A DNA stretch of 64,000 nucleotides, from the NCBI GenBank assembly GCA_038874595.1, contig JAVZCB010000003.1, positions 32,001 to 96,000 on the forward strand, given 5' to 3'. The notes under the pieces were generated by a model. It saw only the letters and a list, made by a program, of their open reading frames with translations, did not search any database and was not told the DNA's origin. This DNA comes from Candidatus Micrarchaeia archaeon. GTDB lineage: Archaea; Micrarchaeota; Micrarchaeia; CAILAH01. Position numbers and translations under genes: made by a program. Positions 1 to 64,000 of the stretch are shown one piece after another. The first letter of the stretch is position 1, and every line of letters starts with the position of its first letter.

Positions 1-6
1 AATTTA

Positions 7-606
7 TTATTCGCTCTTATTTTCATCTTTCCTTTTACCTACATTTTTGGTCTTATCATATATCTTCCAAAGAAGCCCGCTAATTTTGCCCCAGGCTCCC
101 TGAGCAGCATTCCTTATTATGCCAAATATCGAGAGTGACGTTTCTCCCTTTATCGCTTGGACAACATAAATAATCACGGCAACCGTCCCTGCAAATTTTA
201 GTATGTCTACCCAAGTATTTTCCTTATTCCTTTTTGGCAGGTCAATCCTGGCGCCCCTCCTAGGGTCAAGCTTTTCATTACTGCCCTGGATACAGTTGAG
301 TGGTGCAGAAAACCCCCCACTTCTAATAAGGTCCTTTCTTGCAGTTTCTACCTCCTTTTTCTCCTGGCCCCCATTAGTTTTAAGAAAAGCCTTCTTAGCA
401 TCAATATATTTCCTGCACAGTTCCGTGTCAACAGAAGTATTCCTCTCTTCTGCAAATGAAGGTGGGCATGCAAGCGAAGCCCCAACCATCAGCATAGCTA
501 TGAACTCCTTTGCCCTTTTCATTTTTGTATGGCTATTCTCCTGCGAATGTGTGCGTGTATCCTTCTTGGTGGTTGTTGCCATCATTAGCTTAAGGGGGTA
601 TTCCAA
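7..606 (-). CDS. Hypothetical secreted/membrane protein
   Basis: 199-aa ORF; basic N-terminal extension, then signal-like KRAKEFIAMLMVGASLACPPSFA, plus a C-terminal hydrophobic helix; true start may be ~582. Confidence 0.6.
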   Translation of the reverse strand: MEYPLKLMMATTTKKDTRTHSQENSHTKMKRAKEFIAMLMVGASLACPPSFAEERNTSVDTELCRKYIDAKKAFLKTNGGQEKKEVETARKDLIRSGGFSAPLNCIQGSNEKLDPRRGARIDLPKRNKENTWVDILKFAGTVAVIIYVVQAIKGETSLSIFGIIRNAAQGAWGKISGLLWKIYDKTKNVGKRKDENKSE

Positions 607-640
607 TTATAAACATTTCCCAGCACCAGAAAAACAAGAG

Positions 641-932
641 TCCCGCCGGGCGGATTTTCAGGTTTGCAACTCACTTGCAGTGTGCTGCAAAGGGCAATGC
701 AATTGCCCTTCATTTGAACCGTCAACCTGCCGGTCACCGCGGAAGGGGTAACTACCCCAGCACATTCGCATGAGCGAATGGTGCATCGTTTGGCTTCACC
801 AAACGCTATCCGTTCTGTGGCCTAACATAGCCTACTATGAGGCTTAGCAGGCCACACAACCCTAACATCGTTTTTAGTTTCCCAAAAACGATCCAACTAC
901 AGCCGGCCGCTCTACCGTTGAGCTACAGCGGG
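641..932 (-). tRNA. tRNA-Tyr(GUA) with two introns: 37/38 (735-896, 162 nt) and T-loop 59/60 (655-712, 58 nt)
   Basis: Acceptor CCCGCTG/CGGCGGG (C1:G72, A73); anticodon arm GCCGG-CT-GTA-G|A-CCGGC; BHB central helices CTGT/GCGG and TTCA/TGAA; one A.C mismatch in the T stem. Confidence 0.9.
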
Positions 933-991
933 ACTTTCTATTTTACACCTGACAAACTTTTTAAACCTCTGCTTTTCTAACTCTTGCTTGT

Positions 992-1735
992 ATGATTGAC
1001 CGCATCGAAATAAGCTCAGGCGGAAGGAGGATTGTGGGGAACCTGTTTACTCATAATGGCAGGCGCAATTCAATCGTTATACTCCTGCACGGGTTTCTCT
1101 CATCAAAAGAGGACCTGTTTTTTGTTGCTGAAGCACTGCAGAAGCAGGGCATAGACTCTCTTGCAATAGATATGAATGGCCATGGTGAAAGTGATGGCAA
1201 TTTCTCAGATTTTACAATATCAGGGGCAGTTGATGATTGCAGGGCTGCAATTGATTATGCAATTTCTCAGGGGTTCTCTAATATAGGCATATTTGGATTC
1301 AGCATTGGAGGCTTTGTGGCACTTAATATTGCAAAACAACTCCAGCATAAAGGACACTTAAAAGCACTCGTGCTTGGTGCACCAGTCTCAAGCTTCTCAG
1401 ATACATTCAGCTGGGCTGACCTGCAGGCCTGGAAATCAACAGGCATATTCCGCTCCGACAAGCTTGGAATAAGCATAAAGATGGGCTATAAATTTTACGA
1501 AGATGGCATCGCACTTGATGGTTATAAAAAGTTCTCTTCAATTGAGACCCCAACACTAATCCTGCACGGCACTAAGGATAACATTGTCCCATTAAGGCAG
1601 AGTGAAGAGCTGGCGCGCTACCTCAGGAACGTGCATCTTATACGTGTAAATGGCGCATCACACAGCCTCTTTACCTTAAAAGGGGGCGATGAGGCGCTTG
1701 ATTCGCTTATAAAATGGTTTAAGGCTTATCTGTGA
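992..1735 (+). CDS. Alpha/beta hydrolase (esterase/peptidase)
   Basis: LLHGF oxyanion motif, GFSIG nucleophile elbow, HGTKD and ASH triad motifs. Confidence 0.9.
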   Translation: MIDRIEISSGGRRIVGNLFTHNGRRNSIVILLHGFLSSKEDLFFVAEALQKQGIDSLAIDMNGHGESDGNFSDFTISGAVDDCRAAIDYAISQGFSNIGIFGFSIGGFVALNIAKQLQHKGHLKALVLGAPVSSFSDTFSWADLQAWKSTGIFRSDKLGISIKMGYKFYEDGIALDGYKKFSSIETPTLILHGTKDNIVPLRQSEELARYLRNVHLIRVNGASHSLFTLKGGDEALDSLIKWFKAYL

Positions 1736-1742
1736 GAGGGCC

Positions 1743-2081
1743 CTACCGTATACTCTCAACTTCAAAAATAATACGTTTCCCAAGAGTTTCCTTCTCTATT
1801 GTTATGATATGCTTGCCTTCCTTGTGTATGTAAGATATGCTCCATCCAGGCAAGTGTCTATTAACATATGTGAAAATGTCATGCAGGCTCTTATTTTCTG
1901 TGAGGATTGTTTCTATATCTTTGATATCATCTTCGCTGATTCCCATTAACTCGGGCTTATCATCCTTCTTCCATCCAAGAAACCCCTTCCTTTCTGTTTT
2001 TAATGTAATTTTGCGCTTCAGCATGACCCTCAATAACAAAGGGTACTCATCGTTTAAAAACTTTGCCATCAGTGAAACCAA
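1743..2081 (-). CDS. Hypothetical protein
   Basis: 112-aa ORF directly downstream of and co-oriented with leuS. Confidence 0.55.
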   Translation of the reverse strand: MVSLMAKFLNDEYPLLLRVMLKRKITLKTERKGFLGWKKDDKPELMGISEDDIKDIETILTENKSLHDIFTYVNRHLPGWSISYIHKEGKHIITIEKETLGKRIIFEVESIR

Positions 2082-2108
2082 GGCCTAATCTGCAAATGAT
2101 TATTGCTT

Positions 2109-4838
2109 TTATTCAAGGTATATGCTCGGCTTGCCAGGCAGCGCTTTTGCAGCCTTATCACCGACAGCAGTACCTGCTTCTGTCTCGTGGACAACCTTAA
2201 TCCTTAATCCAGTCTCTTCGCCTATGAACCCAGCCGCTTCTGCAAACGCCCTGTATTCCTCTTCTTCATCGAGCACAATATCAGATTTCCATTTCATCGC
2301 GCTTTTTATAATAGCCATTGCTTCCTTCCCGCGCCCTCTTATCTCCTCATCAGCCATCGCGTTTTTTATTGCTTCATTTAAGTTCTTTGTATTGCCTACT
2401 GATTTGAACACTTTTCTCTTGAAAGCACTTGCAACAATCAATGTTGCCTCCCTCTTCTCCTCACTAATCAACTTCTTTATCTCTTTTATATCTGATATTG
2501 TACCCTCTATTATTTTCTCACGCTCATCCAGTTTCCTGTCAATTGCCTCATCAAAAAGCTTCTCATCTATCTGTTGTGTAGTTGCAAATCCTTTACCGCC
2601 CAACCGCTCCCACATCTCATCACACAGATGCGGCGCAACGGGAGCCATAAGCAGTACCCATCTTTCAATTGCACCACGCGTCGGTTTGCCACCGCGTTTG
2701 ATGCACCATTTAATATCATTGATAAACCTGTAAACAAGGTCATTGATTAATTCCCGCAGGTTCAGTTTTGGGTAGTACTCATTGATTGCTTTTTTACCGT
2801 ATTCAGCAAGCCGCATCTCAAGCCATCTTTCAACATCCCTGGTTGCATTATCACTGAGGTTGCCGCACATCTCAAGCATGAACCTTAACCTGCTCATAAT
2901 CCCCTCAACAGTTGCCTTATTGAAATCAGTATCCTCACCAAGCTCAGCGCCACTCAGTACAGATATCCTTACCGGGTCGGCACCATATTGTGCCACAGCC
3001 TTTCTCAAGGGCAGGATATTGCCGAGCGATTTGCTCATCTTCTGACCATCCATAAGCACGAACCCATTAACAACAATCCCACGCGGCCATTTCTCTTTCG
3101 GGAATATCGCGGTATGGTTAAATATGAAGAAAGGCAGGTGGTTATACACAAGGTCCGCACCCGAATGCCTTGCATCTAAGGGGTACCAATACTCAAAGCT
3201 TTCCCTGAGCTCAACAAGCTCAGGTGGCGCGCTCCCTTTCCCAAGCATTACATAATCCCACTCGCTTGTACTGAGCGGTCTCTTAAGCTTGTGCTTCACA
3301 GTGTAGAATGCCATATATATTGTAGAATCTGAAAGTGCCTCAATCATCTTGCTCTCATCAAACGGAAACCTAGTGCCCAGGCCAGTTGCGCGTGTGCATG
3401 CTTTCTCGTGTAGCCAATTGATTGCATACTCGAAATCCAACCTCCTCCCTTCAGGCACAATAGACATTTCTGCTAGGCACTCACGCGCCTTTTCCTTCCA
3501 CTTTTCATCGCCGTAATTTATGAACCACTGGTCTTCAAACACCTTAACCTCAACAGAACCACCGCACCTGCATTTTACCGGCCTATTGATAATCTCCCAC
3601 AGTATACCTCCTTCACCATTCATGATAAGCCCATCGCGCACATAATCGCGCGCTTTCTCAACTTTCATTCCTTTTAGGTCACCAATACCCATTATTCCAT
3701 AATGCAGCTCTTTCCTGTAAACTGTTTTTGTTGCTTCCTCAAGCTTAGGGTCATCAAGCGAGCGTATCCCCATTTTTTCAACAATGTTTTTTGCAGGCAC
3801 CTCACCAAGCTCTTTGTCATCCACTTCGATGATCTTGATAAGCATCTTATCCGCCTTTTCCTTTCCGACCGCCTCAACCAGCGCCTCGTAATCGTAAGGC
3901 GCGTGCGCGGGAACGCTCATCACAACTCCAGTTGCATTTGCAGGGTCAACAAACGATGCAACCATTATGGGCACTTCAGTACCAGTCAGTGGCGCACGGC
4001 ACGTCTTGCCAGCCAGGGCCTTTCCTTTAATCTCCTCAATAACCTCCACTTTATGGTCCTGCAACTTGAACTTTTCAGCAGCCTCTTTCGACACAATGTA
4101 CTGCTCACCATCTATTTTCGCCTTTACATAATCAGCATCTGCATTGACCCATACATTTGTAACCCCATAAACAGTTTCAGGACGTAGCGTCGCCGCAAGC
4201 AGGAATGCATCATCAATTGCAAATTTCAGTGTTACGAACTCACCAAGCTCCGGGTCAACATCTCCCTTTGTATCGTGGCCGCCAACTGCATTACCGCATT
4301 TGGGGCAGTAAGGCACAGGATGTTTCCCCTTTGTTATGAGCCCGGCATCCTTAAGCTTGTGGAACTGCCACGTAATAAATGAGTTGAATTCCTTATCAAA
4401 TGTATAAAACTTCCTTCTCCAATCTATGGAAAATCCCATCTCACGCATCCCCTGCTCAATCTCCTTGCTGAATGCCATTACAAGGTCGCGCGGGTTTGTA
4501 AGCGATTGTGCATACTCTTTATCCATCCCATAAATATTGGTGAATATATCCATAAGCTCCTGGTCTTTTTCCTCAATCCTCTTGGCCATTGCCATAATAG
4601 GTGTACCGGTTACATGAAACCCCATCGGGAAAAGGACATTCTTGCCACGCATTCGTGCATACCGTGCGCATACATCGGTAATTGTATATGTTCTTGCATG
4701 CCCAATATGTTGTGGGCTGTTTGGGTACGGAAATGCCGCAGTAATATAAAACTTCTGGCGTGAATCAGGCTCGCTTTCGAACAGCTTGGCGTTCGCCCAC
4801 CTTTCCTGCCATTTTCTTGACATTTCAGCGAATTCCAT
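2109..4838 (-). CDS. leuS: Leucyl-tRNA synthetase (archaeal type)
   Basis: FPYPN..HIGH and KMSKS motifs, CP1 editing domain, ALPGKPSIYLE C-terminus; start set at MEFAEM (4838) because the upstream extension overlaps the opposite-strand gene. Confidence 0.95.
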   Translation of the reverse strand: MEFAEMSRKWQERWANAKLFESEPDSRQKFYITAAFPYPNSPQHIGHARTYTITDVCARYARMRGKNVLFPMGFHVTGTPIMAMAKRIEEKDQELMDIFTNIYGMDKEYAQSLTNPRDLVMAFSKEIEQGMREMGFSIDWRRKFYTFDKEFNSFITWQFHKLKDAGLITKGKHPVPYCPKCGNAVGGHDTKGDVDPELGEFVTLKFAIDDAFLLAATLRPETVYGVTNVWVNADADYVKAKIDGEQYIVSKEAAEKFKLQDHKVEVIEEIKGKALAGKTCRAPLTGTEVPIMVASFVDPANATGVVMSVPAHAPYDYEALVEAVGKEKADKMLIKIIEVDDKELGEVPAKNIVEKMGIRSLDDPKLEEATKTVYRKELHYGIMGIGDLKGMKVEKARDYVRDGLIMNGEGGILWEIINRPVKCRCGGSVEVKVFEDQWFINYGDEKWKEKARECLAEMSIVPEGRRLDFEYAINWLHEKACTRATGLGTRFPFDESKMIEALSDSTIYMAFYTVKHKLKRPLSTSEWDYVMLGKGSAPPELVELRESFEYWYPLDARHSGADLVYNHLPFFIFNHTAIFPKEKWPRGIVVNGFVLMDGQKMSKSLGNILPLRKAVAQYGADPVRISVLSGAELGEDTDFNKATVEGIMSRLRFMLEMCGNLSDNATRDVERWLEMRLAEYGKKAINEYYPKLNLRELINDLVYRFINDIKWCIKRGGKPTRGAIERWVLLMAPVAPHLCDEMWERLGGKGFATTQQIDEKLFDEAIDRKLDEREKIIEGTISDIKEIKKLISEEKREATLIVASAFKRKVFKSVGNTKNLNEAIKNAMADEEIRGRGKEAMAIIKSAMKWKSDIVLDEEEEYRAFAEAAGFIGEETGLRIKVVHETEAGTAVGDKAAKALPGKPSIYLE

Positions 4839-4875
4839 GAAAGGTTTAAAATAAAAGTAGTTATAAGTTTTATTG

Positions 4876-6972
4876 ATGGGCTTGCAAAAGCCAGGCATAA
4901 CCATTGCATTGGTGCTATTCTTATTGCTTGTGCCGAACATAGCACATGCAGCCACGCTTGGTGATATCCTATCTGCGAGCGCAGTTGGTGTTGCGATAGG
5001 TTTTGTGATTGCAGGGTTAGGATACATGGTTGCCGGCTTTATAGGCACACCGCAGGCGCAGGGCTGGGCAAAGAATGAGGTGTTTGAGAACTTATTTACG
5101 CTGTTTTTGGTAGCTAACATAGGCCTGCTTGCGGTGGCATCGCTAATCTTCTTTGCAGCGTTCCCATCATCAACAGCCACTCCCCCGCAGTTTGGCCTTG
5201 ACCTGAACTCACTAATTAACGCCCAGGTAATGACAAATGATGCAATCAGGCAGGTTGATATTGCAATTGAAGGCATACCTGCATCGCAGGCCACAAACCC
5301 GGGCAGCACTTATATAAGCACGAGCGACTGGGGGCTAAAGCAGGTGTTTATGGCATCATATGTGATTGAAACATTCATAGGCGAGTGGACATACATCGGG
5401 CAGATACATTTCAACACTCTAGGTGCTGGCAGCACTGTGGGAGGCTCTGGCGGAGGGATTGGTGCGGTTGATTCGCTTTCTCTTAAAGCACCTCTCTTCC
5501 CAGGCTTATCAAAGGTTACTGATATCATTGAGCAGATGAACGAGCTGATAATACTTATGATATTTATGCTGCTGGCGCACAAGGGAATCCTCATATTCAT
5601 ATCCGCTGTGGGACCGCAGCTTCTTCTTATAGGCATATTCTTCCGCTCGCTCCCGTTCACGCGTCGGCTTGGCTCAACTCTTATGGCTTTGTTCATCACG
5701 CTCCAGTTTGTATACCCAGCTTTTATCCTTGCATCCTTTTCCGATGATTTCTATGGTAAGATAGTGAAAGAATTCAGTGGTGTTTATGTAAGTACAGATT
5801 GGATGACCGCTTTGCCAGGCGCAGATGGTACCCAGATAATATTCCTTTCACCAAAAGATATTGTACAAGTGGATGAAAGCACAAAAGAGATAAATTTCAC
5901 GTTCACTGCGCGTGCCGGCATATACAATTTTACAGTGAAAGACCAAACAGGCGGGCTGCTTTGTAAAGGAACAGCAATAACAACCCAGGAGATAGTATGT
6001 CCTATCAGCATAAGCAAGCTGAAGCCACTTGACCTTATCAAAGATGCGGATAAGCTTGATCAAGCAGTATATTTCTATAACATATCTATAGACTTTTATG
6101 GCACGGCATTTGACTCGCAGACGCAACAGTATATCTTAGAAAATTACCCATACAAGGAATCCCTCTCAGTACCCATCTTTATAATCCAGAAGTGCACAAC
6201 AACAGAGTGCGAGCAAAAATACCAGATAAGAAACGCAGAATTCAATGAAATAAGGGATGGATATATTGCAGACCAGAAGAATCCTGAGTACTTTTTGGAT
6301 AATGCGGCACAAAAGACTGCGAACATGTTTGTTCTCGCTCAGAAGTTTTCACTTCATTATATGAGTGAAAAAGCAATGAAACAGGTTTCCGGTACGGTTG
6401 TCAAGCAGGTCGCTAAGGAAGGCACAAAAAAGACAATCTCCGCAATGCTTAAGAGAGGTGCTGGCGCTGTTGCTGGCGGTGTAAGTGCCATAGTTACATT
6501 TGCACTTTCCAGTGCACTCATCAAGAGCGATATTGCAACCGCAATGTTTGATGAGGTGGCATGTGATGCATACAGCGGGTATATGGCACAGAAGTATATA
6601 GACCCGCCTTCAAATGCCCCTTCTATCGATACGAGCCAGCTTGATTTTTGGAAAGCGGCGTGGTACCGTGCACAGCAGGCAGGGGATTTCATAGCTGAAG
6701 TTAGCTTAGATATGCTGCGCAGCTATGGTAGTATGTATGATGTATCAGATTACAAATCCTGTGCAGCATCAACAGGCGCTTTTGATTGGCTTGCAGGTAA
6801 GGCGTTAGGGTACTCACCACGTGAGTTTAATGTAACAGTGCTGATGACCCGTGTCGTTGTTGCATTTATGATATCTTTGTTCTCAATTATCATAGTTGTA
6901 ACCTTCTACCGCTCAATAGCTGAAAGTATAGGTGGTGACTCGTCACTTATGGGGCTTGGAAAAGTAATTTGA
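4876..6972 (+). CDS. CedA/VirB6-like polytopic membrane protein 1, with large inserted soluble domain
   Basis: Shared motif GIFFRSLPFTRRLGSTLMA; N-terminal hydrophobic hairpin; C-terminal GGDSSLMGLGKVI. Confidence 0.6.
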   Translation: MGLQKPGITIALVLFLLLVPNIAHAATLGDILSASAVGVAIGFVIAGLGYMVAGFIGTPQAQGWAKNEVFENLFTLFLVANIGLLAVASLIFFAAFPSSTATPPQFGLDLNSLINAQVMTNDAIRQVDIAIEGIPASQATNPGSTYISTSDWGLKQVFMASYVIETFIGEWTYIGQIHFNTLGAGSTVGGSGGGIGAVDSLSLKAPLFPGLSKVTDIIEQMNELIILMIFMLLAHKGILIFISAVGPQLLLIGIFFRSLPFTRRLGSTLMALFITLQFVYPAFILASFSDDFYGKIVKEFSGVYVSTDWMTALPGADGTQIIFLSPKDIVQVDESTKEINFTFTARAGIYNFTVKDQTGGLLCKGTAITTQEIVCPISISKLKPLDLIKDADKLDQAVYFYNISIDFYGTAFDSQTQQYILENYPYKESLSVPIFIIQKCTTTECEQKYQIRNAEFNEIRDGYIADQKNPEYFLDNAAQKTANMFVLAQKFSLHYMSEKAMKQVSGTVVKQVAKEGTKKTISAMLKRGAGAVAGGVSAIVTFALSSALIKSDIATAMFDEVACDAYSGYMAQKYIDPPSNAPSIDTSQLDFWKAAWYRAQQAGDFIAEVSLDMLRSYGSMYDVSDYKSCAASTGAFDWLAGKALGYSPREFNVTVLMTRVVVAFMISLFSIIIVVTFYRSIAESIGGDSSLMGLGKVI

Positions 6973-7910
6973 GGTTGTATAAGATGATTGACCCTGCAGG
7001 CAGTTGTGCATTGGTGTTCATTGACGGCATATGGGCGAACATATTTATAGCCCTCACGATATCCATACTCATCTCCGCACTTGCATATATGCTCGGCAAC
7101 CTGCTTAAGCGCGAGGATTATGTTGAGTTCGGAAAGACCGAGCTGTATAACTTTGTTGTAACGTTTGCGATTGTATTCTCTTTCACAACAATAGTGGTTT
7201 TTGCAACAGAGTTATCGTGCTCGCAGGCTAACGGCCAAAATGTGGACCTGTTCCAGCAGGTGCTTGAAAAAATGAATAACATACTTTATGGAAGTGTTTA
7301 TGCAACCCTTAGAAACTTATTCCAGATTATGCTTGAGATAAGCGTATTCTCAAACATGAGCCTGTCATTTTCAGGTGTAAAGATAATGCCACTGGCCGGA
7401 TTAAAGAATATTTACACAAGCCTTAATGTTATCTCATTTATTATGGAGAGCGTTTTTGCAAGCCTCTACTTGCAATCAATCCTCCTGATGATACTCAGGG
7501 AAACGGCATTCACATTCATATTTCCAGTTGGAATATTCCTGCGTGCACTTCCAATAACACGGGATGCGGGCACATTCCTTATGGCAGTCTCATTTTCATT
7601 CTTTACGATGTACCCCTACATTTATGTAATATCGCTTGATGCATATTCGCATGTGCAACAGCAGATACAATATGAGCAGGTAATCTCTTCTATTCACCAC
7701 ACACCAGACAAGGCATACTCATTTTTCAAGTCTGTTGAAGATAACACATTCTATGCACTTACAGCATTTAATTACAAGAGCTTGCGCGATATGTTCCTTG
7801 TGCTCGGCGGGCATTTGTTTTTAGCACTTGTTGTGCCAGCCATCGCAATAGTAATGTCCACTGCAATGGCAAGCTCAATCATAAAATTCCTTAAGGAGGT
7901 TGGTGCCTGA
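6969..7910 (+). CDS. CedA/VirB6-like polytopic membrane protein 2
   Basis: GIFLRALPITRDAGTFLMA motif; start may be ATG 6984. Confidence 0.6.
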   Translation: MRLYKMIDPAGSCALVFIDGIWANIFIALTISILISALAYMLGNLLKREDYVEFGKTELYNFVVTFAIVFSFTTIVVFATELSCSQANGQNVDLFQQVLEKMNNILYGSVYATLRNLFQIMLEISVFSNMSLSFSGVKIMPLAGLKNIYTSLNVISFIMESVFASLYLQSILLMILRETAFTFIFPVGIFLRALPITRDAGTFLMAVSFSFFTMYPYIYVISLDAYSHVQQQIQYEQVISSIHHTPDKAYSFFKSVEDNTFYALTAFNYKSLRDMFLVLGGHLFLALVVPAIAIVMSTAMASSIIKFLKEVGA

Positions 7911-9139
7911 TGATGGAGCTGCTCCCAGTAATTTTATCCAACGGACTTGCATCTGGCGGTTCAATACAATTTACAGAGTTCTTTTATGCTCTCTTCCCGG
8001 TGGCAATACTGGTAGTAGTAATCCATCTCCTGTTCGTAGCGCTTATTTTTATGGCGGGGAAGATATTCTCAAATGAGAACCTCATAGGGTTTTCAAAGCA
8101 CGAGTTTGGGCAAGCTATGTTCTCGCTCATAATAGTAGGCTCCCTGCTTACAGTAATACCTCTAGTTAACCTAATCTTCTGCACAGCACTTGTTGATGTT
8201 GGATTTATAACAGATGGCTCGTGTTCACCACAAAACCTTTTCATAACCGCCCACCTTAAGGTTGCACGTGACCACCTCGCAGAAGCATACAATAACATAC
8301 GCGTCCTTGCAAAAGGCACGCTTCGGGCATTTGACTGGGCAGCCACATGTGCAGGTATGAGCGCTTCTGGAGGGCTTTTGCAGTTATCATCAATGAAATA
8401 TAATTCCATCCATGCATTCGTATACGGGGAATCATTCACTATGCTTTACAGGGTGCTTTTATTCCTCAAATTCCAGGAGCTTTTCATGATAATTAATGCA
8501 ATATACTTTTTCCCATTCTTGTTTAATATCGGCCTCGTTTTGCGCATACTACCATTCACGCGCAAGGTAGGTGGCCTTTTGATGGGGATAACCCTAGGCC
8601 TATTTTTCGTGCTCCCCTACATGTATATATTCTCACAAACTGTGGTTGAATCGGCAGAGCATTTCAGCACAAAGTTTGTGCTTGATACTTCAAAGTATAT
8701 GTTCTTCTGCATCACGTTCAGCGACCTTGTCGACCCAAGCGGGAGTTCCACATCATTTGATGAAATCATAGAGCAGAAGCGGGCAGAAAACGCCAGGGCA
8801 GGTGGCGACCCATCAAAGAATATCGCCGGCCAGGCAGCTGCAGAGCTGCTTGCCAAGATAAATAATAATCCACAGATAGGGTTTGGGTACTCTATTGGAA
8901 GAAATGGCAATATCCCAAACCCACAGGATAACCGCGCATTTGGCACAGGCAAAGATTATTATGACCCGAGCAATCCTCAAAATCATAAGTATTCGCTTGT
9001 AGAGGCAATAGCCAGGGCTATCCTGATGGCAACGTTCACATCAATATTTGCAATTGCTGGTACAATTTCGGCAATCAGGGAAATATCGATATTGTTCGGA
9101 GGCGATGTGGAGATAGCAGGCCTTACGAAGATTATATGA
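7910..9139 (+). CDS. CedA/VirB6-like polytopic membrane protein 3
   Basis: GLVLRILPFTRKVGGLLMG motif; C-terminal GGDVEIAGLTKII; overlapping stop/start. Confidence 0.6.
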   Translation: MMELLPVILSNGLASGGSIQFTEFFYALFPVAILVVVIHLLFVALIFMAGKIFSNENLIGFSKHEFGQAMFSLIIVGSLLTVIPLVNLIFCTALVDVGFITDGSCSPQNLFITAHLKVARDHLAEAYNNIRVLAKGTLRAFDWAATCAGMSASGGLLQLSSMKYNSIHAFVYGESFTMLYRVLLFLKFQELFMIINAIYFFPFLFNIGLVLRILPFTRKVGGLLMGITLGLFFVLPYMYIFSQTVVESAEHFSTKFVLDTSKYMFFCITFSDLVDPSGSSTSFDEIIEQKRAENARAGGDPSKNIAGQAAAELLAKINNNPQIGFGYSIGRNGNIPNPQDNRAFGTGKDYYDPSNPQNHKYSLVEAIARAILMATFTSIFAIAGTISAIREISILFGGDVEIAGLTKII

Positions 9140-10602
9140 GGAGGATGGTGCAGGTGCAACAAAAACAACACAGAGAAACAAAAACCGCAAAGCATTTTGC
9201 ATTGGTAGTAACCATACTGTTTCTCTTTTTTGTTGATAGTGCATACTCACTTGCACCCAGTGATTTGGATAACCGTGCAAAAGATATGGAAGATATACTG
9301 CAGAAGAGTTCGCTTGCATATATTACAGTAACAATTGCTATCCTCATTGCCGCTCTTATGTATATGGGCTCATCCATATTCAATGATGCAAAGCTTCTTG
9401 CGTACTCAAAAGAGACCTTCTACCAGTCAATAATCACACTCGTTCTTATTGCCTCTTTCCCGGTAATATATGTATTTATCTCACAGCTTTGCATTGAGCT
9501 TTTCCTTGGCGGGATGCCAGTCAACGGTGGCATGTTTGATGTTGCATCTGCATATCTTGCCTGGAATAATGTATACTTCTTCACACATCTCCTGATAATC
9601 ACAATCTTGAACGTAGGCATTGCAAGCCTCATAAACCAGCAGTATTCAGTGCCCATAATGGGTGTTTTTGCCACAGTTAACCTGGTTTCATTTGCTAAAC
9701 CGCTTATGTTTGCAGTCTCGACGGGAGTAACAATCCTATCAACGTCTCTGTTCATAAACTCGTTCCAGATAATGCTTCTTGACCTCATTAAAAACAGCCT
9801 TCTCCCAATATTCCTCCCTTTGGGCGCTTTGCTGCGCGCGTTCCCGCCAACACTTAACGCAGGCAACGTGCTTCTTGCAATAACTATCGGGGCATATATA
9901 ATAGCACCAATAATCTATGCATTTGATATATATCTAATCACACAGATTGTTGACCCCACGCAAGGGCAGAAGAGTTATTCGGACCAGCTTGGGCTTATGA
10001 GGTTCTTTTATACAAAAACGGTCTTTGAAACTATACTAACAAAAAACACCTGCCCATACGTGAAAAAGTTTGTAGGCATATTCACACCTTCAAGCGATTA
10101 CGCCGTGTTTGTAACACCATATGACAAAATTGATAAGAACCTGCAGGATTGCGGTGTTTATACAGGCGTAGGTGGCATATTTAGGGAAACAGCTGATATG
10201 CTGGGGAGGTTACCAACATGGGGAAAGATTGTCCTTGGTGTTGACCTGACGGCCCGTGGTGTTTCTGCAGCGGTTACTGCCACATCTTCCTTAAAATCAG
10301 TCCTGAAGCAAACAACATGGGATAAGCTGTGCAGCGGCAAAGTAATGGGCAAAGTGTGCAAAAGCCTGGGGCTTATAGGATTTGTGAGCTCAACCATCTC
10401 AAGCGCCTCAACAGCAGTCCTTGCGATATCCCTATTTTATTATTCTTTTGATCTTGTAGTGGGCACAGCAGTCTCTTTTGTAATCCTCTCTGCAATAATA
10501 CCCTTCCTAAACTTCACAATTATGGTCATATTTATCCGTGATTTCTCACAGTATGTTCTTGGCACGCCCATAAGCCTTGGGCACCTGGTGAGGCTAATAT
10601 GA
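9136..10602 (+). CDS. CedA/VirB6-like polytopic membrane protein 4
   Basis: GALLRAFPPTLNAGNVLLA motif; C-terminal GTPISLGHLVRLI; ATGA overlap. Confidence 0.6.
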   Translation: MRRMVQVQQKQHRETKTAKHFALVVTILFLFFVDSAYSLAPSDLDNRAKDMEDILQKSSLAYITVTIAILIAALMYMGSSIFNDAKLLAYSKETFYQSIITLVLIASFPVIYVFISQLCIELFLGGMPVNGGMFDVASAYLAWNNVYFFTHLLIITILNVGIASLINQQYSVPIMGVFATVNLVSFAKPLMFAVSTGVTILSTSLFINSFQIMLLDLIKNSLLPIFLPLGALLRAFPPTLNAGNVLLAITIGAYIIAPIIYAFDIYLITQIVDPTQGQKSYSDQLGLMRFFYTKTVFETILTKNTCPYVKKFVGIFTPSSDYAVFVTPYDKIDKNLQDCGVYTGVGGIFRETADMLGRLPTWGKIVLGVDLTARGVSAAVTATSSLKSVLKQTTWDKLCSGKVMGKVCKSLGLIGFVSSTISSASTAVLAISLFYYSFDLVVGTAVSFVILSAIIPFLNFTIMVIFIRDFSQYVLGTPISLGHLVRLI

Positions 10603-12053
10603 TGGAGGCAAACATCATAAAGTTCAATGTTAGAAGTGTAAGGGCCGCAAGTGTAATGCTAATTATCCTTTTTGCCTTTTCAGCTGTGCGTGCACAGCAA
10701 TCCAACGTGTGTGCTTCCGTGTTCAGTGGGGATTGGGTTATCTTCTCGTCGGCAGCAATTGCAATAGGTATTATAGTATACGCATTGATGTATATGATAG
10801 GAAGCATACTTAACAGACAGCAGGTAAAGGGACTTGTGCGTACCGGGCTGGCAGACATTGCAGGGCTTCTGATAGTCATAATGATGGTTGTTGCATTTGG
10901 TAATATTATGTGCACTGCAACCTTTAGCACTATAGGAATTGATACAAGAACGTTTGTGAGTTATGATTATCTTGTATCAAGCGGTGTTGACCCCGCCAAC
11001 ACGCCTCTTCTTGATTTGAGTGAGGCATACCTTACCCTTCTCTATTACCTGGGCGAGAAGCTCTATAAGTCACTTATAATACAGCTTGTATATGCCAGTG
11101 CAATCACATCAACAAAAGTTTCTGCAGGTGCAATGATTGGGGAGCTGCAGCCGCTCTCAGGGTTGGAGCCAATACTTAACATGGGAAATATGTTTTTTGC
11201 ATCCCTTGCCCTGGCCTTGATGAGTGTTTCTACACAGATGTACCTGCTAAAATTCTTTGCACTCACAGGCATCCCAACATTTCTCCCACTAGGCGTCCTG
11301 ATGCGTGCCATCCCTGCAACCCGAACCTTTGGTGCTGCATTGATAGGCCTTGCGATATCCATGTCGTTTTTCTACCCGCTTATACTCTCGTATAATTTCA
11401 TAATACTAGTGACTGCGGTAAAGCCGGATGATGCAATGCTAAACTCATTGCTTTACAACTCGCCATTATGTAATGACCCTCAGGATTGTATCAGCTCATG
11501 CAATTCAGAAGCATATGAAATAGATACAAGCGGAGGAAATATGCGCTATTTCTGTGCTCCGTGCATTCTTGTTGGGACACCCCCAAATAATGACGGCTCG
11601 TTGTGCTGCAAAAAGACCTCTATATATAAGGATGGCCAGTGCGAAATGCAGGATATCGAGCCAGAAAAAATGGGGTCTGGAGGTATTATTGCAAAAGGTG
11701 CCAAGCCGGAGGGATACGGCCTGACCTATTTCATAGGCGCATCTCTAATATTCACTATCGGGACGAAGCTGCTAAATAACGTCCCACTGGTTAGCAAATT
11801 GACAAATGCAATTTCAGGAGCTCTGATTGTGTTAATGCAAACAGGTATGGTGGTTGCGTATAAGTTTGGGCTTGGCATTATAATGAACCCGATTGCAATA
11901 ATGGCTATTCTTCTCGCCTTAAACACAAACTTTTTCTTCCTTGGGTTTATACTACCTATGATTGAGTTTGTTATAGTTATAGAATTTGTAAGAACGCTTA
12001 CAGGGTCTCTCGGCGAGCCCATTGATGTAATACAGCTCTTGAAGGTGATATGA
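10599..12053 (+). CDS. CedA/VirB6-like polytopic membrane protein 5, with Cys-rich loop
   Basis: GVLMRAIPATRTFGAALIG motif; 8-Cys loop; C-terminal GEPIDVIQLLKVI. Confidence 0.6.
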   Translation: MMEANIIKFNVRSVRAASVMLIILFAFSAVRAQQSNVCASVFSGDWVIFSSAAIAIGIIVYALMYMIGSILNRQQVKGLVRTGLADIAGLLIVIMMVVAFGNIMCTATFSTIGIDTRTFVSYDYLVSSGVDPANTPLLDLSEAYLTLLYYLGEKLYKSLIIQLVYASAITSTKVSAGAMIGELQPLSGLEPILNMGNMFFASLALALMSVSTQMYLLKFFALTGIPTFLPLGVLMRAIPATRTFGAALIGLAISMSFFYPLILSYNFIILVTAVKPDDAMLNSLLYNSPLCNDPQDCISSCNSEAYEIDTSGGNMRYFCAPCILVGTPPNNDGSLCCKKTSIYKDGQCEMQDIEPEKMGSGGIIAKGAKPEGYGLTYFIGASLIFTIGTKLLNNVPLVSKLTNAISGALIVLMQTGMVVAYKFGLGIIMNPIAIMAILLALNTNFFFLGFILPMIEFVIVIEFVRTLTGSLGEPIDVIQLLKVI

Positions 12054-12087
12054 GTTGTTGGAGCAGTCAACTATGAGGTGATATTGA

Positions 12088-13146
12088 ATGGCTTTCACGT
12101 GCCCGCAGGTTTTAAATCAAACACCAGCCTCTATAAGTGTGCTGCAAGCAGTATTGGCAAATGGTGCATATACAAACGCAGGCATACTGCTGGTTGCTAC
12201 AGCAACACTTTTGGCAATAGTATACATGGCATCAAAATTCATACAATCAAAGAAGGTTGAAAGCTGGGTTTCAAACGAAGCGTTCCAGTGCCTTGCAACC
12301 GCAGGCATATTATATTTTAGTGTGGGGATAATGCTGGCTGCAAGCCAGGTTATTGGTGTATTTCTTGTACAGCTTGCAGATTTAAACAACCTACAAGATG
12401 TTGCAATCATTATGTGCAATGCAAATGAGCCGCATATGTTTGGTGCAAAGGCATATCTTCTTACACGTCTGGACCGATTAAATTCTATATACGATTGGAT
12501 GTTCTACACCTATGCAGGCGCTGGTGCAGTAGGTGGGATAGGCGCATTTTTCCCGCAGCAAGGTACTATAAGTTTCATGCTTGGCCTGCCTATGAGAATA
12601 ATTGAAAATATAGAATCACTAATCCAATATATCTATTATGGATTCCTGTTTGTATATATCCAATTAGGATTGCTTGAATTAATCCAGGTGTATTTCGCGT
12701 ATGCGTTTGCAGCGGGTGTGGCGCTGCGTGCTGTGCCATTTACGCATTCACTGGGCTCATTCCTTATCGCCTCTGCAATCGGTCTCTACTTTGTTTATCC
12801 GGTATTTCTTACTATAATGCTACTTGCAAACCAGGATACTGCACTTAACGTTACGCAAAATGAGTTTGCAGCAATTGCAAAATCAGAATTCCCTGGAGTG
12901 TATCTCTCATATTATATAAGCAAGCAGCTCGCACACCAAGCGTACTTTTCAGGAAACCCAGAGAGCATTACAGGCTTCACAACTGCATATGAAACGCTAA
13001 AATCCCCTGTCCAGTTCCTTCTTCTTTCGATGATACTTTACCCGCTTGTTGCATTTGTGGCTACATATACATTCATCCACCAGTTTGCGGAATTAATGGA
13101 AGCTAACATATCTGATTTGGGAAGAGGGCTCGTCAGGCTTATTTAA
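12088..13146 (+). CDS. CedA/VirB6-like polytopic membrane protein 6
   Basis: GVALRAVPFTHSLGSFLIA motif; C-terminal LGRGLVRLI; GAGGTGA SD upstream. Confidence 0.6.
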   Translation: MAFTCPQVLNQTPASISVLQAVLANGAYTNAGILLVATATLLAIVYMASKFIQSKKVESWVSNEAFQCLATAGILYFSVGIMLAASQVIGVFLVQLADLNNLQDVAIIMCNANEPHMFGAKAYLLTRLDRLNSIYDWMFYTYAGAGAVGGIGAFFPQQGTISFMLGLPMRIIENIESLIQYIYYGFLFVYIQLGLLELIQVYFAYAFAAGVALRAVPFTHSLGSFLIASAIGLYFVYPVFLTIMLLANQDTALNVTQNEFAAIAKSEFPGVYLSYYISKQLAHQAYFSGNPESITGFTTAYETLKSPVQFLLLSMILYPLVAFVATYTFIHQFAELMEANISDLGRGLVRLI

Positions 13147-13589
13147 AGGTTATATCCAATTACTTGTTTTTATATATAAACTCTTCGTTTTGTGCCTTTC
13201 AGCAGAACTTAATTTTTTGTACGCTAATAGCTGATTTTAATCTTTTTTTTCGCTTTTTAATGCTCCTATAATTATTTTTACAGCATTTTTACTTATTTAA
13301 CTTACGATATATCTCATAGCGTTTTTTAAATGCTCATTTTTGCTTATTTCGTTAATTTTAATCAATTTTTATTGAGAATTTTTCCCAAAAAATTGAATTC
13401 ACACCTATTTATTGTTAACCATAATCGCCCGATTAAAACTATCAGTCTTATTTCTTTTCTTTATAAGTTTTTCGTTAATTTAATTTATGATTTTGCATAA
13501 TTAAGCACTTTAATTATTTTTCTCTTGCACGAATTTCATATTTAAGCTTATGCTCCTATAATATGACAAACTATTTTAAGAGGGAGAAA

Positions 13590-14666
13590 ATGGAAAGCAT
13601 AATAAGATCTGCCTTGGGCAACCGCGAAAGCGAGACCGCAGCAACGAGTGCGAGCGATGCAATGGACAATGAGTCCATTAAAATCGCCGTTATCGGTGTG
13701 GGCGGTGGTGGAAACAACACACTTAACAGGCTGCTTGCAGCAGGTGTTAAGGGTGCAGAGCTGATTGCTGTTAACACAGACAAGCAGCACCTGAATGTGA
13801 TAGACCCCCGCGCAAAGAAGATTCTCATCGGGAAGAGCATAACGAGAGGTCTTGGTGCAGGCGGTTATCCAGAGGTTGGTGCAAAGGCCGCAGAGGTTGA
13901 GAGGCCAACCCTTGAGAGGGAGCTTGCTAACACACACCTTGTATTCATTTGTGCAGGTATGGGTGGTGGAACCGGTACTGGCGCAGCACCGGTAATTGCA
14001 GAGATTGCTAAGAACCAGGGTGCAATCACAGTTGCAATGGTCACATACCCATTTGCACTTGAGAGGTCAAGGAGAATGAAAGCTGATGAGGGTATTGCAA
14101 AGCTCAGGAAGGTTACAGATTCAGTGATTATCCTTGACAACAACAGGCTCGTCGAGCTCGTTCCAAACCTCCCAATTAACGATGCGTTCGCAGTTGCAGA
14201 TGAAATCCTTGCAAAGGCAATTAGCGGTCTTGTATGGACAATTACTCAGCCATCCCTGATTAACATCGACTTTGCGGATGTCCGTGCAATTATGGCTGAC
14301 GGTGGCGTTGGCTTCATTGCAGTCGGTGAAGGAAAAGGCCCGGACCGTGTCCGCGGTGCAGCTGAGTCCGTACTTAAGAACAGGCTGCTTGATGTCGACT
14401 TTGCAGGTGCAAAGGGTGCACTCATCCACATTTCAGGTGGGCGTGACCTGACACTTGGTGATGCAATCAAGGCAGGTGAGTTCATCTCTGAGAAGATGGA
14501 TGACGAGGCAAATGTGAAGTGGGGTGCAAGGCTGTTGCCAAATTACGATGGCAAGCTTGAGATAGTTGCAATTGTTACTGGTGTAACTGGTGCAAGCATA
14601 ATGGGCAAGTTTGGCAACTACGAAGAAGAGAAAGGTGCAGTCACTGACATAGAAGTTATCGGCTAA
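13590..14666 (+). CDS. ftsZ: Cell division protein FtsZ (FtsZ2-like)
   Basis: GVGGGGNN, GLGAGG, GGGTGTG signature, NIDFAD T7 loop; GGGAG SD before 13590. Confidence 0.95.
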   Translation: MESIIRSALGNRESETAATSASDAMDNESIKIAVIGVGGGGNNTLNRLLAAGVKGAELIAVNTDKQHLNVIDPRAKKILIGKSITRGLGAGGYPEVGAKAAEVERPTLERELANTHLVFICAGMGGGTGTGAAPVIAEIAKNQGAITVAMVTYPFALERSRRMKADEGIAKLRKVTDSVIILDNNRLVELVPNLPINDAFAVADEILAKAISGLVWTITQPSLINIDFADVRAIMADGGVGFIAVGEGKGPDRVRGAAESVLKNRLLDVDFAGAKGALIHISGGRDLTLGDAIKAGEFISEKMDDEANVKWGARLLPNYDGKLEIVAIVTGVTGASIMGKFGNYEEEKGAVTDIEVIG

Positions 14667-14679
14667 GAGCGGTGGTAGA

Positions 14680-15723
14680 GTGGACGACTCCGAACACGTA
14701 ATAGGGGAAAAGATTACCGTAATTGGGCTCGGTGGTGCAGGATGCAACACCGTGTCCCGCATTACGGACCTTGGAATCAAGAGCGCCGAGACTATCGCGA
14801 TGAATTCTGACAAGCTACACCTGGGCATTACCCGTGCACATAAGAAGCACGTGCTCGGGTATTCGCTCACCCGCGGTCTTGGGTGCGGTGGCTTCCCGGA
14901 GCTTGGGGCGCGCGCAGCTGAGGCAGATAAAGCGATAATCCAGGACATGCTCAAAGATTCAGAATTAGTGTTCGTGTGTGCAGGCATGGGTGGCGGGACA
15001 GGTGGTGGTGCCGCACCCGTTGTCTCGAAAATAGCGAAGGAGCAGGGAGCCACAGTTGTTGCGATGGTAACCTTCCCCTTTGCGCTTGAGCGTGCCCGCT
15101 TGAAGAAAGCCATTGCAGGTATACAGCAACTCAGGCAGAACGCCGACACAGTAGTGCTAATAGACAACAACAAACTTGCATCCTACGTACCCAACCTTCC
15201 TCTTGACAAGGCATTCTCACTTGCTGATGAGATTGTAGCAAACGCTGTGATGGGTATCTCCGACACAATTAAGCTACCAAGCCTTCTCAATGTTGACTTT
15301 GCTGATGTCAAGAACCTTATGACCAATAAGGGCTTGGCAATGATTTCCGTCGGTGAGGGTAAGGGGGCCGACCGTGTGCAGGGTGCAATCGATAGCACTT
15401 TGGCCAACCCGCTGCTAGATGTTGAAGTAGCGGGTGCGAACGGTGCACTCATTCACATAGCGGGCGGTAAGTCCCTTACGCTCGGCGACGCGGTGAAAAT
15501 CGGAGAAGGCATAAGCGCAACGCTTGCTGAGACTGCAGATGTCAAGATGGGTGCGCGCGTGGTTGACAGCCTCGGCGACACATATCTTGTCACATCTATC
15601 GTAACCGGTGTTAAGAGCAGGATCCTTGACTATAATTTCACACCCACAATGCAGTACTCAGACAAGGAGAAGCAGGAGATGGCAGAGCGCGAGGCACAGC
15701 TTATCAGCTTAGAATCGCTCTAA
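14680..15723 (+). CDS. ftsZ: Second FtsZ paralog (FtsZ2-like, GGGTGGG variant)
   Basis: GLGGAGCN, GLGCGG, GGGTGGG, NVDFAD; GTG start. Confidence 0.92.
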   Translation: MDDSEHVIGEKITVIGLGGAGCNTVSRITDLGIKSAETIAMNSDKLHLGITRAHKKHVLGYSLTRGLGCGGFPELGARAAEADKAIIQDMLKDSELVFVCAGMGGGTGGGAAPVVSKIAKEQGATVVAMVTFPFALERARLKKAIAGIQQLRQNADTVVLIDNNKLASYVPNLPLDKAFSLADEIVANAVMGISDTIKLPSLLNVDFADVKNLMTNKGLAMISVGEGKGADRVQGAIDSTLANPLLDVEVAGANGALIHIAGGKSLTLGDAVKIGEGISATLAETADVKMGARVVDSLGDTYLVTSIVTGVKSRILDYNFTPTMQYSDKEKQEMAEREAQLISLESL

Positions 15724-15768
15724 GCAGTTTTTTATTTACTTTTAAGCTTTCTCTCTTTTTATTAACAT

Positions 15769-17556
15769 ATGTCTCTTCAGCACAACAAAGGAGAGGGCCA
15801 ATCAAAAGTTAGTAGTGATATATCCAAAGCTGTTCGCCTTACAAGCCTACTAATAAAGCTGCCCGGCGCCACCTCACAGCTTCTCCTCCTGGTTGCATTC
15901 TCAATTATATTTGCAGCAATCCTCTCGTATATAGAGAGCACAAACGTATTCCAGGCTTTTCTCACATCTTTCTTAATAATTGCAGTGCCTGCAGCATTAT
16001 CCGCACTTATCTTCCGCATACTGCGCGGTGTTCTCCTGAAACGCTCGCTGTTCCTGATGCTTATTGTATCACTACTTTATATGCTCATTTACATCGCGTA
16101 TTTTACAACCTATAACATTAATATTTTAGTGCTTGGATTCTCAGCAATTGCACTAATAATATTCTTATGCTCTTATTACATATTCAGGCTCCGTTATTCC
16201 GCAGTTTTACTCTCCATAACCCAGCTGTTCTTCTTCTCAGTGATGCTTTACTACACAGAATATATTACAACCTCACCTGACAGTTTGCTCCTCAAGCTTG
16301 CAATTACCTCAGCAATCTTTGCAGTGTTCGCCTATATCTTGATTTATTTCATTAATGCACCAATAAAAAAGGCATTCTCAGTCTCAGGCACAAAGGCATT
16401 CTCAATGTTCATGTCACAGTGGCTTTATGAATCCAAAGACCTGGATGCGGAGTTTGACCGGATAGGTGTATATGCTGACACGTATATTGACACCCTTCTC
16501 ATAAAGAATGCTACAGGTACTTGCCTGGTAACCTCACCCCAAGTCCATTTTGGGCCGTTTGGAAATCTTGGCGGAAGTGATTTTCCTGCACTCATCTCCA
16601 GGGAGATGGAAAAAGAAGTAGACTGCTCAATAGTAATGCACGGTGCGTGCACTCACGATTATAATCCAGCAACAACCGAGCAGCTCACAAACATTGTAGG
16701 ACCACTTACATCATTTGTGCACAAGTCAGTGAAACAACTAAAACCAGCAAGATTTTCGTTTCTAAGGACAAAATTTCAGAGCGCTACCGCATCACATCTA
16801 ATTCTTAATGACACGGTGCTCTCATCATTCAGCAGGCACCCTCTCACAACAGAGGATATGGATTACGGCCTGGGCTTGCTCTTGCGCGAGATTGGTGCCA
16901 AGGATTTCAGCACCGTGCTGATCGCAGATGAGCATAACGCTGAGACAGGCGAGATTACACAATTCCTTCTTGGATCCCCTGAAGCTTCCGAATATATAGG
17001 TGCAATGCGTGCTCTGCATAACTCGCTCAAGAATGTAAAAGGCGAGCGTGCAAAGTTTGCGTTTGTGAAGTTCAACAGGCCTGAGTATAAGGAGCATGGC
17101 ATAAGTGGCAACGGCATATCTATGTTTTGTTTTGTCTCAAAGTCTAACTCTGTTGTGTACGTAGTGTTTGACTCTAACGGTGTAACGGTAGATGTAAAAT
17201 CACGGCTTGAGAAAACACTCAAGAGATATTTCAAGAACGCAGTAATAATGAGCACAGATACGCATTTCCTCAATAAAGTTAGTGGTGTTATCAATCCAAT
17301 GGGGGCTTCACCAGGTAATACAATAACCCTCTTGGAACGCGATATTACAGAAAATGCAGAGCGCCTACTTGCAGAAGCGTCGCCTTTTGCTTTTGCATCC
17401 GCTACACTACCAGTACGTATAAAGATATTTGGGCCCCAGCAATCCCTCAAGCTGATTGGAACAGTAAACGCAATCATCTCTGTCACAAAAATAGTATTGC
17501 CACTCATACTTATCTTAGGCACGCTCTTTGCACTGTGGGCACTCTCTCTTATATAA
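15769..17556 (+). CDS. DUF2070-family membrane protein
   Basis: N-terminal TM bundle; VHFGPFG..GGS, HGACTHD, DEHN and TDTH motifs typical of archaeal DUF2070. Confidence 0.8.
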   Translation: MSLQHNKGEGQSKVSSDISKAVRLTSLLIKLPGATSQLLLLVAFSIIFAAILSYIESTNVFQAFLTSFLIIAVPAALSALIFRILRGVLLKRSLFLMLIVSLLYMLIYIAYFTTYNINILVLGFSAIALIIFLCSYYIFRLRYSAVLLSITQLFFFSVMLYYTEYITTSPDSLLLKLAITSAIFAVFAYILIYFINAPIKKAFSVSGTKAFSMFMSQWLYESKDLDAEFDRIGVYADTYIDTLLIKNATGTCLVTSPQVHFGPFGNLGGSDFPALISREMEKEVDCSIVMHGACTHDYNPATTEQLTNIVGPLTSFVHKSVKQLKPARFSFLRTKFQSATASHLILNDTVLSSFSRHPLTTEDMDYGLGLLLREIGAKDFSTVLIADEHNAETGEITQFLLGSPEASEYIGAMRALHNSLKNVKGERAKFAFVKFNRPEYKEHGISGNGISMFCFVSKSNSVVYVVFDSNGVTVDVKSRLEKTLKRYFKNAVIMSTDTHFLNKVSGVINPMGASPGNTITLLERDITENAERLLAEASPFAFASATLPVRIKIFGPQQSLKLIGTVNAIISVTKIVLPLILILGTLFALWALSLI

Positions 17557-17581
17557 GATAAATAAATCAAATAAAATTAGA

Positions 17582-18265
17582 TTATTCCTCTTTCTTTTTC
17601 TTACTTGTTTTTTTCAGTTCTTCTTTCTTTTCAGCAGCAGCCTTACTCTCAATTTTCTCTGCGATCTCTTCACTGCTCTCCTCACTTTCAACCTCTTCTT
17701 CAAACATCTTCTTTGCTTTCGCTGCACCTTCCTTATCACCACGCAATGTTAGTACAGTAACTGCAAGGAGTTTGTAAACAAGGTTGAGTGATTTCTTACC
17801 TTTATTATTGCACGGGATAACCAAATCAATATATCTTGCTGAGTTATCAGTATCAACCAAACCGATTGTGGGGATACCTCTGTATGCAGCCTCCTTAAGC
17901 GCCTGAATCTCAGTTCTTGGGTCAGACACTATAAGCAGGTCCGGCTCAATGAAATGTTTGCTTTTAGGATTGGTAAGTGTTCCAGGCTGGAACCTGCCCT
18001 GGACAAATTTACATCCAACCACATCACAGAATTTCTTTGCCGCATCGATCGCATAAAGCCTGGATGCAACCACGAGCACCTTATCAGGATCATACCTAGC
18101 AATAAGCTCAGCAGCCGCCTGGATTCTCTCATCTATCCCCTCAAGGTTCATAACAAACAGCTTGTCTGGCCTGATTCTGTATATGAACATGCTCATATAC
18201 GGCGTCTTAAGCCGGGTACCGATATGTATACCGGATTCCATATACTCTTCTTGTGTTGTCAGCAT
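17582..18265 (-). CDS. rps2: 30S ribosomal protein uS2
   Basis: GIHIGTR, GRFQPGTLTNP, IPCNNKG. Confidence 0.96.
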   Translation of the reverse strand: MLTTQEEYMESGIHIGTRLKTPYMSMFIYRIRPDKLFVMNLEGIDERIQAAAELIARYDPDKVLVVASRLYAIDAAKKFCDVVGCKFVQGRFQPGTLTNPKSKHFIEPDLLIVSDPRTEIQALKEAAYRGIPTIGLVDTDNSARYIDLVIPCNNKGKKSLNLVYKLLAVTVLTLRGDKEGAAKAKKMFEEEVESEESSEEIAEKIESKAAAEKKEELKKTSKKKKEE

Positions 18266-18299
18266 TTTTACACCTCATTTGAATATCATTTTCTTATGA

Positions 18300-18373
18300 T
18301 GGGGCTGCCCAGATTTGAACTGGGATCACCGCCACCCCAAGGCGATAGCATAGCCAGGTTAGCCCACAGCCCC
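18300..18373 (-). tRNA. tRNA-Pro(GGG), intronless
   Basis: GGGGCTG/CAGCCCC acceptor, TCGCC-TT-GGG-GT-GGCGG arm, TTCAAAT T-loop. Confidence 0.93.
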
Positions 18374-18524
18374 TTACGGGCGTATTCGCCCTCTATCACC
18401 CCAGGTAGTTTTTGAGCAAGCTCAAAAACGTGAGAATGATGGGCGCATCCGCCGCACTTACCCACAGTTTCGCTTGCATCCCTTATATATTACGTTGGCA
18501 GTGCAGATTCGTCCCGAGCTCAGC

Positions 18525-18722
18525 TCAGAACCTTGAGAACCTCACGATGTCCTTCACGTTATCAACGTGGCCAAGGAACATCCTGCGGCAGCAGTACCTG
18601 TCGATACCGAGCGCATCCAGCACTTCTTTTGGGCTCTCACCGTTTGCAGTCCTTTTCTTATACTCCTCATACTTATCTGCAACGACTGCACCACACGTAA
18701 AGCATCTCATCGGGAACATCAT
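18525..18722 (-). CDS. rpoN: RNA polymerase subunit Rpo10 (N)
   Basis: PMRCFTCG and RYCCRRM motifs. Confidence 0.96.
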   Translation of the reverse strand: MMFPMRCFTCGAVVADKYEEYKKRTANGESPKEVLDALGIDRYCCRRMFLGHVDNVKDIVRFSRF

Positions 18723-18808
18723 ATTCGAAAACCTCCTGCGGGTTTTCGACCCTCTCCAGCATTCTCACTGGTTAGGGTCAACCCACCTACATTTTTTCAT
18801 AACCTCCT

Positions 18809-19321
18809 TTACCTATACGATTTCTGGAACCTCGCCCTTGCCTTCGGACCCTTATACTTCTTAGGTTCAACCCTGCGCGAGTCCTCAACAAGGAAGAACT
18901 TATCCCTCTTGTTAAATTCCTCCCGCAAAGATGGGTCTTTTGAATATTCAACAAGCGCCCGCGCAATTGCACACCTGACAGCCTGTGCCTGCCCCATCGG
19001 TCCTCCACCGTATACATTCACATCAATGTCAACGTTCTTAACAATCTTATCATCGGCAATAGTGAGCGGTTGGCTCATAATACTCCTAGCATAAGGATTT
19101 TGCACGGCACTGAGCAGTACTTTGTTCACGCGCACTACACCCCTACCTTTTCGGATGTATGCACGCGCCACTGCTTCTTTTCGTTTACCCCTTACAGTAA
19201 TCGCACTTGATTTTACAGGCATTTTCTTAGCAGGTGCAGCCGCCTTGGCTTTTGTATCTTTCGGCTTTGTGGCTTTCTGCACAGTTGTTTTCTCTTTTGG
19301 TTTTTCAACATTAGCCATCAT
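18809..19321 (-). CDS. rps9: 30S ribosomal protein uS9, with Lys-rich N-terminal extension
   Basis: GKRKEAVARA, GGGPMGQA, EPKKYKGPKARARFQKSYR; start after GGTGA SD. Confidence 0.95.
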   Translation of the reverse strand: MMANVEKPKEKTTVQKATKPKDTKAKAAAPAKKMPVKSSAITVRGKRKEAVARAYIRKGRGVVRVNKVLLSAVQNPYARSIMSQPLTIADDKIVKNVDIDVNVYGGGPMGQAQAVRCAIARALVEYSKDPSLREEFNKRDKFFLVEDSRRVEPKKYKGPKARARFQKSYR

Positions 19322-19323
19322 AA

Positions 19324-19752
19324 TCACCTTGTCTTGTATGCGAGCGCTTCGCACAACTCCATTATTGTAATATACTTGTCCAGCTTATCCTTCCTGAAAG
19401 AATCGTTAAACTTGACTTTCTCACCTTTCAGGTTATCCTCAGAGCCGATATATACCCTTATTTTCTTGTATGCCATCTTCCCTTTTGGTTTATCATATGG
19501 CAACATACCGCGTATGATCCTCTTAACAAGCAGGTCGGGCCTCTTAGGCCATTTTGGTGAGTGCTCAGGATTTGCCCTATCCTTAACGCTTCTTCTATCC
19601 ACATATTTCTGTACAATGTAATTCCTATCCCCGCTCATTACCATCTTTTCAGCATTAAGTATGTGCACTTCCTCACCGCTCAGTGCAGTATGCGCCACGT
19701 ATGTGGCAACCCTTCCAACTATAAGCCCATCACCATCAATAATCTTAACCAT
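19324..19752 (-). CDS. rpl13: 50S ribosomal protein uL13
   Basis: IIDGDGLIVGRVA, KRIIRGMLP. Confidence 0.96.
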   Translation of the reverse strand: MVKIIDGDGLIVGRVATYVAHTALSGEEVHILNAEKMVMSGDRNYIVQKYVDRRSVKDRANPEHSPKWPKRPDLLVKRIIRGMLPYDKPKGKMAYKKIRVYIGSEDNLKGEKVKFNDSFRKDKLDKYITIMELCEALAYKTR

Positions 19753-19756
19753 ACAT

Positions 19757-20116
19757 TCACCTCAGTATCCTCACACCCGTACCTTTGGGATTCTCCTTTA
19801 TGAGCTCTTCAATGGCCATCACCTTACCACCTGCACCCTCAATCCTCTTTTTTGCCGTATCAGTCCACGCATATGCAGCAACAATTATCTTGGTCTCAAT
19901 CAGACCGTCACCGAGCAGTTTCCCAGGTACAAGTGCAACCTCGCCGTCTTTTATGTTTTCTGCAACCTTTGAAATGTTTACAACAACCTGCCTCCTGCGC
20001 GGCAGTTGCAGCATCTCAGCTGTCGTTTTCCATACCGCGTTATTTTTGCCAAGCTTCTTGAGCTTAACTATAAGCTGTTTCAAATCTTCCTTTTCTGTTC
20101 CGCGAATCATACTCAC
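19757..20116 (-). CDS. rpl18e: 50S ribosomal protein eL18
   Basis: VNISK, VPGKLLGDG, NPKG; conserved operon position. Confidence 0.94.
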   Translation of the reverse strand: MSMIRGTEKEDLKQLIVKLKKLGKNNAVWKTTAEMLQLPRRRQVVVNISKVAENIKDGEVALVPGKLLGDGLIETKIIVAAYAWTDTAKKRIEGAGGKVMAIEELIKENPKGTGVRILR

Positions 20117-20165
20117 ACCTTTTTTTTTCGTTCAGGCACGTTATATGTACCTCATACCAATATCA

Positions 20166-20251
20166 TGCAGGGGGAGCGATTTGAACGCTCGCAGGCGCTA
20201 GGCCATACGGCCCTCAACCGTACGCGTTTGACCAGGCTCCGCCACCCCTGC
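20166..20251 (-). tRNA. tRNA-Leu(GAG), intronless
   Basis: GCAGGGG/CCCCTGC acceptor, TACGG-TT-GAG-GG-CCGTA arm, long variable arm. Confidence 0.94.
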
Positions 20252-20327
20252 TGAAAGGACGCATCCGCCCACTTCCACCCCCGGTATTTTCCATTCAGGA
20301 AAACCGAAGGTGTATCTTGCTCCCGTG

Positions 20328-20894
20328 TCAGAGCTCTTTCTCTATCTCCTTGCACCTCTCGATGAGCACGTTAAGTGCACGTTTCAACATATCCTTGGGT
20401 GGGATCTGGCCAAAGCTCTCTACAAAGAACTGGTACTCACCCACATCCTCATAGCTGTATGACACGATACCTGCCTGGAACTTTGCATGGTCCCTCCCCT
20501 TGCCTTTCCTTGCAACGCCTTCAAGGCGTAACACCTGCTTGTTGCCAAGCTCAATAACAGGCAGGTGCTTGTTTGCAACAGATACTTTAGGGGATGAGCT
20601 TTCCAAAGAAGAGGAAAGCACAAGCGCCGGCCCTTCAGCATTCAGGCTGAACATCACTTCATCATTTATCTTATCCGGTGTTGAAATAGGTATCTGGCCA
20701 ATCCTGTTTGCAATATACTCATCAAAGAAGGCAGAGCTGTTCTCGTAAATCGTAACCTTATCAATCGCATAGACAGGTAGCTGCCCCATGGTATACCTTC
20801 TGATTGCATTTGCAAAAGGCACCGAGACACCCTTGAGCTTGAATGTGAGCCTGTTTTCACTTTCCTTTAGCTCAGTAATCCCAATCTTGCTCAT
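20328..20894 (-). CDS. rpoD: RNA polymerase subunit Rpo3 (D), short form lacking the Fe-S insert
   Basis: [41 protein letters not shown]. Confidence 0.94.
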
Positions 20895-21283
20895 ACTCTT
20901 CTACCTCTCCTTCCACCAGGCCTCTTTGTTGTATCCGTAGGTATCGGCGTCACATCATCTATCCTAAGTATCTTTAAGCCTGACCTTGCCAACGCCCTCA
21001 CAACTGCCTGTGCACCCGGCCCAGGTGTTTTTGAGTGGTGCCCGCCTTTTGCACGAATACGTATGTAAATTGCACTAATCCCCTTCTCTTTTGCAATATC
21101 AGCTGTCTTAAACGCAGCCTGCATTGCTGCATATGGTGACCCTTTAGACCTATCACTTTTTACTATCATACCACCTGTGCATTTAGCAAGCGTTTCAGCA
21201 CCGCTTAAATCAGTGAGCGTGATCACCGTGTTATTCTTTGAAGAGTGGACGTGTGCCACCGCAGTCTTCCTTTCACCTGCCAT
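20891..21283 (-). CDS. rps11: 30S ribosomal protein uS11
   Basis: [30 protein letters not shown]. Confidence 0.96.
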
Positions 21284-21284
21284 T

Positions 21285-21848
21285 TCACTCACCATCCTTT
21301 ACAGCTGGCACCTTATCTTTTTCATTTACAGGTGCAGCATTCTCAGCCATTTTAGGCTGGATATCTATTTTCCTATAATAGCTGATTGAATCCTCCTCGC
21401 TTAAGGACACTAGGTAACTTGGCACTGTTATTCTTTTACCACCAACGGCTATGTACCCGTGCGTGATAAGCTGTCTCGCTTGCTTTGGCGTTCTTGCGAG
21501 CCCTTTCTTGAACACGCGGGTCTGTAAGCGCCTCTCAAGCAGGTCCCTCACATTAAGAACCAGAAGATCATCAAGCGTGTACTCCTTGCCGTCAACTTGC
21601 TTCAGAAAACCATACTTCTTTACCCTGTCAAGGATTTCCTTTGCCTTCTCTTTCCCACTATCACCTGCAGCGAGCAGTTTTCTTGCGTTTGCCCTTATTC
21701 TCCTGAGCTCAGCACGCGCTTTCCAAACTTCCCTTGTGCTTTTGAGACCAAATTCAAGCTTGAGCTCGTTCTCCTCTGCAATACGCTCAGCATTCCATTC
21801 AGTTGGGGGCCTCTCAAATTTCTTTTTTGGTTTAATCGGGTCTCCCAT
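21285..21848 (-). CDS. rps4: 30S ribosomal protein uS4
   Basis: MGDP start, [17 protein letters not shown]. Confidence 0.96.
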
Positions 21849-21858
21849 AAAACATCAC

Positions 21859-22482
21859 CTACTTCTTCTCCTCCTTCTTGGCAGGTGCCTTTCCAGGCAT
21901 CTCTTTCTTTTTCACGACGCCAACGGAGCCGCCTTTCCTACCACGTGTCCTTGTCCTCTGGCCACGTACCTTCTTCCTGTACATATGACTGATGCCTCTC
22001 CAAGTTTTGCTCTTCATCTCCCTGTCAACATCCTGCTTGACTGCATAATCAAGGTCATTGCTAATCAGATGCATATCTTTCCCAGTAGTAAACTCTTTCC
22101 TTCTGTTCAGCATATACAATGGCAAACCGTTTTCTTGCGGGCTCGTGATTATAGACTCGATCTCTTCAAGCTGCGCATCACTCAGCTTACCGATAGGTAT
22201 ATTCTCATTCACCTTAAGTTTTTCAGCTGCTATTTCACTGCATACTTCCGCATATCTCCTTCCAACGCCTTTTACGTGGGATAATGCTTTTTTCATTGGC
22301 ACGTGCCCTTTTACATCCTTACCAGCGACACGTACGATACCCCGTATATCCTCTGCAGCGGGTTTCTCCCTGCTTTCGCTTTTCTTCTCTGAAGCAGCCT
22401 CCTTCTTATCCTTTGTGACATTCTTAGGTGGCACTTCAGAGGCTTTAATATTTGCCTTTTCAGCTTTTTCCTTGTCTGCCAA
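21859..22482 (-). CDS. rps13: 30S ribosomal protein uS13, with N-terminal extension
   Basis: IVRVAGKD, NRRKE..TG, KVRGQRTRTRGR; TTG start after GGTGA. Confidence 0.95.
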   Translation of the reverse strand: MADKEKAEKANIKASEVPPKNVTKDKKEAASEKKSESREKPAAEDIRGIVRVAGKDVKGHVPMKKALSHVKGVGRRYAEVCSEIAAEKLKVNENIPIGKLSDAQLEEIESIITSPQENGLPLYMLNRRKEFTTGKDMHLISNDLDYAVKQDVDREMKSKTWRGISHMYRKKVRGQRTRTRGRKGGSVGVVKKKEMPGKAPAKKEEKK

Positions 22483-22625
22483 TTTATCACCTTAATCTAG
22501 TCTAGCCCGGCAGGTGCAGTGCACCATACAATACAAGGTACCACCCAGTATTGCGCCAGGGTCACCAACTCTCTCAGAACGAGAAAGCTATTTGTGCTAT
22601 TTTAGAAGGGGTTTATTTTTTAAAC

Positions 22626-22761
22626 CTTTCACTGATGGAGGGGGCACATCCCCCTCCCTCGTGTGTTCTACACCCACCCCCTGTTGATTAGTTTAAGGTG
22701 ATCTTTCACTGATGGAGGGGGCACATCCCCCTCCCTCGTGTGTTCTACACCCACCCCCTGT
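22626..22761. repeat. Direct repeat, 2 x 59 bp (period 77), containing a GGAGGGGG/CCCCCTCC hairpin
   Basis: Identical copies at 22626-22684 and 22703-22761. Confidence 0.9.
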
Positions 22762-22789
22762 AAATGTATAATATATTGTTTTTTAAAAG

Positions 22790-22987
22790 AGCGCCGAGGA
22801 GGAGACCTGGAGCTGTGCTGCAGGGTTTTTACCGGAGGTAAAACTCTGAGGCGCTCACCTATATATTTATCCATAAAAAAAGCGCCGAGGAGGAGACCTG
22901 GAGCTGTGCTGCAGGGTTTTTACCGGAGGTAAAACTCTGAAGCGCTCACCTATATATTTATCCATAAAAAAAGCGCCGAGGAGGAGA
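22790..22987. repeat. Tandem 91-bp repeats, each carrying the tRNA-Ser 3' end
   Basis: agcgccgaggaggaga at 22790, 22881 and 22972 (the third copy is the tRNA itself); the two units differ by one base. Confidence 0.9.
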
Positions 22988-23243
22988 TTTCCATTGCAGC
23001 CAGCACTAAAGACAGCCGGCGATGCAATTTGAACTCCTAACCCCGTTAGGGGATACGCTGTCCTTTTTCTTTCGGTTTTTCGCCTTCGGCGAAAATCCTA
23101 AAGAAAACCGAAACTAAAAGAAAGAGACAAATCTCTTTCTTTGGTCTCGGGTTCCCTTTCTTAGGGAATGGGATTATAGGAGAAGATATACATCCTCACC
23201 TATACTCCAGGCGTACGCGTTAACCGGGTTCCGCCACCTCGGC
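22974..23243 (-). tRNA. tRNA-Ser(GGA) with two introns: 37/38 (23060-23204, 145 nt) and 59/60 (22988-23027, 40 nt)
   Basis: GCCGAGG/CCTCGGC acceptor, G73, TACGC-CT-GGA-G|A-GCGTA arm, long variable arm, TTCA/TGGA BHB helix in the T-loop. Confidence 0.85.
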
Positions 23244-23342
23244 GTAGGGAGCCGGCGCCCCCTACCACCCCGGCAACCGAAGCTGTAGGGAGCCGGCGCC
23301 CCCTACCACCCCGGCAACCGAAGCTGTAGGGAGCCGGCGCCC
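23244..23342. repeat. Tandem 41-bp repeat (~2.4 copies) immediately upstream of tRNA-Ser
   Basis: gtagggagccggcgccc... starting at 23244, 23285 and 23326. Confidence 0.9.
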
Positions 23343-23484
23343 ACACTTTTGCGCCTGCAAAAGGTGCCCGCAAACCACTCGGTTTGCTTGGCTTACATCT
23401 CTCTTGAAGATGCCTGTTGCGCTTATATGGCGATAATTGGATTTAATAAAGCTTAAATTAGTTGCAATGCTCTTTTGTGCTTAT

Positions 23485-24267
23485 ATGGCCACCCTCCCAA
23501 ACCTTTTCGTTTATATACCAACATACAATGTTTCGCGCCAGATATCCTCACTTATCACAGATTTAGAGTCGACACTTTCATCACTCAGGCGCTCTGGCCA
23601 TATAAGGGGCTATAAGATAATCTGTGTAAATGACGGCAGCACAGATGATACTTCTAAAATATTAGCCTCTCTCAAAAGAAAAGTTCGTTCGCTCGAGGTT
23701 ATCAGCTTCAGGAAGAATAAAGGTGTTGTGGACGCAACACTTGCAGGCATGTCGCGTGTAGCAAAGCTTTCAAAACCAGACGATATCGCTATACGAATGG
23801 ATTCGGATTATGAGCATAATCCAGACGATATTCCACGCCTTATTTCAGCTATTAAGGATACTTCTGTGCAGATGTGCTTTGCATACACACCGCTTGAAAT
23901 GAAATTAGGGTACCGTTTCTTCATGCTCAACTTTCTTATTGGTGGCTATGAGAACAAAAAACTGTTTGGTGTGTGGGCACCACAGTTCTGCCCCGGCTTT
24001 TTTGCAGCGCGCGCATCCTTGCTGAAATCCGTACTCACAGAAGTAAAAGCTGCTGTGAAGGAGTATGCACAGCGTTATTCATCGCAGATGATACATCTTG
24101 ACCTTTACATTGCGTACTTGGCATCCAGAAATGGAAAAGTGCGGTTTATCAAAGCGAGCCCAATCAAGCCAGAATGGATAATCAGGAAACCTCTTACAAA
24201 GGTATACAGGTATCTTGAAGCGCATAATAACTTTATGGAGTTCATCGCAGGGCGGAAGCCCCGTTGA
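23485..24267 (+). CDS. Glycosyltransferase family 2 (DPM synthase-like)
   Basis: IPTYN, VNDGSTDDT, NKG, MDSD motifs. Confidence 0.88.
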   Translation: MATLPNLFVYIPTYNVSRQISSLITDLESTLSSLRRSGHIRGYKIICVNDGSTDDTSKILASLKRKVRSLEVISFRKNKGVVDATLAGMSRVAKLSKPDDIAIRMDSDYEHNPDDIPRLISAIKDTSVQMCFAYTPLEMKLGYRFFMLNFLIGGYENKKLFGVWAPQFCPGFFAARASLLKSVLTEVKAAVKEYAQRYSSQMIHLDLYIAYLASRNGKVRFIKASPIKPEWIIRKPLTKVYRYLEAHNNFMEFIAGRKPR

Positions 24268-24387
24268 GCTCTTTGTTCAAGCCAAAGCACACAACTTTAT
24301 AGAGTTCATCGCAGGTTGCTAAGGTTTAAAAGGTTAAGTTGCTTATATTTGCGCGTCTCCGTCTTTGGTCAATAATAGGTGAAATTT

Positions 24388-24921
24388 ATGGGTTTAAGGC
24401 CGGCAAGAACTGTTAGGAGTGTAAGAGGTCCCCCGTGGACTAGGTATTCAAAGAAGAAGCCCCGCAAGTCATATGTTAAGTCAATGCCTCACAAGAATCT
24501 CAACACGTTTGAAACAGGCGAGCTTAAGCCAGACTATGATTTGTGTGCGTTCCTGGTTGCAAAAGAAGCTGTTCGTGTACGGGATAATGCGATTGAGGCT
24601 GCAAGGCAGATGGCCAACCGCCACCTTGAAAAGGCAATCTCAGGCAACTACAAGTTTTATGTGCGCAAGTACCCGCATGAAGTACTTCGTGAGAATAGGA
24701 TGCTTTCAGGTGCAGGTGCGGACCGTCTTTCAAAAGGGATGCGAAAGTCGTTTGGCAAGCCAAGTGACCTGGCAGCAAGGTTCAAAGCGGGTGATGTGGT
24801 TTTTGAAGTACGCACGTATTCCGCGAACGCTCCCCTTATAGCACAAGCATTTAGGAAAGCAAGCCAGAAAATGTCTGGCACATATACAGTTAAGTTAAGC
24901 ACAGTCAAGAAAGCAGCATAA
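24388..24921 (+). CDS. rpl16: 50S ribosomal protein uL16 (L10e)
   Basis: MGLRPAR, AIEAAR, YPHEVLRENRM, GADRLSKGMRKSFGKP. Confidence 0.96.
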   Translation: MGLRPARTVRSVRGPPWTRYSKKKPRKSYVKSMPHKNLNTFETGELKPDYDLCAFLVAKEAVRVRDNAIEAARQMANRHLEKAISGNYKFYVRKYPHEVLRENRMLSGAGADRLSKGMRKSFGKPSDLAARFKAGDVVFEVRTYSANAPLIAQAFRKASQKMSGTYTVKLSTVKKAA

Positions 24922-25008
24922 TTTCTCCTTTTGCTTTTCACTTTCCATTTTTACCAATTCATAATATTTATATATTCGATATTCTCCAAACTCTCTATTG
25001 GTGTTCTG

Positions 25009-26622
25009 ATGGCGTATGTTTCAACAGATGTTGACCGTATACTTGAGTATGTAAAATCACGAAACAAGGCCGAATTAATAGAAGTTGCGAGGGCACTTGG
25101 CATGCGCGCCATGGAGGTTGACAAGTGGGCAAAGATACTTGAAAAACAGGGGCTCATTTCAATCCAATATGATATTACCAAGATGTACCTCGTCTGGAAA
25201 TCACAACCAGAAGAGCAGGAGTCTATAGATAAGTATATACACGAAGTAGGCCTTGCACATAACAGGGAGAAGGAAAGAGACCCTCCCGCACCTAAACCAT
25301 TAAACGCAAATGATATACATTCAAAACCAATCCTCGCACAGCCGTCACCCAAACATTCAAGTGGTAATTCTCCAGCAGTTACACCCAAGAAAACCCTAAA
25401 GAAGGATTCAGGGTTTCTGCACGGTGGTGCTTTCAATCTTTTTATATTAGGCAGAAAGGCAGATGTGGCGGTGCAAAAAGATAGCCAAGAACCATCTACT
25501 TCGCTTAAGCAGGCGACAAAGGAATATGTAAAAGAGAAGCCAGCTGAAAAAGTTCTTAAGAATGATAGCGGACAAACGAGAGAGCAAGCACATACAAAAA
25601 CAGGCCAGATACATGAAACCTCGCAGGCACTCCAAACCTCAAAATCAACAGCACGGTTTTTATTACCCTTCCTTTCTAGAAATACTTCAGAGAGACAGAA
25701 GGAAGATTCTGTGCCCTTGAAGCATCGTATTGATGCGGTTAACGAGGCCATCTCAGAAATTGCTGATATTAAGGCCGAGCGGGAGAAGCTGTACGCGCAG
25801 GAATACCTGCCGCTCATCGCAAGGCTTGATGCGCAAGTTTCGCAGCTTAATTCAAAAATTTCAGAGAGTGAATTCTCCCTATCCTCTATCAAGGGCAGGA
25901 TAGCCTCGCTACCAGATGCAGTTGCCTCAATTGATAGCGAGCTCAGGAAATCCGCAGAGGAAGCACGAAGGATAGAGAAGGAATACCTCGATAAATCAAG
26001 CTCAATCTCAAAGATGCAGGCCGACCTCTCAAAATTGCGTGAGGAGATACAGGCCGACCTCTCAAAATCAAAATCTGCGCTGAAATATTCTATGGATATG
26101 CTTGCATCTCTTGATGCTCAGATGTCTAAAGCGTCTTCGGTGCACCAGCAGGCGCTTGCGAGGATCAAAGAGGCAAAACAAAAGATTGAGGATGAGCAGG
26201 AGGTTATAGAGAAGATGGCAGCGCTTGTTGACGGCTCACAGATACAGGCCGAAGAGCTGCAGGCACAGATTTCAGATATAAAAAAGAAGGTTGAGCGTGC
26301 TAATGAAGATATCAAAAGCCTTGAATTGGCAAGCCAGAAAATCCAGGAGATAGAGCAGAAGCTAAGCACGCTCAAATCTGCTTACGATATGAAGGTTGGA
26401 GAGCTTAAAAGGCATGTCTCAATGCAGGAGTCGGAGATTAAGTCAATACGTGCTGTACTTGAAAAAGCGTACATCAGCAAATACCTGGAAGAGCTCAGGA
26501 AAATCAGTGCCGAGCAGGAGAAATCTGCACTTGAGGTAATGAGGAGAGACCAGGAGCTTGAGGACCGCCTGAACGCTGCACGCGAAAGGCTACAGAAGCT
26601 GCTGAAGGAAAGCGGGGAATAG
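25009..26622 (+). CDS. Long coiled-coil protein with N-terminal winged-helix-like domain
   Basis: N-terminal VARALG..VDKWAKILEKQGLI, disordered linker, ~300-aa heptad region; no Walker motifs. Confidence 0.7.
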   Translation: MAYVSTDVDRILEYVKSRNKAELIEVARALGMRAMEVDKWAKILEKQGLISIQYDITKMYLVWKSQPEEQESIDKYIHEVGLAHNREKERDPPAPKPLNANDIHSKPILAQPSPKHSSGNSPAVTPKKTLKKDSGFLHGGAFNLFILGRKADVAVQKDSQEPSTSLKQATKEYVKEKPAEKVLKNDSGQTREQAHTKTGQIHETSQALQTSKSTARFLLPFLSRNTSERQKEDSVPLKHRIDAVNEAISEIADIKAEREKLYAQEYLPLIARLDAQVSQLNSKISESEFSLSSIKGRIASLPDAVASIDSELRKSAEEARRIEKEYLDKSSSISKMQADLSKLREEIQADLSKSKSALKYSMDMLASLDAQMSKASSVHQQALARIKEAKQKIEDEQEVIEKMAALVDGSQIQAEELQAQISDIKKKVERANEDIKSLELASQKIQEIEQKLSTLKSAYDMKVGELKRHVSMQESEIKSIRAVLEKAYISKYLEELRKISAEQEKSALEVMRRDQELEDRLNAARERLQKLLKESGE

Positions 26623-26645
26623 CGGCAAGAAATGATGCGTATATA

Positions 26646-27497
26646 TCATATCATCTCTTTTAATCCCTCTTCTAATCGAATTATTTTAACACCGATTTTT
26701 CTTAACTTTTCCGGATTTCCGACAGATTTGTATATGTCACCCTCTCTTTTTTCTCTATAAACTATTTTTGAATTACTTTTTGTTAGCTTTATAATTACTT
26801 TTGCAAGAGTGTTTATGGATGTTTCCCTACCGGTACACACATTGTAAATTTCACTCTTACTTAATTTTTCAATGGCAATCCTGTTTGCCTCAATTATTTG
26901 TCTCACATTTACAAAATCTCTAGTTTGAGTTCCATCCCCAAATATAGGTATATCGCAATTATTTTTTGCATAATCTAAAAATTTAGATATCACACCGGAG
27001 TAAGGGTTTTTTGGGTTTTGATATTTTCCATACACATTAAAATACCTAAGTATAATAGTTGTTATTCCATAAAGCTTAGAATATTCTAGCGCATTTATCT
27101 CATTTATCACTTTTGAGGTACCGTAAGGATTTGATGGATTTAGTTTATCAGATTCCTTAGCTTTCTTCTGTGTATTACCATAAACTGCTGCTGATGATGC
27201 TATAATTACTTTTGGAATATCTTTTTTTCTGGCAATTTCAAGCACATTGAGCGTTCCAACAATGTTAGTGTTCAGTGTATCAAGTGGATTAATAACAGAT
27301 TCTTCTGCAGATATTTTTGCGGCGTGATGCAGAATTGCAGAACAAGTTTTATCAATTTTTGAGTCTAATCTTTTAATATTCAAAATATCTATTCCATTCT
27401 TTTTATCAATTTTAATAAGGTCGTACTTTTGCTCAAGGTAATTACACAAATTATGACCGATAAAACCTTCTGAACCAGTTATTGCAATTTTTAGCAT
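26646..27497 (-). CDS. NAD-dependent nucleotide-sugar epimerase/dehydratase (GalE-like)
   Basis: ITGSEGFIG, SSAAVYG, YGTSK, RYFNVYG. Confidence 0.92.
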   Translation of the reverse strand: MLKIAITGSEGFIGHNLCNYLEQKYDLIKIDKKNGIDILNIKRLDSKIDKTCSAILHHAAKISAEESVINPLDTLNTNIVGTLNVLEIARKKDIPKVIIASSAAVYGNTQKKAKESDKLNPSNPYGTSKVINEINALEYSKLYGITTIILRYFNVYGKYQNPKNPYSGVISKFLDYAKNNCDIPIFGDGTQTRDFVNVRQIIEANRIAIEKLSKSEIYNVCTGRETSINTLAKVIIKLTKSNSKIVYREKREGDIYKSVGNPEKLRKIGVKIIRLEEGLKEMI

Positions 27498-27519
27498 ATT
27501 ATCCTTTGAGATATTATTT

Positions 27520-28404
27520 TTATAAATCTCTGCTTATCTCTCTTATACCAAAAATCCATTGCAAATAGCCTAATATAACACAGTAAGTAACAATAATTTC
27601 TAATAATCCTAAACCCAACGGAATATCCATACCGTCTTTTATATATCTTATACCGGTGAGCAATCCTTTTAAAAATGGAATAATCCATAAAACAGGAATG
27701 ATAGATATTACTGAAATAATGCTAGCAAGCAAAAGTTTGAAATCCTTGGTTTTTATTATATAATAAGGGATAGTTCTACCGTACCATACATATCTTCTGC
27801 AAAATTTATAAAAATTCATGTCTCCAATGGCGCGTGATACTCCAATATTCTTTGTTAATGAAATATATTTTTTATTATGATATAATTCCTTAGAAAATAG
27901 TTTATCCTCACCATACCCTAAAGATTCATCATATCTAGGGCAAATATTTTTTTTAATTATATGAAAACTAAACGGCTCATCTCTATAATAAATCAATTTT
28001 CTTAGATAAGAGAAATTTACCAACTTCTTAATAGGTCTATAAGATATACCTATGCCTATAAAATCCACTTTTGGGTTTGCCTTGATTATTTCATAAATTT
28101 TGTGCAATACACTTCTATCTAATAACCTCCAATCGGCGTCCATAAATATAACGTACTGACTTTTTGCTTTCTCTAAACCATAGTTTCTTGCAGCAGCAGG
28201 ACCTTTCTTTTTGCAATTATAAATTTTAATTTCAGGAAATGTCTTTTGGTTTTCTCTAAGATAGTTTATGCTATTGTCTTTTGATCCGCCATCTACAAAA
28301 ATCAATTCGTCTGCTTTTTTAGTTTGTGATTTATAATTTTCTAAGAAACAAGCTAGGTTTTTTTCTTCATTTAAAATAGGTATGATTATACTTAGAGTAA
28401 CCAT
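27520..28404 (-). CDS. Glycosyltransferase family 2
   Basis: IIPILNEE, VDGGSKD, ARNYG, MDAD, GED. Confidence 0.9.
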   Translation of the reverse strand: MVTLSIIIPILNEEKNLACFLENYKSQTKKADELIFVDGGSKDNSINYLRENQKTFPEIKIYNCKKKGPAAARNYGLEKAKSQYVIFMDADWRLLDRSVLHKIYEIIKANPKVDFIGIGISYRPIKKLVNFSYLRKLIYYRDEPFSFHIIKKNICPRYDESLGYGEDKLFSKELYHNKKYISLTKNIGVSRAIGDMNFYKFCRRYVWYGRTIPYYIIKTKDFKLLLASIISVISIIPVLWIIPFLKGLLTGIRYIKDGMDIPLGLGLLEIIVTYCVILGYLQWIFGIREISRDL

Positions 28405-28481
28405 AATATCTCCTTTTATTTTTATAGATGTTGTATGCTAATTTTTATAAGCTAAATATATAGAATTATAATTGTGTAAAA

Positions 28482-29396
28482 ATGATCTGTGGGATATATA
28501 CAGGCAAACACCCGGTACATGAGGTCTTATTTGAAAGTGTTTGTGATAAGACAATTCAGTTTAGGAGGGAATTTCTTCCTTTATGGGTGTTAAAACAAAT
28601 TATGTACTGTCCAAAAGCAGACAAGTATATCACGGAAAACAACTTTTATGCACCTATTGCGAGAAAAATAAGGGATAGACATGTTTCAATAATAAATCTT
28701 CTTTCAAGTCCATATATTTTGAAGTATTCCGCTTTTTTCAAACCTTTTGTAAATTATATAGATAAACAGATTTGTTTGGGAAATTTATCAAAGGACTTGT
28801 TTTTAGCGATTTATCCAAACTATAAGAATGATGTTAATGTTATTTACCCATTTGTACTCGAGGAAGACTTAAAGTTAATAAAGGAAACAAAAAAGGAAAC
28901 AAAACAACATACATCATCAAAGAAATCTAATGTTTTCATAATAACCACAATTGCAAACGGTGATTATAAAATCAAAGGATTGGATTTGTTGGAGCAAGCA
29001 ATCTCTACACTCAAAATTCCTCTAGAAGTTAAGATAGTAGGGAATACAAATTTTATTCCGAAAGATTCACGCATTAAGTTGTTAGGTAAACTCGATAAAC
29101 GAACTTTGTATGGAATAGTTGCAAATTCTACTTTATATGTTCAATCTTCTAGATTGGATATATTCCCCGTATCTGTATTAGAAGCATTACATTTGGGAGT
29201 ACCTGTGTTGGTTTCTAATATGGTTGGATGTAAGGAATATTTATATGAAGAGAGCGTATTTCGCACTGAAGATGTTTTTGATTTACGTGAAAAATTACTG
29301 GCAAACTTAAGTTGCAGTACTTGTCATGTAAAGAAAAAGTTACCCTCCCAAAAAGTAGAGCTTATGAAGTTTTATGAGATGATAAATCATGCTTGA
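28482..29396 (+). CDS. Glycosyltransferase family 4
   Basis: KGLD and D.FPVSVLEALHLGVPV motifs. Confidence 0.82.
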   Translation: MICGIYTGKHPVHEVLFESVCDKTIQFRREFLPLWVLKQIMYCPKADKYITENNFYAPIARKIRDRHVSIINLLSSPYILKYSAFFKPFVNYIDKQICLGNLSKDLFLAIYPNYKNDVNVIYPFVLEEDLKLIKETKKETKQHTSSKKSNVFIITTIANGDYKIKGLDLLEQAISTLKIPLEVKIVGNTNFIPKDSRIKLLGKLDKRTLYGIVANSTLYVQSSRLDIFPVSVLEALHLGVPVLVSNMVGCKEYLYEESVFRTEDVFDLREKLLANLSCSTCHVKKKLPSQKVELMKFYEMINHA

Positions 29397-30276
29397 AAGA
29401 TTTTGGTCTTTCATAGAAGATCACAGAAATCCTTTGTATATTTATAGATTGATGGATGATATCAGTCTAGTGAAACAACTAAATGAGTACGAACTTAAAA
29501 ACAGTAGGTTTGACCTCATAATTAGCGTTGACGTTGAGCAAGATTTTGGATCTGCATCTAATAAACCAAAAAATAATTATACAAAGAAATTCTTCAAAGA
29601 GGTGTTTCCTTTATTACAGTTTAATCAAGAATTGTTTATTCAAGCAAACATTCTTCCCGAAATTAGTTCTGATCTACCGAAAAAGATAGGTCTACATGGG
29701 TATACACATGATAATTGGAAGCTTGAATGGTTTTCAAGGGGTCATCAACTTTCTAGATTAGAAAAAGTTGATGCTATTACAAAATCTGTTGATTTGTTTT
29801 TAGAATATGGATTTGATAGACCTATCTCTTTTAGAGCGCCAAACCTCGCAATATATAATTCTGATTATGAAATTTTGGCAGATTTCGGTTTTAAATTTGA
29901 TTCTTCTTTTCCTTCTTTTAGAAAACCTGGCATTAGAATGGAAAAAAACTTTGGGGTTAAAATTATTCCAGTTTCATCAACTCCTTATTGTTATTTTAGT
30001 ATTCCTAGCAGGAAGCATATAATAGTTAATTTAGGATTTCTTAGTAAACTTGGTATAGATGAGTTTACTACGCATTGTACAAACATATTAAAATATCAGG
30101 AGATTATTGGTGAAAAGAAATATCTTTTGTTTTTTTATCATCCATGGGAGTTTTTTAAAAATAAAACATTTAGTTATTGTTCGAAAGAAAACGTTTCACG
30201 TTTACTAAATTTTATAGATTCCCTTAAGGATCAGTTAAATGTTAGGATATCTACTTTTCAGCAGTCTTTTGATTAA
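29389..30276 (+). CDS. Polysaccharide deacetylase (CE4/NodB-like)
   Basis: SVDVE, HGYTH, FRAP, DSS, YHPWE. Confidence 0.88.
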   Translation: MLERFWSFIEDHRNPLYIYRLMDDISLVKQLNEYELKNSRFDLIISVDVEQDFGSASNKPKNNYTKKFFKEVFPLLQFNQELFIQANILPEISSDLPKKIGLHGYTHDNWKLEWFSRGHQLSRLEKVDAITKSVDLFLEYGFDRPISFRAPNLAIYNSDYEILADFGFKFDSSFPSFRKPGIRMEKNFGVKIIPVSSTPYCYFSIPSRKHIIVNLGFLSKLGIDEFTTHCTNILKYQEIIGEKKYLLFFYHPWEFFKNKTFSYCSKENVSRLLNFIDSLKDQLNVRISTFQQSFD

Positions 30277-31371
30277 CCTAACTATGTTTCCGTTTTCAGG
30301 TACAGCAATCTCTTTTAGTCTATTTGGATTAAAATTAGTTGTTGGTTTATATTTTCTTATTAAATTTATTAGTTCTTTTTCATTCGAAAATGTTTTACAA
30401 AATTTTGCATAATCTTCAAGGATATCAAAAATGTACGTCTTTTTAGGTGCATATATAAAAACTTCTTTCCCAGCAAACATCGCTTCTAATATTACGTTTG
30501 ATCCTTCGCTGATTATAATATCATTTTCAGCCAACTGTTTTTGTAAATCAGAAGAGTTATCTATGATTATATTATTATTTTTAAAATTTTTATACAATGC
30601 TAAATCCTCTTCAGGATGTGGTCGTATAGTTATGTATACATCACACTGATTTGCAGTTTTGACTATGATATTAATAAATTCAAGCAATTGTTCCTTTTTC
30701 CAGTATCCAGCACCATACAAATTTGTAGTTGCTACAAGAATATGTATTCTTTCATTTAGCCTCCTAAGCGGTTTTTTAATAAAATTAAGTATAGGCCCTC
30801 CAGTTACATAGATATTTTCTTGGGGTATTCCTTTTGATACAAGGATATCCTTTGATTTTTTTCCCCACACGGCAATCTTATCCACGTTTCTGAAAAATTC
30901 CGGTTCTTCCTCTTTCTTTATTAAGTTTATTAATTTATACGCTGCTCGATCAAAAATATACCTTATTGAATACCTTCTAAATCCATCAATAATTTTTTTA
31001 AGCGTTATTTTTGCGCGATATTTTGCAGTTGATAAATTTAGGACCGGGCCTTCTGCTACCATAAGTGTAAGTATATTTTTTTCCTTTGCAATTCTCACAA
31101 ATCTGCTTTGAATTGGATCAGTGTCATTAAATACTATAACTAGCCTACAATTGTATTTAGACAATATGTCGTTTTCTTGACCAAGTTTATATTCTATGAG
31201 ATCCTCTTTTTTAATTTCTTTTTTTAGTAAAGAATTTCTTATCTCTTGAGACAACATTATGTCTTTTTCCTTACTTATATCTACAATTTTATAGGTAATT
31301 TTTTTGCCATTGATAATTTTTTTCGTGAGTTTTAAATTATATGAATTACCGGGAACAAACAAAACGCTCAT
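30235..31371 (-). CDS. GT-B protein, candidate nonulosonate (pseudaminyl) transferase
   Basis: AEG, VWG, VTG, RPHP and GSNVILEA motifs; located in the pse cluster. Confidence 0.55.
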   Translation of the reverse strand: MSVLFVPGNSYNLKLTKKIINGKKITYKIVDISKEKDIMLSQEIRNSLLKKEIKKEDLIEYKLGQENDILSKYNCRLVIVFNDTDPIQSRFVRIAKEKNILTLMVAEGPVLNLSTAKYRAKITLKKIIDGFRRYSIRYIFDRAAYKLINLIKKEEEPEFFRNVDKIAVWGKKSKDILVSKGIPQENIYVTGGPILNFIKKPLRRLNERIHILVATTNLYGAGYWKKEQLLEFINIIVKTANQCDVYITIRPHPEEDLALYKNFKNNNIIIDNSSDLQKQLAENDIIISEGSNVILEAMFAGKEVFIYAPKKTYIFDILEDYAKFCKTFSNEKELINLIRKYKPTTNFNPNRLKEIAVPENGNIVRLIKRLLKSRYPNI

Positions 31372-31380
31372 TTTAAAACC

Positions 31381-32004
31381 TCATTTTTTCATATAAATAA
31401 CCAAAGGATCACCTAATTTTGTCTCTAGAAATATATGATTACCGAATATCTTATAAGTAAGTGGAACTCTTAATATTGGTTTTATAGAGAAAGAAGAAAA
31501 ATGAAATTCGCTAATGAGTCGTGTCCACCTTTCAATAGGCATTCTGTTTTTGTTTAATCTCAGTATTTTTACAATGAGATTGGGTCTTGACCCGTTGGGT
31601 GTGGTTATAAGTGCTATTCCATTAGAGTTTAAATGTGTATAAATTGCAGAAATGATCTTTCTATAATTTTTTTTATCTATAAGCCCAAAAGTGCCAAAAG
31701 AATAAATAACATCAAATTTTGTTTTAAATGGAATCCCCTTTGTTATATCCCATTTTTTTATAATGGCTTTTTTGTTTAAGTTTTTTTGTGATTCCTTCAC
31801 AGCTATGCTCGACTTATCTATGCCATATAATTTACATCCCTTAAATAGAGATAATGTGTATCCAAAACCGCAACCGATATCAAGTATGTGCTTTTTTCTT
31901 AAGTTTAATAACCCATACTTATCTAGGAGTGATTTATGATATGTAATTGTGTATATTTTTTTCCTCTCATATTCTTTGATTGCTTCTTTCGTAAAGTAAT
32001 CCAT
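31381..32004 (-). CDS. Class I SAM-dependent methyltransferase
   Basis: ILDIGCGFG, GID, FDVI, ITTPN. Confidence 0.88.
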   Translation of the reverse strand: MDYFTKEAIKEYERKKIYTITYHKSLLDKYGLLNLRKKHILDIGCGFGYTLSLFKGCKLYGIDKSSIAVKESQKNLNKKAIIKKWDITKGIPFKTKFDVIYSFGTFGLIDKKNYRKIISAIYTHLNSNGIALITTPNGSRPNLIVKILRLNKNRMPIERWTRLISEFHFSSFSIKPILRVPLTYKIFGNHIFLETKLGDPLVIYMKK

Positions 32005-32012
32005 TCTAACAC

Positions 32013-32666
32013 CTATCTCTTTTTTATTATTCTTGCAGGTACACCTATCATAATAGACCGTGGGGGAACCTTACCTTTAACAACAGCATTTGCACCTATT
32101 ACGCTTCCATCTCCAATTATAGAACCTCTCAATATAGCGCAGTTATAACCCAACCACACATTATTGCCGATATAGGTAGGTGTTGTAACGAAGTTTTCTT
32201 CCTTCATAATTCTATCTTTGTAATTGTGATCAGTATCAGTTACAAACCCCCCTGCAATCAAACATTCATCACCTATCTCTATTTTCTTAAAGCAATTAAC
32301 CGCAAAAAACCTACCAATGTAACAATTTTTACCTATTTTTAAAACAGACCCATTTGCTGCGTTTAATCTAGCAAATTTTTCAATATGTGTTCCATCACCT
32401 ATAAATATTTTAGAGTTTTCTCTTGCCCATATTTCCAAATTGCCATCTAATCTAACGTTATCTCCAATATGAATTTCGGAATTTTGAAACACTCTTGCAT
32501 CGATATCTCCCTTTATTCTTACATTTTTTCCAAACGATTTGCATTTTCTTTTGAAGTTTAAATAATTAAACCACCATATTGGGTTAACAAGCCGTGAAAG
32601 TTCACTTAGAGAAAGTTCTACGATTTTAATAAAACCATATTTTTTCCAGAATTCTATAATCCGCAT
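32013..32666 (-). CDS. Hexapeptide-repeat sugar O-acyltransferase
   Basis: IGD/IGN hexapeptide repeats, DTDH, VWLG, GVPARII. Confidence 0.9.
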   Translation of the reverse strand: MRIIEFWKKYGFIKIVELSLSELSRLVNPIWWFNYLNFKRKCKSFGKNVRIKGDIDARVFQNSEIHIGDNVRLDGNLEIWARENSKIFIGDGTHIEKFARLNAANGSVLKIGKNCYIGRFFAVNCFKKIEIGDECLIAGGFVTDTDHNYKDRIMKEENFVTTPTYIGNNVWLGYNCAILRGSIIGDGSVIGANAVVKGKVPPRSIMIGVPARIIKKR

Positions 32667-32705
32667 ATTTGTAAGTTATATAGGTAACTTTATTTAATTT
32701 TTGTA

Positions 32706-32921
32706 CTATTCGGTATCACATGTGGTGGATTTATTAATAAAACTAAGTCGATATCCATTTGCAGCACCTATTTCTATCACCTTTTTTGGTTTTATATTAA
32801 TGATTTCAATAGCTTTCATTATAGGGTCATTGTCCTCAGTCCTAATAAAAAGCTTATCCTTGTTCCTAACGAACCAATTATCTGCTTCAGTACTTTTGAA
32901 TATATTATCTTGCGCTGCCAT
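32706..32921 (-). pseudogene. Truncated SAM-methyltransferase (N-terminal fragment)
   Basis: EADNWFVRN..KVIEIGAANGYRL (motif I), then a stop after 71 aa. Confidence 0.65.
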
Positions 32922-32984
32922 ATATAACTATCAAACTAAACAATTAAATGATTTATAAGCAAAAAAGAAGCAGTGTTGGTTCAT

Positions 32985-33977
32985 ATGAAAGAAGAGGAAA
33001 TTCGACCACAAACGCTAATGTATGAGGATGAAATTCTTCATAGAATAGATGTAAGTGAAATGTTAAAATGGAAGAATGCATTTGTTAAGATATCCTGTCC
33101 GGCGTGCGAATCTTTGGATCATAAACTAATGTTTGAAAAAGAAGGTTTTTCTTTTGTTAGATGTGTTATGTGCAATACTTTATTTATAAATCCAAGACCC
33201 ACTTTTAAAATGCTCTCTGATTTTTACTCAAATTCAAAAAGTATTAAGCATTGGAATGATAAAATATTTCCCTCCTCAGAAGAAGTTCGACGAGCTAAGA
33301 TATTTTTGCCTCGTGCTGAGAAAGTGAAAGAAATCTACTTAAAATACAAAGGCAGATCGGGCGGCACTCTTCTTGATGTAGGTGCGGGGTTTGGGACTTT
33401 TTGTGAGGAAGTTAAAAAGACAGGAGCATTTGACAAAGTAATCGCCGTAGAACCCTCACCAAGTTTGGCGGAAACTTGTAGGCGCAAGGGTCTTAATGTT
33501 ATTGAGAAACCAATAGAAGAAGTTGAAATGAGTGATGTGGATCTTATAACTAATTTTGAGCTTATAGAGCATTTGTACTGGCCAAAAGATTTTGTAATTT
33601 CGTGTGCCAAGATGCTTCCAAAAAATGGTTTGTTTGTTTTAACAACTCCTAATATAGAGGGTTTTGATTTAGTTATGTTGGGGCCATTATCTGATAATAT
33701 TGTAGGTCCTAATCACTTAAATTACTTTAATCCATATTCTCTGACGCAGCTTTTGCAGAGATGTGGATTTGAAGTACTTGAAATTACTACTCCTGGTAAA
33801 TTAGATGCAGAAATTGTTAGAAAGAAAGTATTAGATGGCAAATATGATATTTCAAGCTGTCCTTTTCTTAAGGAGATACTTATAGATAGATGGGAAAGTG
33901 TAGGTATAAATTTCCAAAAGTTTTTGGTAGAAAACAAACTTTCATCGCATATGTGGGTTGTAGCTAGAAAAATATAG
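32985..33977 (+). CDS. Class I SAM-methyltransferase with N-terminal Zn-ribbon
   Basis: CPAC..CVMC, INPRP, LDVGAGFG, ELIEH, PNHLNYF. Confidence 0.88.
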   Translation: MKEEEIRPQTLMYEDEILHRIDVSEMLKWKNAFVKISCPACESLDHKLMFEKEGFSFVRCVMCNTLFINPRPTFKMLSDFYSNSKSIKHWNDKIFPSSEEVRRAKIFLPRAEKVKEIYLKYKGRSGGTLLDVGAGFGTFCEEVKKTGAFDKVIAVEPSPSLAETCRRKGLNVIEKPIEEVEMSDVDLITNFELIEHLYWPKDFVISCAKMLPKNGLFVLTTPNIEGFDLVMLGPLSDNIVGPNHLNYFNPYSLTQLLQRCGFEVLEITTPGKLDAEIVRKKVLDGKYDISSCPFLKEILIDRWESVGINFQKFLVENKLSSHMWVVARKI

Positions 33978-33985
33978 GTGATTAT

Positions 33986-35293
33986 ATGTCCAAAGGAACT
34001 GAATTATGGAAACGTGCAAAAAAAATAATTCCAGGTGGAAGTCAGCTACTATCAAAACGTTCTGAGATGTTTCTCCCTGAATTATGGCCCTCTTACTATT
34101 CTAAAGCAAAAGGAATAGATATCTGGGATTTGGATGGCAAAAAATATGCTGACATGTGCATAATGGGGATAGGCTCATGTATTTTAGGGTATGCAGATGA
34201 TGATGTTAATGAAGCAGTTAAAGCTAGGGTAGATACTGCTAATATGACCACATTCAATTGTCCTGAAGAAGTTGAGCTTGCAGAAAAGCTTATTTCTTTG
34301 AATTCATGGGCAGGAAAAGTAAGGTATGCAAGAACTGGTGGAGAAGCAATGGCTATTGCAGTGCGGATTGCCAGAGCTTTTTCAAAAAAGGATAAAGTGG
34401 CATTTTGTGGTTATCATGGATGGCATGACTGGTATCTTGCCACCAATATTGAAAATCCTAACGGCTTAAACGAGCATTTATTAAAAGGTCTTAGTCCATC
34501 AGGAGTTCCAAAAGTATTGTGTGGTACAGCATTACCTTTTCATTATAATCACATAGAGGAATTGGAAACAATCGCAGAAAAAAACGATATTGGAGCAATC
34601 GTGATGGAACCAATACGTTCACAACAACCAAAAGAGGATTTTCTCAAGAAAGTGAGGAAGATCGCAGATGAACATAATGCAGTACTTGTATTTGATGAGG
34701 TTACTTCTGCTTGGAGATTAACTTTAGGTGGTATGTATAAAAAGTTTGGAGTTACACCAGATATAGTTGTATTTGGAAAGGCGATGAGTAATGGATATCC
34801 TATGGCGGCAGTCGTTGGTAAAAATGAGGTAATGGATGTTGCCCAAGATAGTTTTATTAGCAGTACTTATTGGACAGAAGGTATAGGACCAACAGCCGCT
34901 CTTGCTACTATAGATAAATTACAAAGAAAAAATGTACCTTCACATATAGAAAGAATAGGTAATTATATGTTAGACTTATGGGAGAAGCTAGGTAGAGAAA
35001 ATGAAGTTAAAATACATGTTGATAGCGGTTTTCCAGGGATAGGCCATTTTGATTTTGAATATGAAAATAAGCAAGCAATTGCTACTTTGTTTACGCAGGA
35101 AATGCTTGCAAGAGGATATTTGGCATCTCGTGGTTTCTATGTGTCTTATTCCCACACGGAAGAAAGCCTGAATAAATATCATGAGACGGCATCTGAGGTT
35201 TTTAAAATTATAAGTAATGCGATAGCTGAGAACAAAGTTGAAAAATCTCTTAAAGGGTCGATAGCACACTCCGGATTTCAAAGGCTTACTTAA
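33986..35293 (+). CDS. Class III PLP aminotransferase (GSA-aminomutase-like, glycan-cluster type)
   Basis: IPGG, RTGGEA, GYHGWHDW, FDEV, FGKAMSNGYP. Confidence 0.88.
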   Translation: MSKGTELWKRAKKIIPGGSQLLSKRSEMFLPELWPSYYSKAKGIDIWDLDGKKYADMCIMGIGSCILGYADDDVNEAVKARVDTANMTTFNCPEEVELAEKLISLNSWAGKVRYARTGGEAMAIAVRIARAFSKKDKVAFCGYHGWHDWYLATNIENPNGLNEHLLKGLSPSGVPKVLCGTALPFHYNHIEELETIAEKNDIGAIVMEPIRSQQPKEDFLKKVRKIADEHNAVLVFDEVTSAWRLTLGGMYKKFGVTPDIVVFGKAMSNGYPMAAVVGKNEVMDVAQDSFISSTYWTEGIGPTAALATIDKLQRKNVPSHIERIGNYMLDLWEKLGRENEVKIHVDSGFPGIGHFDFEYENKQAIATLFTQEMLARGYLASRGFYVSYSHTEESLNKYHETASEVFKIISNAIAENKVEKSLKGSIAHSGFQRLT

Positions 35294-36047
35294 CCTTCTT
35301 ATCTTCCTTTAATGATTTTAAGTATCCTTCGTTTATCAATCTCCCTTTTACGATATCTGTCAATTGTGGTTTTTCTTCTAACAGTTGAATTACATCTCTA
35401 TATGTAAATTTGTGATCCAACCCTCTTTTATACATTTCTCTATAAATTCTTCTAGCAAAAATTAAGTCTTCCTTTCTATCTACACTACACTGCAAGTTTT
35501 CAAATCTAGGGTCATTTTTTCTATAAAATACTCTAAACTTTCCACTGTCTCGCATATAGGGAGTAACATGTTCTCTTTGCGATTTCATATCTGCACGTTT
35601 CCAGCTTTCTTCAAGAATTCTGAACGAAAATACCTCAACATCAAACCCATCCATCCAGGGAGGTTTTACGTTAGCAACATAATCATAATTGCCTTTTTTA
35701 AAAATATCTATCATTTCATCAACGAGTATAGGATCATTAAGAGGTGAATCTCCCGTAACTCTAATTATAATATCCAAATTATGCTCCTTTGCAGCACAGT
35801 AATATCTATCTAGCACGTCCTCCTCATTTCCTCTGTAGCAAGGCACATTTTCTTTCTTGCATAAATTTACTATTGGATTATCTTTTTTACTAGTTGTTGT
35901 TGCAACTATGATTACATTTGCGTTTTTTGAATGTTTCATCCTCTCTATAACATGCCAAATCAATGGTTTCCCACAGATTTTCATCATAGATTTTCCAGGA
36001 AGACGAGTGGATCCCATTCTAGCTTGAATTATTATTCCTATTTTCAT
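35286..36047 (-). CDS. spsF: SpsF-type acylneuraminate cytidylyltransferase (PseF role)
   Basis: IQARMGSTRLPGK, DVLDRY, RVTGDSP, REHVTPY. Confidence 0.88.
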   Translation of the reverse strand: MKIGIIIQARMGSTRLPGKSMMKICGKPLIWHVIERMKHSKNANVIIVATTTSKKDNPIVNLCKKENVPCYRGNEEDVLDRYYCAAKEHNLDIIIRVTGDSPLNDPILVDEMIDIFKKGNYDYVANVKPPWMDGFDVEVFSFRILEESWKRADMKSQREHVTPYMRDSGKFRVFYRKNDPRFENLQCSVDRKEDLIFARRIYREMYKRGLDHKFTYRDVIQLLEEKPQLTDIVKGRLINEGYLKSLKEDKKVK

Positions 36048-37012
36048 ACTTCACACATCTCCCTTGCTTTTAGTGCAATTTTAAGGACGTGCTTTGCTTC
36101 ATCAATTGTTGAAATATTATTTTCCATTTTATTCAGGCAACAATCTATGAAATACTTTATTTCTTCCACATACATCTCATCTATCATCTCATTGATTTTT
36201 TCTTCTTTCCAATTTTTTTTATTGCAATCATATATTCGTATAGTTCCTTCCAAAAGATCACAATAGATTGTTCCACTCTCACAAACGATCTCACAATACC
36301 TTTTCTTATCTCTTCTTACAAAATCAAGATGAATATTAACAAGTGCACCTTTATCATTTTTTAGCAACATTTCTACAGTATCCTCAACATTTATCTCTAA
36401 ATTGCTTAGCTTACCACACGCAGAAGATATTAATTCCAGTTTACCAAACAGCCAATTTGCGTAATCTATTTCGTGTGAAGCATCTAATATTATTCCGCCA
36501 CCCATTTCTTTTATTGCACTATAACTTTTTCTATAATCTTGCCATGGTCTCCAATCAGGAAGATATTGCCCAAACAGAATTTTTGCATATATCATCTTTC
36601 CCAAGATACCACTATCCAAAACTTCTTTTACTCTTTTTAGACTTCTACTAAACCTCCAATTATATCCAACCATTGTTTTTACATTATTCTTTTTTGCGAT
36701 CTCTTTTAGTTCATCGATCTCATCCAGTTTATTAGAGACCGGTTTTTCAATAAACAAATGAACTTTTTTGAGAGCAAGTTTTTTTCCTAGCTCAACATGA
36801 GAGGAGGGAGGTGTACATATTAGGGCGATATCAGGAACCATTTTTTGCATTGCAATATCTATATCTTCATAAGTTTTTACTTTGAATTCTTTTTCAACAT
36901 ATTCTCTGTACTCTTGAAAAGGGTCAATCCCTATAGGTGAATACCCTAATGATATTAGGTTTTTAATATGCCTTCTTCCTATAGAACCACAACCGATCAC
37001 AAAGATATTCAT
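36044..37012 (-). CDS. Gfo/Idh/MocA oxidoreductase
   Basis: IGCGSIGRRH, IEKP, YLPDWRP, GGG..LD.SHEID. Confidence 0.9.
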   Translation of the reverse strand: MNIFVIGCGSIGRRHIKNLISLGYSPIGIDPFQEYREYVEKEFKVKTYEDIDIAMQKMVPDIALICTPPSSHVELGKKLALKKVHLFIEKPVSNKLDEIDELKEIAKKNNVKTMVGYNWRFSRSLKRVKEVLDSGILGKMIYAKILFGQYLPDWRPWQDYRKSYSAIKEMGGGIILDASHEIDYANWLFGKLELISSACGKLSNLEINVEDTVEMLLKNDKGALVNIHLDFVRRDKKRYCEIVCESGTIYCDLLEGTIRIYDCNKKNWKEEKINEMIDEMYVEEIKYFIDCCLNKMENNISTIDEAKHVLKIALKAREMCEV

Positions 37013-37830
37013 ATTAGTATCCCTCTTCTCCTATTAGCACATATTCTTAAATTATCCATAAGCATTGCAACGGTTAGAGGGCCAACACCCCCAGGTACTG
37101 GTGTTATATTTGCGATTTCTTTTATCTCATTAAAATCGCAATCCCCAACAAGTTCTCCATTTACCCTGTTAATTCCAACGTCTATAACGGTTGCGTTTGG
37201 CTTTACCATATTTTTTGTAATGAGATTCTCTTTTCCTACCGCAACGACCAAAATATCGGCATTTCTGGTAAATCCATCAAGATTTTTTGTATGACTATGA
37301 CACACAGTTACGGTGGCATTTTCATTTAGCAAGAGATAAGATATAGGCCTGCCAACAATATAACTTCTTCCTACAATAACTGCATTTTTCCCTTTTATCC
37401 CAATACCATAATATTTGAGCAAGTACATGATGCTCTTAGGGGTTGCAGGTATAATTTCGGGTTTATTAAGGAATAACCTGCCCATATTTTGTGGAGTAAG
37501 CCCATCAACATCTTTGTCTGGATTAATACTTGATAGGACGTTGATAGTGTTAACATGGCTTGGTAGCGGTAACTGCACGACAATTCCATCAACATCGTCA
37601 TTCTTATTTAATTTTTCAATTTCTGATATAATCTCCTTCTCTGTGCTTTGTTCATCCATTTTAATGAGTGTTCCTTCTCCTCCAAGTTTTTTTACGGTCT
37701 CAAGTTTTCTTTTTACGTAAATCTCGGACGAGGTGTCATTACCAACAAGTACGATTGATAGATGCTCCCCATTATGAAATCTGATTTCTCTCAGCACTTC
37801 TTGTGCCAAATTATTGCCATATAATATCAT
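37009..37830 (-). CDS. folD: Methylenetetrahydrofolate dehydrogenase/cyclohydrolase
   Basis: YVKRK, GIVVQLPLP, KDVDG, PATP, GRS.IVG.P, TPVPGGVGPLT. Confidence 0.95.
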   Translation of the reverse strand: MILYGNNLAQEVLREIRFHNGEHLSIVLVGNDTSSEIYVKRKLETVKKLGGEGTLIKMDEQSTEKEIISEIEKLNKNDDVDGIVVQLPLPSHVNTINVLSSINPDKDVDGLTPQNMGRLFLNKPEIIPATPKSIMYLLKYYGIGIKGKNAVIVGRSYIVGRPISYLLLNENATVTVCHSHTKNLDGFTRNADILVVAVGKENLITKNMVKPNATVIDVGINRVNGELVGDCDFNEIKEIANITPVPGGVGPLTVAMLMDNLRICANRRRGILI

Positions 37831-37882
37831 TGCAAATAATAGGGTTTTAAGGTATTTTAATTTATCTAAACAAATCTATTTT

Positions 37883-38113
37883 ATGAGAGTACTTGTTATT
37901 GCTGCTCATCCTGATGATGAAGTTTTGGGGGTAGGAGGGACAATTGCAAAACATGTGCACGATAGAGATATAGTAAAAGTGTTAATCCTTGGTAGGGGGG
38001 TTGCTTCAAGATACACATCTGTAAGCAAGAATGTAAAAAACGAGATTAAAAATTTAAGACAATGCTCAAAGAATGCATTTATATGTTAGGGTAAATGATA
38101 TAATTTTAGAATA
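37883..38113 (+). pseudogene. Decayed PIG-L/LmbE-family deacetylase
   Basis: VIAAHPDDEVLG.GGT motif; stop at 38089; apparent frameshifted continuation LGVNDIILE, then stop. Confidence 0.7.
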
Positions 38114-38251
38114 AAGATTATCCCCTAACGGTGTATTAACAAATGTTTATTATGATGGGATTTAATTTTATTTAATACTCTAGTGGCGATGTCTTTGCTT
38201 GTAATACCATATGTATTTAATACAATGAATGTATTTAGCTTATTAATCGCT

Positions 38252-38782
38252 TCACTCAACAGTATATCCTTCAATAATGTCGAGTGCTTTTTTAATTGCT
38301 GTAGCATAAAGAGGATAAAGTTTATTGTATACTTCAGTTTCTGTGTGGCACTCAGATACATCTTCGAAAAGTTCAATTATTACCTCACCAGAATCAATTT
38401 TACTTGTCATATAATGTACTCCTACAGAAGCACGTGATTCATTATCCTTTAGAAGTCTTGCGATTGGTTTTGCACCCTTGTATTTGTAAAGACAAGGATG
38501 AACGTTTATACCTCCAAGGCGTAGAAGTGATAGAATTTGATCATTTATAATTTTTCTTCCATGAGCACAAACAAACAAATCTGCTTTGAGTTTTTCTAAC
38601 TTTGATAGAAAAGTATTATTCTCAATCTCAGTTGGTAATATAGTTAGCAATCCAAAAGCTGTTGCTACTCTGTTAACAATTTCATCTTGGGCTATAACCA
38701 TTGCAATTTTATCGCCTCTTGCCATTATAGAAAGTAAACATATAACTCCAGCTTGCTTACCCCCATAGAAGACTATTTTCAT
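38252..38782 (-). CDS. Sugar N-formyltransferase (Fmt N-terminal fold)
   Basis: INVHPCLYKYKGAKP, GVHYM..IDSG motifs; directly downstream of pseI. Confidence 0.85.
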   Translation of the reverse strand: MKIVFYGGKQAGVICLLSIMARGDKIAMVIAQDEIVNRVATAFGLLTILPTEIENNTFLSKLEKLKADLFVCAHGRKIINDQILSLLRLGGINVHPCLYKYKGAKPIARLLKDNESRASVGVHYMTSKIDSGEVIIELFEDVSECHTETEVYNKLYPLYATAIKKALDIIEGYTVE

Positions 38783-38795
38783 AAAATACCTCCTT

Positions 38796-39839
38796 TTATT
38801 TTATATGTTTCAATTTTAAAGGCATACCGTAAGGTAGATCTATCACTGCTCTTTTTCCAAGTGATTTTAAATAATACTTTGGGTGTAATCCATAACCTGG
38901 TCGAATAACTTTTATGTTATTTCTTGTGAATTTTTCACCTTTTTTTATAGGTTTTGTTGTGAATATTGACCGCCTAAAAAACAAGTGTTTTTTAATTCCA
39001 CTGCTTAATTTGTATGTTACATCCCCAATCACCTGCTCAGCATCTCTCACATTCTTAACCATATTCTTAAACTCATGCGGCTCAAGCGAGAACTTGGCAT
39101 CAGGCCCACCATCGCTTCTCCTTAATATGAAATGCTTCTCAATTATTTTTGCGCCCAGCGCAACCGCAACAACAGGTGCAACTATGCCCATACTATGGTC
39201 AGAAAGCCCAGGTATAACCTTAAACCTATTTCTCATATCAGCTATCGTTTTTAGGTTCATCTCATTTAGCGGTGCAGGGTATGCACTAGTACATTTAAGT
39301 AGTGCTATCTGATTATTGCCTTCGCCTCTTATCGTCTTGAGTGCCAATTTGATATCCTCCAGTTCCGCCACCCCTGTAGATAAAATAACCGGCTTTTTCT
39401 TCTTTGCAATATACCTAATCAAAGGTATATGATTAATCTCAAATGAAGCAATTTTGTACACAGGCACTTTGAGCTTTTCAAGGAAATCAACTGCAGTTTC
39501 ATCAAACGGTGTTGAAAAGAAAACTAATCCTTCTTCTTTTGCTTTATCCTTTAATTGCGGAAACCAGTCCCAAGGAGTATACGCCTCCTTATATAAGTCA
39601 TAAAGTGTTTTTCCTTCCCAGATGGTTCCCTTTATCCTGAAGTAATCATTATCACATTTTATAGTCATTGTATCCGGAGTGTATGTTTGGAATTTAACAG
39701 CATCAGCCCCTGCTTTTTTTGCCTCTTCTATCAGCTTGAGGGCATACGTTTTTTTCTGCAAATGGTTGCATGATATCTCAGCAACAGTAAATACTGGCTC
39801 ACCATCACCAACCCATCTATTACCTATTTTTATTTTCAT
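38796..39839 (-). CDS. pseI: Pseudaminic acid synthase
   Basis: AEISCNH, KFQTYTPDT, KIASFE, KCTSAYPAP, GLSDH, IEKH, C-terminal SAF domain. Confidence 0.9.
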   Translation of the reverse strand: MKIKIGNRWVGDGEPVFTVAEISCNHLQKKTYALKLIEEAKKAGADAVKFQTYTPDTMTIKCDNDYFRIKGTIWEGKTLYDLYKEAYTPWDWFPQLKDKAKEEGLVFFSTPFDETAVDFLEKLKVPVYKIASFEINHIPLIRYIAKKKKPVILSTGVAELEDIKLALKTIRGEGNNQIALLKCTSAYPAPLNEMNLKTIADMRNRFKVIPGLSDHSMGIVAPVVAVALGAKIIEKHFILRRSDGGPDAKFSLEPHEFKNMVKNVRDAEQVIGDVTYKLSSGIKKHLFFRRSIFTTKPIKKGEKFTRNNIKVIRPGYGLHPKYYLKSLGKRAVIDLPYGMPLKLKHIK

Positions 39840-39840
39840 G

Positions 39841-40959
39841 CTAACCCCCAATAATTTCCTTTATGGAACCAACAACCTTCTCCAATTCTTCATCTTTAAG
39901 TGTTGGGTAAATTGGCAAACTGATTATTTTTGATGATATCTCTTCCACGTTTGGCAACCGTATCCCCCCAAACACTTGCTTGTAATACGTGAACTTATAA
40001 ACAGGAATGTAATGCACATTTACTCCAATACCTCTATTTCTCATCTCACCAAAAAACCTATCCCTCTCAATTGATTTTACCAAGATGGTATAGAGATGCC
40101 ATGCGTGCCTAACATTTTTCTTAATGTAAGGTGTCTTTATACCTTGGATACCGTCAAGCATTTTCGTATATTTATTTGCAATCTCAGTTCTCCTTTCAAT
40201 GAACCTATCGATTTTCATTATCTGTGAAATCCCGAGCGCACACTGAAAATCAGTTATCCTATAATTCCTTCCAAGAATTTTCATATCATACCTGTAATCT
40301 GCCCTCTCTGAAGGCGTCTTATCTATCCCGTGATTTCTTAGCAATTTCATTTTTTGGTATAATTTTTCATCATTTGTTGTAACAGCTCCTCCCTCTCCAG
40401 TTGTGATAATCTTTACCGGGTGAAAACTAAACGCCGTAATATCAGCAATGCCTCCAATCTTTTTACCTTTATATTCCGCACCTAAAGAATGTGCCGCGTC
40501 TTCGATTAAGTATAAATTATGCTTTTCAGCAATCTCTTTGAGCTCATCAAGATCACACGGCTGGCCAGCATAATCAACACATATTATTGCTTTCGTTTTG
40601 CTTGTTATTCTTTTTCTTACATCTTCAGGATCTATATTATATGTTTGTGGGTTAATATCAGCAAACACAGGTTTGCAATTGTTGTATAGAATACAATTAG
40701 CAGATGCGGCGAACGTAAAAGGAGTTGTAATAATCTCACTCCCAGGGGGCAATCCCAAAGATGCAACAGCAATATCAAGCGCGCTTGTCCCAGAGTTGAC
40801 CGCGACACAAAACTTTGAGTTTACATATTCACAAATTTTCTGCTCAAATTCCCTTACTCTAGGCCCTGTTGTAAGGTACTCATCTGTAAGCGCAGTACCT
40901 ACCGTACTAACATCATCTTTCTCAATTGTTTGTTTCCCATAAGGTATCATTAAAGCCAT
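39841..40959 (-). CDS. pseC: UDP-4-amino-4,6-dideoxy-AltNAc transaminase
   Basis: IPYGKQ, EDAAHSLG, FSFHPVKIITTGEGG, VNVHYIP. Confidence 0.9.
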   Translation of the reverse strand: MALMIPYGKQTIEKDDVSTVGTALTDEYLTTGPRVREFEQKICEYVNSKFCVAVNSGTSALDIAVASLGLPPGSEIITTPFTFAASANCILYNNCKPVFADINPQTYNIDPEDVRKRITSKTKAIICVDYAGQPCDLDELKEIAEKHNLYLIEDAAHSLGAEYKGKKIGGIADITAFSFHPVKIITTGEGGAVTTNDEKLYQKMKLLRNHGIDKTPSERADYRYDMKILGRNYRITDFQCALGISQIMKIDRFIERRTEIANKYTKMLDGIQGIKTPYIKKNVRHAWHLYTILVKSIERDRFFGEMRNRGIGVNVHYIPVYKFTYYKQVFGGIRLPNVEEISSKIISLPIYPTLKDEELEKVVGSIKEIIGG

Positions 40960-41939
40960 CCCTCTTTTTTCAGAAATTCTTTAAGTTCATTCCCTTTAAG
41001 CCACCATTCATTGTTATCACTTGAATAGTAAAACCCATCTGGGAGATGCTTGTGCTTTTCGTGAGATTCAGAAACCCAGAATGAAAATTCAGGTTCGATA
41101 ATGAAATAGTCTTCCTTGAGTATAGTATGCCGCGCCTCGTCAACACTAATAAGCATCTCATGCAGTTTCTCACCGGGCCTTATACCGATTATCTTCCTTT
41201 TTGCATTTGGCGCCATTACATCTGCAAGGTCAGTTATCTTCACGCTAGGTATTTTTGGGACGAATATCTCACCGCCTTTCATCTCCCTGATGCATCTTAA
41301 TACTAATTCAACCCCCTGCTCCAACGTTATCCAAAACCGCGTCATCCTCTCATCAGTTATAGTGATCTCCCCAGCTTCCCTTTGTTTTAGAAACAGCGGG
41401 ATGACACTGCCATTACTGCCAACCACATTACCATAACGCACACACGAGAACCTGGTCCTCCTTTTTCCACTGTATGCATTTGCTTGTATAAATATCTTTT
41501 CAGCAGCAAGCTTTGTGGTCCCATAAAGGTTTACTGGCTGGACGGCCTTATCAGTGCTAATTGCAACTACCTTCTCAACCTCATTATCAATTGCAGCATC
41601 AACCACGTTTATTGCACCCTCAATATTGGTTCTTACAGCCTCAATAGGGTTATACTCACAGACAGGGACGTGCTTTAACGCAGCGGCGTGCACCACGATA
41701 TCAACACCATTCATGGCCCTGTATAACCTGGCCTTATCTCTAACATCCCCAACAAAAAACCTCAGCCTGTCATCATTAAACTTTCTTTCCATCTCAACCT
41801 GTTTGTGTTCCCCTCTTGAGTATATTCTAACCGAGGCAGGGTTGTATTTCTTTAGCACAATCTCAGTAAACTTTTGGCCGAACGAGCCTGTACCACCAGT
41901 GAGCAGTATTGTTTTTCCGTCGAGTTCCATAACCACCAC
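40950..41939 (-). CDS. pseB: UDP-GlcNAc 4,6-dehydratase (inverting)
   Basis: TGGTGSFG, AALKHVP..EYNP, STDKA..PVNLYG.TK, RYGNV, MTRFWI, GIRPGEKLHE. Confidence 0.93.
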   Translation of the reverse strand: MVVMELDGKTILLTGGTGSFGQKFTEIVLKKYNPASVRIYSRGEHKQVEMERKFNDDRLRFFVGDVRDKARLYRAMNGVDIVVHAAALKHVPVCEYNPIEAVRTNIEGAINVVDAAIDNEVEKVVAISTDKAVQPVNLYGTTKLAAEKIFIQANAYSGKRRTRFSCVRYGNVVGSNGSVIPLFLKQREAGEITITDERMTRFWITLEQGVELVLRCIREMKGGEIFVPKIPSVKITDLADVMAPNAKRKIIGIRPGEKLHEMLISVDEARHTILKEDYFIIEPEFSFWVSESHEKHKHLPDGFYYSSDNNEWWLKGNELKEFLKKEGWL

Positions 41940-42047
41940 TATGCAATTATTAAATTATAACACTTTTTAAGGTTTAATTATACGAGGACCGGTGATTTAG
42001 CCATAGATTTAGCATTAGATTATATGCTTTTTTGTCTTTAACTATAC

Positions 42048-42827
42048 GTGAACAGAAGACAGCTCGCAAACAATATACTCTATAGAATAAACCGTGCTTT
42101 AGATATGCTTTCAGGGGATGCGGAAGGAAAGGCACCAGACAAAGCGTTAATGGTAGAAATAAGAAAAGAATTGCTAAATCTCCCTATAATTTATCAACGC
42201 ATACCATTTAAAGAATTTAAGAATTTTCCATATTATCGTGATCCAGCACCTAGGTTAGAATTAATCAGGAAATATGAGGTTGATTTTAAAGGCAAATCTT
42301 TCCTAGATTTAGGTAGCTGTTTAGGATATTACTGTTTTTCATTGGCTGGTGAAGTAAAAAGAGGTGTTGGTCTAGAGGGGGATGAAAAACTTGTTAAAAT
42401 ATGTAATATGATTAAGAGAATGAAATCTTTAGAAAATATTGAATTCTACAACGGGTTTATTACTCCTCAAAATATAAATAAATTTGGCAAATTTGATTTC
42501 ACCATTTTCTTTTCTACGATGCACCATATCCTTCCTAGTAAAGAGTACTATCCAAGGCCGTATGGGTGGGACGGTGAGCAAGGAGAAGAGTTTGCGCATT
42601 CAATTCTTGATGTTATTTCTAAGAATAGCAAAAGACTTTACTTTGAAATGGGCGTTCCATACGAAGCAGGATGGGAAAAAAGATTGGCATTTATGTTGCC
42701 AGACCCTGTTAAATACATACAAGATATGCTCTCAGAACATTATCCTTCTATTAAAATTATACGTCCACTTGATCTTAAGATTATTAAGCACAATTTGGAT
42801 GGTAGACCTATATTTTTATGTGAATGA
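42048..42827 (+). CDS. SAM-methyltransferase resembling the WbdD N-terminal domain
   Basis: LPIIYQRI..RD..RLELI..LDLGSCLGY..FD..FS.MHHI..RPIFL. Confidence 0.7.
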   Translation: MNRRQLANNILYRINRALDMLSGDAEGKAPDKALMVEIRKELLNLPIIYQRIPFKEFKNFPYYRDPAPRLELIRKYEVDFKGKSFLDLGSCLGYYCFSLAGEVKRGVGLEGDEKLVKICNMIKRMKSLENIEFYNGFITPQNINKFGKFDFTIFFSTMHHILPSKEYYPRPYGWDGEQGEEFAHSILDVISKNSKRLYFEMGVPYEAGWEKRLAFMLPDPVKYIQDMLSEHYPSIKIIRPLDLKIIKHNLDGRPIFLCE

Positions 42828-42849
42828 TACTAAAGATTAGTTGAGATGT

Positions 42850-43983
42850 ATGTATCCGGGCTATCATAATTGGTTATGTCTTTTGGATCTTAAGGATAAA
42901 AGTGTATTGCTTTATTCGAAGGAGGATTATGATACTATATGTAACTTTATAGAAAAATACGGCGGAAAAATTGCTCATAATGAGAAAGAGGTTGATTATC
43001 TTATTTTGGTGAATGTGCCGAAAAGCAAGATTGATATAGGAAATATAAAATATACCGTTTTGGTTGAGGTTGCAGATAACAAGATTTCATATTACGGAAT
43101 TAATCCCTCTGGTCAGGTTTCTATTTTTGGTAGTTATGATAGATATGTTGTTTTTAGGAGGCCACATGAGAGGGGTTACAAATATGTTGCACCATTTTCT
43201 GCGCCCATCGATCTTTATATACCAAGATATAGCGGTTCTTTTGCAAGAAAAAGTTTTCTTGTCTGGCTGGCGCATGCTTTTAGCCCTTTATTTAAAAGGA
43301 TGATGCCTGCCGAAATAAGAATTTATGGTAAGCAAAAGAATCCAATCGAGGAAAAAATAGGAAAAGTTGTGTGGTCAAAATTTAAATCAAAGTACTTTGA
43401 TTATTCTATAATTGGTGATACAAAAAGAGATGACAAGAGTAGGATTGTATGTATTGTAAGTGTTGGTAATAGAAAGTACATAACGAAATTCCCTAGATGG
43501 GGGTATAGTGGTAATCTTAATTCAGAATACAAGAAACTATCGAGGCTTATTTCATTGGGTGTTACAAATCAGAAAGCGATTTATTCAGATAATCCAACAT
43601 GCTTGATAATTGAGTATGTTGAAGGCAATAATCTCTTGGATGAATTTGCTATCACAAGGGATATAAAGTTATTAAAGAGAGCAATTTTAGAGGTTGCCAA
43701 GTTTCACAAAAAATCTGCACGCGTAGGGGTTCCGGTATCTCATGGTGATTTGGGAGCAGTTAATTTTATTGTTTCTAAGAAAGGTGAAATACAAATAATC
43801 GATTGGGAGAGCGCCAAATTCACAAGAGACCAGAAAAGTGATAAGGAGAAAGCAATAAATGCATTATCTATTCTTTATCATAAGGTTATGAGAGAACAAT
43901 GCTGTTTTGATAACAAGCATTCTTTTATAAGTAATATGCTTACCGAAGCTTATAATGACTTTTTTAAAAAAGCAGACTTTTAA
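42850..43983 (+). CDS. Protein with C-terminal APH/PKL kinase domain (putative glycan kinase)
   Basis: EYVEG, HGDLGAVN, IIDWE motifs. Confidence 0.75.
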   Translation: MYPGYHNWLCLLDLKDKSVLLYSKEDYDTICNFIEKYGGKIAHNEKEVDYLILVNVPKSKIDIGNIKYTVLVEVADNKISYYGINPSGQVSIFGSYDRYVVFRRPHERGYKYVAPFSAPIDLYIPRYSGSFARKSFLVWLAHAFSPLFKRMMPAEIRIYGKQKNPIEEKIGKVVWSKFKSKYFDYSIIGDTKRDDKSRIVCIVSVGNRKYITKFPRWGYSGNLNSEYKKLSRLISLGVTNQKAIYSDNPTCLIIEYVEGNNLLDEFAITRDIKLLKRAILEVAKFHKKSARVGVPVSHGDLGAVNFIVSKKGEIQIIDWESAKFTRDQKSDKEKAINALSILYHKVMREQCCFDNKHSFISNMLTEAYNDFFKKADF

Positions 43984-44017
43984 GTAGCTTTTTAACTTTC
44001 ATGATTTAATTAGATAT

Positions 44018-45457
44018 GTGAGTCGGCTTATAAAAGATTCATTTTTCACAACGTTTACATTTTTTGCCGAGCGTAGTTTCGGTTTTGTAAGAGAACTTAT
44101 TCTTGCATCTTTGCTTGGTCCAACAGCGATGGGCCTTCGAAATATAATTTTAGTATTAAATGGTTATAGTTTGTACTTGCCTCTCGGTGTCAATATCGAG
44201 GTTTATAGAAAAATTACAAAAAATCTCAACAGGAACACACAAGATGTTATAAAAGACCAAAAGATTGTTATGTCATGGAGTTTTTTCACTTCTCTACTAC
44301 TTACAGTAATAATAGTTCTATATATATTATCTGCGGATCTTCCTATTGAATTTAGGATTGCACTAATCTTTTTGATTTTGATGTCTATTTTTTTGTTATT
44401 TACAAATCCGCTAGCATATTTTTTGCATGCGGCAGGCGAGTTTAAAAAAGCTAGTATGATTGAATCGGTAAAAGTTTTTCTTGATTTTATCCTAACAGTC
44501 CTCCTCGCATACTATTTTGGTTTTCTTGGTGCGGTCTTAGGCCTTTCAATAGCGCTCTTTATTAGGTATATGCTATACAGAAAAGCATTTAGCAAGTATA
44601 ATATTTCATTCGAGTGGGATTACATATTCAAGAGATGGGACGATTTCATAAAAACACTTAAAGCGGGCCTGCGCCTTTTTATGACATCGATTGCGAGCAC
44701 TATTTACGCGCAGGTTGACAGCTTAATTACAGTTGTAATGCTTGGCCCTGCAGCGTTGGGTATATATGGCATTGCAACCACCCTTAATCAATTAATCTAT
44801 GGCACATACGGCTCAACTGTAATCCCGGTAGGCCAAAGGATGTACAAATCCGCAGATGACGAAGCAAAACTAAAAAGATATTTGGATATGCTCTCAGGCA
44901 TATCTTCGTATCTGATGGTATTTCCTATAATTGCAATAGTTCTAATTTCACCGTATATAATAAACTACTTTATACCAGCATTTAGTGATGCGATCCCGGT
45001 AATAGGTGTGCTTGCGGTTGCATCATTCTTCAATGTAACTTTAAACCCCATTTCAAATTACTTACTTACAAAACGCAAAGAGAACCTAATCACAATCTCA
45101 ACATTAGTTGCGGCCACACTCAACCTCATTCTTAATATATACTTAATCCAGCAAGGGTATGGCTTAACGGGCGTAGCGTATGCAACCTCAATTTCCTACT
45201 TTGTTAATTTTGCACTTTTGATGTATCTTTCAAAAGCGCTTGAGCTGGGGAAGGTGCTCGAAGACCTTCTTCCTTTCATTTACCTAATATCTGTACTTTG
45301 GGCATGGACTACAAACTATACAATATATTTGCTGCCTGTGTTTACAATAATTTACGTACCTATTTTACTGTATGTATTTTACAAGCGTGGCATACTTTCT
45401 TATTTGCTTAATGTAATAAGCGAGCTCAAGGCGAAGTTGCTATTGCAAAAGCGTTAA
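44018..45457 (+). CDS. MOP-family oligosaccharide flippase (Wzx/AglR-like)
   Basis: About 12-14 TM helices; LG...G motifs, QVD, LN..LN.YLI..YG.TG.AYAT. Confidence 0.85.
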   Translation: MSRLIKDSFFTTFTFFAERSFGFVRELILASLLGPTAMGLRNIILVLNGYSLYLPLGVNIEVYRKITKNLNRNTQDVIKDQKIVMSWSFFTSLLLTVIIVLYILSADLPIEFRIALIFLILMSIFLLFTNPLAYFLHAAGEFKKASMIESVKVFLDFILTVLLAYYFGFLGAVLGLSIALFIRYMLYRKAFSKYNISFEWDYIFKRWDDFIKTLKAGLRLFMTSIASTIYAQVDSLITVVMLGPAALGIYGIATTLNQLIYGTYGSTVIPVGQRMYKSADDEAKLKRYLDMLSGISSYLMVFPIIAIVLISPYIINYFIPAFSDAIPVIGVLAVASFFNVTLNPISNYLLTKRKENLITISTLVAATLNLILNIYLIQQGYGLTGVAYATSISYFVNFALLMYLSKALELGKVLEDLLPFIYLISVLWAWTTNYTIYLLPVFTIIYVPILLYVFYKRGILSYLLNVISELKAKLLLQKR

Positions 45458-45517
45458 ATTATTGATTCTTGGTTTTTCTTTTAAATAATTTCTTAGTGTT
45501 TTTTGTAAAGTTTTTTT

Positions 45518-45682
45518 AGTGTGGTTTCTTTTTTAAAAGAAAAAGTACAAGTGTGGTTCTTTCCTTTTCTAAAAGAAAAGAATCCTAAAACTTAGAAAAC
45601 CAAAACAAGCTTTCTTTTCTAGATATAAGTTTTCTTTTCTAGTGTAGTTCTTTTCTTTTTCTAAAAGAAAAGAAGTACAAGG
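45518..45682. repeat. Three imperfect TTCTTT..AAAAGAA hairpin repeats downstream of 23S (likely terminator region)
   Basis: gtgtgg/gtgtag-ttcttt...aaaagaaaa(g)aagtacaag units; read as U-tracts on both strands. Confidence 0.55.
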
Positions 45683-45696
45683 ATGGAAATTTTAAG

Positions 45697-45724
45697 GAAG
45701 TGCATTTGGCATAGAACTATTGTT
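45697..45724 (-). other. 3' strand of the pre-23S BHB processing stem (pairs with 48619-48646)
   Basis: 14-bp GAAGTGCATTTGGC/GCCAAATGCACTTC helix, 4-bp GAAT/GTTC helix, bulges ATC and TAT, inner TATTGTT/AACAATA. Confidence 0.85.
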
Positions 45725-48620
45725 AAGGGCTTTAGTAGCAGTGGACTCGCAAATCGCCGAAGCTCTAAGCTTACATCCCTGCCCTATCAAACCCGTCTGT
45801 TACGGGCGCCCATACTGCGTCGTTTCGGGTGCGGCTTCGACCTTAGATGCTTTCAGGTCTTATCCGCCTGGAGCGCAGCTACCCGGCAGTGCTTTTCACA
45901 ACCGGTATACCGGAGGCTCCGAGCCATCGTTCCTCTCGTACTAAATGGTCCTTCCCCTCACGCATAATCACACTTCCAGTAGATACCACCGTACTGTCTC
46001 GCGACGTACTGAACCCAGCTCACGTAGCTCTTTAACGGATGAACAACCCGACCCTTGGCGGCTTATGCACCACCAGGATGAGCTGAGCCGACAGCGATGT
46101 ATCAAACCGCGAGGTCGATATGTACTCTCGCCCGCGACCAATCGGTTACCCCCGGGGTAACTTGTCTGACAGCTAGGACCCTCACCAAAAGGGAATGCCT
46201 AGGTTCGCTAGACCCGGCTTTCGCCCCTGCGTTCCACGCTTTTAGGAACACAGTCAGCCCGACATTTGTTCTTGTCCCTTACCGGTGGATTTCTGACCCA
46301 CCTAAGTCGAGCATTGGGCACCCTTGTTTCCTTTTCGAGGGCGTACCACCCCAGCCAAACTATCCACCTGCAGCTGTCCTTCGGATGAAGTAAGGGTTAT
46401 CGTCTCCGTTGGGTGGTGTTACAGGATTGACTCCACGCAGCCCAGAAGCTGCGCTTCGACGTCTCCCACCTACGCTCTGCAACAGAAACAATAACCCAAC
46501 AACAGGATATAGTGAAGCTCCACGGGGTCTTCTTTTCCCACTGGAAGACCTCGGTATATTCACCGAGTAATGAGTTCACCAGGTCCCGGGTAGGGACAGT
46601 AGAAGAGACGTTATGCCCTTCATGCAAGCCGCCAATTAAGCGGCGAGGTATTACGCTACCTTAAGAGGGTCAGAGTTACCCCCGCTCTTTACCAGCGCTT
46701 AGGCCCGTTGGACCGGGCTTTCACGTACTGGCAGTGAGCAGGCATCGGCCATTGTACTAAGCCTTACGGCTTTGCAATGACCTGTGTTTTTGGTAAACAG
46801 TCGCTCTTCCCTTGTCACTGCGACCTGCTGATGCAACATTTCTGCAACAACAGCAGGCACCCCTTCTTCCTAAGTTACGAGGCTAATTTTCCGAGTTCCC
46901 TTACCCGAGTTCTCCTGCCACGCCTTGGCCTTTTCAGCCAGGGGCACCTGTATTAGTTCTAGGTACGATCTTGCAGGGTCGTTATCCGCTCACTTTTCGT
47001 GGACTCATGGCCTCAACCGAATCCCCAAACGGGGACCATTCCTCACTTTCAACCACTTCTCCTCATAATGAGTCTCGATGGTTGTATGAGAGTTAGACAG
47101 AGTCTCCTCTGCTCGGCCTAGCCGCAAGTGTCATGAGTGGATCTTGCGTTGCCGCACCTACCTGCAAGGCACCGGAATATTAACCGGTTTCCCTTTCGCT
47201 GTAAGGTGATTGGCCTACAGCTTAGGATCGGCTAACTCTCCGCTGACGAACGTTGCGGAGAAAACCGTGCCCTTTCGGCGTTTGGGATTCTCACCCAAAT
47301 TTGCTGTTACTAACACCAGGATATTCATTCCGCACAGCTCCACAGGACCTCACGGCCCTGCTTCTGCACCGTGCCGACGCCTTCCTACTAGATCACACAC
47401 AGAGTGTGCGCTCCTAGGTATCGGTGGCTGGTATAGCCCCTTTATCTTCGGAAACTGCCCTCTCGGTTGGTCCGCTATTACGCGTTGCTTAGAGGATGGC
47501 TGCTTCTAAGCCTACCTCCCAACTGTCTGTGAGAGGGGTTTCCTTAGCGTTTAGCACTTAACCAGCACTTGGGGACCTTAACCTAAGTCTCGGTCGTTCC
47601 CGTCACGCCCCCCGGGTTTACCCCAGGGCACCCGACTGCACCCTTCTACGACGAGCTAATGTTCGGAGTTTAAAAGGGAAGTAGAGCCTTTCGACTCCGT
47701 GTTTCCCGATTAGTGCTCTACCACTAGTTCAGTCTCCAGGTGCGCCATGCTGAGACATGCTTCGGAAGGAACCCGCTATCGCCATGTTCGAATGGACTTT
47801 CACCCCTATACGTCGGTCACCTAAGCAGATATACTAGCACTAGTTGAGCGCCTCCACCGGTTTTTAGACCGGCTTCGCACTGCCAACGCATAGATCACAA
47901 TGGCTTCGGGTCTTGCAGTAGTGATTAACGCCTTTTCAGACGCCCCACCTCGCTTGTACTGCGTGGGCTCGCTTTCGCTCCGCATTTCTGCTCACCACTC
48001 CTGCAAACTCCCTGGCTCTTGCTTCGAGAAGAAAGACAAGACACTGGTCCCCTCATTTCGTTTCCACCCTCTCGAGTGGTCACTTCAATAAGGATCTACC
48101 CTTTCGCGCCTTGCCAACATGTCGCCATACAGTTTCAGGCTCTTTTAACCCTCCTACCTGGAGTGCTTTTCAGCGTTCCCTCACGGTACTAATCCGCTAT
48201 CGGACTCCGGCATCTGTTTAGATTTAGAGGTTGGTACCCCCATATTCCGACTCCCTCAGGGAGCCGTACTCTTTGCACCTTCCTCCAGCACAATCCGCTT
48301 ACGGGGCTATCACCCTTTATCGCAGAGCTTTCCATCTCACTTCAGCTCATGTACTGGATAGAATTGGTGCACCACATCCGCCCCGAAGTTACCCTCGGGG
48401 AGTTCGGTTTGATTCTGTTGGGCGTTCACTCGCCGTTACTAACCCAATCGCAATTGCTTTCTTTTCCTCCCGCTACTAAGATGCTTCAATTCACGGGGTT
48501 ACAGCCCATTTCTGGGCAACGGGCGATCTCGGGTTCAATGGTCGCATGCACCTACCCCGAGCTTATCGCAGCTTGCCACGGCCCAAAGCCGGAACCAGGC
48601 CATCCCCTGTATGGCTTAAA
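45722..48620 (-). rRNA. rrl: 23S rRNA (ends approximate; no intron seen)
   Basis: Sarcin-ricin loop AGTACGAGAGGAAC, PTC segments, GGTAGCGTAAT; ~2.9 kb. Confidence 0.97.
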
Positions 48621-48818
48621 CAATAGATATTCGCCAAATGCACTTCAACCTCATTTCCATCCTCCCATTCGGGAAGATGTGAGCACTCAACGAAGGAAAC
48701 TCACTGTGTCGCTTTTTAGGCAGTTGTGTGTGAAGCACACAATTTGCAACCGAAGGTTGCAACTCCCAAAAAAGCGTAGTTTTTGGTGTCGCTTTTTAGG
48801 CATCCCAAAAAAGCGACT

Positions 48819-48961
48819 TGCAAAGCGGGCGCTCTACCGGACTGAGCTATGAGCCCTTGAGCACGTCACGTTTCTCGATACCGTGACCTGCAGGATGGAC
48901 TCAGCGAGATGCCCAGCACTTTTTTCCTAAAAAAGTGCTTTTGAACTCGCGGCCTCCCGCT
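48819..48961 (-). tRNA. Circularly permuted tRNA-Ala(UGC): 3' half 48961-48896 (with 59/60 intron 48910-48939), 39-nt linker, 5' half 48856-48819
   Basis: GGGCTCA/TGAGTCC acceptor with G3:U70 and A73; CCCGC/GCGGG anticodon stem; terminal BHB TTTG/CAAA with CA|A and AA|A bulges. Confidence 0.9.
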
Positions 48962-48990
48962 TTTTTGGTGTTTCCTTCTCGTGCCTGTAC

Positions 48991-49025
48991 AGGCTTCAAG
49001 AGATTTAGCTTGAGCAAAAAGGCAA
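48991..49025 (-). other. 3' strand of the pre-16S BHB processing stem (pairs with ~51289-51322)
   Basis: AGGCTTCAAGAGA/TCTCTTGAAGCCT helix, GGCT/AGCT 4-bp helix, TAA and AAA bulges, GAGCAA/TTGCTC inner helix. Confidence 0.75.
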
Positions 49026-49227
49026 TACTACAAACTCTGACCTTGCAACCTTAGAAGATCTCAAATATGCTTACAACCTAACACGTATATTCTTGTTAGG
49101 AGGTGATCTATCCGCAGGTTCCCCTACGGATACCTTGTTACGACTTAGCCCCCCTCATGAAACTCTAGTTCGATAACGGCAAGAACCGCTACCTCACTAG
49201 AACCTCACTTGGGTGACTTGACGGGCA

Positions 49228-49265
<38 letters not shown>

Positions 49266-49283
49266 CTGACATGCGATTACTAG

Positions 49284-49324
<41 letters not shown>

Positions 49325-49509
49325 CACTGGGATGGGGTTTCAGGGATTAGCTCACCCTTTCGGGTTTGCAACCCGTTGTTCCCACCATTGTAGGCCACGT
49401 GTAGCCCGGGAAATTCGGGGCATACTGACCTACCGTCGCTCACTCCTTCCTCCTGCTTAACGCAGGCAGTCCCCTTAGAGTGCTTCCTGGACGAATCCAA
49501 GAATCGCAA

Positions 49510-50004
49510 CTAAGGGCGTGGGTCTCGCTCGTTTCCGGACCACATAGCCTGAGAGTGGGGTTTGATGAAAGTGAGGAATTCTCTGGGAGGGGATGGAATT
49601 AAGTATTTGCCTTCTTTGATGAGCCTGAACCCAAGGCGCTCTATTAGCATCTGCTTATCAGCGCCGACACTGAACATCCTGGGTATTCCGTTCTCATCAA
49701 TAAATCCTGATGCATCGAACACGCCCGCAACAAATGCGGCGCTGTATGCATTCCTGTGTTTGAACCTGAGGTCCATTTCTTTCTCAACCTCTGAGAAGAA
49801 TTTTTTGTACCCTGAGTGGTAGAAATATGCCTTCTTCCCGCTCAGCAGTATCTTGCTTGCGGGCATAAGCCCTGCATTTATAACTGCGCTTATGAAATGC
49901 TCACGCACGTGCGGAAGCCCCCGCACGCCGATTCCTACCCATGATTTTCGTGTAGACCACATACCTATTATATATGCAAGTTCTGGCGTTAGCTTTATTT
50001 TCAT
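49510..50004 (-). CDS. LAGLIDADG homing endonuclease (short two-motif type)
   Basis: LTPELAYIIGMW (degenerate motif 1) and FVAGVFDASG (motif 2); GGGGG SD inside the intron. Confidence 0.85.
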   Translation of the reverse strand: MKIKLTPELAYIIGMWSTRKSWVGIGVRGLPHVREHFISAVINAGLMPASKILLSGKKAYFYHSGYKKFFSEVEKEMDLRFKHRNAYSAAFVAGVFDASGFIDENGIPRMFSVGADKQMLIERLGFRLIKEGKYLIPSPPREFLTFIKPHSQAMWSGNERDPRP

Positions 50005-50043
50005 AATTTCCCCCCATCAAACCTTATCTCAAACTCTGTGATT
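49533..50043 (-). mobile_element. 511-nt archaeal BHB-type 16S intron carrying a homing endonuclease (E. coli ~1093-1101; junction ambiguous, alternative 49541-50051)
   Basis: Interrupts TTAAGTCCGGNAACGAGCG; CCGG/CCGG helix with GAA and AAA bulges and ATCACA/TGTGGT inner helix. Confidence 0.85.
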
Positions 50044-50197
50044 TCCCGGACTTAACCGGACAGTTCACACCACGAGCTGACGATGGCCATGCACCACCTC
50101 TCGGCTTGTCAAGCAAGGTCTTTAGCCTGGCTCTCATTCTGCCGTCGTTCCCGGTAAGATTCCCGGCGTTGAATCCAATTGAACCGCAGCCTCCACG

Positions 50198-50232
<35 letters not shown>

Positions 50233-50332
50233 TAGCCTTGCGGCCGTACTCCCCAGGTGGCAGACTTAACACCTACGCTACGGCACGGCAGCCGCTCAAA
50301 GCTGCTGCCACACCAAGTCTGCATCATTTACA

Positions 50333-50374
<42 letters not shown>

Positions 50375-50446
50375 CTTCGTTCCTCACCGTCGGACGTGTT
50401 TTGGTCAGGCGCCTTCGCCACTGCTGGTCCGCCCAGGATTAACGGA

Positions 50447-50489
50447 TTGTAATCCCGTGGATTGCAAATTGTTGATGCAATCAACAGGT
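50447..50489 (-). other. 43-nt hairpin 16S intron (E. coli ~696/697)
   Basis: GTAA/TTAC helix, AA|A and AA|T bulges; removal restores GGGGTAAAATCC. Confidence 0.82.
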
Positions 50490-50761
50490 TTTTACCCCTA
50501 CCCCGGGCGTACCCCTGACCTCCCCCACTCCCAAGCCTAGCAGTATTACTGGCCCGCCCTTCGGTTAAGCCGAAGGATTTCACCAGCAACTTACAAGGCC
50601 GGCTACGAACGCTTTAGACCCAATATGCGTGGGTACCACTAGTAGTGCCGGTATTACCGCGGCGGCTGGCACCGGTCTTACCCACTCCTTATTCGCCTAG
50701 TTTTTTAGACTAAGCAAAAGGTCTCCCGAAGGAGACCACTCGGAGTTCCCCCATCACACTT

Positions 50762-50808
50762 TTGCACCTTGCAAAGCAAGTGCAAATTGCAAAGCTCGCT
50801 TTGCATGT
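50762..50808 (-). other. 47-nt hairpin 16S intron (E. coli ~381/382)
   Basis: GCAC/GTGC helix, GA|A and AA|A bulges; removal restores TGCACGAAAGTGTG. Confidence 0.82.
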
Positions 50809-51462
50809 TCGTGCATTGTGGAGTTTTCGCGCCTGCTGCATCCCGTAGGACTAGGGCCCTTGTCTCAGTGCCCTTCTGGGGGCTCCCACTTACATGGCCC
50901 CTAAGGATTATAGGTTTGGTGGGCCGTTACCCCGCCAACAGCCTAATCCTCCGCAACCTCATCCTAAAGCGGACACACTCCAATTCGTGTGCCTTTTGAG
51001 CGAGAGGGCATTCCAGCGTCTCTCACCTATAGGGTATTATCCTCAGTTTCCCGAGGTTACCCCCTTCTTTAGGGCAGATTGATTACGTGTTACTCAGCCG
51101 TTTGCCACTCGTCCAGGTGAACGGGTAGACTTGCATGGCTTAGTCGAACTCCGATAGCAGTACCCTCCAGCAGGATCAACTGGAGTTGCTAAGGTCTTGG
51201 CATTCGCACCAGTGTTGGTGCATCTAGGTCATACCACTTTGCGTGTAGTATCTTACCGTACATATGTGCCTTTCAGCACAGTGCACGTTTGCCTATTGCT
51301 CTTTAAGCCTCTCTTGAAGCCTCTATCTAACCCGACACATCTTCGGATTATCATCAAGTCGCCGCATGTGCGGCCTATGCGCCACAATGGAAGCAGGCCT
51401 CATAGAAAGAGTATCACATCTCGGCCTAGCCGGGTTATGGCATCTCAACTTTAAGAAGTCTA

Positions 51463-51478
51463 GGTTTATAAGCTTTTC
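51463..51478 (-). promoter_or_regulatory. Putative rRNA operon promoter (BRE + TATA)
   Basis: GAAAAGCTTATAAACC on the minus strand, ~280 nt upstream of 16S. Confidence 0.55.
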
Positions 51479-51578
51479 TACCCGCGTTCTGAAACTTTAA
51501 AAACAAAATTGTAGCTTGCGAAAAAATGGCCTGCACGCAAGCAAAATATTTATAAGTGTGAAATAATTGAATGCACCC

Positions 51579-52727
51579 ATGCGCGTAACATTGATAGATC
51601 AAAACGGCAATGTATTTCCAACATACCTTCGTAAGAATCTGAAGGTTGAGGTGGTAAAGAACCGTGATGGGTTTGTGCGTCTTAAGATGAAGCACGATTC
51701 GCTTAAATCTTCTGGCGGTTCACTGAACCTGCTTGAAAAGCGCTATCTTGCACATATAGGCCCTAATACAAAGCAAATCAAAATTACTGCTGATGTGCTA
51801 AGAGCAGTCAGGCTGGTTAAGCACATTCGTGAAAGTTATGATATCGAGAAGGAAAAGCTCGCAAAATTGTTTGAGTACATATCAAATGCAATCATGCTCT
51901 TAGAAAGGCACAATAAAAAATCAAAGCAGTGCGAAGAGGATTTATCTCTTGCAGAATCTTTTGTTGTAGGGACAATCTGCGGAATGAATCAGGCGCGCTC
52001 CTTTTATAAGGTGCTCTCGAAGGCAAAGCTTGAGAAAGCTGTTTATTATATAAAGAGTGCGCAGATTGCAGAAAATGATTTTGAAATGAATATGCACCTC
52101 AAACCCGCATCTTCTATATTATATGCTGCAAAGAGGCGCTTGGAGATGCGCCTGGATAGTATTGGCAATATAAAGAACTATAATTTGCAGCGTGAGATGC
52201 TGCTGCGGGGCATGCGTGATATGTATATACACCGCAAGATGTTATCCCTTGCACAATGGCTAACTAATAACCCTGGAACAGTGGTTGATGCGTACCTCTC
52301 TGATATAAACATATACAATAGGCTGCTCAAGCTGCAGGAGAGATGCATGGATAATTATATACGAGAGGGGGATAGGTTTGCAAAGTTCCAAAGTGATTTG
52401 GAAGCGCTTGGCAGCTCTCTAAAGCAAATAAAGGGCAAGGAGAAATTGGTTGACCTTTTGAGAGAGGCGTACGTATGGGGTGTTAAGCGCTTTATGTTTG
52501 ATATGGCATACCAAATGTTTGACACAGCGGTTGTTTATGTTGGTGTGAACAAGCCATTCTATATCTGGTCGCAGCTCGAAAAGACAAATGATCCATATAC
52601 CTCTCCAGTCATATCAAAGCTGCAGGAAGTTGACGAGCATATGCTTAGCAGGAACCCAAAGGCAGCCCTGGAAAAAGTGTATGACACGATTGGTTTTTAT
52701 GAGAAGCTGTTCAAAGGTGCGGTGTAG
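51579..52727 (+). CDS. Hypothetical helical protein
   Basis: ~380-aa ORF downstream of a TATA-like tttataag; no recognisable motif. Confidence 0.7.
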   Translation: MRVTLIDQNGNVFPTYLRKNLKVEVVKNRDGFVRLKMKHDSLKSSGGSLNLLEKRYLAHIGPNTKQIKITADVLRAVRLVKHIRESYDIEKEKLAKLFEYISNAIMLLERHNKKSKQCEEDLSLAESFVVGTICGMNQARSFYKVLSKAKLEKAVYYIKSAQIAENDFEMNMHLKPASSILYAAKRRLEMRLDSIGNIKNYNLQREMLLRGMRDMYIHRKMLSLAQWLTNNPGTVVDAYLSDINIYNRLLKLQERCMDNYIREGDRFAKFQSDLEALGSSLKQIKGKEKLVDLLREAYVWGVKRFMFDMAYQMFDTAVVYVGVNKPFYIWSQLEKTNDPYTSPVISKLQEVDEHMLSRNPKAALEKVYDTIGFYEKLFKGAV

Positions 52728-52798
52728 GAGAATAGAAAAATATATAAACCCAAAATAAAGCAAAAGTAATTACAGATTTAATCATAGGTGTGTAAACG

Positions 52799-54010
52799 AT
52801 GAGCACAATTAAGAAAAGACCTGGATATTCGCTTATGCGCGAAACCCAAAATGAAGAAAAAGGGCGCGAGCTTGCAAAGATGATGAAAACTAATCCAAAG
52901 GCGATGCGCTATTTTATGAAGAGGAACCCTTTTGTAAGGGTTGGCGAGATAGGCGAGATGGTCATCTCGACAGAATCGCACTCAAGAAAGGAATGGCTGC
53001 GCTCTGCGTTTTACAATCTTGCAGAGCCCTACCTGAAAGATGACAAGATGCGCGATGTTAACATTGAGGGTGCAGTTAAGGGTACGCTTGAGGCGGCAAA
53101 GAAAGAAATTATGTCAAAGCCTGTAAAGACTGAAGATGATTTGAATTGTTTAAAGGTTATTGATGAGATGCTCAAAAAGGATAATGAAATTGACTCATCA
53201 AAAATTCTAAAGGACAAGGAAAAATGGTGGAGGCGCATATTGCGTTTCTTAACAGCAGCAGCTCTAGGTGCTGCGCTTATGCTTCCGTTTATGTCGCGTG
53301 AAGGTGATATCGAGCCAAAGGTTGTTGAGAAGAGGATTGAGGACCCAGAAACAAAGAAATCCCTTGAGGAGTGCCTTGCAGCACTTAACAATAATAAGTG
53401 CCCGCCATCCAAGGTTGTTTACAAGAAAGTTTCTGGAAACATTGATTTGGATAATGTATGCAGTGGCAGGACCGGCCCGCTTGCACAATCACTTCTGACT
53501 TGCGAGAATGAGCTTTCGAAACTTAAGGATGAGCTTGCAAGGATATCCGCACTTAAGGGTGACAATGAGAAATATGCCCAACTTAAAGTAGAGCTTATGG
53601 CGAAAGTTGACAGGATATTCAATGGTATTGGTTTGGAAACTGAGAATGAGTTATACCGGAAGCAGATACGGCCATGGTTCAAGAGCGGTATTGACAAAGA
53701 TGACCCTGTAATGATAGCACTTGTGATTGAGATGGGCGGTGAGCTGCTTGTCCAGAAAATTACTGATAAAAAGGTTGTGGAAATCTCCGAACCAAAGAGC
53801 CAGAAAGAATTTTCTGATGTTTTTGAGGAAGGAAACCTTGCCTATCTTTATGGCATAGCGTTTGATAAAAATAGTGGTAACCGCAGAGACGGGATGAAAA
53901 AGGCTGCATGGGAGTATTACAAGGTGAAATATAAATTGTTCCAGAATGTCCTTAATAAGTTTAAGAATTCTGATGAAGAAAATTCTGATGAAGATGTGCT
54001 AGATAGATAA
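52799..54010 (+). CDS. Hypothetical single-pass membrane protein with coiled coil
   Basis: Internal WWRRILRFLTAAALGAALMLP helix; Cys-containing segment; NSDEE/NSDED tail duplication. Confidence 0.7.
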   Translation: MSTIKKRPGYSLMRETQNEEKGRELAKMMKTNPKAMRYFMKRNPFVRVGEIGEMVISTESHSRKEWLRSAFYNLAEPYLKDDKMRDVNIEGAVKGTLEAAKKEIMSKPVKTEDDLNCLKVIDEMLKKDNEIDSSKILKDKEKWWRRILRFLTAAALGAALMLPFMSREGDIEPKVVEKRIEDPETKKSLEECLAALNNNKCPPSKVVYKKVSGNIDLDNVCSGRTGPLAQSLLTCENELSKLKDELARISALKGDNEKYAQLKVELMAKVDRIFNGIGLETENELYRKQIRPWFKSGIDKDDPVMIALVIEMGGELLVQKITDKKVVEISEPKSQKEFSDVFEEGNLAYLYGIAFDKNSGNRRDGMKKAAWEYYKVKYKLFQNVLNKFKNSDEENSDEDVLDR

Positions 54011-54073
54011 ACGTGTTTTTTAATTATTTACTTCCTTTCTTATATTTGTATTGCCTTTGCACAGGTCGGGATA

Positions 54074-55219
54074 ATGCGCATTGCCTATTACACCGAAACA
54101 TACGTACCAAATGTTGACGGTGTTGTGAAAAGCATACTTGCATCACGTGAGCAGCTCACAAAGATGGGTGATGATGTATACGTATTTACATGTGGTACCC
54201 AACAGCTTATCCAGTCTAACACAGACCCGTTTGTGTTTTATTATGATTCAATACCATTCAAGCCTTACCCATCCTATCGTTTTGCCATAAATCCCTATCC
54301 ATCATCATCAATAATCGATTCAAAGAAGATTGAGCTTGTGCATTCTCATGGTATGGGAACAATGGGGATTGCTGCTGAGCGTATTGCGCGCAAGCGCAAG
54401 CTCCCATTTATTGGTTCTTTTCATACACTCATTCAATATGCTACGCATTACATCTCAACATCTTCAGCAATACAGGACATTGCAAAGAAGATTGCCTGGA
54501 AGTATCTCCGTTGGTACTATAACAAATGTGATGTGACAATTGCACCATCTCAAGTAATTACTGATTTATTAACAAAGAATGGGTTTACGAATGTCCGGAC
54601 AATCCCTAACGGCATTGATATTGACAGGTTTAGCGTTCGGGAGGCTGAATTTGGGCGTGAGGATTTTGGATTGAAGGAGGATGATAAGGTATTTCTTTTT
54701 GTTGGCCGGCTCGTGGTTGAGAAGAACCTGGACGTGCTGATTAAGGCCTCAAAGAAAATCTCACGTGAGATACCAGATGCGCGGTTTGTAATTGCAGGTA
54801 CGGGCCCGGCAGAGCTGTATTACAGGAAGCTTGTAGATGAGCATAAGGTGTCTGACAAATTCAGTTTTCTTGGGTTTGTGCCTGAGAATAAAATCCCCTC
54901 TCTCTACAAAAATTCTGATGTTTTTTTGTTCCCATCCAAGTTTGAAACGCAAGGCCTGAGTGGCCTTGAGGCAATGGCAAGCGGTCTTCCAGTATGCGGT
55001 GCTGACTACCTTGCAATAAGCGAGATAGTCGTCCCGGGTGTAAATGGGACATTATTTAATCCTGATGATCCAGATGATTGTGCTGAAAATGCAATTGAAG
55101 CGCTGCGCAAAAGGAAACAGCTTTCAAATGGTGCACGTGCAACAGCTGCCAAGTACTCAAACCAGGAGACAGCAATGCAGCTGAGAAAACTTTACGAAGA
55201 GCTTCTCAGCCGCAGCTAA
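54074..55219 (+). CDS. Glycosyltransferase family 4
   Basis: PNVDGV, FHT, PNGID, VGRL..EKN, ETQGL..LEAMASG. Confidence 0.92.
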   Translation: MRIAYYTETYVPNVDGVVKSILASREQLTKMGDDVYVFTCGTQQLIQSNTDPFVFYYDSIPFKPYPSYRFAINPYPSSSIIDSKKIELVHSHGMGTMGIAAERIARKRKLPFIGSFHTLIQYATHYISTSSAIQDIAKKIAWKYLRWYYNKCDVTIAPSQVITDLLTKNGFTNVRTIPNGIDIDRFSVREAEFGREDFGLKEDDKVFLFVGRLVVEKNLDVLIKASKKISREIPDARFVIAGTGPAELYYRKLVDEHKVSDKFSFLGFVPENKIPSLYKNSDVFLFPSKFETQGLSGLEAMASGLPVCGADYLAISEIVVPGVNGTLFNPDDPDDCAENAIEALRKRKQLSNGARATAAKYSNQETAMQLRKLYEELLSRS

Positions 55220-55222
55220 AAC

Positions 55223-57835
55223 TTATTTTAAGAATTCAGCAACCTCTTTTATAGCCATTGTGATTAATTTACCATTAAGCATTGCAATTTTAATGGATGC
55301 TCCGTTCGCCCCATAATCGCTTATGCTCTCAATAAACTTGTCCTTGTTTTCTTCTGTTGCAAACACAACAATAACTTTTTCCTTACCGCCGATTGCCTGC
55401 ATTATACGGTCGACGAGGCGTGCGCCTTCACCAACGACAACCTTGAAGTTTCCACGCTTGCTTTTTATGTAGACATCACAATCTTTCCTTTCATTAAGGT
55501 GCGTGAAAGGTATTGCATTGTTAATAAGAATATCCCTTATTCTTCTGAATACTGAGAGGTACTTGTAGTCAAACCCGCTTGCCTGCTCCCATCTTGAAAC
55601 AGTATATAAATCAAGATATTCCTTAACAAGCCCTTCAAACTTAAGCTTGTCAAGTATTATCTGCATATTATAATCTCCTATAAGTATTGGTCTGCCCAGG
55701 TATGAAATTTTCCTAAACCCTAACTTAAGCTCCTTGAGCATTAATGGCATATAATTCCAGCCATAATCCTTGTTTATGCTGTCAAACAGCTCAAGAACCA
55801 TCTCTTTCTTTATGAATATCTTCTTTTTCTTTCTTATCTCAAATTCAGGTATATCAATTGCATACCTTACCTTCTCGCGTGCACGGAACATTATGCCTAT
55901 AAATGCAATACCCCCCGTGAGCATTATTGCAGCCCAGAACCACCATTGCTCATAATACATCCTGACAATATTTGATACTCCATCGTATTGCAAACCATCA
56001 ACCAGCTCAAACTTGAACGTATGCAGCTTACCCTCTTCAAGAGGCTCATCAACCTTAAAGTATATAACTGGCGTATTGCCGCTTAAACCGGAAGATAACT
56101 TTATCTTGTATTTGCCATCTATGACCACGTATGTGTTCTCAAGGTTTTTTGTGTATTGTGCAACAGCACTGCCGAGCTCTGGCGACTCAAGCGTGAATAC
56201 AAACTGTTGTTTTTTCCAATCTATGCTTACCGGTACAACATCTATTTTTGGGACTATAAGCATCGATGACGCAAGCGTTCTTGGTGGTGACGTTGGTGTT
56301 TGTAGGAGTAGTATATACTTTCCAGGTCTAAGCTGCGGATCATACTGTGCTCTCTGCGTGTATTTTATTGGGAGAATATACTGTGTCCCAAACAACGCCT
56401 CACTTTCAATCTCATTGCTCGAATTGATTACGCGTATCCACACAGGTGTAGGCTGCCTGAAATCATTCGAGCTTTCATCAAAGAATGCTTCTATATCAAG
56501 TTTTGAGCCGCTTAATTTCTGTGGTATGGTGTACAGGTTGTTTGCAGCAGTGCCCTTCTGCACGCGGTCAACGCGCAGGTATTTTGTTTGTGCATCCACA
56601 ATGTTATTGTTTTGGTCATATGCGCGTGCAAATATGCGCACGTATGCCCGGCTGAATACTGCCTCTTTTCCAAGCGTGTAAAGCGTATCATATGCAGCCT
56701 GGCCCTCGCTTGGTATAACATAATCTGCCGGGCTGGTGCCTATGAATTTGCCATATTCTTTGAGCCAGAGGCTATCCATTATGATCTTAGATATATCCTT
56801 GCCGGCCTCTTTTCCACTTTTCCAACCACTATCGAGCGTGTTTGGAACAATAATAAGATAGCCCGGCCCGCCCCAGTTAATTACAGATATGCCCCCATAT
56901 ATCAGCTTTACCTGGGTTTTTTGTGGGTCCTTGGAAGTTACAGAATAACGTGCAATATCAAGATATCCCAATCCGGAAAGCGATGGTGCAGTGCTTGATA
57001 TATCAAACCCAAGGTTTGATGCAACCTGGGATACAGAGTAATCATTGCCTGGGAAAAGCCTCCCTCTACGCTCATCCATTATGCCCTGGTTGAACCCGTA
57101 CCCTATATATAGTATAGTTACACCCTTTTGTGCAAGCTCTCTTAGGCTCTTCCCTTCATTACTTGTCAGTGCGAGCGAAGATGGGATATAACCCGTTGGT
57201 ACTATAACGAGTGGGTTAGTGCCATTTGGAAGCGATTCCAGCTCATCAAGGTAGATTTCATTAACTACAATGCCATACCCGCCAAGCTCAGTACCAAGTG
57301 ATTTCTTAAATTCATCATAGTATGTCGCTTGCTCTCGCCGGGAGTTTAATATATACACCTGGCTTGGCAGCGGGCCGTCCGCAGCATCCATGAATAACTC
57401 AACCTCTTTGACCCCACTCCCTTTGACTTCCACAATAGCATATGGTGTCATCTTGCTATGCTCCTTAATGTTTGCGATACCGTAATCCTTAACCTCAAGC
57501 GTTATGTACGGGCTGACAGATTTCTCAGGCAACCGTGCTTCAATCCCAGCACCCTGAATAGTGAACAAGATATATCCTATAAGCAGGCCCAGCATTATTA
57601 TGAATATGCCGATGTACATAAACACCTGCCGCAAAGCACCCCTTACAGCAGGCTTGTTCTTTTGAAGTGTCTGCACGCTTTTTGCATCTTGCTTTTGTGC
57701 TTTTGTTTTCAATGTCGCTAACACAATATTTATTGCATCGCCAATACCGAGCGATTTCTTTTTTGCAGGTGTAAACTTCTTGACATATTTTACTTCCTTT
57801 CGCAACAGGAACCTGTATTTTCGGCCTTCAGCCAT
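55223..57835 (-). CDS. Large two-TM protein with ~530-aa extracellular domain (last gene of the VirB4-like operon)
   Basis: TM helices near residues ~70-92 and ~630-652; co-directional and tightly spaced with upstream genes. Confidence 0.7.
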   Translation of the reverse strand: MAEGRKYRFLLRKEVKYVKKFTPAKKKSLGIGDAINIVLATLKTKAQKQDAKSVQTLQKNKPAVRGALRQVFMYIGIFIIMLGLLIGYILFTIQGAGIEARLPEKSVSPYITLEVKDYGIANIKEHSKMTPYAIVEVKGSGVKEVELFMDAADGPLPSQVYILNSRREQATYYDEFKKSLGTELGGYGIVVNEIYLDELESLPNGTNPLVIVPTGYIPSSLALTSNEGKSLRELAQKGVTILYIGYGFNQGIMDERRGRLFPGNDYSVSQVASNLGFDISSTAPSLSGLGYLDIARYSVTSKDPQKTQVKLIYGGISVINWGGPGYLIIVPNTLDSGWKSGKEAGKDISKIIMDSLWLKEYGKFIGTSPADYVIPSEGQAAYDTLYTLGKEAVFSRAYVRIFARAYDQNNNIVDAQTKYLRVDRVQKGTAANNLYTIPQKLSGSKLDIEAFFDESSNDFRQPTPVWIRVINSSNEIESEALFGTQYILPIKYTQRAQYDPQLRPGKYILLLQTPTSPPRTLASSMLIVPKIDVVPVSIDWKKQQFVFTLESPELGSAVAQYTKNLENTYVVIDGKYKIKLSSGLSGNTPVIYFKVDEPLEEGKLHTFKFELVDGLQYDGVSNIVRMYYEQWWFWAAIMLTGGIAFIGIMFRAREKVRYAIDIPEFEIRKKKKIFIKKEMVLELFDSINKDYGWNYMPLMLKELKLGFRKISYLGRPILIGDYNMQIILDKLKFEGLVKEYLDLYTVSRWEQASGFDYKYLSVFRRIRDILINNAIPFTHLNERKDCDVYIKSKRGNFKVVVGEGARLVDRIMQAIGGKEKVIVVFATEENKDKFIESISDYGANGASIKIAMLNGKLITMAIKEVAEFLK

Positions 57836-57852
57836 ATCTTTCCCTCAGTCAT

Positions 57853-58593
57853 CTAGCGAACGGTTTCAAGGTAGCCCTCACGGACCATCTTATTGAGCAC
57901 CTGCTCAACCCTGCTTTCGCTCAGTTTGTAAATCTTGCAAAAATCGCCAATGTTTATTTCCCCACCGTGCTCACGAATCCAATCCTGTATTTTCAGCATG
58001 AGCGCATCATCAGAGAATTTCTCAAGCTCATCGATCTTAAGCTTGAGCTCATTGCGTTCATCCCTTAGCTCGAGCAGGTCCTTGCTTAGCTTTTCATTGC
58101 TCTCTTTCAGCCTGGCATTGAGAAGCTGCTCTTCCTCAATCTTAGCTAGCAGCGCATCGTATTTCGTGTATAGTTTCTCATAATCCGAAGTGGCAAACTC
58201 CTTTATTTCAGCTAGGAATATATCAAGAACCTGCATATAGCTTCCAAGGTCTACCTCATATGCATCTTTAAGCAGGACTAGCACATTTGAAGTATACCTT
58301 AACAACTCAAGCTGTCTCTTACGCATGCTTGTTTCTGGGGTTATAGTGTATACCACTTCTATATTATCAGGATTGAGGTACATTATGCTGAATAGGTACG
58401 GCACACCATCTATGTCCCTGCTGTCAATCTTGATTATTGCGACACTATCCTTTATCTCGGCAACTTCAGCATCAGGAATACTGTCAACCATCCTTAGCAA
58501 TTGGTCTTTTGGGACTTTACGTTTCGCACTAAACTTAAATGAGGCCCCCATCGGTTCAATCACGACATCTGGTTCTTTCTTGTCAGCTGACAT
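57853..58593 (-). CDS. Coiled-coil protein with C-terminal winged-helix-like domain
   Basis: Heptad stretch, then GEINIGDFC..SESRVEQVLNKMVREGYL. Confidence 0.7.
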   Translation of the reverse strand: MSADKKEPDVVIEPMGASFKFSAKRKVPKDQLLRMVDSIPDAEVAEIKDSVAIIKIDSRDIDGVPYLFSIMYLNPDNIEVVYTITPETSMRKRQLELLRYTSNVLVLLKDAYEVDLGSYMQVLDIFLAEIKEFATSDYEKLYTKYDALLAKIEEEQLLNARLKESNEKLSKDLLELRDERNELKLKIDELEKFSDDALMLKIQDWIREHGGEINIGDFCKIYKLSESRVEQVLNKMVREGYLETVR

Positions 58594-58595
58594 TA

Positions 58596-59048
58596 TTATA
58601 TCCCCTCTGTCTTTGGTACATATCTCATATGTGCTATTGCCAAGAGAAATATGAGAAACAATAGGCCTGCAACAAGCGACCCAATTGATAAATTCATAAC
58701 AAGGAGCAACATCGTCATGAATATACCAATCCCTCCGTATATTATGAGCGAGCGCTCAAAGCCACCGCGTTTTTTCAGGTGTTCTTCTATATGCTTTTCG
58801 CATACCACAAGGGGATTTCCCTGTTCTGTATGCGTTTTTCTCTTAACCCATCTTATAGCGGCAATTACATAATCTTCCTTTATTGGGTAGCCGCTTACAA
58901 ATTTTGGCTTTGTATCCTCTGCCTTGTCGCAGTATATGCACACCCCACGCGCCATGTGTGCCTTGTTATGCCTTTGCTGCTTTCTCTTACTCTCACTTTT
59001 TCCGCTTCCAAGAAATGATGCAAGAATCCCCTTCTGTTCTTTAGCCAC
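58596..59048 (-). CDS. Small membrane protein with Zn-binding motif
   Basis: CIYC...CEKH followed by two TM helices. Confidence 0.65.
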   Translation of the reverse strand: MAKEQKGILASFLGSGKSESKRKQQRHNKAHMARGVCIYCDKAEDTKPKFVSGYPIKEDYVIAAIRWVKRKTHTEQGNPLVVCEKHIEEHLKKRGGFERSLIIYGGIGIFMTMLLLVMNLSIGSLVAGLLFLIFLLAIAHMRYVPKTEGI

Positions 59049-60609
59049 CTAATTCCACCTCCGTGCTTTCCCCTCTTATGCCAAGCTTCTTATAGTCTGC
59101 CTCTGAGAATATGTTGATTATTACACTGTCTTCCACGCCAAGGTCTTTTAGGAATGCAGTTATATCATTCCGGTCCACATCGTACCTTTCCATCATTATT
59201 ACAAAATCAACAACATCCATATGCCTGTTGGATTTGTCAAATAGCGAAGTGATTTCCTCAACTTTATCATCCGCCAGCCCGAACATCCTGAGCTTTTTGC
59301 GCAGCTCATCGCGCTCAAATGAAAGTGTCTTACCCACAATATCACCTTCTCCAACCAATTTAGGCTTCACATCAAGGAAGTACTCAACAACCGGCTCCTC
59401 ACCTTCTATTTTTGATAGCAGAAATGTCTCAGGGTAAGGTGTACTGGTCTGCAATGCCATGTTTACAGCTGCCTGCCCCACACCAAGCCTTGCGATTTGC
59501 TTTCGCATATAATCGCTGAAGTTTAGCGAGTTTTGGAGATAATCAAGGAATTTCTCAAACTTTACGCGCAGTATAAATGTCGTTCCCACATTAGAGAATA
59601 TTGCCTCGCTTATATCAGTCGGGTTTTGTGATGCAACCAGTAGTGCAAACTGGTATTTTCTACCCTCTCTCACTATCATTACGGCATCGCTATTTTCTTC
59701 CTTTGCAATCTTCCAAGCCTCATCAAGCACAATAATAAGCTTGATACCCTTGCTTTTCTCCCAACCCACCAATCTCATTTTTTCTTTGATAAATTGCAGA
59801 ACACTCAGTGCGGCTAGTGCACGCATCGTCTCATCTGGAAGCCCTGACAGGTCTAGGTCAACCATCCCGGAAGATATAAGCGCATCTAAATCTATAGTGC
59901 TGGGCTGTGCAAAGAAGTCTTCACCTTCACGAGTGAATTTCTTCAGCCTGTATATTGCATTCTCTAGCTCAACTGGGAATTCGTAAGTCCCCGCTGCCAG
60001 CTTCTCTTCAAGCACTTCAACAACGTTTTTCAGCGTGGGTGGCTGCATAATGTTTCCAAGCGCATCCTTCTGGTTGCGCTCAGACATCTTGAATCCCTTA
60101 TTTATGTATGCCTTTTCGATGGCTTCCTCGGTTAATCTCTTCTGTTCCGGGTAATTGCCTATATCCGTTAATATCTCAAGGCTCCTTGAAATCTGCTTAA
60201 CCCTATCAAGAGGCCTCATGCCTGCAAGGTCAAGCAGGTTGAGGTAGGACCCCTTACCGAGTGCAAGCACTTTGCCTCCGGCCTGCTTCACCCACTCCCT
60301 ATACTCCCCTGCCCAGTCGATTATTAACGCGTTTGTGCCCCACACGAAAGAGGCCCGCGTGAGGAATGTTTTGATGAAATACGATTTACCGGCACCGGAT
60401 ATCCCAACCACGGCAATGTGCGGGTTGGTAACGTTCGTATAGCTCCAGTGGAACGGCTCGTTAAACGTTGCAGTCCTCCCTATATATATTGAGTTTCCGG
60501 GGTCGCCTGTTACCAGCTCTGCTGGTGGTTCAGGAGGCCTGGTTATGATGCCCCTGCTTGCAATATCCGAGCTGTAAAGCTTTTTGTTTTTTACCTTGAT
60601 TATTCCCAT
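59041..60609 (-). CDS. VirB4/TraC/CedB-like (HerA-FtsK superfamily) ATPase
   Basis: NPHIAVVGISGAGKS Walker A, IIDW.GEY, LNLLD, IIVLDEAW Walker B, REGRKY, ASQNPTD; start set at MGIIK. Confidence 0.85.
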   Translation of the reverse strand: MGIIKVKNKKLYSSDIASRGIITRPPEPPAELVTGDPGNSIYIGRTATFNEPFHWSYTNVTNPHIAVVGISGAGKSYFIKTFLTRASFVWGTNALIIDWAGEYREWVKQAGGKVLALGKGSYLNLLDLAGMRPLDRVKQISRSLEILTDIGNYPEQKRLTEEAIEKAYINKGFKMSERNQKDALGNIMQPPTLKNVVEVLEEKLAAGTYEFPVELENAIYRLKKFTREGEDFFAQPSTIDLDALISSGMVDLDLSGLPDETMRALAALSVLQFIKEKMRLVGWEKSKGIKLIIVLDEAWKIAKEENSDAVMIVREGRKYQFALLVASQNPTDISEAIFSNVGTTFILRVKFEKFLDYLQNSLNFSDYMRKQIARLGVGQAAVNMALQTSTPYPETFLLSKIEGEEPVVEYFLDVKPKLVGEGDIVGKTLSFERDELRKKLRMFGLADDKVEEITSLFDKSNRHMDVVDFVIMMERYDVDRNDITAFLKDLGVEDSVIINIFSEADYKKLGIRGESTEVELGG

Positions 60610-60613
60610 GGCA

Positions 60614-61414
60614 TCATCCCGTTTTTTCAACAAGCTCGTTATAGCTCGTTGGGATAGCGTATTCCCATTCCAGGCACATCTCGGCATCCTCGCCAACCAA
60701 GTCAACAACCTCCGCGTTGAGGCTGTTTGAAAGAACAGCTTTAATCTCTTTTGACTGGCTGAGCGCCTTATCGCGTGCCTCATCCATAGTAATACCTTTT
60801 GCAACTGTCATAACATACATCACAGCAGCCATCGGCTTGACACCACTTGCAAGCCTGCGTAGCAGATTCTCACCTATCTCTTTCTCTTTTTGCCATTTGT
60901 CTATTTTGATAACATCCGGTTCGGCTTTCTCCATTTCTCTTTTAATCCTTAGGCTTGCTTCATACACTTTTGCCTGTATGCTTTCCCTGTATGCAGCGAT
61001 ATCTTTAGATGAGAGAACAAGATTGAGTTTCATTGGCGAATTTATCGCTCCGAGTGCAGTTTCAAAGTCGCGCAGGTAGACCTCTGCACGCTCTTCGGAT
61101 TTGCCGGCAATTTCTTCACGCTCAGGTATGTTGACCAACATATACTTTGCAGCGATAAACTTGCTCCCAGCCCTTTTGATTATAACATCTTGCCCAGGTG
61201 GGAAGATATAGTCACCCTTTGTGTAAGTTATCTTCATAATCTTAGTGAATATAGGAGTAAGGATGTAATCTGCGTATAAGTATGCACCTGCAATTATGGC
61301 TAGCAGCAATGCAATTATAAATAGTAGTAACCCTCCTTGGAATGAAATAAACAGGCTTACAAGCACTACAAACGCCACACCAATAGTCATATACAATTTT
61401 GGTATTTTCGGCAT
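60614..61414 (-). CDS. Membrane-anchored protein, VirB3/VirB4-N-terminal-like (paralog B)
   Basis: Two N-terminal TMs; full-length similarity to 61421-62182, ending C.EWEY.IP. Confidence 0.6.
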   Translation of the reverse strand: MPKIPKLYMTIGVAFVVLVSLFISFQGGLLLFIIALLLAIIAGAYLYADYILTPIFTKIMKITYTKGDYIFPPGQDVIIKRAGSKFIAAKYMLVNIPEREEIAGKSEERAEVYLRDFETALGAINSPMKLNLVLSSKDIAAYRESIQAKVYEASLRIKREMEKAEPDVIKIDKWQKEKEIGENLLRRLASGVKPMAAVMYVMTVAKGITMDEARDKALSQSKEIKAVLSNSLNAEVVDLVGEDAEMCLEWEYAIPTSYNELVEKTG

Positions 61415-61420
61415 TAATTA

Positions 61421-62182
61421 TCACCATTCAGGAGTCATAAACTCCCAATCAAAGCAGGATTTCATCCTGTTATGTGTTAAGTCATCAACGCGGACCGACA
61501 TGCCGCCACCAAATGTGGCCTTGATTTCACGTGCGCGTACCTTTGCAGCATTCACTGCGGCCTCTTTTGAAGCGCCCCTTGCGGAAGTTTGTAGAATATA
61601 CATGATTGCACGCGGCCTGTTTTGTGATTTGTATAATGATTCAAGCATCCTATCCCACATCAGCCTTTTTCTTTCCAGGACCTCTACGACTCTCTCATCA
61701 ACCTTTTTCTTTTGCCTTTCTGCTGCAATTTCACTCTCCACTTTGGCTTTTTCATCTTCGATTGCGCGCACGTACTTGCTGATGTCACGCTCATACAGCA
61801 CCGTAGATATTTTAACAGGGTCCTTGATGCTAGATATCGTCCTTTCAAAATACTGTGCATAATCCTTAACTTCATCTTCACTCTTGTTTGTCATTGTTTC
61901 ATAAACATCAACGCTCATAAACACGCTTGCAATATACTCGTCACCTTCTTGTCGTATAACTGCATCCTCGCTCGCAGGTATCTCAACTCCATATTTGACA
62001 CGTATATCTTTCTGGAACTTCGTAATAAAAGGAACGTATATGTTACCTCGCGAGTAAAATAACCATCCCATCATTGCAGCAATAATAGCAAGCAATGCAA
62101 ATGGCTGGAACTGTGTAGCAAATATCATCAGGAATATTCCTGCTACCAGCGCTGCATATGCGAGCGTTTCATTTAGGTCCAT
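61421..62182 (-). CDS. Membrane-anchored protein, VirB3/VirB4-N-terminal-like (paralog A)
   Basis: Two N-terminal TMs; KSE..Y..FE, P.K..VL..DI..Y, EIKA and C.DWEF..P shared with paralog B. Confidence 0.6.
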   Translation of the reverse strand: MDLNETLAYAALVAGIFLMIFATQFQPFALLAIIAAMMGWLFYSRGNIYVPFITKFQKDIRVKYGVEIPASEDAVIRQEGDEYIASVFMSVDVYETMTNKSEDEVKDYAQYFERTISSIKDPVKISTVLYERDISKYVRAIEDEKAKVESEIAAERQKKKVDERVVEVLERKRLMWDRMLESLYKSQNRPRAIMYILQTSARGASKEAAVNAAKVRAREIKATFGGGMSVRVDDLTHNRMKSCFDWEFMTPEW

Positions 62183-62193
62183 TCATACCCTCC

Positions 62194-62535
62194 TTACAAT
62201 TTTTCCTTGCAGTTGTACTGGTATGAATCTATATCTTCACCCGCAGCGTTTGCAACAACGCTAACTATCCAGGGTGCACTGAACGCAATGATAAGCCCTA
62301 ATATAGCGCCTATGGCAATCGTTGTAGCCCATACATTCGTCCTTGACCTGAACTCTGCCCCAAGCACTTGCCCGCCGGCATAAATCAGCCCTGCAAATAC
62401 CAGGAGTGTAAACGCAAGAAGTGGCATTACCGCTTTGATATCAACGCATATGTTGTTCAGCTCCTCCGGGAAGCCCGCAAACGCAAGGGCAAACCCAAGA
62501 ACAAGTGCCGCAAGCATATACATAGCAAATCGCAC
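62194..62535 (-). CDS. VirB2/TrbC/CedA1-like pilin
   Basis: Signal peptide plus two hydrophobic helices joined by a basic loop (GQVLGAEFRSRTNVW); first gene of the ATPase operon; GGTGA SD. Confidence 0.65.
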   Translation of the reverse strand: MRFAMYMLAALVLGFALAFAGFPEELNNICVDIKAVMPLLAFTLLVFAGLIYAGGQVLGAEFRSRTNVWATTIAIGAILGLIIAFSAPWIVSVVANAAGEDIDSYQYNCKEKL

Positions 62536-62592
62536 ATCATCACCTGTTTTTATATTCAGGAGTATATTTTAAAAACTTATATATAAAAAAAG

Positions 62593-62700
62593 CGCCCACG
62601 CTGGGATTTGAACCCAGATCAAAGGCTTGCTTCTTGAAAGCCAAACAGCGTGGCCTTTCAGCCGGAGGCCCTCATTCTATCCAAGTTAAACTACGTGGGC
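62593..62700 (-). tRNA. tRNA-Arg(CCG) with 37/38 intron (62628-62661, 34 nt)
   Basis: GCCCACG/CGTGGGC acceptor; AGGGC-CT-CCG-G|A-GCCTT arm; hairpin intron. Confidence 0.92.
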
Positions 62701-62737
62701 ACGTATGCTTTACTTCTCATATGGCAGGATTAAGTAG

Positions 62738-62848
62738 CGGGCCCGACGGGATTTTTGGGCGCATAACAGCTGAAATGCAACTGCCACACAGAACCCGTGA
62801 CCTTCGGATTAAAAGTCCGCCGCTCTGGCCAAGCTGAGCTACGGGCCC
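62738..62848 (-). tRNA. tRNA-Lys(UUU) with non-canonical 56/57 intron (62755-62790, 36 nt)
   Basis: GGGCCCG/CGGGCCC acceptor; CT-TTT-AA loop; GGGT/GCCC helix with TC|T and AA|A bulges. Confidence 0.92.
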
Positions 62849-62891
62849 AATTGCAGAGTTATTTATATGAGTTATCCTTATATAGTTAAAC

Positions 62892-63734
62892 ATGGCAGAC
62901 CCGCAAACCCGCAAACCCAGCGAAATGGTACACAGGCCACTTTCTTCACGCAAATATGACTATGGCCATTTGTTAGTGGTTGGCGGGTCAAAATATTATG
63001 CAGGTGCCCCTTTACTGAACGCGCTTGCCGCATACATTGCCGGTGTTGATGTAGTGACAATTGCGGCACCGCACCGTGCAGCAGATATTGCGGTGTCACA
63101 CTCACCAGATATTATTGCATATCCGCTTTCAGGCGATGTGCTTGGTACAGAACACTTACAGGAAATTAATAGCATAATAAAGCGGAATGTTACAGCAGTG
63201 CTCATAGGCGGCGGTATGGGCCGTGAGAAAAAGTCGTTTGATTTTGTTGTTGAGCTGTACAATGCACATAAAAATCTCCCTTTCATATTCGATGCGGATG
63301 CATTACATTGTGCGAGTAGAGTAGATTTTTCATCCAAGGATCTTCTAATCCCAAACATAAAAGAGTTTGGGCTCATCTCATCTAGTGATACACCTACACA
63401 GGTTTCAGTTAAGACAACAGCTTTCTCAATCAAGTCCAACCTTCTCGTTAAAGGCCCAGTTGATTACGTTTCAGATGGTAAGCGCGTTAAAGAAATAAAA
63501 GATGCTTCCGGCAAGGCAGTTTACCTTGCAAAAGGTGGCACGGGTGATATTCTTGCAGGCGTGTGCGCCTCTCTCATTGCGCAGGGTCTCACCCCTTTTG
63601 ATGCGGCGTGTATAGGTGCAGCAGCTGTAAAGCATGCAGGTGCCGCTCTTGGGAAATTGCACGGGCCGTTTTACCTTCCCACAGATTTGTTACGCGTGCT
63701 CCCGGATTCTCTCGTGCACGAGCTTGGAAAATAG
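62892..63734 (+). CDS. nnrD: ADP/ATP-dependent NAD(P)H-hydrate dehydratase
   Basis: KYDYG.LLVVGGS..Y.GAP, GGGMG, DADAL, KG..D, GGTGDILAG. Confidence 0.92.
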   Translation: MADPQTRKPSEMVHRPLSSRKYDYGHLLVVGGSKYYAGAPLLNALAAYIAGVDVVTIAAPHRAADIAVSHSPDIIAYPLSGDVLGTEHLQEINSIIKRNVTAVLIGGGMGREKKSFDFVVELYNAHKNLPFIFDADALHCASRVDFSSKDLLIPNIKEFGLISSSDTPTQVSVKTTAFSIKSNLLVKGPVDYVSDGKRVKEIKDASGKAVYLAKGGTGDILAGVCASLIAQGLTPFDAACIGAAAVKHAGAALGKLHGPFYLPTDLLRVLPDSLVHELGK

Positions 63735-63797
63735 AAACATTTTTAAACCCTGACATTCCCAAAACGTTAGAGTTAGTTATAGATGGGGGTAAAATGT

Positions 63798-64000
63798 ATG
63801 ACTCGTTCAATGAAAACACACGAGCTTAAAATGGTTTCTGCAAACAGTGCATCAGGTAATGAGTTTGATACTCTGAAAGATGTAGTCGCCACGAAACGCA
63901 ATGAATCGTGGGTGCGCAAGGTCCCACGTGTGATGCGCAACGCATTCTACGGCATTGCGATTGCAACGATGCTGTTTTTATCTTCTGAAGCGCGCGCCCA
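63798..64000 (+). CDS. Partial secreted protein (runs off the window end)
   Basis: Open frame MTRSMK...RNAFYGIAIATMLFLSSEARA, with a delayed signal-peptide-like segment. Confidence 0.5.
   Translation, partial: MTRSMKTHELKMVSANSASGNEFDTLKDVVATKRNESWVRKVPRVMRNAFYGIAIATMLFLSSEARA

Follow-up and report, generated by a model that had tools for sequence, protein, structure and literature searches.

A permuted tRNA-Ala(UGC) gene, very probably functional, in the 16S–23S rRNA spacer of a Micrarchaeota archaeon

Layout and product of the spacer gene

The spacer between the 16S and 23S rRNA genes of this Micrarchaeota genome, which belongs to a very small archaeon of hot springs, carries a tRNA-Ala(UGC) gene whose two halves stand in reversed order, and this permuted gene is very probably functional. 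Within the window (the whole 64,000-nt stretch of DNA analysed, whose positions are used throughout), the 3' half on the minus strand (48961-48896) comes first and is followed by a 39-nt linker and then by the 5' half (48856-48819). The full order of the spacer on that strand is leader, A38-A59, a 30-nt intron, U60-A73, the hairpin linker, G1-A37 and trailer (Table 1). The 3' part lies upstream of the 5' part on one strand, with sequence intervening between nucleotides 73 and 1, and the locus, flanked by the processing stems of the 16S and 23S rRNAs, is orthologous to the spacer gene of its relatives. With considerable confidence we take it to be a working, circularly permuted tRNA-Ala(UGC) gene of type II (broken at 37/38), with an extra intron at 59/60 and co-transcribed within the 16S-23S precursor. 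A split, trans-spliced tRNA gene was considered and rejected: the halves are 39 nt apart, on one strand and inside the rRNA spacer.

Table 1. Features of the rRNA operon spacer and its permuted tRNA gene (window positions)
Feature	Position	Strand	Remark
16S rRNA gene	49098..51186	-	2089 nt with insertions
16S processing stem, 3' arm	48992..49017	-	BHB-like; pairs with 51296-51321
Long-range 9-bp helix closing the tRNA domain, 5' arm	48970..48978	-	
Leader end ACACCAAAAA	48962..48971	-	source of the central-helix CAAA and of the bulge at the 3' splice site; duplicates the tail of the old intron
First exon piece of 3' half, A38-A59	48940..48961	-	
Intron at 59/60	48910..48939	-	30 nt; BHB with central UUCA/UGGG, two G-U pairs
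Second exon piece of 3' half, U60-A73	48896..48909	-	CCA not encoded
Hairpin linker, A73 to G1	48857..48895	-	39 nt
5' half, G1-A37	48819..48856	-	38 nt, anticodon UGC
Trailer module 1	48780..48818	-	former 37/38 intron, complete with its 10-bp hairpin and ACACCAAAAA tail; an intron module seen across the family
Trailer module 2	48706..48774	-	multi-hairpin repeat; also in same-genus tRNA introns and intergenic DNA
Probable decayed remnant of another 3' half, with T arm and acceptor strand	48683..48704	-	directly before conserved CTCACATC; suggestive only
Long-range 9-bp helix, 3' arm	48692..48700	-	
23S processing stem, 5' arm	48633..48662	-	strict BHB; pairs with 45681-45710
23S rRNA gene	45712..48631	-	rRNA annotation

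When the intron (48939-48910) is removed and the halves are joined, the resulting 74 nt are recognised by ARAGORN as tRNA-Ala(tgc). Both ARAGORN and folding give a canonical cloverleaf, with a 7-bp acceptor stem, the identity elements G3:U70 and A73, and a 5-bp anticodon stem. The original prediction, made from the sequence, is borne out here: the coordinates and pairings of the halves could be re-derived from the sequence, ARAGORN and folding, and the exact fit it described, with the 7-bp acceptor, G3:U70 and A73, is seen in the joined molecule. Its warning that standard scanners would miss the gene was equally well founded, as neither ARAGORN nor Rfam found it in the unaltered locus (Rfam E 8.6).

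A genome-wide scan that allowed for introns and looked for matching sets of acceptor, D and T arms gave 38 tRNA loci, 37 normal and one permuted; being the only locus of permuted order, it is not a chance match. A search for another tRNA-Ala(UGC) gene, proposed with the prediction as a check, found no second Ala(UGC) half in the genome, which is 93.5% complete (918 kb) and from which about 40 tRNA genes were recovered; it is likely that a second gene is absent. GCA makes up 8034 of the 16334 alanine codons (49%) in 451 long ORFs. The genes for Ala(GGC) and Ala(CGC) have the normal order, and by the wobble rules neither of these tRNAs can read GCA.

The spacer contains short repeats and rRNA operons assemble poorly, circumstances under which an assembler could have swapped the halves of a normal gene. 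Against this, two sequencing runs from different studies (X1 and X2) each yielded a single 1109-nt unitig that spans the spacer (48300-49127), with 0 and 1 differences, respectively, though one of these runs may itself be the source of the window. The permuted order recurs in a separate NCBI MAG, GCA_038891275.1, which matches over 17.2 kb at 99.9% identity and has one change in the trailer. The check for misassembly advised with the prediction also extends to a divergent population: run X3, a 2014 hot-spring metatranscriptome, gave a 151-nt contig over 48981-48827 that is again permuted and differs from the window by 6 substitutions, a linker shorter by 10 nt and an intron longer by 6 nt, the indels being confined to linker and intron. 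With all these sources agreeing in order, an assembly artefact is scarcely credible. The X3 contig is unspliced and ends at 48827, short of the junction; it may derive from DNA and is therefore taken to show a second allele rather than expression. A contig from run X4 carries the 5' half and a near-identical hairpin 142 nt past the end of the 16S gene, and no 3' half was matched ahead of them; although the contig ends at that point, this layout suggests a close relative with the normal order.

Could the locus be a dead or dying rearranged copy, with the working Ala(UGC) gene in an unassembled part of the genome? The completeness of 93.5% and an incomplete tRNA set leave room for this, and many members of the class place Ala(UGC) outside the rRNA operon. 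However, both halves are almost identical to the functional genes of the relatives and every stem is intact, in contrast to a neighbouring remnant that has decayed; moreover, the X3 indels avoid the exons, and members of the family keep the gene in the spacer. We therefore consider a dead copy improbable.

The 37/38 junction and a model of processing

The uncut precursor was folded at 37, 60 and 75 °C. The cloverleaf stems already form in it: six acceptor pairs have P 0.97-0.98 and A7-U66 has 0.78, the anticodon stem has 0.87 and the T stem 0.96. The long-range pairing that had been proposed to back the junction is a 9-bp helix with P 0.96-1.0. By contrast, the 2-bp GT/AC closure postulated with it has P about 0.00 and must be abandoned, because its GT begins a local 10-bp hairpin (P 0.99 for the first five pairs). 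The bulge-helix-bulge (BHB) predicted at 37/38 consequently survives in part: the central helix, the bulges and a relaxed motif stand, but the strict, closed BHB does not. There is a 4-bp central helix, UUUG/CAAA, which together with the two 3-nt bulges is complementary in sequence; the bulge at A38 is clean, and that at A37 opens onto a multibranch loop. The predicted probability of the central helix is low (about 0.02), but the same helix in the normal 37/38 introns of seven relatives scores only 0.00-0.21, so the low value is no evidence against splicing. The normal intron of one of them, G005, has an identical layout of hairpin, 2-nt spacer and CAAA. The trailer contains a second CAAA, which could compete with that of the leader for the same strand. 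As modelled, then, the element formed by leader and trailer is of the relaxed bulge-helix-loop (BHL) type and not a strict BHB closed by GT/AC. The 59/60 intron had been called a clean BHB intron; the 30-nt intron and its BHB hold up, although two of the four pairs of the central helix are G-U. This site is interrupted in the relatives too.

The enzymes that such a gene would require are encoded in the genome. The two pieces of the splicing endonuclease EndA, which flank a scaffold gap, are closest to the ARMAN-2 enzyme 4FZ2 (E 2e-43 and 3e-40), and this proximity points to a host in the Micrarchaeota. The ARMAN-2 endonuclease, with specificity-loop residues Tyr160 and Lys161 and catalytic residues Tyr236, His251 and Lys282, cleaves BHB as well as relaxed BHL motifs (PMC12397907). 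Aligned to 4FZ2, the host protein has residues matching all five, and by this sequence comparison it is a broad-specificity, ARMAN-type endonuclease. RtcB, RNase P RNA, a CCA enzyme and AlaRS are also encoded, together with an RNase Z-like protein whose match score lies just below the cut-off (288.6 versus 292.95). AlaRS is matched by a 597-aa frame over model positions 1-436 (C2:151568-152869), and a separate 275-aa frame matches positions 478-552 (C6:41534-41758); judging from these matches, the two frames would represent either a split AlaRS or an AlaRS plus an AlaX editing protein.

With respect to the operon, the motif in the 16S stem is BHB-like, and that in the 23S stem is a strict BHB. 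The arm of the 16S stem ends 30 nt ahead of A38 and 14 nt ahead of the helix that closes the tRNA domain, and the arm of the 23S stem begins 29 nt past that helix. No TATA-like box is visible between the 16S stem arm and the tRNA, and this, together with the spacing of the stem arms, makes co-transcription with the rRNA likely. In archaea, motifs of this kind are the sites at which the precursors of 16S and 23S rRNA become circular (bioRxiv 10.64898/2026.03.23.713588). We infer the following course of processing. The halves would pair into a cloverleaf within the 16S-23S precursor, where the ARMAN-type endonuclease would cleave next to A37 and A38 within the relaxed motif and would also excise the 59/60 intron. 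RtcB would then join A37 to A38, most likely producing a circle in which the linker bridges the two tRNA ends; the linker would then be removed by RNase P and RNase Z, and the CCA enzyme would complete the 3' end. The same enzymes should also act on the flanking 16S and 23S stems. With splice motifs in the 16S stem, the tRNA domain and the 23S stem, three successive splice events are predicted on one transcript, which probably gives three splice products.

The order of these steps is where the readings diverge. Quite possibly, though we put it forward tentatively, the pre-rRNA resolves into three consecutive endonuclease/ligase circles (pre-16S, pre-tRNA-Ala and pre-23S), the supply of the GCA-reading tRNA being tied to rRNA splicing, at a locus that keeps real leftovers of duplication and loss and has normal-order relatives available for comparison. 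If true, supply of the tRNA that reads the most frequent alanine codon would hinge on rRNA splicing. In a variant inside the main reading of a working permuted gene, which takes about one third of its share, RNase P and RNase Z would drop the linker first, and the paired halves, each continuous with an rRNA precursor (16S or 23S), would be spliced in trans with no circle. The acceptor and T stems recognised by these two enzymes do form in the uncut precursor, and the 37/38 helix is weak; but in Cyanidioschyzon merolae the circle has been detected, and linker processing there depended on prior removal of the T-loop intron (PMC3978253). We regard the linker-first route as rather unlikely, and passage of the tRNA through a circle as the likelier course.

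Normal-order relatives and the origin of the permuted gene

The class survey covered 401 genomes, 67 of which (own genome included) had a matching Ala(UGC) 5' half. The 66 other genomes with a detectable gene all have it in the normal order, 44 as scored by script and 22 with a variant T loop as seen by inspection. The survey of related spacers suggested with the original prediction thus found normal order throughout, and 20 relatives have the normal-order Ala(UGC) just after the 16S end, as expected if the present gene is the conserved spacer tRNA-Ala in permuted form. No permuted Ala(UGC) with a linker of 14-44 nt was found in 400 class genomes, and for linkers of 0-14 nt there was one match, by chance. 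GTDB contigs gave none for 14-44 nt and, for 0-13 nt, four matches that are normal genes. In JGI data 34 matches to the permuted pattern were rejected as YrlA-like RNAs, tandem tRNAs or chance. All of these scan patterns were exact and miss D-loop introns and longer linkers. In the same-genus genomes G001 (81% complete) and G002 (64% complete) an Ala(UGC) 5' half was not found, which leaves gene order in the genus unscored; homologues of a flanking gene led to no new spacer beyond those of L076 and the G006 contig. By these comparisons the permutation is recent and narrow among the genomes searched. Loci L111-L129, L134, L163 and L164 have an Ala(UGC) gene outside the rRNA operon with a GUGCGA T loop instead of GUUCRA.

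The three same-family genomes in which the operon is present have an intron at each of the sites 37/38 and 59/60, and the 37/38 intron of the relatives falls exactly where the present gene is broken and shares its relaxed geometry. This old intron appears to be retained here as trailer module 1. The motif ACACCAAAAA, which occurs 12 times in 1.8 Mb (both strands), ends both the trailer intron (48789-48780) and the leader (48971-48962). Relatives have both trailer modules in their tRNA introns as well, and further copies occur as a 23S-gene insertion (module 1) and in intergenic DNA (module 2). Beyond the modules there is a 9/13 match to the tRNA 3' end (p about 0.004 anchored and 0.03-0.05 unanchored, post hoc), which directly precedes CTCACATC, the sequence that follows A73 in G004 and G005. 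This remnant and the repeated tail were recognised only in hindsight. The leader yielded no vestige of the lost 5' half (p 0.36). Other tRNA genes of the host have tandem copies of their 3' ends, showing that local duplication at tRNA genes occurs in this genome. These copies come after Ala(GGC) (63-nt period), Ser(GGA) (91-nt period), Ser(UGA) and Asn(GUU), at C2:682-808, C3:54974-54792, C4:79070-79181 and C6:28680-28458. The linker also resembles the repeat that follows tRNA-Ala(GGC), but the resemblance is weak, was noted post hoc (p 0.015-0.036) and was set aside.

A duplication-and-loss model has been put forward for permuted genes, alongside competing models of origin (PMC3978253). We infer that the present gene probably arose recently, when a normal, intron-bearing spacer gene was duplicated and the outer halves were lost; the old intron that was kept, its tail repeated in the leader and the decayed 3' end further on fit duplication followed by loss. 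Alternatively, a copy that was already permuted may have been inserted into a leader hairpin of the kind seen in G006. The family still includes the ancestral, normal-order form of the gene, with its intron at the break point, so that models of origin can be compared on real sequence.

Two further observations concern these elements. Across the family, hairpin modules like those of 48706-48818 (L021, L083-L085, L089, L096, L106, L109) sit in 37/38 and 59/60 tRNA introns, in a 23S-gene insertion and in intergenic repeats, and are a candidate mobile, intron-forming element. In the L010 spacer (G038:C29) an additional Ala 5' start stands ahead of the normal spacer tRNA-Ala, another local duplication.

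Comparison with known permuted tRNAs and related RNAs

Permuted tRNA genes are known but rare, and the published archaeal cases that we found are two genes of one species, Thermofilum, both broken at 59/60. Like the present gene, these are archaeal and single-copy, with the 3' part first, a splice motif at the junction and an extra intron. They differ in that the break is at 59/60 and the intron at 37/38, the linkers are 7 and 1 nt long, CCA is encoded and each gene has its own promoter; here the break is at 37/38 and the intron at 59/60, the linker is a 39-nt hairpin, CCA is not encoded and the setting is a DPANN rRNA operon. A circular intermediate had been claimed at the outset for both Cyanidioschyzon and Thermofilum; it has been shown in the algae, whereas the Thermofilum papers offer sequence and structure prediction only. 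The type II genes of C. merolae and green algae share the 37/38 break point, and our 39-nt linker falls inside their known range of 1-74 nt, but they are eukaryotic and stand-alone, and the algal Ala(UGC) is of type IV (PMC3978253). Type II permuted genes are listed in algae only; C. merolae Gly(CCC) also has a T-loop intron, and an origin of permuted genes by duplication and loss is proposed in the same review (PMC3978253).

Thermococcus barophilus shares the 16S-tRNA-Ala-23S layout and has splice motifs in both rRNA stems (bioRxiv 10.64898/2026.03.23.713588). Its spacer tRNA is in the normal order, whereas here a third spliced domain lies between those of the rRNAs. In agreement with the original prediction, which knew of no permuted tRNA in an rRNA operon, a literature search that covered few subscription papers found none in an rRNA operon or in DPANN, and none that paired a permuted tRNA with Micrarchaeota or with MAGs. 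The gene thus adds to the archaeal permuted tRNAs a break in the anticodon loop, a DPANN host and the setting of the rRNA operon, and it implies that "missing" DPANN tRNAs can hide in the most-studied locus of a genome.

Bacterial YrlA RNAs (Rfam RF02553) fit the same pattern of 3' end, linker and 5' start: in both cases the tRNA fold is opened at the anticodon arm and the acceptor end is looped. The locus might accordingly be read as a Y RNA of this type, a non-decoding, Ro60-bound tRNA mimic permuted at the anticodon stem. YrlA, however, has no anticodon loop to restore, whereas the present locus has a complete one flanked by splice-site geometry and occupies a conserved spacer position; furthermore, neither an RF02553 match nor a Ro60 (TROVE) gene was found in the genome (93.5% complete). 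A Y RNA is thus extremely improbable. Many bacterial loci with a YrlA-like layout were met in the searches (L032-L065); four were tested and only L049 reached the Rfam cut-off. Unannotated Y RNA variants may be among them.

Several observations concern the rRNA genes and their surroundings. The 16S gene exceeds the model length by about 600 nt and contains, on the minus strand, a 164-aa ORF (49510-50004) without a Pfam match. ORFs inside the G005 and G006 16S genes share about 70% identity with it; the frame may belong to an intron, or it may be conserved rRNA translated as if it were protein. In L027 (G010:C1) a CRISPR-like repeat array lies about 190 nt past an unlinked 16S gene. Finally, the region upstream of the 16S gene (51567-54010) holds two genes (386 and 403 aa) that have no Pfam hit and are syntenic across the family.

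What the first reader, a model, noticed from the sequence alone, without database searches (positions are those of the whole stretch)
55223..62535. Pilin-VirB4-like operon: the other half of a chromosomal T4SS/Ced-like machine
Seen: a seven-gene co-directional operon encoding a pilin-like protein, two paralogous membrane-anchored proteins, a Walker A/B ATPase, a Zn-motif membrane protein, a coiled-coil/wHTH protein and an 870-aa two-TM protein. Established: pilin-VirB3-VirB4 is the canonical T4SS order. No relaxase, VirD4, VirB11, integrase or att repeat is visible in the window. Inference: together with the six VirB6-like genes ~42 kb away, it forms a non-conjugative apparatus, possibly for host contact, DNA/nucleotide import or effector delivery by an ectosymbiotic archaeon. 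The last three genes are candidate lineage-specific core components.
Basis: partly seen in the sequence, partly recalled or inferred. Interest (0 to 1): 0.85.

Follow-up and report, generated by a model that had tools for sequence, protein, structure and literature searches.

The report
Ced-like conjugation-derived machine of Micrarchaeota
A tiny symbiotic hot-spring archaeon (Micrarchaeota) carries a chromosomal, inherited relative of bacterial conjugation machines and the archaeal Ced DNA-import system, with a pilin, a motor ATPase split into separate genes and three unnamed partners, making it a concrete candidate for how these cells exchange material with their hosts.

Summary
The seven-gene operon is real. 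It lies on the minus strand (62535 to 55223) and is kept in the same order across Micrarchaeota.

- **g1** belongs to the VirB2/TrbC T4SS-pilin family.
- **g2 and g3** are paralogs. Each has an N-terminal membrane anchor plus a domain that folds like the N-terminal domain of VirB4 (TrwK, Z 10.1).
- **g4** is the matching ATPase core. Its best family matches are CedB, then CedD, then monoderm VirB4, then HerA. Fused sister proteins match CedB almost end to end.
- **g5 to g7** have no known family but are conserved in synteny.

The pilin family, the ATPase, g7 and the membrane-protein family about 42 kb away share one presence/absence pattern. All four were found in 34 of 41 relatives (g7 in 33; one further genome is cut at a contig end) and none in the same 7. 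In one family of relatives (four genomes by coordinates, one confirmed gene by gene) they form a single contiguous cluster.

No coupling protein or relaxase was found in the genome, and GC content is native. This is therefore a domesticated T4SS, a third archaeal lineage beside Ced and Ted. The substrate is untested; DNA import is my leading inference. VirB6 homology of the paralogs stays unproven.

This scan had already found the same operon in other Micrarchaeota genomes (e1-1447112, e1-2785076). I found no published description.

The parts
62546..62592 (-). A/T-rich promoter-like leader with TATA-like boxes and a GGTGA ribosome-binding site ahead of g1
   Evidence: Read directly from the sequence. 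It lies between the upstream tRNA (62593-62700) and the GTG start at 62535. Function is inferred, not tested.
62194..62535 (-). g1: VirB2/TrbC-type T4SS pilin (113 aa), with a signal peptide followed by two hydrophobic helices joined by a short charged loop
   Evidence: g1 alone hits TrbC only at E 0.18. In the family alignment A7, 11 of 12 members hit PF18895 T4SS_pilin (best E 9.5e-8) and 10 of 12 hit PF04956 TrbC (best E 2.5e-8). The top PDB profile hit is the R388 pilin TrwL, E 0.015. Two paralogs at 43% identity lie on contig C4.
61421..62182 (-). g2: membrane-anchored VirB4-N-domain-like protein (253 aa), paralog of g3
   Evidence: 28% identical to g3. Member of alignment A1, 31 sequences. 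One or two copies precede the ATPase in every locus examined.
60614..61414 (-). g3: membrane-anchored VirB4-N-domain-like protein (266 aa), with N-terminal helices 6-60 and an alpha/beta domain at 64-255
   Evidence: AF2 model, pLDDT 84.8. The top 14 Foldseek PDB hits are all TrwK/VirB4 of R388. VIA-align against 8rtd_g gives Z 10.1, rmsd 3.0 A over 146 residues, with model 67-255 aligned to TrwK 221-376. hhalign of A1 against the N-terminal 300 aa of fused relatives gives prob 92% and 89%.
59041..60609 (-). g4: CedB/VirB4-type P-loop motor ATPase core (522 aa) lacking its own N-domain, with an extra helical C-terminal domain of about 100 aa
   Evidence: Pfam: AAA_10, DUF87, P-loop_TraG. NCBIfam in 20 of 20 orthologs ranks CedB, then CedD, then monoderm VirB4, then TraC, then HerA. 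tblastn hits TraC on at least 5000 plasmids, 4653 of them conjugative. It forms a clade with fused forms that match CedB end to end. The true HerA is a different gene on C1.
58596..59048 (-). g5: small protein with a cytoplasmic, partly degenerate Cys-rich knuckle and two C-terminal TM helices
   Evidence: Alignment A5 of 19 orthologs. Always lies between g4 and g6 in the main operon. No known family.
57853..58593 (-). g6: cytoplasmic protein with an N-terminal domain, a coiled coil and a C-terminal winged helix
   Evidence: 18 of 21 orthologs hit the EAP30/ESCRT-II winged helix below threshold (best E 5e-6). The PDB profile hit to the CdvB winged helix 2xvc has E 0.011. g6 is kept even in the reduced second operons that hold only g2/3, g4 and g6.
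55223..57835 (-). g7: 870-aa two-TM protein with a five-domain ectodomain (beta-sandwich, GATase1/ThuA/GH42-M-like alpha/beta domain, three Ig-like sandwiches) and a conserved cytoplasmic winged helix plus alpha/beta domain
   Evidence: AF2 model, pLDDT 83.7. VIA wide: residues 159-404 match GH42-type and ThuA-like domains at Z about 10, and residues 674-748 match winged helices at Z about 7. Foldseek finds Ig-like adhesin, S-layer and MG domains. No Pfam family in 18 orthologs. The C-terminal domain was found in 33 of 41 relatives, with the same pattern as the ATPase.
4873..13146 (+). Linked second locus: six paralogous polytopic membrane proteins occupying the VirB6/CedA position (4873-6972, 6969-7910, 7910-9139, 9136-10602, 10599-12053, 12088-13146)
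   Evidence: Shared G-x-x-L-R-x-x-P-x-T-R-x-x-G-x-x-L...Y-P core. The family was found in 34 of 41 relatives and was missing from exactly the 7 that lack the ATPase ortholog. In G013 it lies directly between the pilins and g2/g3. Homology to VirB6 or CedA itself is not shown.

Best explanation
This operon is the motor-and-pilin half of a chromosomal, vertically inherited, T4SS-derived envelope machine of Micrarchaeota. Its closest characterised relatives are the archaeal Ced and Ted systems.

Shown here:
- g1 is a VirB2-type pilin.
- g2 and g3 are membrane-anchored copies of the VirB4 N-domain.
- g4 is the matching CedB/VirB4-type ATPase core, so the motor is split over separate polypeptides.
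- g5, g6 and g7 are conserved, lineage-specific partners.
- The system co-occurs with, and in some relatives is contiguous with, a large paralogous family of polytopic membrane proteins.

Inferred:
- g2 and g3 tether hexamers of g4 to the membrane next to a channel built from the polytopic paralogs.
- ATP hydrolysis drives extraction and polymerisation of g1-type pilins into a conjugative-type pilus or conduit that crosses the envelope. The long ectodomain of g7 acts as envelope-spanning scaffold or adhesin, and g5 and g6 act as cytoplasmic-face adaptors.
- The machine then moves a macromolecule at the contact with the host. By analogy with Ced this is most likely DNA, taken in as a source of nucleotides and recombination templates for a cell that cannot make its own.
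For: - **Pilin.** 11 of 12 family members hit PF18895 and 10 of 12 hit PF04956. The top PDB hit is TrwL.
- **Split VirB4.** The g3 model matches the TrwK N-domain at Z 10.1, rmsd 3.0 A over 146 aa, and all top 14 Foldseek hits are TrwK. Proteins of about 890 aa exist in which a g2/g3-like N-part is fused to a g4-like ATPase (hhalign prob 92% and 89%).
- **ATPase affinity.** CedB ranks first, then CedD, monoderm VirB4, TraC and HerA, in 20 of 20 orthologs. The fused forms are sister to the g4 clade (SH-aLRT 93) and match the CedB model over positions 75-587 of 590 at 144 bits. The genuine HerA (163 bits) is a separate gene on C1. Nearest plasmid homologs are TraC on conjugative plasmids.
- **One system.** The ATPase ortholog, the pilin family, the g7 C-domain and the polytopic family share one phyletic pattern over 41 genomes. 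In G013 the genes run pilin x2, polytopic x6, g2, g3, g4 in one co-directional cluster.
- **Domesticated, not mobile.** GC content is native. No PF02534 or PF03432 match was found in the 93.5%-complete genome. 410 loci were found, and the best 80 are all in Micrarchaeota MAGs from many habitats. Inteins sit in the ATPase P-loop of some relatives.
- **Precedent.** Ced and Ted are domesticated T4SSs that import DNA (PMC9905601). The CedB and CedD N-domains superpose on parts of the VirB4 N-domain (PMC11868833).
Against: - No direct evidence exists for any substrate or direction of transport.
- No RNA run holds the locus.
- All ATPase family scores are far below the curated cut-offs (CedB 81.5 against 700 bits).
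- Deep nodes of my ATPase tree are unresolved, and no CedB, CedD or TedB sequences could be included.
- The polytopic paralogs have no detectable VirB6, TrbL or CedA sequence match.
- g5 to g7 have no counterpart in Ced, Ted or bacterial T4SS, so the machine may work differently.
- Five to 22 polytopic matches per genome suit a variable host interface at least as well as a DNA channel.
Confidence: 0.55

Rival explanations
1. The apparatus is the same T4SS-derived machine, but it is used as a host-contact conduit for cargo other than DNA. It would take up or deliver proteins, lipids or metabolites, or dock an incoming host tube, rather than import DNA.
For: - The machine was found in most Micrarchaeota searched, which are obligate symbionts.
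- The polytopic family is hugely expanded and diverged, with 5-22 matches per genome.
- g7 has an adhesin-like multi-domain ectodomain.
- Cryo-ET of the cultured Micrarchaeon Microcaldus ARM-1 shows intercellular nanotubes and a 21-nm docking barrel of unknown composition in the symbiont envelope (PMC11329633).
- Patescibacteria keep an analogous relaxase-less chromosomal T4SS (PMC12102498).
Against: - The only characterised archaeal relatives, Ced and Ted, move DNA (PMC9905601).
- No effector-like genes were identified in the operon.
- The cryo-ET authors assign the nanotubes to the host, not to the symbiont.
Confidence: 0.3
2. The machine only assembles an adhesive VirB2-type pilus for attachment and has no transport role.
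For: There are one to seven pilin-family matches per genome. VirB4 is the pilus-biogenesis ATPase in bacterial T4SS (established knowledge).
Against: All known VirB2 pili belong to transfer systems. The strong conservation of the motor (56-71% identity across the class) and the many channel-position paralogs are hard to explain by adhesion alone.
Confidence: 0.1
3. The operon belongs to an integrated conjugative element inserted next to the tRNA gene.
For: A tRNA gene lies directly upstream at 62593-62700. Other Micrarchaeia carry canonical PrgI-VirB4 T4SS loci.
Against: The order is the same in all 18 class-level loci, in different genomic contexts. GC content is native. No T4CP or relaxase was found. 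The phyletic pattern follows families, not patchy mobility.
Confidence: 0.03
4. g4 is a HerA-type DNA-repair or defence helicase, and the neighbouring genes are unrelated membrane proteins.
For: The PDB profile search ranks HerA chains first by bits (62 bits). Pfam DUF87 matches.
Against: The HerA matches cover only the C-terminal half of the domain, whereas the VirB4 and CedB matches span all of it. The genome has a separate, much better HerA (163 bits). The HerA-like clade is distinct in the tree (99 SH-aLRT). The partner g3 has a VirB4-type N-domain, not a HAS barrel.
Confidence: 0.02

Closest known systems
Ced system of Sulfolobales/Desulfurococcales (CedA, CedA1, CedA2, CedB, plus CedD/CedE; PMC9905601, PMC11868833)
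   Same: It is chromosomal and has no relaxase or coupling protein. It has a VirB2-like pilin. CedB is the best-scoring family for its ATPase, and fused sister proteins match CedB end to end. VirB4 N-domain function is spread over more than one polypeptide. A polytopic membrane partner is present.
   Different: - The motor core carries no N-domain at all. The N-domain sits on one or two separate membrane-anchored proteins.
- Scores are far below CedB's cut-off.
- The pilin has a cleavable signal peptide, like TedC.
- The polytopic partner is a family of 5-22 matches per genome with no detectable CedA similarity.
- There are three extra conserved genes (g5 to g7).
- The host lineage is a DPANN symbiont, not a crenarchaeon.
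- No UV or DNA-damage link is known.
Ted system of Thermoproteales (TedA, TedB, TedC; PMC9905601)
   Same: It is a domesticated T4SS with a signal-peptide-bearing VirB2-like pilin, a VirB4-like ATPase and a VirB6-like membrane protein.
   Different: TedB is a full-length VirB4. Ted loci carry ParA/VirC1-, HerA- and Rad50-like genes that are not seen in this operon. There are no g5 to g7 counterparts.
Monoderm (MPF-FATA) conjugative T4SS, e.g. PrgI/PrgJ-type VirB3-VirB4 of Firmicutes plasmids, and the canonical PrgI-VirB4 loci of other Micrarchaeia (L039)
   Same: The gene order is pilin or VirB3, then VirB4. The N-domain fold is VirB4-type. A motif is shared between the polytopic paralogs and the 491-aa membrane protein of the canonical locus.
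   Different: Canonical loci have one fused polypeptide of about 890 aa that scores 295 bits on VirB4 models and forms a separate clade. They are patchy in distribution, and this genome lacks one.
Chromosomal relaxase-less T4SS of Patescibacteria/CPR (PMC12102498)
   Same: It is a near-universal chromosomal T4SS with VirB2-like pilins and mostly no relaxase, found in ultra-small episymbionts.
   Different: It is bacterial. Its VirB4 is full length and nested in MPF-FATA. It arose by independent domestication.

Membership tests
VirB4-family T4SS ATPase | FtsK-HerA-superfamily P-loop domain that matches VirB4/TraC models over the whole domain | tested here: met
   TraC, CD1110 and Mbov_0397 models match residues 39-379 (E 1e-15 to 1e-18). 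All 20 orthologs match them. TraC lies under the match on plasmids. All scores are below the curated cut-offs.
VirB4-family T4SS ATPase | VirB4-type N-terminal domain | tested here: met
   Present in trans. The g3 model matches TrwK 221-376 at Z 10.1. Fused homologs exist.
VirB4-family T4SS ATPase | N-domain and ATPase on one polypeptide | tested here: not met
   g4 has its Walker A at residue 69. The N-domain is encoded by g2 and g3.
Ced system (CedB equivalog NF041017) | Score over the curated CedB cut-off (700 bits) | tested here: not met
   81.5 bits. CedB is the best family but the score is far below the cut-off.
Ced/Ted-type domesticated T4SS | VirB2/CedA1/TedC-like pilin | tested here: met
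   Family A7 hits PF18895 and PF04956 in 11 and 10 of 12 members. g1 itself is sub-threshold (E 0.18).
Ced/Ted-type domesticated T4SS | VirB6/CedA/TedA-like polytopic channel protein | tested here: inconclusive
   A linked polytopic family exists but has no Pfam or NCBIfam match. There is only a weak motif-level match to a membrane protein of a canonical T4SS locus (prob 36%). I had no structure prediction of my own left for it.
Ced/Ted-type domesticated T4SS | Chromosomal, vertically inherited, without relaxase or coupling protein | tested here: met
   Only PF02534 and PF03432 were searched, so other relaxase families remain untested.
Ced/Ted-type domesticated T4SS | Imports DNA between cells | not testable with these tools
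   This needs a transfer assay in co-culture.
Conjugative element (ICE or plasmid T4SS) | Relaxase, type IV coupling protein and integration/excision functions | tested here: not met
   No PF03432 or PF02534 match in the genome. Synteny is phylum-wide.
HerA helicase | Best match to HerA models, with HerA-type domain architecture | tested here: not met
   HerA models score below CedB and VirB4 models and cover only the C-terminal half. A separate true HerA is on C1.

The most novel reading that the evidence does not exclude
This machine is the symbiont-side apparatus of the host-symbiont cytoplasmic bridge. It would be the unidentified 21-nm barrel or docking platform seen by cryo-ET in the envelope of the cultured Micrarchaeon Microcaldus ARM-1, and/or the maker of VirB2-type tubes. 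Through it, DPANN cells would obtain DNA, nucleotides or other cytoplasmic goods from their hosts.
Probability: 0.2. Interest if true: 0.9.

Novelty: new variant of a known kind. Interest (0 to 1): 0.7.

Why it matters
How DPANN archaea obtain what they cannot make is a long-standing open question, and the molecules behind the cell-to-cell bridges seen by electron microscopy are unidentified. This work defines a conserved gene set, found in 34 of 41 relatives searched:
- a VirB2-type pilin
- a split CedB/VirB4 motor
- three new partners (g5 to g7)
- an expanded channel-position family of polytopic membrane proteins

The set can be tagged, purified or sought in tomograms of the existing Microcaldus-Metallosphaera co-culture.

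It also adds a third, independent-looking domestication of conjugation machinery in archaea, alongside Ced and Ted. This parallels the chromosomal T4SS of the bacterial ultra-small symbionts (Patescibacteria). Finally, it shows a natural dissection of VirB4 into an anchor/N-domain protein and a separate motor.

Tried and rejected
- **Complex prediction of g4 with g6:** no verdict (score 0.01 against a mark of 0.32). Not evidence either way.
- **Sequencing runs:** no RNA holder listed. Only hot-spring DNA runs hold the stretch, so I did not lay reads.
- **ATPase tree:** g4 plus the fused forms, canonical VirB4 and HerA-like proteins form three separate supported clades, but the backbone is an unresolved polytomy. 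No CedB, CedD or TedB sequences were obtainable, so the tree does not by itself decide between VirB4 and HerA affinity.
- **PDB profile search of the ATPase:** ranks HerA first by bits, but only over the C-terminal half, so it was not taken as HerA membership.
- **VirB6-likeness of the polytopic paralogs:** Pfam and NCBIfam found nothing. The ESM Atlas found only Micrarchaeota ('Microcaldota') clusters plus a weak CedA1-named lead at 0.88. hhalign against the 630-aa protein of the canonical locus found nothing.
- **g7:** no Pfam family, no Atlas feature hit and only generic Ig/MG-like hits in the Atlas shape search. The profile of its cytoplasmic domain found nothing in the PDB.
- **g4 C-terminal domain and the stand-alone copies of it:** no convincing Pfam family.
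- **The look-up of encoding contigs for P0038 and P0075:** contigs were too short to show context.
- **Supplements of PMC11329633:** no mention of VirB4, DUF87, TraG, TrbC or HerA. PMC8784108 does not mention pili, secretion or conjugation.
- **Literature searches:** no paper describing this system in Micrarchaeota.


Full report
**Setting**

The window is G000:C3:32001-96000 of a 0.92-Mb, 7-contig genome that is 93.5% complete, with about 44% GC. It carries an archaeal rRNA operon. The nearest relatives of its genes are Candidatus Micrarchaeota MAGs from hot springs, groundwater, sediments, lakes and marine samples. Earlier notes of this scan call it a hot-spring Micrarchaeia.

**Observation**

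Seven ORFs lie head to tail on the minus strand from 62535 to 55223, with spacers of 11, 6, 4, -8, 2 and 17 nt.
- An A/T-rich, TATA-like leader and a GGTGA ribosome-binding site precede g1, directly after a tRNA gene.
- GC content is that of the rest of the genome.
- The ATPase most likely starts at the ATG at 60609 (522 aa), not at the upstream TTG.
- g5 most likely starts at Met32.
- tblastn of the seven proteins against 20 loci from other genera and families of the class found the order g2/g3, g4, g5, g6, g7 in all 18 main loci.
- The ATPase is 56-71% identical across families, and 87-97% within the family.

The operon is therefore real and under strong purifying selection.

**The pilin (g1)**

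g1 has a signal peptide followed by two hydrophobic helices joined by a short charged loop.
- Alone it reaches TrbC/VirB2 only at E 0.18.
- In an alignment of 12 relatives, including two tandem paralogs on contig C4, 11 members match PF18895 (T4SS_pilin, best E 9.5e-8) and 10 match PF04956 (TrbC/VirB2, best E 2.5e-8).
- The best PDB hit of the family profile is the R388 pilin TrwL (E 0.015).

**The split motor (g2, g3, g4)**

g2 and g3 are paralogs at 28% identity. The family alignment has 31 sequences.

An AlphaFold2 model of g3 (pLDDT 84.8) shows N-terminal helices at 6-60 and an alpha/beta domain at 64-255.
- The top 14 Foldseek hits in the PDB are all TrwK/VirB4 of plasmid R388.
- Re-alignment gives Z 10.1, rmsd 3.0 A over 146 residues, with model 67-255 on TrwK 221-376. 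That is the part of the VirB4 N-domain just before the ATPase domain.
- The other rows with Z of 8 or more cover only a 55-residue helical hairpin.

g4 has its Walker A at residues 69-76, so it lacks an N-domain of its own.

An exhaustive profile search found 5058 representatives at E up to 1e-3. Among them are proteins of about 870-913 aa whose ATPase starts near residue 280.
- Their first 300 residues match the g2/g3 profile (hhalign prob 92% and 89%).
- They match the CedB model almost end to end (P0038 residues 102-641 on profile positions 75-587 of 590, 144 bits).
- In a quick maximum-likelihood tree of the ATPase domain, these fused forms are sister to the g4 clade (SH-aLRT 93).
- Canonical VirB4 (TraC, CD1110-type and the fused PrgI-VirB4 of other Micrarchaeia) and the Micrarchaeal HerA-like proteins form separate supported clades.
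- The backbone of that tree is unresolved.

Family scores agree with this placement.
- In 20 of 20 orthologs the order is CedB, CedD, monoderm VirB4, TraC, then HerA.
- VirB4 and CedB matches span the whole domain, while HerA matches cover only its second half.
- The genome's real HerA (163 bits on HerA models) is a different gene on contig C1.
- tblastn against plasmids hits TraC on at least 5000 records, 4653 of them conjugative.

I conclude that g2/g3 plus g4 is a CedB/VirB4-lineage motor split into anchor/N-domain proteins and a soluble core. In Sulfolobales the N-domains of CedB and CedD likewise superpose on different parts of the VirB4 N-domain (PMC11868833).

**The three partners (g5, g6, g7)**

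- **g5** is a small protein with a partly degenerate Cys knuckle and two C-terminal TM helices.
- **g6** has an N-terminal domain, a coiled coil and a C-terminal winged helix of the ESCRT-II/CdvB type. 18 of 21 orthologs hit EAP30 below threshold, and the CdvB winged helix 2xvc is hit at E 0.011. g6 is retained in reduced second operons that hold only g2/3, g4 and g6.
- **g7** was modelled at pLDDT 83.7. It has TM helices at 61-94 and 631-649.
  - Its ectodomain has five domains: a beta-sandwich, a GATase1/ThuA/GH42-M-like alpha/beta domain (Z about 10) and three Ig-like sandwiches.
  - Its conserved cytoplasmic tail has a winged helix (Z about 7) plus a small alpha/beta domain.
  - No Pfam family matches any of 18 orthologs.

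None of the three has a counterpart that I could find in Ced, Ted or bacterial T4SS.

**Link to the distant locus**

The six genes at 4873-13146 form a real family with a conserved G-x-x-L-R-x-x-P-x-T-R-x-x-G-x-x-L...Y-P core. There are about 13 copies in this genome, on three contigs.

Across the same 41 genomes:
- The family was found in 34 and not found in 7 (G009, G014, G019, G024, G029, G034, G039).
- Those 7 are exactly the genomes without an ATPase ortholog.
- The pilin family has the identical pattern.
- So does the g7 cytoplasmic domain, apart from two genomes cut at contig ends.
- The 7 negatives are 89-97% complete and belong to four families. Relatives are not independent, so this amounts to only a few independent losses or gains.

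In G013, a different family of the class, the genes lie on one strand as pilin x2, polytopic x6, g2-like, g3-like, ATPase, and so on to g7. By coordinates the same arrangement holds in G023, G028 and G033.

The two loci of this window therefore belong to one system. VirB6/CedA homology of the polytopic family is not shown:
- No Pfam or NCBIfam hits were found.
- The only link is that the signature motif recurs in the 491-aa membrane protein of a canonical PrgI-VirB4 locus of another Micrarchaeon (hhalign prob 36%, E 4e-4).

**Not a mobile element**

- No T4SS coupling protein (PF02534) or relaxase (PF03432) was found in the genome.
- The three T2SSE ATPases lie elsewhere.
- Synteny, native GC and phylum-wide distribution (410 loci, the top 80 all in Micrarchaeota) argue for vertical inheritance.
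- In some relatives the ATPase carries an intein exactly in the P-loop, which is typical of highly conserved proteins.

**Mechanism and function**

- **Shown:** the identities and linkage described above.
- **Inferred from T4SS and Ced biology:** membrane-tethered g4 hexamers power pilin extraction and pilus growth, and substrate passes through a channel made of the polytopic proteins. g7 acts as envelope-spanning scaffold or adhesin. g5 and g6 act as adaptors.
- **Substrate:** Ced imports DNA (PMC9905601), so I rank DNA import first. That would feed a cell lacking nucleotide synthesis.

A host-contact conduit for other cargo is a serious rival. Cryo-ET of the cultured Micrarchaeon Microcaldus ARM-1 shows nanotubes (6.7 nm outer diameter, 4.4 nm lumen) and a 21-nm docking barrel of unknown composition in the symbiont envelope, and the paper does not mention any T4SS (PMC11329633). 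Patescibacteria offer a bacterial parallel (PMC12102498).

**Novelty**

I found no paper describing this system in Micrarchaeota. This scan had already met the same operon in other Micrarchaeota genomes and reached a similar reading (e1-1447112, e1-2785076).

This window adds:
- the adjacent pilin
- the duplicated N-domain gene
- the four-way co-occurrence and the contiguous supercluster
- the CedB end-to-end match of the fused sister clade
- models of g3 and g7

The system is a new variant of a known kind, namely a domesticated T4SS of the Ced/Ted type.

Noticed in passing
L023:8485-11628 (-) = G013:C2; also P0002 (1196 aa), P0003 (1026 aa), G038:C37: The ATPase ortholog of some Micrarchaeia carries an intein of about 540 aa inserted exactly in the Walker A P-loop. 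The N-extein ends ...GAGK, the intein ends ...VHN, and the C-extein resumes with SYF. A second insertion site near residue 293 is seen in G038.
   Followed up: partly
L016:10018-10314 (+), L021:9784-10083 (+), L022:7995-8294 (-), L025:8332-8637 (-), L027:8087-8383 (-): In many relatives a stand-alone ORF of about 100 aa lies between the ATPase and g5. It is a copy of the ATPase's own C-terminal helical domain (residues about 420-517, 27-54% identity). The window lacks it. No family was found for this domain.
   Followed up: partly
L039:3173-10063 (G031:C2): Other Micrarchaeia also carry a canonical T4SS locus: TrbC pilin, then an 884-aa PrgI-VirB4 fusion (295 bits on monoderm VirB4 models), then a second TrbC pilin, then two membrane proteins. 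This genome has no such copy.
   Followed up: partly
L031 (G020:C16:1-12000), L032 (G015:C5:42000-60000): Several relatives have a second, reduced paralogous operon holding only g2/3-like, g4-like (45-52% identity) and g6-like genes. Shorter g7-like proteins of 650-740 aa lie elsewhere in those genomes.
   Followed up: no
window 13563-14666 (+): FtsZ (Tubulin plus FtsZ_C domains) lies directly downstream of the six-gene polytopic membrane-protein array.
   Followed up: no
window 49098-51186 (-): The 16S rRNA match spans 2089 nt for a 1478-position model, so the gene holds about 600 nt of inserted sequence, possibly an intron.
   Followed up: no
window 62593-62700 (-) and 62790-62848 (-): Rfam finds two tRNA matches just upstream of the operon that ARAGORN does not report. 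One spans 108 nt (intron-containing?) and the other only 59 nt.
   Followed up: no
window 26000-46000: A 20-kb stretch has GC of 0.29-0.40, against about 0.44 for the genome. I did not examine its content.
   Followed up: no
L030:4511-7117 (-) (G005:C1): The g7 ortholog of one same-family MAG has a single in-frame TAA at codon 750. This could be a sequencing error, a pseudogene or a split gene.
   Followed up: no
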